NCBI GenBank assembly: GCA_038143065.1
Contig: JAYQLI010000049.1
Span: forward strand, 1-35,050
Length of the DNA stretch: 35,050 bases
Source: Rhodospirillales bacterium
Lineage (GTDB): Bacteria; Pseudomonadota; Alphaproteobacteria; Bin95
Direction of reading: 5' to 3'
The stretch's first letter is position 1. Each line of letters begins with the position of its first letter. A program made the position numbers and the translations under genes. Below, piece by piece: positions 1-35,050 of the stretch. The notes under the pieces were generated by a model that saw only the letters and a program-made list of their open reading frames with translations, was not told the origin of the DNA and made no database searches.

Positions 1-33
1 CGAAACTGGTGTCAGTTATCTTTAATTGACCAC

Positions 34-481
34 CTAATCCAATCCGATCGCGCTGCGGGTAATGTAATTTAACAGTGCTTGAACATCTTGCAGTGCACCC
101 TCTGGATAAACATCGTATCCGATAATTACAGGGGTCTTCGCTGATCTGGTACATAAATATATTGTAAGGACAGAAACGAATGTTCATCGGGTCCTCTAAC
201 ATTGCAGCACGCGATAGGGGCGCCGAACAAAATCCGAAAACATCTGCGTAGGCATATATTGTCTCGGTCGCGCCCAGATCGGCCTTGGTCCGCTCTAACA
301 TATCACCCACATGATTGTGTTCTGAAATGACCAAACCGAAATCCAGGATCGCATTTTCCAATCCAAACATGACGTCGTCATAGGATTGATCTGTCACCTC
401 ATATGTTACTGTGCCGTTTGCCAGTGCCGAGTGCGCCAAACCCGCAACTAGGATCGTGGCAGCCGTAATCAGATGTTTCAT
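34..481 (-). CDS. DUF302 domain-containing exported protein (one frameshift near 132)
   Basis: Manual translation: MKHLITAATILVAGLAHSALA (signal peptide)...DDVMFGLENAILDFGLVISEHNHVGDMLERT...FGFCSA...DPMNIRFCPYNIFMY, then after a frame change PVIIGYDVYPEGALQDVQALLNYITRSAIGLD*. Missing from the ORF track because the uncorrected frame runs off the window edge. Confidence 0.75.
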
Positions 482-527
482 TATGTAAAGTGTCCTGCAT
501 GAATCGTATTCAGATTATAGCATGTAT

Positions 528-892
528 TCATTGCAGATCATCAACAATATCGTGTGCGAGATTAGTTAATAATGCCGCCCACTGTGGTAAATCCGTTCCA
601 GACTTGCATAAGTGCGATGTCTCTGTGTTTACATCCTCCGGCGGGCGCTTCACGTTGTCTGAACCGCATCTGTGTGCTTGCGAGTTTACAGCTGGAGTGA
701 CTTATAACCAAACGCCATCCCCGCTTCGGTGACGGCAAGGCGCATTTGTTCGCTTTTCTCTTCAAAGGGGGCTTTACTGTCTGGACAATTACAGATGACT
801 TTCACGATTCCCAAGCGCTGTAACTGACCAACTGATTCCGGTTTTAGGACGCCCGTGACATGATATTTGAGTGTGATTTTGTAAATGTGCAT
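528..892 (-). CDS. TIGR01244/DUF442 family sulfur transferase-like protein, frameshifted or degraded
   Basis: MHIYKITLKYHVTGVLKPESVGQLQRLGIVKVICNCPD resembles the family N-terminus (..GFKSIICNRPD). A downstream frame gives LCKSGT, resembling the CRSGTR motif. Confidence 0.55.
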
Positions 893-1059
893 CTGATTAC
901 CCGTCTAAGCTTGCCTTGAGGGGTAACGACGAAACAATCGTATTCTTTATATCCTTGCGTGGAATTCAATTATAAGGGCACAAAACCCTTGTTTTGTTGA
1001 CGCTAACAGCCGTGCCGAAAATTCTTTTTAGAAAATGTGATTTTTTTGTATTTTAGGGG

Positions 1060-1088
1060 TTGCGGGTGTTCTGAGTTGAGTTTAGAAG
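1060..1088 (+). promoter_or_regulatory. rRNA operon sigma70 promoter
   Basis: TTGCGG (1060-1065), 17-bp spacer, TAGAAG (1083-1088), AT-rich tract upstream. Matches Rhodobacter-type rrn promoters that lack the -7 T. Confidence 0.65.
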
Positions 1089-1469
1089 CCCCTCTACCGA
1101 CGCTGTTGAGGCGTTGGGGTCGAGAACAACGGCGGAATTGCCAAGGTTTTCGGGACATAATCAGAGAGCATCGAGCGGTTGCGTCGGAAGTTGAATTGTG
1201 ACGCGGTCGTTTGGTTTTGTCTGGTGACGTTATTTGACAATATGGAACACTGAAGAGATATGTGGGCAGTTTGGTTCAGATCGATGGATCAACTTTGCAC
1301 ATATCGCGCTACTAGAGAGAGATCTCGATGATGTAGTGTCAGCTTCACTGTTTGTCGGCTTTCGGTAACTTTGGTTACTGATGCAACAAACAGTTTTGAT
1401 CGGTTTGAACAGCCGATCAAGTGATGTGCAGAGGTTCGAACGTCAAGGATAAGCTGGTAACAGCTTTTC

Positions 1470-2934
<1,465 letters not shown>

Positions 2935-3076
2935 GATCTTAGTCAGATAAGCTTGCTTATCTCGTAGATCACTTAGCAGAAGCAGCAAACAAAGCTGCAC
3001 AACAGGTTACTCGTAACCTGCCGGACCAGGCTGTCCCCATATCTCTTCAGAAACATCAGACCTACCGGTCTGGACT

Positions 3077-3153
<77 letters not shown>

Positions 3154-3203
3154 TTATAAAGCGCGTTTGGCGCGGATTTGCGGTATCGCAGATCAATAGT
3201 TTT

Positions 3204-3279
3204 GGGGCCTTAGCTCAGCTGGGAGAGCGCCTGATTTGCATTCAGGAGGTCAGGAGTTCGATCCTCCTAGGCTCCACCA
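3204..3279 (+). tRNA. tRNA-Ala (TGC)
   Basis: GGGGCCTTAGCTCAGCTGGGAGAGCGCCTGATTTGCATTCAGG...GTTCGATCC...GGCTCCACCA. Confidence 0.97.
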
Positions 3280-3703
3280 AACATCTGATATGTTCAGTGT
3301 TCCTTAGATCAATCTGATCGCTAAGCAGCCATTGCTGTTTAGCCGTCCGATTGGACGTTTTGTCCTTCGGGGCAAATTGACATCGTAAAGAGAGATACAA
3401 TTAACAATCTGTTTGGTCCTTGTAAGTAAGCATGAGACCTCAGTTTGGTTCTAGTTCGCTAGAAGGCATTTGGACCTGACCTTTTCCTCGGTCACCCAGA
3501 TGTATCCCGGGCTGAAACGAACAGAATTGTCCAAGTCAAGTACACTAACTAATTACTCTTTCGAGAGTAATGGGAAAGTAAATTTATGACTTTTGATCGG
3601 AAGAAGAGATTTGCATGTGAACCAGCGTGCGGATCGGCGGACTGATTTAGGCCTCAGGTAGCGAAAAGCGGAAGGTCAAATAAAGCAGTCTGACTTTTTC
3701 TGG

Positions 3704-6542
<2,839 letters not shown>

Positions 6543-6618
6543 ACCAGTAATAGTCAGACTATTACAATCCAATCAAAGTCATACATAAAACCCTGACTTG
6601 GACAGATGTTATTTATTC

Positions 6619-6737
6619 GGTTTGGTGGCCATAGCACGAGTGAAACACCCGGATCCTTTCCGAACCCGGCCGTTAAGCACCGTCGCGCTGATGGTACTGC
6701 ATCTTAAGGTGTGGGAGAGTAAGTCACCGCCAAACCT
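6619..6737 (+). rRNA. rrf: 5S rRNA
   Basis: GGTTTGGTGGCCATAGC...CCGAAC...GATGGTACTGC...GGGAGAGTAAGTCACCGCCAAACC with paired termini. Confidence 0.95.
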
Positions 6738-6762
6738 AATAAATAACATCTCTGTATCTACC

Positions 6763-6850
6763 ACGATGACAAAACCCTCATGACGCGGGATCTACGATGA
6801 CAAAACCTTATGACGCGGGATGCTTCAGCCTCGTCAGGCTCATTACCTGA
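6763..6850 (+). repeat. Imperfect tandem duplication (about 29 bp x2) ending in the tRNA-fMet 5' bases, plus a copy of its anticodon arm
   Basis: ACGATGACAAAACCCTCATGACGCGGGAT (6763-6791), ACGATGACAAAACCTTATGACGCGGGAT (6794-6821) and CTCGTCAGGCTCATTACCTGA (6830-6850). Confidence 0.75.
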
Positions 6851-6871
6851 CTAAGCAATATGCTCAAAGGA

Positions 6872-6934
<63 letters not shown>

Positions 6935-6940
<6 letters not shown>

Positions 6941-7975
6941 AGAGCGGATTGAAGGGAGTGGATCGCGAGTTTTCGCCGAGTGCTGAAACTGAATGGTGTT
7001 GGCTCTGGTACAAAGGTCGCAGTTGTGGTGGAGAGCCAGTCTCGTCCTGTCCTTCGACAGTTGAGTGAGATCGCGCTTTATGATCTGGGGGCCGAGTATT
7101 TCACCGTTGATCTGCCGACGCCGCCACAAACCGCGCCGGTCCCTGTAAAATCAACTGGTGCATCAAACGCGATTGCGAACATGCGCCCTTCTGTTATTGA
7201 AGCGCTCGCAGAATTAATGAGGTGATTGTCGACGTCACTGTCGAGGTTGCTGCACGCCGAGGAGTGGACCGAGATCGAAGAGGCAGGCACGCGGCTGTTT
7301 GTTATCTGCAATGAGCATCCTGAAATCCTCGAACGCACCGAACAAGGCCGAATTGGGCCCAAAGTCGCCCGCGGCATTGAGATGCTGCGCGATGCGGCGA
7401 GATGCGCGTGACGTCAAGGCGGGCACCGATCTGGTGATTGATATTCGCGATCGCGACTTGCGGCGGTACGCCGGGCTTTACCACAGCACAAGGCGGCGTG
7501 GCCCATTGGCCGGGCGGCTGTACCTGTGTTTTCCGGGAAGAACACCATCAATGGGCGGATTGTCATGGTATCGGGCGACATGAACCTGACCTTCAAGGAT
7601 ACCTGCGCGATCCGATTGATTTCCGGATCGAGGACGATTTCGTGCGCGAAATTTCGGGTGACAACCTCGATGCGGATCTTTTCCGCGAATATCTAGCTGC
7701 TTGGGGCGATCCTATCGCTTACGGTCTGTCCCATGTGGGCTGGGGCATGAACCCCTGCGCTCGATGGGGAGATACAGCGCTTTATGACAAGCGCGACGTG
7801 CAGGACAGAGTTCCGCGCCTGGGGCTGGGAATTTCCTCTGGTCTACCGGATCAAACCAATATGTGCAGGCCGCTTCACGCTGGGACATTTCGATCTCTCC
7901 ATGCGCGGTTGCACCATCACGCTCGACGGAACCCCTGTAGTTTGTCGACGGCACCCTTCAGGAGATTTGGCATGA
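6935..7975 (+). CDS. NicX-like 2,5-dihydroxypyridine 5,6-dioxygenase / peptidase M29-fold protein, copy 1 (frameshifted, start codon clipped)
   Basis: Rebuilt motifs: ERIEG.WIASFRRVLKLNG, LLHAEE, ICNEHPEILER, AHWPGG, AYGLSHVGWGMNP.ARW, EFRAWAGNFLWSTG, GHFDLSMRGCTITLDG. These parallel Pseudomonas NicX motifs (LLHSPE, DHWPSG, YGISHIGWGLQPRAQW, GNFLFSTG, HLDIPLR) as recalled. Confidence 0.8.
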
Positions 7976-9275
7976 AAATGACGCATCGCGATTACTATGA
8001 TATATCTCGCTTTCGGCCCGAGCATGTTGAGATGCTGGAAAAGATCAACACTCTTGGCCCCAAATTCGCCGAACGCGCCCCGCAGCATGATAAAGAGGCG
8101 AGCTTTCCGACGAACAGAATTACAAGGACCTGGGATGCGGGCTTCCTAAACTGGTCATCCCCGAGGAATTCGGTGGTGGCTATGGTTTTACCCTTTATGA
8201 AATACGCGACCATCGGCGCTGAGGTTGGTAAGTACTGCGGCGCGACGGCGTTGACTTTAACATGCACACCTCATCGATGATGTGGTTGCGGTTCATGTAT
8301 GAGATGGACAACCTTACCCCGGCGAACGCGCCGCCTTTAAGCGGATGCGGGAAATTCCAGTTCGCGAAGGTCGTCAATGACGGTGCAATCTTTAGCCAGC
8401 CGATTTCCCGAAGGTGGGGTCAACTGGACATCGAGCCGATCAAGACCAACTGCCGCAAGGTTGACGGTGGCTGGGTGATCAACGGTTCGAAATTCTTATC
8501 GCTTGCCGGCAATTGCGACTATTATTCCATCGTCTGCACGTAAGCATTTCGAGGGCAAAGACCTGGCCCATGAAGAATAGATGGACTTTGCGGTACATAA
8601 GGATGCGCCGGGTCTGAGCATCGTGGGCGAATGGGACCCCATCCGGGATGCGCGGCACGGTCAGCCGCGACTTGATCCTGAAAGATGTGTTTGTCTCCGA
8701 AGATGATCTGATGATGCCTGCCGGGGTCTTTGGCAAGACGCTCAGCCAATGCCGCATATGATGCGACCCTGACCCTGGCCTATGGGTGTGGCGCAATCGG
8801 CCTATGATTTCACGGTGGAATATCTGCGGGGCGAGACGCCCGGCCAGCCTCATAGACGCACGTTTACCCAACCAAACGCGCAACTGTCAGCAAGATGTTC
8901 CGGCCCGGGGAGATGCGCAACCTCTGGATCAATGCTTTCCGAGGCAAAACCTTCCCCTCGAAGGCTGAGGTGATGCGCATCTATGCCGCGCAATATGGTG
9001 ATGGAGGGCGTGCAGGAACTGGCCGCGCTGGCGATCCGCACATGCGGAGGTCAATTCGATGTTGAAGTCCTTGCCGCTGGAACGGATCTATCGCGACAGC
9101 CGCTGCGGCGCACTGATGTTGCCCTATACCACTGAAATCATGGAGGACTACCTGTCTATGATGTCGGTTTGCTTATGACATGGACGATATTGACAAGGTC
9201 AACACGGAAACGGTCTCGGCCCGCGTGTCTATGTGGCGCCCTGCGGATGACGCCGGGGCGATTGCAGCGGAGTAG
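7972..9275 (+). CDS. Acyl-CoA dehydrogenase family flavoprotein (frameshifted)
   Basis: FAERAPQHDKEASFP, GKYCGATALT.NMH, RKVDGGWVINGSK, WDPIGMRGTVSRDLILKDVFV, AIRTCGG, LPLERIYRDSRCGALM. Start overlaps the upstream stop (ATGA). Confidence 0.85.
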
Positions 9276-9279
9276 TCTG

Positions 9280-11274
9280 GTGCCTTCCGCCTCTGTCCAC
9301 TGCGTCCGAACGCTCAAGGCCAGTGCTGCCGATGTGTGGCGCGTGCTGGGAACCTTTGACGTTTTGGCATCCCGGCATTGCAGAATGCGCTTTACTGCGG
9401 GCACCGGATGGGGCCTTGATGCGGGTCTTTACGGATGTGGATGGCGGTGAATATGAAGAACGCCGGACGTACCTCAGCGATACGGACCGGGTGTTATGCT
9501 ATGCGCTGACCAAGGGCGTTGACGGGTTGCTAAACTACGCTGCACGCGTCGAGGTGACGGAAAACAATGATGGCGCGGTGGTAACATGGCATGCCGAAAT
9601 TTCAGCCGCGTCAGTCGGTTAGAAGCGATTGTGGCAGGCACAGAAGCGATTTTTGAGGCCGGATTGGATGCACTTTCCCAACTGCCGCATGCACGCTCTG
9701 TCCCGCGTTCTGCACTGACGCCCAGCACGACAGAAGGGCGCGACGTGGTAATCAAGGGCTGCGCCAGCTCACCCTTTTGAAAGGAGAGTTGACGGGGGCC
9801 GACAGCGACACGCTTGTCCTGTTCCCTGCATGGCATTGGTGGGAACGCCTGAGGTGGAACGGTCAGATCAAAGGCTTTGGGGTCACAATACGCCGTCGCG
9901 GCGCTTAATTTGCGGGGCTACGGTTGCAGCACGCTGGGTCATGCCGTCGCAGGTGGATGACTACTGCGAGGATATTCACCACGTTGCTCGGACATTGGGT
10001 GTCAAAAGGCTGGTGCTTGTTGGGCTAAGCTATGGCAGCTGGATTGCGACAAGTTATGCTCTGCGACACGGGGACATGATGGCGGGGCTGGTTTGGCGGG
10101 AGGTTGCACCGGCATGTCAGAGGCCGACCCGCGAGAACGGGAAAACTTCCGTGTGAGCCGAGAGGTGCCATTGGACGCAGGACAGACCCCATCAGATTTT
10201 GCACCTGCAGTGGTGGACATCATAAAAGGGCCAAATGCCACTGACACGCAAATCGAAGAGATGCGCGCATCAATGGCGGCGATCCCTGCAGAAACCTACC
10301 GCGATGCGCTGCAATGCTTTACCAACCCGTTGGAACAGTTCGATTTCGCGCGGCTGGATTGCCCAGTTTTGATGATGACCGGCGAGTATGACCGTCTTGC
10401 GCCGCCCGACGAAATCCGACGCGTCTCTGAACGTATCATGGAGGCACGTCAGGCCGCGGGCTGGAGCGCGGATGTGCAGTTTGAGGTCGTTGAAGGTGCG
10501 GGGCATATCTGCAATCTGGAAGCCTCAGATCAAGTCAACGGTCTGTTGCACCGCTTTTTGTCACGCCTGCCCGGTGTGGCCAAGGACGACAAAGCCAGCC
10601 TGCCAGAGCGTCAGCGTGAAAAGCGCGAGCGCATTTGTCAGGCCGCCCATGACGAGTTCTGTGAAAACGGCTTTGATGGTGCGTCGATGGATCGGATCGC
10701 GGCGCGCGCAGATGTTTCAAAGCCGACGCTGTATCAATATTTCGGCGGCAAGGATGTGCTGCTGGACGTGGTGTTGGAGGCAGGGCGCAATCAGATCATA
10801 GCCCCTTTGCTGGTGCGCGAGGGTTCATTGGTGGACCGGCTTTGGCGTTTCACCTGGGTCTATGCGGATTTCGTATTGCGCCCGGACATGCTGTCACTGG
10901 CGCGCTTGATCCTTGGCGAAGCCGCCCGCAGGCCGGAAACCGCGATGGCCTATCATCAAAACGGACCGGAGCGGGCTTTTGAAGGGCTTGTGGACTTTGT
11001 TCGCGATGCCGAATACAGCGGCGATTTGGCAACTGACGCCGCCGACCTTGCAGCGCAAGATCTATGGTCGCTGATCTTGTCGGGACCGCGGGACTATTGC
11101 CTGCACTATGCAGCGCATCGCCCAACAGACCGCGAATTACTGCGCAGTATCGGACATGGTCTGCGCGTCTTTTTAAAAGCTTACGGCACTGATCCGGCGG
11201 CGCAAATCGAAGAATTACAAAGGCTCATTTCAGCAAAGACTGAAAGCCTGCAACAACAGGGTGAACATATGTGA
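9280..11274 (+). CDS. SRPBCC/polyketide-cyclase + alpha/beta hydrolase + TetR-family regulator fusion protein (frameshifts in 5' half)
   Basis: ASAADVWRVLGTF..WHPGIAEC (SRPBCC); LVLFLHGIGG, GLSYG nucleophile elbow, GEYDRLAP, GAGHICNLE (hydrolase); then, in one open frame (10093-11274), ENGFDGASMDRIAARADVSKPTLYQYFGGK (TetR HTH) and a TetR C-terminal domain. Confidence 0.8.
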
Positions 11275-11392
11275 CTGAAGCAACAGGGGATCGTTTTGTC
11301 ACCGTCGCGGTGACGGATACCAACGGGCTATTACGCGGCCAAAAATCGCCGCGAGCGGTCTGGCCGGATTGATCGAGGATGGCATGGGCATA
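11271..11392 (+). pseudogene. N-terminal fragment of a glutamine synthetase-family (gamma-glutamyl ligase) gene
   Basis: GTG start overlapping the upstream stop: MTEATGDRFVTVAVTDTNGLLRGQK.IAASGLAGLIEDGMG. The DxNGxxRGxK motif also occurs in the GS at 18437. Similarity ends abruptly. Confidence 0.7.
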
Positions 11393-11982
11393 ATCCCCCC
11401 GGCCAATGGGCAACGCCACCCGGTGTTGTGGTAAAAGCCTGGCGTACCCCAGAAGGGGCATCGTGGATATCAATGATGAGGTCCGTTCCCGCCGCACTTG
11501 TAACACTCATTTCTGACGCATCGCGTAACATTTCGATCCCGCGCGCGACTTTGGGGACAAGATCGGCGGTAGGTTCTGTTCTCTCCAATATCTCAGGATG
11601 TTCATTGCAGATCACAACAAGTCGTGCACCTGCGGCTTCTATTTCGGGCCATTCCTCGGCGTGGATCAATCCTTCTACGGTGATATCCAAAATCACCTCA
11701 ACGCGCTTTAACGCTTCTATCACATGGGTCATTTCCTGCAATTGCATTTGAGGCACCTGTGGATTTCACTGGGACTGGGGCGGTTTGTGGCGGGGTGGGA
11801 AGGCGGATCGCGGAAAACACCGAACCAAGATCAAAGAGAGCAAGCTCGCACAAGTCAAGTAAAACAGGACGCGATTGCGTTTCGCAGACAATCGCCACTT
11901 CGGTCCCTTCGCTGATCCCATTGAGAACAAGAAACCGTCGAAAGCTGGCCGCCCAATTTCCTTCGACGCGTTCCTGTAACAT
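11388..11982 (-). pseudogene. NicX-like/peptidase M29-fold protein, copy 2, N-terminal part only
   Basis: MLQERVEGNWAASFRRFLVLNG...LPTPPQTAPVPVKSTGASNAI...LIHAEEWPEIE...ICNEHPEILERTEP...GGVAHWPGGLC, where homology to copy 1 stops. Confidence 0.8.
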
Positions 11983-11997
11983 TGTGTGTCCTCTGTT

Positions 11998-12669
11998 TTA
12001 CGGTTTTATTTCGGCTCTGAGACCATCAATTTGAAGATCAAACCCATCTTGGATATGCGCGATAAACGCCTCAAGGGTTTTTGCAGCGTCCTTGGTTGCA
12101 ATCTCATCCTCTAGGGCAAGGTGGTCACCCATAGACCGCGAAATATCGACGTTTTGCAGTGTAGCAAAAAGATGAAACGCCATCGCTTTGCCCCAGATCA
12201 TGTCAAACATATCAAGTAGGAATTTATTTCCCGCTTCCTCGACAAAAGCCCGGTGGATGTTGCGGTTGGCTTGGAAATAGGCCGCGGTGGTCAGTTCTGT
12301 GAGGTTTTCTTCATCTTCGATGATGCGGCGCAATTTCGCGATTTGCAGAGTCGGTGGCTCGGACGGCCAAGATGCGGGCGCATTGCCCCTCGATCGCAGC
12401 TCGGGCTTGATAGAGCTGCTTAACCTCGTTTTCGTCCATTTGCGCAAGTCGGAAACCACCGCTTGCGGCAGCCATCAAGACACCTTCTTTTTCAAGGCGC
12501 ATTAGGGCTTCTCGGACAGGAGTTCGGCTAATTTCAAGCTCTGCTGCGAGCTTTTCTTGACCAACCGATCTTCGGCCGTGATTTGTTGGTTCATGATCGC
12601 CTCAACCAGTTGATCATAAACTTCATCTGCCAATCGTCGTCTTTGTGTCACAATGCTCTTAAGCGCCAC
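11998..12669 (-). CDS. GntR family (FadR/FCD-type) transcriptional regulator (frameshifted)
   Basis: RRRLADEVYDQLVEAIM...EKLAAELEISRTPVREALMRLEKEGVL (HTH); FCD domain YFQANRNIHRAFVEEAGNKFL...DHLAL...AFIAHI. GGAG RBS lies 6 nt before the GTG. Confidence 0.88.
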
Positions 12670-12698
12670 TTTCATCTCCATTTTTTGGTTTTTGCACT

Positions 12699-12708
12699 CT
12701 GTATACAA
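12699..12708. promoter_or_regulatory. Partial operator site upstream of gntR
   Basis: CTGTATACAA, the core of the repeated motif. Confidence 0.5.
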
Positions 12709-12791
12709 AAAGCCAATGCACACAAGGGGGAACCTCTGCTCATGCGGCTCTTCGCAAATTAAGATGTAAGAAACCTCTTGCGCTATTTCGT

Positions 12792-12809
12792 GTACTGTAT
12801 ACAGTATAC
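12792..12809. promoter_or_regulatory. Palindromic operator (probable GntR site) upstream of glxB
   Basis: GTACTGTATACAGTATAC, containing the perfect palindrome TACTGTATACAGTA, downstream of a -35-like TTGCGC at 12778. Confidence 0.75.
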
Positions 12810-12834
12810 AAATAATTACAAGGAGGGTCTTGTC

Positions 12835-13776
12835 ATGTGTGGTATTGCGGGGCGTATTTTAGGGGTGCCAGGAAAAGTGGGGCGGGATCTTGTGGATCTT
12901 ATGGAGGCCCAAGAGCATCGCGGTGCAGATAGTACGGGGTTTGCCGTTTACGGCATTCCGCGTGAGTGGACATGTGTTGCGTGGGATGGGGTTCGATAAA
13001 AATCGCATTGATTGCGATATCGAAAATTTGAAAGCGACCTTAACTGATCATGGTGGCGATTTTTCGGCCGACCCCCAGGTCATCAGCGATCACAATAAGC
13101 ATTACTGTTTTCGGATAGAAATAAGTGACCCTAGTGATATGGCGGCTTGGGTGCGTGATGCCGATACCCTGACGGCAGAGATTGAAATTCAATCCTGTGG
13201 GCGCTCGCTCGAAATTATTAAGGATATGGGGGGCGCGATCGAGGTGGCTGATAAGCACGGCGTTCGGGATATGATCGGAACGCATGGGCTTGGCCATGCA
13301 CGTCTAGCGACTGAAAGCTCTGTTTTGCCCAATGCGAGCCACCCCTTTTGGGCACGCCCATTTTCGGATGTTGCAATAGTGCATAACGGCCAGATCACTG
13401 ACTATTTCACATGGCGTGATCGATTGATACGTGCGGGGTATCAGTTCCTGACCGAGAACGATAGTGAACTCATTGCTGTTTGGGTGAGTGATCAGATGAA
13501 GCAAGGTTTGACGATGGAGCAAGCCTTGAAAAAATCCATCATCTCGATTGATGGTGTGTTCACATACATGATTGCCACCCTGATGGGATTGGTTTTGCGA
13601 AGGATCGGTTTGCGATGAAACCTCTTGTTGTCATTGAGCAAAATGGTGAACTAGCTGCAGCAACCGAGGAACAGGCGGTGCGCCGTGTGGTGAGTGAAGA
13701 AACCGATGTTATCAATCATGATGGGCCAAGCCTCATGGGTATTTGGGCGTTGGGAATAGGAGTATGGCCTGCATGA
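12835..13776 (+). CDS. glxB: Class II glutamine amidotransferase, N-methylglutamate synthase subunit A-like (frameshifted)
   Basis: AAGGAGG RBS; MCGIAG Ntn cysteine; HRGADSTGFAVYG; GHARLATES; ASHPF; VHNGQI; TENDSE. Lies upstream of glxC/glxD-like genes. Confidence 0.85.
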
Positions 13777-14465
13777 GTGAGATCGAAATAGAAGTTGGGA
13801 AACGCCATATCCGAGAGATTAACCAAGACATCCAGGAAGCGTGTAAAAGCGATAAAAAAATCCGGGTTGTGAACACTCTCTCGCGGCACAACCTTGGGGT
13901 CGGTTTGCCCGATGGTGCGGACATCACTTTCGAAGGGTCTGTCGGATATTATTGTGGCGGTCTTAATACAGGATCCCGCGTAACGATTGGGCGCAACTGC
14001 GGATGGGCCGTTGGCGAAGGAATGGCCAAAGGTCATATTACTGTAGGCGGCTATGCGGGCATGTCCTGCGGCGCGGCAATGATTGGCGGCACGATCCATG
14101 TAAAGGGTGACGCGGGACCGCGATGTGGCGTTGCGATGAAGGGCGGCAACATCGTGGTTGAAGGTAAGATTGGGTATCAATCTGGCTTTATGGCCCATTC
14201 TGGCAAAATCATCGCGCTGGGCGGCGCGGGTGCGTCTTGTGCCGATGCGCTCTGGAAGGGTGAAGTTTGGGTCGCCGGCGAGATTGAGAGACTTGGCGTC
14301 GATGTGAATGTCATCGAACCCACCGCCGAAGAAGTGGCCGAAGTGGATGCAATCCTTGATCCTCTTGGCCTTAAAGACACATCGCGCAATTGGCGCAAAA
14401 TGGTTTCGGGCGAACGCCTTTGGTATTTTGAAAGTAGGGATGCAAGCGCATGGCTCATGATCTAA
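13773..14465 (+). CDS. glxC: GXGXG/FwdC-like protein, N-methylglutamate synthase subunit B-like
   Basis: REINQ, HNLGVGL, GSVGYYCGGLN, VKGDAGPRCGVAMKGGNIVVEG repeats; intact ORF. Confidence 0.88.
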   Translation: MSEIEIEVGKRHIREINQDIQEACKSDKKIRVVNTLSRHNLGVGLPDGADITFEGSVGYYCGGLNTGSRVTIGRNCGWAVGEGMAKGHITVGGYAGMSCGAAMIGGTIHVKGDAGPRCGVAMKGGNIVVEGKIGYQSGFMAHSGKIIALGGAGASCADALWKGEVWVAGEIERLGVDVNVIEPTAEEVAEVDAILDPLGLKDTSRNWRKMVSGERLWYFESRDASAWLMI

Positions 14466-15874
14466 GTAAACCTTATGACTATCCGTTCGAACTTCCTTCT
14501 GAAGATGAAATTCGGTTCAAAGATGAAGGCGCGATTGAAGGGCGGCCCGCTGGCGTGCCTGCGTCGTATGACGAAGGTGGATCAACACGCTGGACCCCCG
14601 AAGCAATCTCTGAGGTGCATGCCTTGGCGCAATTGGGTCGCTATCAGGTGCGCGGATACAATACGTTTAACAAACGTATGCCGACGTTTGATGATTTGAC
14701 TTTCGTGCCTGCAACGATGACACGCCTGCCTCTTGAGGGGTATCGTGAGAATTGTGATACGACGACGGTTCTTGGCGGGGGGGCGTGGACTTGTGGAAAA
14801 ACCACTTGAATTGAAAATCCCGATCTATATCGCGTCTATGTCATTTGGGGCATTAAGCGCCTCGGCTAAAGCATCGCTTGGTCACGGCGCGTCAAAGGTT
14901 GGAACCATGACCTGTACGGGCGAGGGGGGGATGTTGGAAGAAGAGCGCGAGGCATCGCAGCGTCTTTTATATCAAATGTCGCCTGCACGCTATGGTGTTG
15001 ACCTTGATCACCTGCGTCGCGCAGATGCGCTGGAAATCGTAGTTGGGCAGGGGGCGAAACCAGGAACTGGGGGCTCTTACTCGGCATGAAAGTCAGTCCT
15101 CCGGGTGAGTGAAATGCGGACTCTTCCAGAAGGAGTGGACCAGCGCTCGACCATTCGTCATCCGGATTTCCTTGGGGGCGGACGATCTTGCGGTCAAAAT
15201 CGAAGAGCTGCGCATTGCCACAAATTATCAGGTGCCGATCTTTATCAAGATGGGCGCAACGCGGCCACGCTTCGATGTGGCAGTCGCAGCTAAAGCAGGG
15301 GCGGATGTTGTCGTTGTCGATGGTGCTGAAGGAGGCACAGGTGCCTCGCCTGAGTTGCTTCTCAATCACACTGGTATTCCAACGATGTCGGCTATTCGCG
15401 CGGCGCGAGGCGCTTGATGAATGTGGGATGTCTGGCAAGGTTTCCCTCGTTGCTGCGGGGGTATTCGCTCTGGTGTTGATGCGGCCAAGTGTCTGGCGCT
15501 TGGGGCTGATGCTGTGATGATTGGCAACGCAGCGATGATTGCGCTGGGCTGTAATTCACCTCGCTATTTGGATGATTACGCGAAGCTTGGGACGTCGCCT
15601 GGTGCCTGTCACCATTGTCACACGGGATGTGCCCCGTAGGGTGTTAGCGACCCAAGACCCGACGCTTGAGGCGCGGATGAACCCTCATGCAGGGGCCGAA
15701 CGGATCGCGCGCTATTTGACAGCAATGACGATGGAGATTACGGCGCTTGCTAAGGCCTGTGGTAAATCCTCCGTGCATAATCTTGAAACCGAAGACTTGC
15801 GCGCGCTGAGCTTTGAGGCATCCGCCTTCACGGGGGTTAAAATGGCGGGGATTGATCGGGCGTTTGATTGGTGA
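14450..15874 (+). CDS. glxD: FMN-binding glutamate synthase family protein, N-methylglutamate synthase subunit C-like (frameshifted)
   Basis: FDDLTF, PLEGYRENCDT, IASMSFGALS, TGEGGM, GQGAKPGTGG, RHPD, VVDGAEGGTGA, GIRSGVDAAKCLALGADAV, CHHCHTG.CP Fe-S motif. Confidence 0.9.
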
Positions 15875-16555
15875 TGCGACTGGCGATCCTCGACTGTGCG
15901 ACCTTGGTTGACCCGTCGTTGGAAAAGTATGCGAGCATTGGGGCGTTGGTTGAAAACTGGCTGCGGCGGTTTTTGCACGAAGCCTCATTCGTGATCATTC
16001 CTATCGCACATGGCGCAGAATTCCCAAACCCGTCAGACTATGACGGGTTTGTTTTGCCAGGCTCTGAGGTGGGGGTCTATGATGACACGCCTTGGATGGG
16101 GCCGCTTGGCGACTATCTGCGTAATCCTTCGCGATTTACGCAAACCTTTTTGGCATTTGTTTCGGACATCAGATGATGGCGCATAGTTTTGGAGGTCGGG
16201 CCGCCAAGGCAGGCTATGGGATGTGCGTCGGACGTCGTCGGTTTGATGTAGATGGGACCGAACTGGAGGTCTCGGTTATGCATCAAGACCAAGTCCTTAC
16301 CCCCCCCCAAACGCGAAGGTCATTGGCTCGTCTGATTATTGCCCCAATGCTGTGATCGCTTACGATTTTCCCGCGTTGTCCTGTCAATTTCATCCCGAAT
16401 ACGAGGATGATTTTGTAGAGGATTGCATCGGTGTAATTGCGGGCATGGGAGCTTTGAACGACCAAGAGGCGAGCGACGCACACACAACTCTGAGACCCCA
16501 AAGGATAGTGTCTTTTTCGGGGAAATGGCAGCAGCGTTTTTTAGAGAAACAGTAG
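15874..16555 (+). CDS. Class I glutamine amidotransferase (putative gamma-glutamyl amide hydrolase), frameshifted
   Basis: YDGFVLPGSEVGVYDDTPW, FGICFGHQMMAHSFGG, MHQDQV, CQFHPE: Cys-His-Glu triad present. Confidence 0.85.
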
Positions 16556-16640
16556 AATAAATATTTAGAATAAACGTATTTGTCTGAACAACTTGCTTTT
16601 TCGTTGCCAGATAGAAGCCTTTGAATATATGCGTCAAAAT

Positions 16641-16660
16641 CATGGCCGGGGGCGGCCATG
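16641..16660. terminator. GC-rich hairpin between convergent genes
   Basis: CATGGCCG-GGGG-CGGCCATG; no strong U-tract. Confidence 0.3.
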
Positions 16661-16726
16661 CGATGGCGCGGCGGGCTGCGCTCTTGGTTCAGCGCCGATT
16701 TGACATTGTTTCATTTAGAATGGCTT

Positions 16727-17168
16727 TTATCGTGCGTTCGATGCTGTGTCCGTGAACCGTCCAGAAGTCAGCAGAGGTCGCGCGGGAGGTGTCCCATGTA
16801 TAGAGGTAACTTGCGGCGCGGATCACTTGGTCGTTGTCTAAGGATAACGTCAATCGGTCGCAAGAGCAATTCATAAGGTTCAGGCCAGCCTTCTGTACAG
16901 GCTTCTTAGTCGTCAAAAATGCTAAACATTGGTTCGGGGTATGGACCCGATAGAGGACGCCATGCACCTGATCTTCGGATAAAGGTGAGGGGAAAGCACC
17001 GGGTTAGGGTTTGGACCTTGGAGGTCTTATTCGTGGACGATGTAAAGCCTTGCTTGGATTGAACCTCGCCCGACTTCGTCTGGCGGCCTCACCAAGTAGT
17101 TCACTCATCGGATGGCCTGCTTCGGTCAAGAAGTGTTCCGTAAACAAAAAATATTCTGGCCGTTCCAT
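16727..17168 (-). CDS. Gamma-glutamylcyclotransferase (GGACT/AIG2-like) family protein (several indels)
   Basis: Rebuilt across frames: MERPEYFFVYGTL...VGRGSIQARLY...DQVHGVLYRV...FDDxEACTEGWPEPYE...RAASYLYTWD...SGRF. Confidence 0.75.
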
Positions 17169-17193
17169 CGCTGATCCCTTGTGTGATTTGGAT

Positions 17194-18333
17194 CTATCTA
17201 CCTGATGGGCTTTCTTTGGGTGATAGTTTTTTGCGTCCTGCGATCTTAAATCGATCTGGCGTACCAAACTCGCGCAATCCGACACCTGCCGCGTATTCGG
17301 CAAAAACAGGGGCATGTTTAAACAAATGGCCAGAACATCCGCCTGCAAAGAGGACATTTTCGTGTTCTGGGTGGAAGTCCAGAACAAAATGCGTGTCGGG
17401 GGTGAGGATGATCTGATTGAACTTACTGTCCACAATTCTTTCACCCTCAAGCCCTGGGAGCCGATGGCGGATATAGCTGCGTGTCTTGCCTAGCTTTTCT
17501 TTTTTGATGAGGCGTTCATCGTTATCGAGGTCGATTTTGTCAGGAATCACGACAGCTGCCTTTACCCCTGATCCTTCGGAGGAGGGGATGCCAAAGGACC
17601 CTTGTCCATGATCAATCCAACAAGGCATATGCGACATATCAAACTGTTCTGACCCATCTGGTGTCGATGTGTAGAGAACATTTACCCCTACAATAGTCGA
17701 AATTGGCTTGATCGTGCGGGGGAACATTTCAGCCATCCATGGGCCTGTGGACACAATTATCAAATCCGCCATAAGATGCTGACCGTCTAGCATTGGGCGC
17801 TCATTTGCATCAGTCGTCACGCGCCCACGCTTCACTATGCCACCTAGTTTTCTGAACAGGGTCAAAGCCGTAATCACACAGCGATGTGCCATCAAAAGAC
17901 CTGCTTCAGGCTCGAAGAGCGCATAAGATATTTCATCAACTTTGAACTGTGGGAAACGGGCACGCTCGTCGTCGGTGCTGTAGCGGTAATAAGGAACGCC
18001 AACCTTATCAAAGGTTTCTGAGGTCGCATCTTCCCAATCACAATGCCCTGCGGTGGCGAGGATTAACGCACCACATTCATACATGAGGTTCTGACCCGTT
18101 TCTGCCTGCAGCTCGAGCCATCTTTGACGTGCTTCACGCGCCCAGCGCGTGTAGAATTCGTCCCGTCCTGAGATTGCGCGGATCACGCGGTTATAATCCG
18201 TTGAGGATGCGCGCGAATGTCCCGGCTCCCAACGGTCGATCAAAGTTACCTTTTCCCCGCGCCTTTGAAGCGTCAGTGCGGTCATAACGCCGACAATGCC
18301 ACCACCCACCACAATAATTGAATTTTTGGACAT
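17194..18333 (-). CDS. FAD-dependent oxidoreductase, monomeric sarcosine oxidase / N-methyl-L-tryptophan oxidase-like
   Basis: Intact 379-aa ORF: VVGGGIVG, GHSRASSTDYNRVIR, TPDTHFVLDFHP, GGCSGHLFKHAP (compare GFSGHGFKF). Confidence 0.85.
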   Translation of the reverse strand: MSKNSIIVVGGGIVGVMTALTLQRRGEKVTLIDRWEPGHSRASSTDYNRVIRAISGRDEFYTRWAREARQRWLELQAETGQNLMYECGALILATAGHCDWEDATSETFDKVGVPYYRYSTDDERARFPQFKVDEISYALFEPEAGLLMAHRCVITALTLFRKLGGIVKRGRVTTDANERPMLDGQHLMADLIIVSTGPWMAEMFPRTIKPISTIVGVNVLYTSTPDGSEQFDMSHMPCWIDHGQGSFGIPSSEGSGVKAAVVIPDKIDLDNDERLIKKEKLGKTRSYIRHRLPGLEGERIVDSKFNQIILTPDTHFVLDFHPEHENVLFAGGCSGHLFKHAPVFAEYAAGVGLREFGTPDRFKIAGRKKLSPKESPSGR

Positions 18334-18372
18334 GTGCGAAAATTTTCCTTGTCAGAATCTTGTGTTTATGAA

Positions 18373-18389
18373 TACTGTATACAGAATAC
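18373..18389. promoter_or_regulatory. Operator copy in the divergent oxidase/GS promoter region
   Basis: TACTGTATACAGAATAC; -35-like TTGTCA at 18349. Confidence 0.75.
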
Positions 18390-18436
18390 ACACAAAGACA
18401 AATAAAAATAGAACTAAAACATATTGGGAGAGATGC

Positions 18437-19732
18437 GTGACTGAAACTGACTTTTCGTTGCCCGAAGGCACCCACACGGTGATTTTAGGGATTGGCGACA
18501 TCAACGGGATCATGCGTGGGAAACGTATTCCTGCGTCGAACTGGGAGAATATTTGCAAATCAGGAAACGCGCTTTCCATTGCGATGTTCGCGATTGATAT
18601 GACCTGTGACGTTTGGGACACGCCCTATGTTAATTTCGACAATGGCTACCCCGATATGCACATGTTCCCACTGACAAAGCCTGTTGCCGTTCCATGGGAG
18701 CCCGGCGTTGCTGTCTGTTTTGGCCGCGCTGAAGGAACAGATCACCAGCCAGTTCCAATTGATCCGCGTCAGGCGTTGGTTCGGCAGTTAGACCGCGCTA
18801 AGGCCATGGGGCTTGAAGTTCAAGTCCGCGCCGAGTTGGAATTCTATTTGCTTGATCCGGAGACAGGTCAACCGCGCGATAGCGGGATCCAGGTATATGG
18901 ACTGGGCCGCGCTGCGCGGATGGAACATATTGTGGGTCCAATTCGCCAGCAAATCAACGAATGTGGTATTCCGATTGAACAATCCAATCCTGAGTATGCC
19001 CCTGGACAGGTCGAAGTGAATATTCGTTACGGCGAGGCATTGGAAACTGCAGATCGTGTTGTTCTTTTCAAGTCGCTCATTCGTCAACTAGGGATTGCGC
19101 ATGGGTACTTGGCTACGTTCATGCCGAAACCGTTCTTTGAGCAATCTGGAAGTGGCTTTCATGCGCATTACTCACTCTGGAAGGATGGTAAGAATGTCTT
19201 TTCCGATGGTGGTCAACTTAATGAAATGGGTAAACAATTTGTTGCGGGGCTTCAGGGTCGTATGGCAGAGGCTGCGATTTGTGGTGGCGCGACTGTGAAC
19301 GGCTTCCGCCGTCGTCAGCCTTATACTTTCTGCCCGGTAAATACCAGCTGGGGCTATGACAACCGCACCGTTGGGTTGCGCGTTATCCAGGGGTCAGACA
19401 GTGCCGTGCGCGTTGAAAAGCGGGACGCGGGTGCCGATGCGAACCCGTACCTTCTCATGGCGGCAGATATTGCGGCGGGGCTTGACGGGATTGAACAGGG
19501 CATGAGGCCTAGCGAACCAAGCCTTGGCAATGCCTACGAGGAATTGCACGGCGAACCAATCCCAACCGATCTGTCGACCGCGATCGAAAAGGCGCGTGGG
19601 TCTGATTGGCTCAAGGATGTCATGGGCGAATTACAATGGGAACTCTATCTACAACAGGCCGAGCGAGAGCTTGAGTTTTTTGGACAGCAAGTGACCCAAG
19701 TCGAAACAGATCGTTATTTACGGACACTTTAA
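18437..19732 (+). CDS. Glutamine synthetase family gamma-glutamyl-amine ligase (PuuA/PauA-like)
   Basis: GGGAGAG RBS and GTG start; DINGIMRGKRIP, ELEFYL, EYAPGQVEVN, ATFMPKP, SGSGFHAHYSLW, WGYDNRTVGLR, GADANPYL. Intact ORF. Confidence 0.92.
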   Translation: MTETDFSLPEGTHTVILGIGDINGIMRGKRIPASNWENICKSGNALSIAMFAIDMTCDVWDTPYVNFDNGYPDMHMFPLTKPVAVPWEPGVAVCFGRAEGTDHQPVPIDPRQALVRQLDRAKAMGLEVQVRAELEFYLLDPETGQPRDSGIQVYGLGRAARMEHIVGPIRQQINECGIPIEQSNPEYAPGQVEVNIRYGEALETADRVVLFKSLIRQLGIAHGYLATFMPKPFFEQSGSGFHAHYSLWKDGKNVFSDGGQLNEMGKQFVAGLQGRMAEAAICGGATVNGFRRRQPYTFCPVNTSWGYDNRTVGLRVIQGSDSAVRVEKRDAGADANPYLLMAADIAAGLDGIEQGMRPSEPSLGNAYEELHGEPIPTDLSTAIEKARGSDWLKDVMGELQWELYLQQAERELEFFGQQVTQVETDRYLRTL

Positions 19733-20001
19733 TGAAACTTGCTAAGGTCAAAGGTACAATCACCGCAGCCACCGCAAAGGAAAGCCGCCTCGTCGGGTCA
19801 AACTTTTGTTGGTCGATATGATCGACGCCAAGGGTAAAGACACTCGCTCAAGGTGACGTTGCGGTGGATTGCACAGGTGCAGGTGTGGGGGACATTGTGC
19901 TTGTCACCACTGGCTCCGCCGCGCGTATGGCTGATGGGCAATCTACCTTGCCCATTGATCTTAGCATTATCGCAATCGTCGATAGGGTCAGCACATCCTG
20001 A
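19732..20001 (+). CDS. BMC-P pentamer shell protein (EutN/CcmL family), frameshifted
   Basis: [28 protein letters not shown]...[26 protein letters not shown]...[16 protein letters not shown]. Not translated correctly in the ORF track. Confidence 0.9.
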
Positions 20002-20035
20002 CCTTATCCGCCATCAGTTTTTGGAGGATATAACA

Positions 20036-20344
20036 ATGGCAAAACCAGCAGCGGGTCAGATGGCCCTTGGAATGATTGAAACACGTGGTCTCGTGGCCTC
20101 GATTGAGGCCGCGGATGCGATGGTCAAGGCAGCGAGTGTTTCGATCGTTGGCCACACCAAAGCGGGTGGTGGTCTTGTCACGACCCTTGTGCGTGGCGAA
20201 GTCGGTGCCGTGAAGGCTGCAACAGATGCAGGAGCAACGGCAGCAAACAAAGTGGGTGATGTTGTGTCTGTCCACGTTATCGCGCGTCCGCATGATGAGC
20301 TTGAAGCAATCTTGGATGGTTTGGGCAGCGGGTCCGCCGCATAA
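20036..20344 (+). CDS. BMC-H hexamer shell protein (EutM/PduA-like)
   Basis: GGAGG RBS; [24 protein letters not shown]...[23 protein letters not shown]...VHVIARPH. Confidence 0.96.
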
Positions 20345-20372
20345 TTTTCCCAAAACGTAAGGAGAGGCGGAA

Positions 20373-21557
20373 ATGTCTGCCCTATTTGAGGATTTCACCC
20401 GCGCCGCGTCGCAGAGCAAGACAGCGGCCCCAAAGATCGCGCGACAGTTTTCACGTATTGCGGTTCTCGGGGGCGGTGCGGATGCACGTCAACTGGCGGC
20501 GCTTTGCTTTGCCGAAGGGGCGGAGGTCACACTTTTTTCTGCCTATGGTGCTGAACTTGAGATGATCCGCAGCAGCTCGGGTATTGGTTTACGCGGGACA
20601 GGGCCGATTGGCACTTATCACGTTGATCGTGAGGGCACATCTATCAAAACCACTGCCGAAATCGACAGTGCAGTGCGTGGGGCTGAAGTTATCTTTCTTA
20701 CGGGTCCAGTTCACAAACAACGCACCTATGCAATGGTGCTGGCAGATCATCTAAATGATGGTCAGATACTTGTTCTTGCGCCGGGACGATCGCTGGGAGC
20801 GGTTGAAACGGCGTGGATGTTGCGGATGGGCGGATGCCGTGCAGATGTCACAATCGTAGAACGCCAAGGCTTGCCGTATTGGATGCGTGTTGAAGGAGCG
20901 AATTTGCACCTTTCTGCGGCAGGTCCCCAAATGATTGCAACACTCCCCAGCGGTCGGGCAGACGTCATTGAAGGGCTGGCTCCATTCCTAACTCCGTCCC
21001 TCGTCGCAGGGTCTGTGTTGGAGAGTGGCTTTGCCGATCTCTCTGGTGCAGTTGAAATTCCTGCACTTGTGCTTGGCGGCATAGCTTTGGCCAAGGGCGG
21101 ACCAGAGGTGCCGATGGGGGCCAATCCGTTACCCGAAAACAACACGATGGCCAACCTATAGGCACAGATCATCGCGCCGTGGATTGAAACTCTCGCACAA
21201 GAACGGCGCAAAGTCGCGGCTGCGTTTGGTGTGCGCAATTTGCCCCAAGACGCAGATTGGATCGCAATGTCTTCGGGCTCTGCCTCAGGAGAAGGCGCAC
21301 GTCCTGTTCCAACAACATCAGAATGCCCAGCAATTTTACGTGACGGTGTTACAGGATCATTGATGCCATTGATTTCAGCAGCTGGTGTTGCTGGGAGTGG
21401 ATGCGCCAGTTACCCAAAGCATGGTGACTCTTGTCCGAAACGATCCTTGGGGACACTGTGGCAAGCGGGGCGGCGTTTGGAGACCATTGGAATTACATCT
21501 CAGAATATTGACGAGGCGCGTCGTCGCTTTGACGCAATCCTAAGCGGAGGTCTGTAA
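20373..21557 (+). CDS. NAD/NADP octopine/nopaline (opine) dehydrogenase family protein, divergent (indels and an internal stop near 21160)
   Basis: RIAVLGGGADA Rossmann strand, TTAEIDSAVRGAEVIFL, LADHLNDGQILVLAPG, ERRKVAAAFGV, GRRLETIGI follow the family layout. Confidence 0.7.
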
Positions 21558-22925
21558 TGGATGATGATCTAAAGTCCATCGCGGCTGCACGCCGTGCTGC
21601 GGAAACCGCGTTCGAAGCTTATCGTGCTTTCTTGGAACCGACCCTGCTCATGTCGATGCGATTGTCGACGCAATGGCGCGTGCGATTGAACCCGAGGCGG
21701 AGCGTTTAGGGGCGTTGGCAGTCGAGGAAACTGGATACGGCAATACCCCAGATAAACGGGTAAAGAACCTGTTTAACGCCCTATCCGTTGCGGATTATTT
21801 GCGCGATGTAACGACTTTGGGGATGTTATGGAAGGATGACGCGACCAAAATTGCGGCCTTTGGCGAACCGATGGGTGTCGTTGCGGCGCTTATTCCTGTA
21901 ACAAACCCAACATCGACCATCATTTACAAAGTGCTCGGCGGTAAAGGCGGGCAACGCGATCGTCTGTGCACCGCATCCGCGTGGGGTTCGCTCTGGGATA
22001 GAAACAACCAAAATCCTGGCGAATGTTGCCGAACAGATGGGGGCGCCTAAGGGATTGATCCAATGCCTCGACGCGGTCACAATCCAAGGACAGCCGAACT
22101 GATGCGCCATCGCCGGACCTCTGTTGTGATGGCGACAGGTGGACCAGCTATGGTTAAGGCGGCCTATTCCAGTGGCAAACCTACCCTTGCTGTCGGGGCC
22201 GGTAATGTCCCTGCTACGTGCATAAATCAAAAAGATGATCTCGGTGAAGTAGCTGAAATGATCATTACTTCCAAATGTTTTGATTATGGTACCGCTTGCG
22301 TTTCGGAACAGGCTATTGTTGCTGATCCAGAGATCGCCCGCGATTTACGTCACGAAATGAAAATGCGCGGTGCTTATTTCTGTTCACCCGCCGAGGCAGA
22401 TCGTTTGGCCAAGGTGATTTTTCGTGGTCCCAAGCGATGGATCCAAATCGCGTGGGGCAAAGCCCGGTGGCCTTGGCAGAAGCTGCGGGTTTTCCATTCC
22501 ACCGCGTACCGATGCCTTGTTTCGGAAGAAAGCGAAATAGGGTGGCATCGTCCGTTATCTGCGGAAAAGCTGAACCCCGTTCTGGCGTTCTACGAAGCCA
22601 AGAATAGCGATCATGGCATCGAAATCGCGCATGATATCGCAAAGTTCGAAGGCTGGGGGCATTCGGCTATTGTTCATTCGGATGATCCTGAAATCGTTGC
22701 TAAATTTGCCAGTGTCCCAACAGGCCGTGTCTTGGTCAATACACCGGGGATCATGGGGGGCATGGGCTATTCTACGGACCTTGAACCGTCTTTCATGCTG
22801 GGGACGGGCACATGGTCCGGATCCATAACATCAGACAATGTCACAGCGCTCCATTTGATCAATATCAAGCGCGTGGCTATCAATCGCGGCCTTGGCGCGA
22901 CATTTATGAGGAGTATGGCGCATGA
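21557..22925 (+). CDS. CoA-acylating aldehyde dehydrogenase (EutE/PduP/AdhE-N type), frameshifted
   Basis: AVEETGYGN..DKRVKN, EPMGVVAALIPVTNPTST, ATGGPAMVKAAYSSGKP..VGAGNVP, SKCFDYGTACVSEQ (catalytic Cys), EKLNPVL, PSFMLGTGTWSGSITSDNV..LHLINIKRVA. Confidence 0.92.
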
Positions 22926-23545
22926 GCGACATTCAAATTCGTGCGTTGATGCAGATCGACAATCTACAACCTAAATTCGCCGCGTATAATGGGGCAACAG
23001 TACAAGGGTCGGTACCCTTATCAGGGGATACCGTATTGATCGGTGAATTTGCCCCAGGAAATGGCGTATTTTCTCTGATCGACCGTGCTTTGAAGGCGTC
23101 TTCGGTAGAAGCTACAACTCAGCTCGTCGAGCGTGAGTTTGGTTTCTTCATTCTCCGCTCTCCTCAAATGCCGAGGTCAGTGCGGCGCGTGACGCGATGC
23201 TCGCAGAGCTTGGCGCAACTATGTCGGACCGTTTGAAACCTGCGATTACCTCGACCCAGATTATTACCAGTGTCGAACCCTATCAGGCGCAATTGTTGAA
23301 CAAGTGGCGCAAAGGGTCTTTGATCGTCCCCGGACAAACTTTAGGCATTATCGAATGCGCCCCTGCTGCTTATATCTCTATTGCGGCGAATGAGGCAGAA
23401 AAAGGCCGCTGAGATTGACATTGTCGAGGTACGCGCCGTTGGACGGTTTGGGCGCTTGTTTATCTGTGGCTCGGAAAACTCTGTGAATGCAGGGGTTGAG
23501 GCTGCGGTCAAAGCAATCGAAGCTGTGGATGGACAGGCAGGCTAA
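22922..23545 (+). CDS. BMC-T tandem-domain shell protein, CcmP/CsoS1D-like (stacking type), frameshifted
   Basis: IDNLQPKFAAY.G...EFAPG...DRALKA...VEREFG...RLKP...YQAQLLNK.RKGS...PAAY...AANEAEKA...VRAVGRFGRL. Confidence 0.9.
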
Positions 23546-24718
23546 TGGCACAGAGCCGTGTCATAGGGGCCGATGCCATCGAAAACGCACGCCGTCGAGG
23601 CGTATTGTTTTGAGGTGCTGCCGAATGACATTGTCACCGCTTTGGCATCTGAGACTGCCGAGCGGCTTGGATAAAATTGGTTGATGGACCTCTTGAAAAA
23701 GCCCTCTTGCCCCTGGCGCACAGATGGGGCGATAGCACAGCAACGCGCTCTATCGTCGGTCACCGAAATGGAAGACGCCGACACGTGCCCCGCGCAAAGC
23801 AGGGCGGTTTGCAAAGATTGCTTTCGTTGGTGCGGGGGTGTTGGGGGCAATGTTGCGCATTTGGCGGCGATGGCGGATATGGCGGCGGAATTGGCCATGA
23901 TTGACATTACGCGGGCTTGGCAACTGCGCTTGCGCTTGACTTAAACCACACGAGCGGGATCACGGTGGCGCTGTGCGCTGTTATGGCGGAGGAGCTTTGA
24001 CCTCGTTGCAGATGCAGATGTGGTGGTTGTAACGGCGGGACGTGCGCGTTCCCCGGGAATGAGCCGCGCAGATTTGATTGACGTGAATGCGCGTGTGATC
24101 CGTCAAGCAGGCGCAGCCATTCGTGCCGAAGCCCCCAATGCGATAGTGATTGTGGTGACCAACCATTGATGAAATGACACTTGAGATGCTCCGTGCTACG
24201 GAATTCCCGCGTGAACGTGTTTTGGGATGGGCAGGGACGCTTGACTCGGCGCGGTTCAGAAATGCCCTTGCAATGGCGGCGGGTGTGACGCCTGCGGATG
24301 TTTCTGCGATAACCCTCGGCTCGCATGGGGATGAAATGGCGCCAATCACATCGCTTGCGCGGATCAAGGGGCGGCCTTTGTCTGTGTTTTTGTCACAAGA
24401 GCAAATTGATGCTTGTGCCAAAGATGCGATTACCGGCGGCGGGCAAGTTGTAGCTTTGAAAAAATCAGGATCGGCCACCATTGCCCCTGCTCATTCAACG
24501 ATTGAATTGCTTGATCACATGCGCGGCGCTCGGACAGACCCGTGCCTGTGTCCGTTATGCTCGAAGGAGAATATGGGATATCAGGTGTTGTCCTTGGGGT
24601 GCCTGCGCATTTAGGGCGTTCGGGTTTGCTTAAAGTTGAAAATCTGCGTCTTACATTGGAAGAAAATGCTCAATTAAACGCTGCAGCTGAGGCGATCCGA
24701 ACACGGCTTGGATTATGA
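23545..24718 (+). CDS. Malate dehydrogenase (LDH-like) with an N-terminal extension of about 85 aa, frameshifted
   Basis: KIAFVGAGGVGGNVAHL, DADVVVVTAGRARSPGMSRADLIDVN (Arg at the malate-specificity position), VVTNP.D, AGTLDSARFR, LGSHGDEM, LEGEYGI...LGVP. Confidence 0.85.
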
Positions 24719-25114
24719 GTATTCGCATCCATAAGGCAGGCGGACGTTTCGAAGAGGTGGGAAGTTATGCCCGCGCAAAACGCGTTGGCGATCATGTTTG
24801 GGTCGCGGGAACAACAGCCTTTAGAGGATAGCGGGCGTATTCATGCGCCTAATGACGTTATGCTCAAACGACGTTTATTTGGGTAAAATCCAACCGCGCT
24901 TGCGCGCGGTTGGCGCGGACTTGCATCATGTCTGCCGTGTGCGAGTCTATTTAACAGATATGTCCCATGCGAGCGGATTTATTCGCGCACATGGTGAGAT
25001 ATTCAAAGGGGAATTGATCCCGTGTTAACCGCCGTTACAGCGGGATTAACGCAAGACGGCATGGTCGTTGAAATTGATGTGGATGGAATTATCCACGACA
25101 AGGCTTCTCTCTAA
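24715..25114 (+). CDS. Rid (YjgF/RidA superfamily) protein, frameshifted
   Basis: FEEVGSYARAKRVGDHVWVAGTT...RVRVYLTDM...AHGEIFKG..P...MVVEIDVDG. Confidence 0.82.
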
Positions 25115-25150
25115 AGCGACAAAAAAAAGTTGATACGACTCATCTATTGT

Positions 25151-25168
25151 GTACTGTATACAGAATAC
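25151..25168. promoter_or_regulatory. Operator copy upstream of the ABC transporter operon
   Basis: GTACTGTATACAGAATAC; -35-like TTGATA at 25130. Confidence 0.75.
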
Positions 25169-25196
25169 AAAGATATATAATCAGGGAGATATAACA

Positions 25197-26481
25197 ATGA
25201 AACTTGTGAAAGGAATGGGTGTAGGCCTGTTATCTGCCATGATGGCGACAACTGCTCTTGCGGAAATTAAGGTCGGCTTTAAAGGGTCTCTTTCGTCCGA
25301 TACTGGGCTGTCCACATTGCGCGGCGCAGAAATGGCGATTGAGGAACTCAATGCCCAAGGTGGCGTGATGGGTGAAAAGATCACTCTGGTCACTGCTGAT
25401 ACAGGCGAGGATGTTACAGAGGGCGTAAAAGCTTATGAATACCTCGCTGAGACGGAAGAGGTGGATTTCATCATTTCTGGATCAATCGATGATGTGTCTT
25501 TGGGCTGGTTGCCACGGATGCAGGAGTTTCAGATCCCAACGCTCGACACTTGGACATCCTATATCGGAATCATCGATATGGTGATCGAAGATCCTGATAC
25601 CATGGCCCCTTATTTCATGAACATTGCCTCGGATGAAGCATTGGCAACGCTCTATATCAACTTTGGTGCCGATGTTCTTAAGGCTAAAAATGGGTTGGGA
25701 TAGCGTTGTGGTCCTCGCTGAAGATACGGCTTTTGGTGGTGCGATTACTGGACCTTCGTGGCCAGATGCGCTGGCGCCAGTTGCAGGGATCGAAGTCAAA
25801 GATGTTATCACCTATGACGTTAATACGGTTGATTTCGGACCGATCTTTCGAAGGCGCAAGCAAGTGGTGCAGATTTATCTACCAAGTGAGCTCGGTTAAT
25901 TCGCAGGTGATGTCGTCGCAATATGTGAAATTGCAGTTCCTATGGCGATGACAGGGGGTAAACGTATCAGCGTTTGGGATGGAATATTGGGAAGATACTG
26001 GGGGAGCAGGGGCGGGATTTCGACGCTTTCGCCGGTGCCATCCGTAGGGTTCGAGCTTGATCTAGTCAGTGCAAAATTTGTTGAGGATTATCAAGCCAAA
26101 TATACATCGCGTCCCTCTATCCCGCACTTTAACGGCTTTAACGCCTATCATGGCCTTAAGCAGGCGATGGCTGCGGCTGCCGAGGCTGGCGGATTTAAGG
26201 ATGTCAAAGCATGGACCGCGGCGATGCTGAAGCAAGACCTGAAACTTGAAAAAGATGGTAAGCTTTGGTTGCGCTATGGTTTCTGGCAGCATGGTGAGGT
26301 AGAGCCTGTGACCGGCCGAACTTATCCACAAAATGCGCGGTTTGACCTGAGCGCGCCCTATGATGATGCGCAACCATCCAGGGTGGTTATCCAGTGGAAA
26401 GAGGATGGATCTGTAGGCGTTGTTTATCCGTTTGAATACGCTAACACTGAGTTTGAATTGCCAAGCTGGGTCAAGAAATAA
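25197..26481 (+). CDS. ABC transporter substrate-binding protein, LIV/HAAT family (frameshifted)
   Basis: Signal peptide MKLVKG...TTALA; EIKVG; RGAEMAIEELNAQGGVMGEKITLVTADT; VIQWKEDG...VYP. Confidence 0.9.
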
Positions 26482-26490
26482 AAACGATTT

Positions 26491-26511
26491 AGGCGGGCAT
26501 TTTGCCCGCCT
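26491..26511 (+). terminator. Intergenic stem-loop after the binding-protein gene (attenuating or mRNA-stabilising)
   Basis: AGGCGGGCA-TTT-TGCCCGCCT perfect 9-bp stem. Confidence 0.55.
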
Positions 26512-26543
26512 TAATGACCCAAGAAATTCGCAGGCAATTTTCG

Positions 26544-27388
26544 ATGATACAAATTCTTATCCAAGGGCTTTTGCTCAGTGGGCTATACGCGCTTATTGCA
26601 GTTGGTTTTACATTATCTTTAGTGTCGGACGCATTTTGAACTCGCCCTATGGCGCGTATCTGATGCTTGGTGGATATATGTATTTGGATTAGCCAGAGCA
26701 TGGGAATGCCGAAACTCTTAGGTGTTTTAATGGCAGTTGTCAGTTGGGATTGCCCTGGGGATTTTGAAATATCAACTGATCGTCAAAACACTTAGAGCGA
26801 TCATGTCGCGGTGGAAATCTCGACACTCATTTTGGCAGTTGTTCTTCAGGCGGGTGTCGTCTTGGTGTTTGGAGATAGCTCAAAAATCCTGTTGCCGATC
26901 ATTCCTGGCGTTGTCTACATCTGGGGTGCCTGTGACCTACAACATCCTTGCTGCAACGCTGGCGAGTTGGTGATCCTTGGGGGACCTTATCTCTTCATCA
27001 AAACACACATACAGGCCGCGCGATGCAAGCAGTGTCGATGGACACCAAAGGCGCGGCAATTAGTGGGATTGTGCCTGATCATATCAACATGATTACTTGG
27101 GCCATTTCTGGCGGTCTTGGTGCGCTGGGCGGTGTGTTTTTTGTAAAGTTACACGCAACTCGCCCCATCAATGTGGGTCGCGCCGCTGATTATATCTGTC
27201 GCGGTTGTGATTGTGGGCGGAATTGGATCAATTATCGGTACATTGATTGTCGCGCATATCGTAGGATTTATGGAGGTATCGGTGGTCTCCTCCTAAGCCC
27301 CGAATTGCGCGGGGTGTTCACAATGCTCCTGATTATCTTGGTCCTTGTGATGCGACCGCAAGGGCTATTTGGTCGAGAGGAGCTTTGA
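26544..27388 (+). CDS. Branched-chain amino acid-type ABC permease (LivH-like), frameshifted
   Basis: MIQILIQGLLLSGLYALIAVGFTL, TGRAMQAVSMD..GAAISGI, VIVGGIGS, VLVMRPQGLFG. Confidence 0.88.
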
Positions 27389-27389
27389 C

Positions 27390-28326
27390 ATGGGGCTTCG
27401 TTGGTATCATTTCGCAGCATGGGGCGCATTTATTCTCGGTCTGATGGCCTTGCCTCGAATTGGTGAGCAAAGGGACATTGCGAACTATTATCTTTGCCAA
27501 CTACCTCGCGATTTTTGCGATTAGTTGGGATTTGCTATCAGGCGCACTGGCTACATAAGTTTTGGCCATCCGTTTTTGATCGGGATAGGCGCCTCATACC
27601 AGTGCGATTTTGACAAAACGCTTTGGGTCGATGTTGAATTGGCAATTCCATTGCAGTGGTTGTGACGATGCTTGGGGCTTAGTCGTTCTTTTGCCTGCTC
27701 TTCGTATCAAAGGAAGTTATTTCGCCCTAGTCACCTTGGCGTTTATGGAACTGATGTATCAACTTGTCCAAGTTATCCGCCCAGACCTAACCGGGGGAAC
27801 ACGTGGGATGTCGGGTATTCAAACCCTGACGCGTGGGGCGGTGAGTGGGTTTTACCTCAGCTCGGTTCTGATGGTGATCGTGGCGATTGCCGCGTGGCTG
27901 CTGATGCGAACACGGCTTGGGACAGCGTTGACGGCGGTTGGACTTAACGAGAGCGCGGTAGAGGGAAGCGGTCTTTCCACCACAAAACTTAAAATGGTGG
28001 CGTTCTTGGTAAGTGCCTTTGTCGCGGGCTTGGAGGGGCATTTATGTGCATTACCTCGGATCCATCGCGCCGCGAGCTTTGTTCGATATCAATTTTGTGT
28101 TCACGATTATCGTTGCGGTTTTGATTGGGGGGGCTTCAACAATTATAGGCCCCATCATTGGGGCGTTTTTTCTCACGTTTTTGCTTGAGTATCTGCCCTG
28201 GCTACCAGGGGCAGAGCGCTATTTCATCTATGGGGGAATAGCGCTTTTGCTTTATATGTATCAACCCAAAGGGATATATTACATGCTGCAATCAGGGTGG
28301 GCGCGCCTGAAAGGAGCACATCATGA
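27390..28326 (+). CDS. Branched-chain amino acid-type ABC permease (LivM-like), frameshifted
   Basis: SWDLLSG.TGYISFGH, LRIKGSYFALVTLAF, TGGTRG, VLIGGASTIIGPIIGA, YQPKGI. Confidence 0.88.
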
Positions 28327-29041
28327 CTGCTGTGTTAGAAGTCACAAATCTCGTTAAAACCTTTGGTGGTCTCACAGCGACGAATGATCTTTCTTTCGCT
28401 CTGGAACCAGGGAGAATCTGTTGGGTTGATAGGGCCAAATGGCGCAGGCAAGACCACAGTATTTAGCCAAATGGGGGATGCAAACCTCTGGATCAATCAA
28501 ATTATTTGGCACTGATATAGGGTCCTGTCGATGCCTGAACGCATTCGCCGTGGTGTTAGCCGTACGTATCAGGTCCCTCGTCCGTTTGCTGACCTGAGCG
28601 TGTTGGAAAACATCCGCGTCGGGTTCATGCCAAACTCGGTTTGGGGCATGGTTGTAGAGCGCCCAAATGTGGAACAGGAACGACCTTGCACTTGAAGTTG
28701 GATTTAATGCGGCTGATCTAGAAAAGCCCGCGTCTGACCTGTCGATGGGAGATTTGCGCAAATCGGAATTGGCGCGCACACTGGCGACAGGAGCCCACGG
28801 TGCTGCTGCTTGATGAGGTTTTTGCCGGCCTTACTGTTGAGAAATTACGCAAATTAGTGCGCTAATTCAGAAACTGCGGAGCCAAGGGATCACCATGCTG
28901 ATGGTCAGCCATGATTTGCCTGCGCTTGATCCCCTTGCTGACCGGGTCATTGCAATCGAACGGGAAGCATGATCGCCAAAGGCAGCTTTGCCGAGGTGAT
29001 CGCCAACGAAGAGGTTCGCGCCTCTTATTTGGTATCCATGA
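28323..29041 (+). CDS. ABC transporter ATP-binding protein (LivG-like), frameshifted
   Basis: VLEVTNLVKTFGGLTA, GLIGPNGAGKTT (Walker A), RTYQVPRPF, LLLDEVFAGL, VSHDL. Confidence 0.88.
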
Positions 29042-29738
29042 GTTTCCTTAATATCAAAAACCTTAGTGCATTTTACGGCAAAGCGCAGGCTTTGAGCAAT
29101 GTTGATATTACTGTCGAACAGGAGAAATAATCGCTATTGTTGGGGCCAATGGCAGGGAAGTCGACCTTGCTTGATGCTATGATGGGTATGGTGCGCAAAA
29201 CAGGGGCAGTCGAATTTGATGGTGTCGGTTTAACACGCCAAAACGCCGCCTATGCGGTTAAACAAGGAATTGGATATGCACCTGAGCGTTTTAACCTTTT
29301 CCTACGATGAGTGTCCGGGACAATTTGATGGTTGGCGCCTATACCGCGAGGATGACATTGTGCACAACCTCGATCAAGTCTATTCGCTTTTCCCCGGTTA
29401 GCTGAACGTGAAAGCCAAGAAACAGCGACCCAATCGGGCGGTGAACGACAGATGGTCTCATTGGGGCGCGCTTTGATGACATCTCCGCGGCTTTTGTTGG
29501 TTGATGAGCCGGCGATCGGCCTTGCCCCAAAAGTTTGCCTTGAAATTGCTGATGCCTTACGTCGCATGCGCGATGATTTCGGTCTCACGGTTGTAATTAC
29601 AGAGCAAAATGCAAATTTTGCCCTAACTTCCGCAGAGCGCTCTATGTTCTAGAGGCAGGGCGTGTGCAAACTCATGGAACTGCGGCAGAGCTTATGCAAG
29701 ATGACCGCCTCAGTGCAGCTTACTTTGGCACGTATTAG
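29038..29738 (+). CDS. ABC transporter ATP-binding protein (LivF-like), frameshifted
   Basis: LNIKNLSAFYGKAQAL, GANG.GKSTL, SGGERQMVSLGRALMTSPRLLLVDEPAIGLAP, TEQNANFAL, AAYFGTY*. Confidence 0.9.
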
Positions 29739-30219
29739 GCATGCTGCTAAAGGCCAAGATATGTATTAACTGCCTCTGCATCGTTTTGCAGGTATGTATT
29801 GCTTGATCCCTATGGTGTTGCCCACGGCGCATGATGCAATGGCGGTCGGCTCGGGCTATGAGATTGCGCAGGGATGCCGTCAGAAGAATGCGCAACGCCA
29901 GAAATAGCCAAGTGTATGCGGGTCGGAGAAACTAATTAAGATGGGATTAACGCTTATTCATATAACGTATCAGGTGGGAACGGGAACGCCATCAAATAGC
30001 GTTTTTGAGTTCTTCATCATGATCATCGCTATACCCAAATTCATAACTTAGCGCTTTCTTTAGAAATCAGACTTGATAGGTGAGGAAAACCCCATAGCAT
30101 CGCGTGATAGTTTGCGTCCATTTTATCCGAACAGCCGTAATAGCGGATTTAATGTATTTTGCAAGGCGTCTACTAGCGGTTGAGCTTCTTCGCGCAAGTC
30201 ACTGTGCACTGAAAGTTGA

Positions 30220-30364
30220 GGCACTGTCAGAATAAATCGCCTTGCCCGACAGCGTGCTGAAGATTAGCTAATCAGCTATGCCCAAACTAGTATACTTCCG
30301 CTATTTCAAAACCAGCCCTGAGATCATCCAACTTGCGGTTATGCTGTATGTGAGATTTCCACTT
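30220..30364 (+). mobile_element. IS6 family remnant: left inverted repeat plus the first 29 transposase codons
   Basis: GGCACTGTCAG end (compare IS26 GGCACTGTTG). ATG at 30278 gives MPKLVYFRYFKTSPEIIQLAVMLYVRFPL, typical of Rhodobacteraceae IS6 transposases, then stops matching. Confidence 0.8.
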
Positions 30365-30430
30365 AGAGTACACCCTCGCAGAGTGTCCTAAAATGTGTTA
30401 TAATATAACACTCACATAGGGGTGTTCTGA

Positions 30431-30795
30431 ATGTTAACAAAAGGCAACGTCACGATCGGCCTAGAAACACGTTTCGCCTGATTGGCCTGGTGTCCGTTGC
30501 GGTGCAAGAACCAAATCTGGAGGTAAATGCCAGCGCCCTGCGGTGAAGCGAACTGGTAAATGTAACCGACACGGCGGCAAAAGCACGGACCTCGCACAAG
30601 CTGGACGAGATAAAATTGCTGCATTGCAAACTAAACACGGAAGACTAACAAAAGAAAAACGCCAGGCTGTCCAGAAGCGTCGAGGTGGGCCGCAAAGTAC
30701 TTACAGAGCTAAAGCAGATCGAAGCAAGCTTGATTGAGGAAGGTGTCCTGCAATCAGTTTTCAACCGGCCACAGTGGCGACATCCAATCGACTGA
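30431..30795 (+). CDS. HGGxSTG domain-containing protein (frameshifted)
   Basis: MLTKGNVTIGLETRF..DWPGVRCGARTKSGGKCQRPAVKRTGKCNRHGGKSTG.PRT.AGRDKIAALQTKHGR. Confidence 0.78.
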
Positions 30796-30799
30796 GGCA

Positions 30800-31278
30800 T
30801 TAGGCTACGACAGTACAATTGGAAGCGATGTTGCCTACTGATCTCAAGTATGCGTTTCATCATTTTGAGTACATCAGCAGTAATATAAGAAGCGCAACTG
30901 AAACTATGATCGCAAGATAACCAAACATCTTTTAAATATTCAATGAGAATTATTTGAAAATCATATTCGCGCTTCGCTTCGTAGCCAGTCGGGTCTTGCC
31001 TGCCACAACTTGGACAAGCCGTAATTTTTGTGGGTAAAATTTTAGAACACGAAATACACTCAGATATTAATGGATAAATATCCGCTCTTAAACCTGACAG
31101 CATCTTAGTCGGCTTTACCATTGCGGAAATAAAAATCCTCGTTAATGCGACCAAAGCGAGAAAATATTTTATACAAGTTAGCATATTTGTTTTTAAAGAA
31201 CGCTTCTTGCACTTCGATCGGGACGCAAGTGACGGGATTTTCAAAACTACTAGGTAAATCAGCAATACTGTAAGTCAT
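30800..31278 (-). CDS. Hypothetical low-GC protein with a zinc-ribbon motif; 3' end uncertain
   Basis: AGGAGA RBS before ATG at 31278; after a frame change, ECISCSKILPTKITACPSCG (CxxC-x10-CxxC). Confidence 0.45.
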
Positions 31279-31936
31279 ATGTTATCTCCTCGGTTGTTGA
31301 TATTAAGGAGCAGTAAATGTGCCAAAAGCATATAAACATATTATATTCAGTAACTTAGATGGGGATGGGTCAAAGGCGAAAGTTGTTAATACACAAACCG
31401 GCGTCTACTCTCGTCTTTTTCTGCGTTTACGGAATTTTCAGCTAAAACGCACATCATCGCGAAACGCAAAGTGTTCTTTTTTGGCTGCAGCCAATTCTAT
31501 GGTGAGTTAAAGGTGCTGGAACCGCGTAAGGTAGGATAAAATAACAGAGACATGCGCTCCAGCTAAGGATGTCGTTGATATTTGGGAGTATCGTGACGAA
31601 AATATTATTGATCACCGTTTTTTAAAACCATAGCCTAACTAAGTACGGCCCAACGTTAATAAGCTTACTTGAATGATATATATGCACCGACATGTCAAAA
31701 TGATTAAAATATCAGACAGCGAAAAGGCAAGTCGTCGTACAACAGGGAGGAAATTGTTGACACCGTCTGCCCCTAGGTGAAGGCAGGCGACAGGTATAAC
31801 CACATTTTTTACATCATATATGGAGTTGATGGTTTACGACAGATCGCCCGCCGACCACCAAATTAAACCACAAAGCATTATTTTTCCTAATTCTTTTGAA
31901 ATGGCTGGCCCTTGATCCGAAATTTTTGTGTGTAAC

Positions 31937-32155
31937 TCAGTACACGCCTGCCCAAGATGGGTTCATCACTGGGAAACTTTCTGCTTTGTCCGCTGTTGCG
32001 AACTCTGCTTTCACTTGCGCGACCATATCGTCTGCAAATGTTGCTTTGTTTATGCCCATATCGTCGAGTTGACGTGCAGTTGCATTATTCAGAAGCTGGT
32101 ATGCTGCATTGCGCGTTTGAGCGATTACGATTGCACGTTAGATTGTTTTAAGCAT
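31937..32155 (-). CDS. Small DUF1127-like protein (one in-frame TAA at codon 6)
   Basis: MLKTI*RAIVIAQTRNAAYQLLNNATARQLDDMGINKATFADDMVAQVKAEF...WAGVY*; RQLDDMGI resembles the DUF1127 core (DRxLxDIGL). Confidence 0.5.
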
Positions 32156-32348
32156 GGTAAGAACCTCAGCTGGCTTAGATATAAAGTGCGCCAGTTTTGT
32201 TGAAGTTTGTGGCGGAGTTTTCGCCTGATTTGATCATCCAATTAACGAATGCGTTCCATAGTTTTGTCATTGTTTCATTCCTTTTGTTCATTGGCTCACA
32301 GGTAATAGAGCATGACCTAAATGACATCAGACAAATTGGAATTGTCGC

Positions 32349-32365
32349 TATGCGATAGATGCATA
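32349..32365. promoter_or_regulatory. LysR-type T-N11-A dyad
   Basis: TATGC-GATAGAT-GCATA upstream of the small minus-strand ORFs. Confidence 0.45.
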
Positions 32366-32438
32366 GGTTGAGCGGATTTTCGCAAAGCTTTGCCGCTGTC
32401 TAAATCAGTCGCTGATTACAAACGATTTTTACAATGGT

Positions 32439-32876
32439 TCATTGTGCAGCAGAGCCATCCTCGTTCATTCGGTGTTTTGCATAAACGACATCATCATCAT
32501 GCGCAGATACCCAGTGAAAACTTTCATCTGCAAACATATGAATATTCACATCGATTTGGCTTGGGTCATCCAGCGTCCCTATCATCATTACGCGTCGATC
32601 AGGAAACCGTTCAGTTGTTGCTGTAACTTGTGTCGAACATGTTGGACAAAAATGAATATATAATTCGCGGCCGTGTTCATCGCTTTTGTAAGTATAGGTT
32701 CTTAATTCACCATCGTTAAATTGCACGTCGTCAAGATTAAACGACATTGCAGCGCGATAGGCGGTACCCAAGCTACGCTGACAAAACCGACAATGACATG
32801 CGTAAGAAGCAATTGGCGCAGACTTGCATGTGAAACGCACAGAGCCGCACAAGCAGCCTCCTTGAATTTCTGACAT
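32439..32876 (-). CDS. GFA (glutathione-dependent formaldehyde-activating) family protein
   Basis: CAGGAG RBS; MSEIQGGCLCGSVRF, ACHCRFCQR, HFCPTCST, GTLDDP. Confidence 0.9.
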   Translation of the reverse strand: MSEIQGGCLCGSVRFTCKSAPIASYACHCRFCQRSLGTAYRAAMSFNLDDVQFNDGELRTYTYKSDEHGRELYIHFCPTCSTQVTATTERFPDRRVMMIGTLDDPSQIDVNIHMFADESFHWVSAHDDDVVYAKHRMNEDGSAAQ

Positions 32877-33119
32877 TTGGTACTCCTGTTGAAGTTCTGC
32901 AATCACTTTAGGCATTAGCATTGAGGTGGGTCAAAGATAAACTTCGAGTTTCCCCCGATGATCCCGATCCAATGGGGTCTCCGCAGCGCGCTCGCGTGCG
33001 ACCGTGGTCAATTAGTGTGACTACATCACCAACCCGCTTCTTCTGAGCATTCCTTGATAGTTAAACTTGGGTGGTATTCTGCGCACCACAAATTACGTTC
33101 TGTGACCTTTGCGCCTGTG

Positions 33120-33263
33120 TATCAGTATAATTATTGTGTCTACGATTGCAGTGTTGATAGACCCCGCCAGAATGGCCGAAGCAGATGCCGTGCTGATGTA
33201 CGGATCGCTATCGGCACTTGTTGGTGCTTACTTTGGCTTCTTGGTGTGGCTGCTAAGAAGTAG
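33120..33263 (+). pseudogene. Fragment of a small phage-type membrane protein (holin-like)
   Basis: Alternative frame reads SIIIVSTIAVLIDPARMAEADAVLMYGSLSALVGAYFGF; the C-terminal GAYFG motif is common in phage holin-like proteins. No clear start. Confidence 0.4.
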
Positions 33264-33932
33264 TTAGTTATTAATCTTGGAACTCATCTGAGACAAATTC
33301 GTGAACAACCACTCCACGGGAACCCTCCACTTTAGTTGCAAGACCCTCGACGGCCGAAAGGTAATATTGCTCTAGCAAGGGTTTACAGTCTTCAAAAGCC
33401 AATTGATCGCGGTACTGAACAATATCCCAACTCGAAAAGCGTGTTGTTTATTCCAAATACGCGTTACAACTCTTCGCAACATACCCGCGTCTGTAAAAAG
33501 TTTTGTCACTTCTGTGAAAAAGCCGCGTCTTGTCGCTCTAGATAAAGTTTCAAGTCTTCATTATTGGCAAAATCGCGTGTTGAGTAGTTCATCAGCGCAG
33601 TATTGGACATTTACTTTTCCTAATTGGTTAACGCAAGCATGCTAACAAACGCGATGTACCACCAGTACAGAAACTGTACTCAATACGATGAGAGAAAAAG
33701 TGAGGCCAGCGAAGAAGTTTACGGGAACAAATCTACTGGCCTCACGTCAGGAGCGTGTGACCAACAGATCATTGCCAGTCCGCTGGTCACACTACATTTG
33801 CCACCTGAGAAAAGCGCAGTAGCAAATTCCTTAGCATTGGAACTTTATTGTTATTGGAAATCAGAGGCTTCTTGTGCTGGCTTCTGACGACTAACATCGT
33901 TTTATCAAATCACTCAACGGAAAGATCACAGC

Positions 33933-34280
33933 ATGATCGGACAAATCTTATCCAGCGTGACTGGACTGGCTACGTCGTGGCTGGACAGCAAAGCGCAGCA
34001 AAAACTTCTCGAAACTGAAATCAAAAAGAAGCAGCTCACAGGTGAAATTGACTGGGAACTGGAAGCAATTCGTTCGGCTCAAAATAGCTGGAAGGATGAA
34101 CTTTGGACGATTGTGTTCGTGTGCATTCTTGCTGCTAATTTTGTTCCCTCTCTTCAAGACGCCATGGCGAGAGGATTTGTAAACCTTGAGACGACCCCAC
34201 TCTGGGTTCAGTGGGAAATGTATGTGTCGATTGCCGCCAGCTTCGGAATAAGAACCATGCGGGTTGAAGAAGTAGCTTAG
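33933..34280 (+). CDS. Phage holin-like membrane protein
   Basis: GEIDWE, QNSWKDELWTIVF, GF..LETTPLW, SIAASFGIR motifs as in marine phage holins; lies upstream of a lysozyme gene. Confidence 0.65.
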   Translation: MIGQILSSVTGLATSWLDSKAQQKLLETEIKKKQLTGEIDWELEAIRSAQNSWKDELWTIVFVCILAANFVPSLQDAMARGFVNLETTPLWVQWEMYVSIAASFGIRTMRVEEVA

Positions 34281-34301
34281 TAGCTATCTGTCGTTGGCTG
34301 T

Positions 34302-34620
34302 ACTTTTAACAATCGCCAAAGTCTGATTGGGGTGATGTTATCGCTTTCGCGCATCTGCTTTGGCCTCAAATTTGGCTGCAACGCTTTGCTGAAACTCTTT
34401 TCATGAAGGGAAACGCTTCGTTTAGGTTATCCATGGTGTCAAAGTAAGCGATGGTCATTCCTCTGTCGGGTGCCATATGAAAGTTTCGCATTGCTATTAA
34501 GCCTTTGGGTGGCGGTGGCATATTAGCATCGATGTAGTCATGGCAAGGTTGCATCAACGCTTTATTCAAATAGCGCATAGTAAGTATGGCACAAAAATTT
34601 CACGTCGCTGTTCGTCACAA
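34302..34620 (-). CDS. Hypothetical protein (frameshifted; ends approximate)
   Basis: Protein-like frame MRYLNKALMQPCHDYIDANMPPPPKGLIAMRNFHMAPDRGMTIAYFDTMDNLNEAFPFMK, continuing after a shift as EFQQSVAAKFEAKADA. Confidence 0.4.
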
Positions 34621-34716
34621 TACTTCCCTTCGTCGTCATCAGTGCCAGCTCAATCCAGTAAGCGCAGCAATTTACCATTTTATTTACAATCTTCTGTAAC
34701 CTTAGAGGTTAAGACT

Positions 34717-35050
34717 ATGCAAGACAACTTGACGTTTTTTGATGAATTAATCAAACACGAAGGCGGAATTACCGATGACGAACGTGGCGATCCTGGCAAT
34801 CAGTGGGGATGATGACACGGGAACCGCGGCTCAACCAATCTTGGTGTGACCGCAATTGTTTGGGGCATGTGGACGGGTAAACCTGCACCGACAGAAGTAC
34901 GCAAAGCAGCTTACCAAAGAAGACATCAAGCCGATGTATAAAGCCAAGTATTGGGATGCAGTGCAGGGGACTCACCCGCCATCAGGTGTGGACATTTCAG
35001 TCGCTGACTTTGGTGTGAACGCTTTAATTCCAGAGCAGCCAAAAGATTGC
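34717..35050 (+). CDS. Glycoside hydrolase family 108 lysozyme/endolysin, partial (runs off window, frameshifted)
   Basis: ELIKHEGG..DD..DPGN...GSTNLGVT...LTKEDIKPMYKAKYWDAVQG...PSGVDISVADFGVNA. Confidence 0.82.

Follow-up and report, generated by a model that had tools for sequence, protein, structure and literature searches.

The microcompartment (BMC) operon at positions 18437-25114 of the window, the whole 35,050-nucleotide stretch that was analyzed, raises two questions: what its shell would enclose, and whether it is of a new type. The best reading is of a metabolosome with an incomplete core, in which an aldehyde would arise from a γ-glutamylated amine and an encapsulated malate dehydrogenase (MDH) would recycle NAD+. 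We give a probability of about 0.5 to the proposal that this is a small aerobic metabolosome of a Roseobacter-group bacterium, for the breakdown of an imported amine that is first tied to glutamate.

The operon is a genuine BMC operon of the metabolosome type, as judged by its gene identities and its conservation in related loci. All the genes named in the sequence-only reading are present, in the order given there and on the plus strand, by Pfam or profile matches and by orthologs at a related locus, L004. A glutamine synthetase (GS)-family ligase (PF00120, E 4.9e-87) is intact in an open reading frame at 18296-19732, with a plausible GTG start at 18437. It is followed by the pentameric (vertex) shell protein BMC-P (19732-20001, PF03319, two assembly frameshifts) and the intact hexameric shell protein BMC-H (20036-20344, PF00936, 89.3 bits). 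Next are an opine-dehydrogenase-fold NAD(P) dehydrogenase (20373-21557, five frameshifts), a CoA-acylating aldehyde dehydrogenase (AldDH) of the EutE/AdhE type (21557-22925, nine), and BMC-T, of the CcmP/CsoS1D-like double-stacking trimer type (22922-23545, NF053796 203 bits, two). The last two genes encode an N-terminally extended, LDH-like MDH paralog (23545-24718, ten) and a Rid (YjgF/L-PSP) family protein (24715-25114, three; PF01042 on the L004 protein). As the dehydrogenase, AldDH, BMC-T, MDH and Rid genes are fragmented in the window, they were identified via the intact orthologs of L004. The five start/stop overlaps claimed earlier, including that from GS to BMC-P, are all in the sequence, as TAATG at 19732, 21557 and 23545 and as ATGA at 22922 and 24715.

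An rRNA operon is present on the contig itself, and its 16S gene is 96% identical to that of Ruegeria but only 83-84% to that of the bin's chromosome. The contig is therefore from a Roseobacter, as had been proposed, mis-binned in another alphaproteobacterial genome; it does not belong to the bin's main organism.

Conservation was assessed in 80 related loci, picked by homology to the opine-dehydrogenase-fold enzyme. Gene order is invariant among them, and GS, BMC-P and BMC-H are found in all 80, so that the proposed linkage of GS to the shell genes is universal in this set. AldDH, BMC-T, MDH and Rid are present together in 66 of 66 loci. The shell set is complete and minimal, as first described (one H, one P, one T): in each of five isolate genomes with the locus, its BMC-H and BMC-T are the sole PF00936 matches and its BMC-P the sole PF03319 match. 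The genes conserved in the 80 loci include no classical BMC signature enzyme, and neither EutB nor PduL was found in any of the five isolate genomes, in agreement with the absence of such enzymes noted for the window.

The GS-family ligase is a candidate γ-glutamyl-amine synthetase by its sequence relationships. It scores 239.5 bits against TIGR03105, under the cut-off of 469.6 bits, and is under the equivalog cut-offs for both GmaS and γ-glutamylputrescine synthetase. It is a paralog distinct from canonical GmaS, which is encoded elsewhere in three of the five isolate genomes. The best solved homolog is 5DM3 (E 1.1e-59), which we take to be from Chromohalobacter, with the glutamate-methylamine ligases 7CQL and 9QUR behind it.

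The dehydrogenase matches Arthrobacter opine dehydrogenase (CENDH, 1BG6) with an E value of 2e-17, or 3.4e-20 with a profile, and octopine and metallophore opine dehydrogenases rank after it. With Foldseek the two-domain fold aligns over its full length (TM 0.85 to 1bg6), the next structural neighbors being ketopantoate and mandelate dehydrogenases. The Pfam Octopine_DH match, at 22.2 bits, lies below the 30-bit threshold, which counts against the main reading. The Asp aligned to Asp297 of CENDH is conserved. In the HMMER alignment a near-invariant Glu is located opposite His202 of CENDH, which we take to be the catalytic residue, and the enzyme may therefore not perform classical opine chemistry. 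Alternatively, it could function as an alcohol or 2-oxo-acid dehydrogenase, in line with its ketopantoate and mandelate neighbors. Classical opine dehydrogenases yield a 2-oxo acid, not an aldehyde, which also counts against the main reading. By a rule of thumb, the residue after the second Rossmann strand bears on the choice between NAD and NADP. Here it is an invariant Ser (S56), with no acidic residue, and the rule leaves the cofactor open; use of NADP could break the proposed redox coupling.

All three dehydrogenases of the operon carry terminal extensions. In the AlphaFold2 model of the opine-dehydrogenase-fold enzyme, residues 3-13 form an isolated helix, followed by a low-confidence, disordered linker (residues 14-27). 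M1, F5 and F8 are invariant in 48 orthologs while the linker varies, and the modeled helix is a candidate encapsulation-peptide-like element. AldDH has a C-terminal tail, conserved in the 25 orthologs inspected of 73. Its best structure match is 5J78 (E 8.2e-130), with Listeria 3K9D also matching, both acetaldehyde-type acylating enzymes. The N-terminal extension of MDH, about 90 residues, is conserved in 48 of 48 aligned orthologs, and is modeled as a small domain and a helix within disordered linkers. The remainder of this protein is MDH-like (NF004863, 305 bits, over the 283-bit cut-off; 4PLH, E 3e-69 for residues 90-389). In all five genomes it is a second, dedicated paralog beside the housekeeping MDH and is over the curated MDH cut-off. 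In the alignment consensus the substrate loop reads R-x-x-P-G-M-[ST]-R, as is usual in oxaloacetate-specific enzymes. BMC-T matches CcmP (4HT5, E 1.5e-45) as well as the RMM shell proteins 5L39 and 5SUH.

The neighboring genes point to amine metabolism. Upstream, on the minus strand, is a frameshifted GntR/FCD-family regulator (12016-12935), located by tblastn with the L004 ortholog and found in 40 of the 61 loci whose flank is long enough; both Pfam domains match the L004 protein, and FCD matches the window at 11998-12459. On the plus strand there follows a glx-like trio: a class-II glutamine amidotransferase-like (GlxB/MgsA-like) gene (12835-13755, frameshifted, identified by the L004 ortholog and GATase_6/7), an intact GXGXG-motif (GlxC/MgsB-like) gene (13773-14465, PF01493, 85% identical to L004 in one frame), and an FMN glutamate-synthase-domain (GlxD/MgsC-like) gene (14465-15874, frameshifted, PF01645, E 1.3e-98 on L004). 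In its domains the trio corresponds to N-methylglutamate synthase. The claimed glx linkage stands for 41 of the 61 loci that extend 7.5 kb or more upstream (directly upstream in 39) and does not extend to the other 20, which lack the trio nearby, a point that we count against the main reading. A frameshifted class-I amidotransferase/peptidase C26-like gene (15874-16516, plus strand, PF00117 and weakly PF07722) is a candidate γ-glutamyl amidohydrolase.

An intact, divergently transcribed gene at 17194-18333 on the minus strand encodes an FAD amine oxidase (PF01266). The enzyme belongs to the monomeric sarcosine oxidase (MSOX)/N-methyltryptophan oxidase family and is found in all of the 76 loci with sufficient flank. 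It matches MSOX in the Protein Data Bank with an E value of 3.2e-33, and scores 193.5 bits against NF008425, under the 257-bit cut-off. The range of the MSOX alignment reveals no terminal or recognizable targeting extension. This is the first enzyme that one would expect to make an aldehyde from N-alkyl amino acids, and its lack of an extension is a further point against the main reading.

Downstream, on the plus strand, a frameshifted ABC importer (25149-29031) comprises a Peripla_BP_6 binding protein (25149-26481), two BPD_transp_2 permeases and at least one ATPase. The suggested linkage of this transporter is borne out, as the binding protein is found in 58 of the 62 loci whose flank suffices. 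Binders of Leu/Ile/Val are only weakly similar to it and give no clue to its ligand, which is likewise counted against the main reading.

In the mechanism that we favor, the amine would be imported by the ABC system and converted by the GS-family ligase to its γ-glutamyl amide. In the two thirds of loci that have it, the N-methylglutamate-synthase-like trio would turn the amide into an N-substituted glutamate. The opine-dehydrogenase-fold enzyme, which is the candidate for the signature enzyme, would oxidize the glutamate-tagged compound to an aldehyde within the shell, and the EutE-type dehydrogenase would trap this as acyl-CoA. NADH from these two steps would be re-oxidized by the encapsulated MDH, reducing oxaloacetate to malate, so that a malate/oxaloacetate shuttle would stand in for the usual alcohol dehydrogenase. 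With no phosphotransacylase, CoA and acyl-CoA would pass via the gated CcmP-type trimer. The FAD amine oxidase and Rid would work outside the shell, or where substrates enter it, on N-substituted amino acids of the same class and on their imines. The substrate class, the choice of the aldehyde-making enzyme, the direction in which each reaction runs and the encapsulation of the enzymes are our inferences. The earlier proposal, that C-N oxidation of an N-alkyl amino acid yields the aldehyde or imine, is plausible.

The alternative that survives best, although we consider it unlikely, is an encapsulated version of the known γ-glutamyl amino-alcohol route. The amine would be an amino alcohol other than ethanolamine, the opine-dehydrogenase-fold enzyme would act as an alcohol dehydrogenase to make a γ-glutamyl amino-aldehyde within the shell, AldDH would convert this to acyl-CoA, and the C26-like amidohydrolase would free glutamate. 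In its favor are the rank of 5DM3, presumed to be from Chromohalobacter, ahead of 7CQL and 9QUR, the non-conservation of the opine dehydrogenase catalytic His in the alignment, and the presence of hydroxy-acid and ketopantoate dehydrogenases among the fold neighbors. Of the 61 loci, 34 have the C26-like gene, a point in favor, and 27 lack it, a point against. The universally linked FAD oxidase and Rid, and the trio where present, would have no role. The enzyme classes, from ligase and dehydrogenase to aldehyde dehydrogenase and amidohydrolase, match the ethanolamine pathway of Streptomyces, Chromohalobacter and Phaeobacter, as described in the portions consulted of PMC9397018 and PMC10132767, but the known ethanolamine operon, in the portion of PMC10132767, has a TRAP transporter and needs no shell.

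Improbable, in our view, is catabolism of an imported opine-type compound, in which the dehydrogenase would split an N-carboxyalkyl amino acid, of the kind that marine invertebrates and algae contain, to an amino acid and a 2-oxo acid (oxaloacetate or glyoxylate). MDH would then reduce the 2-oxo acid and AldDH would take an aldehyde-acid such as glyoxylate. The match to the Arthrobacter enzyme, over the full length in sequence and fold, the amino-acid type of the binding protein and the retained MDH loop are consistent with it, and Rid and the FAD oxidase would suit secondary amine/imine chemistry. Nonetheless, it leaves the universal, translationally coupled GS and the glx-like genes without explanation, AldDH is nearest to 5J78 and 3K9D and to no known glyoxylate enzyme, and the Glu opposite His202 argues against it.

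An analog of the N-methylglutamate pathway also seems rather improbable. Here the aldehyde, for instance acetaldehyde in the case of ethylamine via theanine, would be split off from an N-alkylglutamate by the FAD oxidase and not by the NAD(P) dehydrogenase, and the shell would hold only the downstream AldDH and its redox partners. GS and the trio together have the domain make-up of GmaS and N-methylglutamate synthase, the FAD enzyme is in the right family (sarcosine/N-methyl amino acid oxidases), and AldDH resembles acetaldehyde dehydrogenases; with canonical GmaS elsewhere in three of five genomes, the locus set would serve another alkylamine. Yet an aldehyde formed outside the shell, by an oxidase with no recognizable targeting extension, would defeat the purpose of the organelle. 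The always-present opine-dehydrogenase-fold enzyme, with its encapsulation-peptide-like N-terminus, would be left unexplained, and a third of the loci (20/61) have no trio nearby.

Frameshift-aware alignment places 31 frameshifts over 19.7-25.1 kb, and none in the roughly 2.5 kb of the GS and FAD oxidase genes. Logan contigs from four runs of four independent metagenome studies have bases inserted or deleted at the break sites, and these natural copies are intact. At each of the 12 indel places listed, of 49, all four runs are concordant; most of the 12 are at, or a few bases from, a mapped frameshift, and one (18425) is intergenic. The breaks thus arose in this assembly and do not reflect pseudogenization, which the sequence-only reading had named as a way for its proposal to fail. 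The same defect is found on the small contigs throughout the assembly, and even in rpoB on its main contig. That the operon is a decaying, functionless pseudogene cluster, as 31 frameshifts in 5.4 kb might suggest, is thus most improbable, since the breaks are all indels and the frame-corrected proteins are 59-90% identical to those of L004, with stops in the aligned frames only at gene ends and at one site upstream of the BMC-T start.

The claim of a new BMC type is not established. The same locus is found in Ruegeria sp. ANG-R, R. profundi and Falsiruegeria mediterranea M17, it has been public since about 2015, and its shell proteins have UniProt/UniRef records. As the 2021 BMC catalog was built on all UniProtKB shell proteins up to March 2020, the locus type is very probably filed there among the uncharacterized MIC/MUF types. 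We found no paper in the literature on the function of this locus type. MIC1, compared by its partial description only, has an AldDH, a further dehydrogenase, a lactate/malate-family dehydrogenase and a single CcmP homolog, all of which are present here. The genes by which the closest catalogued types differ are found neither in the conserved gene set of the 80 loci nor in the annotated Hoeflea flank.

Among characterized systems, the amino-alcohol-linked RMM of Mycobacterium and Rhodococcus is likewise amine-linked, lacks cofactor-recycling enzymes and has CcmP-type trimers, proposed to pass cofactors, according to the sections consulted of PMC5853799 and PMC4207490. It differs in its two CcmP homologs, its aminotransferase, kinase and short-chain dehydrogenase chemistry and its occurrence in Actinobacteria, and it lacks the GS-family ligase, opine-dehydrogenase-fold enzyme, MDH and Rid of this locus. 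EUT also combines an amine substrate with a luminal EutE-type acylating AldDH (TIGR02518, 492 bits for the locus enzyme; 3K9D). In comparison, the locus has no ethanolamine ammonia-lyase, PduL/Pta-type enzyme or iron alcohol dehydrogenase, and its shell is minimal. Compared with opine dehydrogenases (CENDH, octopine and staphylopine types), the locus enzyme has the same fold and the Asp297 counterpart, but it is only about 24% identical, differs in its C-terminal domain score and at His202, has the extra N-terminal helix and linker, and always adjoins shell genes (80/80).

The Eto/GlnA4 ethanolamine, Puu/Pau polyamine and N-methylglutamate routes begin, as here, with a GS-family ligase. No encapsulated version of any of them was found in the literature searched for microcompartment and pathway terms. 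As proposed for this locus, the γ-glutamyl routes continue with an oxidation that yields an aldehyde, and they include an aldehyde dehydrogenase and an amidohydrolase-like protein, as covered in the extracts used of PMC9397018 and PMC10132767, which provide a Roseobacter precedent for γ-glutamyl amine catabolism through an aldehyde; the Phaeobacter ethanolamine operon encodes a γ-glutamylase, two dehydrogenases and an amidohydrolase (PMC10132767, same extracts). The locus differs in that its aldehyde dehydrogenase is CoA-acylating and, relative to the N-methylglutamate pathway, in having a monomeric-sarcosine-oxidase-like enzyme instead of the four-subunit N-methylglutamate dehydrogenase. The cluster is a real, widely conserved set of genes for a protein-shelled organelle in marine bacteria, always linked to genes of amine metabolism.

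The operon is located on the forward strand of the window, from 18.3 to 25.1 kb, and encodes, in this order, a glutamine synthetase (GS)-family ligase, the bacterial microcompartment (BMC) shell proteins BMC-P and BMC-H, a 394-residue dehydrogenase, an aldehyde dehydrogenase (AldDH), the shell protein BMC-T, a malate dehydrogenase (MDH)-like protein and a Rid protein. Since the ligase and BMC-H genes are the only uninterrupted ones of this operon in the window, the genes were named through their intact orthologues in Sulfitobacter aestuariivivens (locus L004, found via the dehydrogenase). In searches of L004 with Pfam and NCBIfam, the ligase matches Gln-synt_C, Rid matches Ribonuc_L-PSP, and the dehydrogenase has a weak match to Octopine_DH. 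BMC-P is recognized by EutN_CcmL (PF03319; 52.8 bits for the window fragment and 86.7 bits for the full-length L004 protein) and BMC-H by BMC (PF00936; 89.3 bits in the window and 90.3 bits in L004). The AldDH is a EutE-type acetylating aldehyde dehydrogenase (TIGR02518, 492 bits), BMC-T is a CcmP-like tandem BMC protein (203 bits with the CcmP model), and the MDH matches NF004863 (305 bits, cut-off 283 bits), with 90 unmatched residues preceding the matched part. The gene set and order proposed in the sequence-only reading are thus confirmed, and its five stop/start overlaps are all found in the window.

An intact gene for an FAD oxidase of the monomeric sarcosine oxidase family lies upstream on the opposite strand. 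Farther upstream are a GntR/FCD regulator, a class-II amidotransferase, a GXGXG protein and an FMN glutamate-synthase-domain protein (the last three to be referred to as the glx-like trio), and a class-I amidotransferase/C26-like protein. A five-component branched-chain-type ABC importer is located downstream. A small ORF of L004 (6525-6860; 110-140 aa, with a C-terminal cysteine motif) separates the C26-like gene from the FAD oxidase gene and has counterparts in 19 loci; of three orthologues searched, two match DUF6455. The expected position in the window, around 16550-17190, is error-rich, and the ORF is unrecognisable there. Apart from this ORF, no conserved gene beyond those named was found in the flanks of related loci. 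In L004 only, the binding protein gene of the importer is separated from the permease genes by an inserted metallo-beta-lactamase/alkyl-sulfatase-like gene (16939-18204). The window also contains an intact gene of the GFA family (glutathione-dependent formaldehyde-activating enzyme; 32439-32921, reverse strand) 7 kb downstream of the operon; other loci gave no sign that it is linked to the BMC genes. A single ORF at 10093-11274 combines an alpha/beta-hydrolase fragment with a TetR regulator (TetR_N and TetR_C_7) and is probably two genes joined by an assembly indel. An inverted repeat of about 400 bp (7112-7517 and 11395-11802, 73% identity) flanks the region with the TetR-family gene.

When the L004 proteins are aligned to the window with frameshifts allowed, 31 frameshifts are placed between 19.7 and 25.1 kb; the ligase and FAD oxidase genes have none. 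The frame-corrected proteins are 59-90% identical to those of L004, and stops occur in the aligned frames only at the gene ends and, once, upstream of the BMC-T start. For the 17.2-25.2 kb stretch, sixteen public runs each contain 50% or more of the 31-mers sampled. Logan contigs from four runs of four studies agree with one another at all 12 indel places listed (49 places in all), among them 21181, 23911, 23963, 23991, 24162/24167, 24536, 24818 and 25007, and most of the listed places are at or within a few bases of the mapped frameshift sites. The frameshifts are assembly errors; an indel-only pattern is not what gene decay gives. The possibility that the shell genes are true pseudogenes, raised in the sequence-only reading, fails at this point, as the contigs of all four studies correct the listed places concordantly. 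In the bin genome (GCA_038143065.1), one contig of 2.86 Mb has normal long-ORF coverage (0.65), and about 50 small contigs have poor coverage. The errors nevertheless extend past the small contigs, since rpoB on the main contig is split in two frames near 2662010 (G000:C35:2660058-2664196).

The contig of the window (C49) is from a different organism than the bin. A complete rRNA operon is found at 1469-6945, with 16S (1469-2926), two tRNAs (3077-3150 and 3204-3276), 23S (3708-6541), 5S (6621-6735) and a further tRNA (6872-6945). The 16S and 23S are 79-85% identical to those of the three other rRNA operons in the bin (contigs C35 and C39), and 83-84% for 16S alone. In comparison, 16S identity reaches 96% with Ruegeria sp. 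ANG-R and R. profundi, 95% with Sulfitobacter aestuariivivens, 94% with Falsiruegeria and 88% with Hoeflea. The tetranucleotide correlation of C49 with the main contig is 0.55, whereas chunks of the main contig average 0.94 and never fall below 0.76, and the GC content of C49 is 51% versus 47%. On the basis of the rRNA identities and the outlying composition, C49 is a Roseobacter-group contig mis-binned into a different alphaproteobacterial genome, and the Roseobacter-group origin proposed from the sequence alone is upheld. The RpoB of the bin is 75% identical to that of Hoeflea and 71% to that of Sulfitobacter. The lack of PF00936 in all 40 relatives of the bin genome was discarded as evidence on the host: because C49 is mis-binned, these relatives belong to the wrong organism and are uninformative on the true one. 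Four other small contigs (C23, C28, C46 and C31), together with C49, have GC contents of 0.51-0.53, and their tetranucleotide frequencies correlate with those of the main chromosome at 0.50-0.60 (at least 0.76 for its own chunks); all five may come from one foreign genome, perhaps of a Roseobacter. The stated contamination of the bin is 5.5%. Other interpretations of this genome also have to take into account that the contig is mis-binned and error-rich.

The locus is conserved well beyond this contig. Of 374 stretches matched in a pattern scan, 140 code for a protein related to the dehydrogenase, and the 80 best of these were kept; the loci were therefore chosen through the dehydrogenase, and the counts cover these 80 rather than the other 60 relatives. 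Their hosts include Ruegeria, Sulfitobacter, Tropicibacter, Falsiruegeria, Aliishimia, Amylibacter, Hoeflea, Nitratireductor, Microbaculum, Granulosicoccaceae, Halioglobus and many MAGs. As far as the contigs reach, the FAD oxidase (on the opposite strand), GS, BMC-P, BMC-H, dehydrogenase, AldDH, BMC-T, MDH and Rid genes have an identical order in every one of the 80 loci, and within this set the dehydrogenase family is always embedded in this BMC operon. Among loci with enough flank, the FAD oxidase is present in 76 of 76, AldDH, BMC-T, MDH and Rid together in 66 of 66, the ABC binding protein in 58 of 62, the GntR regulator in 40 of 61 and the C26-like protein in 34 of 61. The linkage to GS and glx genes described from the sequence alone stands for GS, which is kept in every locus, but the glx-like trio is found in only 41 of 61 loci with enough flank (directly upstream in 39).

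BMC-P genes were found in 15 of 201 sampled genomes from the family to which Ruegeria sp. ANG-R belongs, and eight of the 15 have the dehydrogenase alongside, so that the locus is present in about 4% of the sampled species of the family. The other seven genomes (G056, G065, G082, G124, G143, G194 and G206) have a lower-scoring, different BMC-P without the opine-dehydrogenase-fold enzyme, and carry a second BMC type within the family; G063, with a second BMC-P match, seems to carry both. The locus is also found in marine Hyphomicrobiales and some Gammaproteobacteria, and near-identical copies are present in seawater, estuary, marine and wetland metagenomes from at least seven studies.

The shell of this compartment is small. 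In all five isolate genomes, the BMC-domain and EutN/CcmL genes of the locus are the only ones genome-wide, and the shell therefore consists of one BMC-H, one BMC-T and one BMC-P, as the sequence-only reading had it. BMC-T is of the CcmP/CsoS1D double-trimer kind, with E values of 1e-41 to 1e-45 for the CcmP, HO-5816 and CsoS1D structures. The AldDH is CoA-acylating (pfam00171; match to 5J78, E 8.2e-130). EutB and PduL are both absent from the five isolate genomes, which for EutB extends to whole genomes the earlier observation that the window has no ethanolamine ammonia-lyase gene. Neither a phosphotransacylase (PduL or Pta) nor an alcohol dehydrogenase is among the conserved genes of the locus, and as a result it is a metabolosome with an incomplete core by published definitions. 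The MDH paralogue stands at the place of the alcohol dehydrogenase, the usual occupant of this slot.

The dehydrogenase is related to the Arthrobacter opine dehydrogenase (CENDH, 1BG6), with an E value of 2e-17 over residues 30-376 (3.4e-20 in a profile search) at about 24% identity; its Octopine_DH (PF02317) score of 22.2 bits is under the Pfam gathering threshold of 30. The AlphaFold model (pLDDT 86.6) has 1BG6 as its best Foldseek match (E 2.5e-22, TM 0.85), followed by octopine and metallophore opine dehydrogenases and then ketopantoate reductases. In the HMMER alignment, which at 24% identity may be off by a few residues, His202 and Asp297 of CENDH, which we take to be its catalytic pair, face the near-invariant E228 and the conserved D324, respectively. 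The Rossmann fold is preceded in the model by a stand-alone helix at residues 3-13 and then a disordered linker; Met1, Phe5 and Phe8 are invariant and the linker is variable among 48 orthologues. Encapsulation peptides usually are short amphipathic helices set off by a linker, and the modeled N-terminus, having this form, is a candidate for one.

The other two NAD(P)-linked enzymes also have terminal extensions. The AldDH has a short conserved C-terminal tail. In the model of the MDH, residues 5-48 form a small beta-alpha-beta-beta-alpha-beta domain, a helix (61-72) lies between disordered stretches, and a normal MDH core starts at residue 89. The N-terminal domain has no Pfam match at E values up to 10 and no usable Atlas match. 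The small domain has 39 matches among 1.84 billion representative proteins, most of which appear, by their length, to be orthologues or fragments of the same MDH family. Ten of them were scanned: four have MDH domains, three have no Pfam match, and three are multi-repeat proteins (Ig-like, cadherin or TSP3 domains) and probably spurious. The paralogue is a member of the LDH-like malate dehydrogenases and scores 306-316 bits with NF004863 in the five genomes, all of which also have a housekeeping MDH. Residues Arg170, Pro172, Gly173, Arg176 and His263 are invariant in 48 sequences, and the first Arg of the substrate loop is a mark of oxaloacetate specificity.

The ligase scores 230-244 bits with the equivalog model for gamma-glutamylmethylamide synthetase (GmaS; 239.5 in the NCBIfam search of L004), for which the cut-off is 469.6, and three of the five genomes have a true GmaS (645-661 bits) elsewhere. 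Judged by these scores, the ligase is not a canonical GmaS. The glx-like trio has the domain make-up of N-methylglutamate synthase, and the FAD enzyme falls among the N-methyl amino acid oxidases. Together, the family assignments of the ligase, the trio and the FAD enzyme point to an amine carried on glutamate. The ABC binding protein is weakly similar to Leu/Ile/Val binders and gives no hint of a ligand. Gamma-glutamylation as the entry to amine catabolism via an aldehyde is established for ethanolamine in Streptomyces, in the relevant passages of PMC9397018. The same route for ethanolamine, with proteomics support, is described in a section of PMC10132767 for Phaeobacter sp. MED193, a Roseobacter, with a TRAP-linked operon given there without shell genes.

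Because three NAD(P)-linked enzymes have terminal extensions and the MDH occupies the alcohol dehydrogenase slot, we propose that the MDH regenerates NAD+ in the lumen with oxaloacetate. The boldest reading of the observations, to which we assign a probability of about one in four, would be a functionally new class of metabolosome, with a signature enzyme of the opine dehydrogenase family and an encapsulated MDH running a malate/oxaloacetate redox shuttle. The opine-dehydrogenase-family enzyme would free an aldehyde from the glutamate-tagged amine inside the shell. With a targeting domain present in no other protein family, the MDH would run the malate/oxaloacetate shuttle across the protein shell, in place of the alcohol dehydrogenase that, to our knowledge, all characterised metabolosomes have. 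If so, this would be a bacterial-organelle counterpart of the peroxisomal and mitochondrial shuttles. A serious rival is that the opine-dehydrogenase-fold enzyme acts as an alcohol dehydrogenase; it is kept because this family has a near-invariant Glu opposite the catalytic His of CENDH in the alignment.

The locus is real, widespread and experimentally tractable, with culturable hosts. Characterised metabolosomes nearly all serve anaerobic or gut metabolism (propanediol, ethanolamine, choline, fucose). The hosts here are aerobic marine heterotrophs of the kind that dominates the bacterioplankton of coasts and the surfaces of algae and animals. Were its substrate an amine, the organelle would give dissolved organic nitrogen a route now missing from marine models. 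For the BMC field, the locus offers a minimal three-protein shell, a candidate new family of signature enzymes, and a testable answer to NAD+ recycling in a metabolosome with an incomplete core.

In public records, the shell proteins are named correctly, and the dehydrogenase is called 'hypothetical protein' or 'opine dehydrogenase'. UniProtKB-style accessions exist for the R. profundi and F. mediterranea proteins of the locus, and the catalogue of Sutter 2021 was, according to its preprint, built on all UniProtKB shell proteins up to March 2020. As a result, the locus type very probably figures in that catalogue already, under the types without an assigned function, as the sequence-only reading had allowed. 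Among the papers listed by our literature search, none was found that describes the gene content of the locus, links a BMC to gamma-glutamyl or opine-type chemistry, or reports an encapsulated MDH. For Ruegeria/Roseobacter and five other genera, none of the matches listed concerns BMCs, and the sole mention of microcompartments in PMC12478193 is in a reference title. On the gene content or taxa of the MIC and MUF types, the main texts of Sutter 2021, BMC Caller and Axen 2014 give a single paragraph, on MIC1.

In a comparison with the N-methylglutamate pathway (GmaS, MgsABC, MgdABCD), the glx-like trio is a possible counterpart of the three-subunit synthase MgsABC, its domain make-up being present in 41 of 61 loci. 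The ligase of the locus is below the GmaS equivalog cut-off, and in place of a four-subunit N-methylglutamate dehydrogenase there is only the monomeric sarcosine-oxidase-like enzyme. MIC1, as described in one paragraph of Axen 2014, has an AldDH, a lactate/malate-family dehydrogenase, a further dehydrogenase and a single CcmP homologue and no PTAC, and the locus is like it in each of these respects. On the other hand, the zinc-binding dehydrogenase, hydrolase, phosphatase and MreB-like protein of that paragraph are not among the conserved genes of the 80 loci, and are absent from the annotated flanks of L004 and of two other related loci, L070 and L007 (including Hoeflea and Rhodobacter). The opine dehydrogenase family (PF02317/CENDH) has the same two-domain fold as the dehydrogenase of the locus, and the homology extends over its full length.
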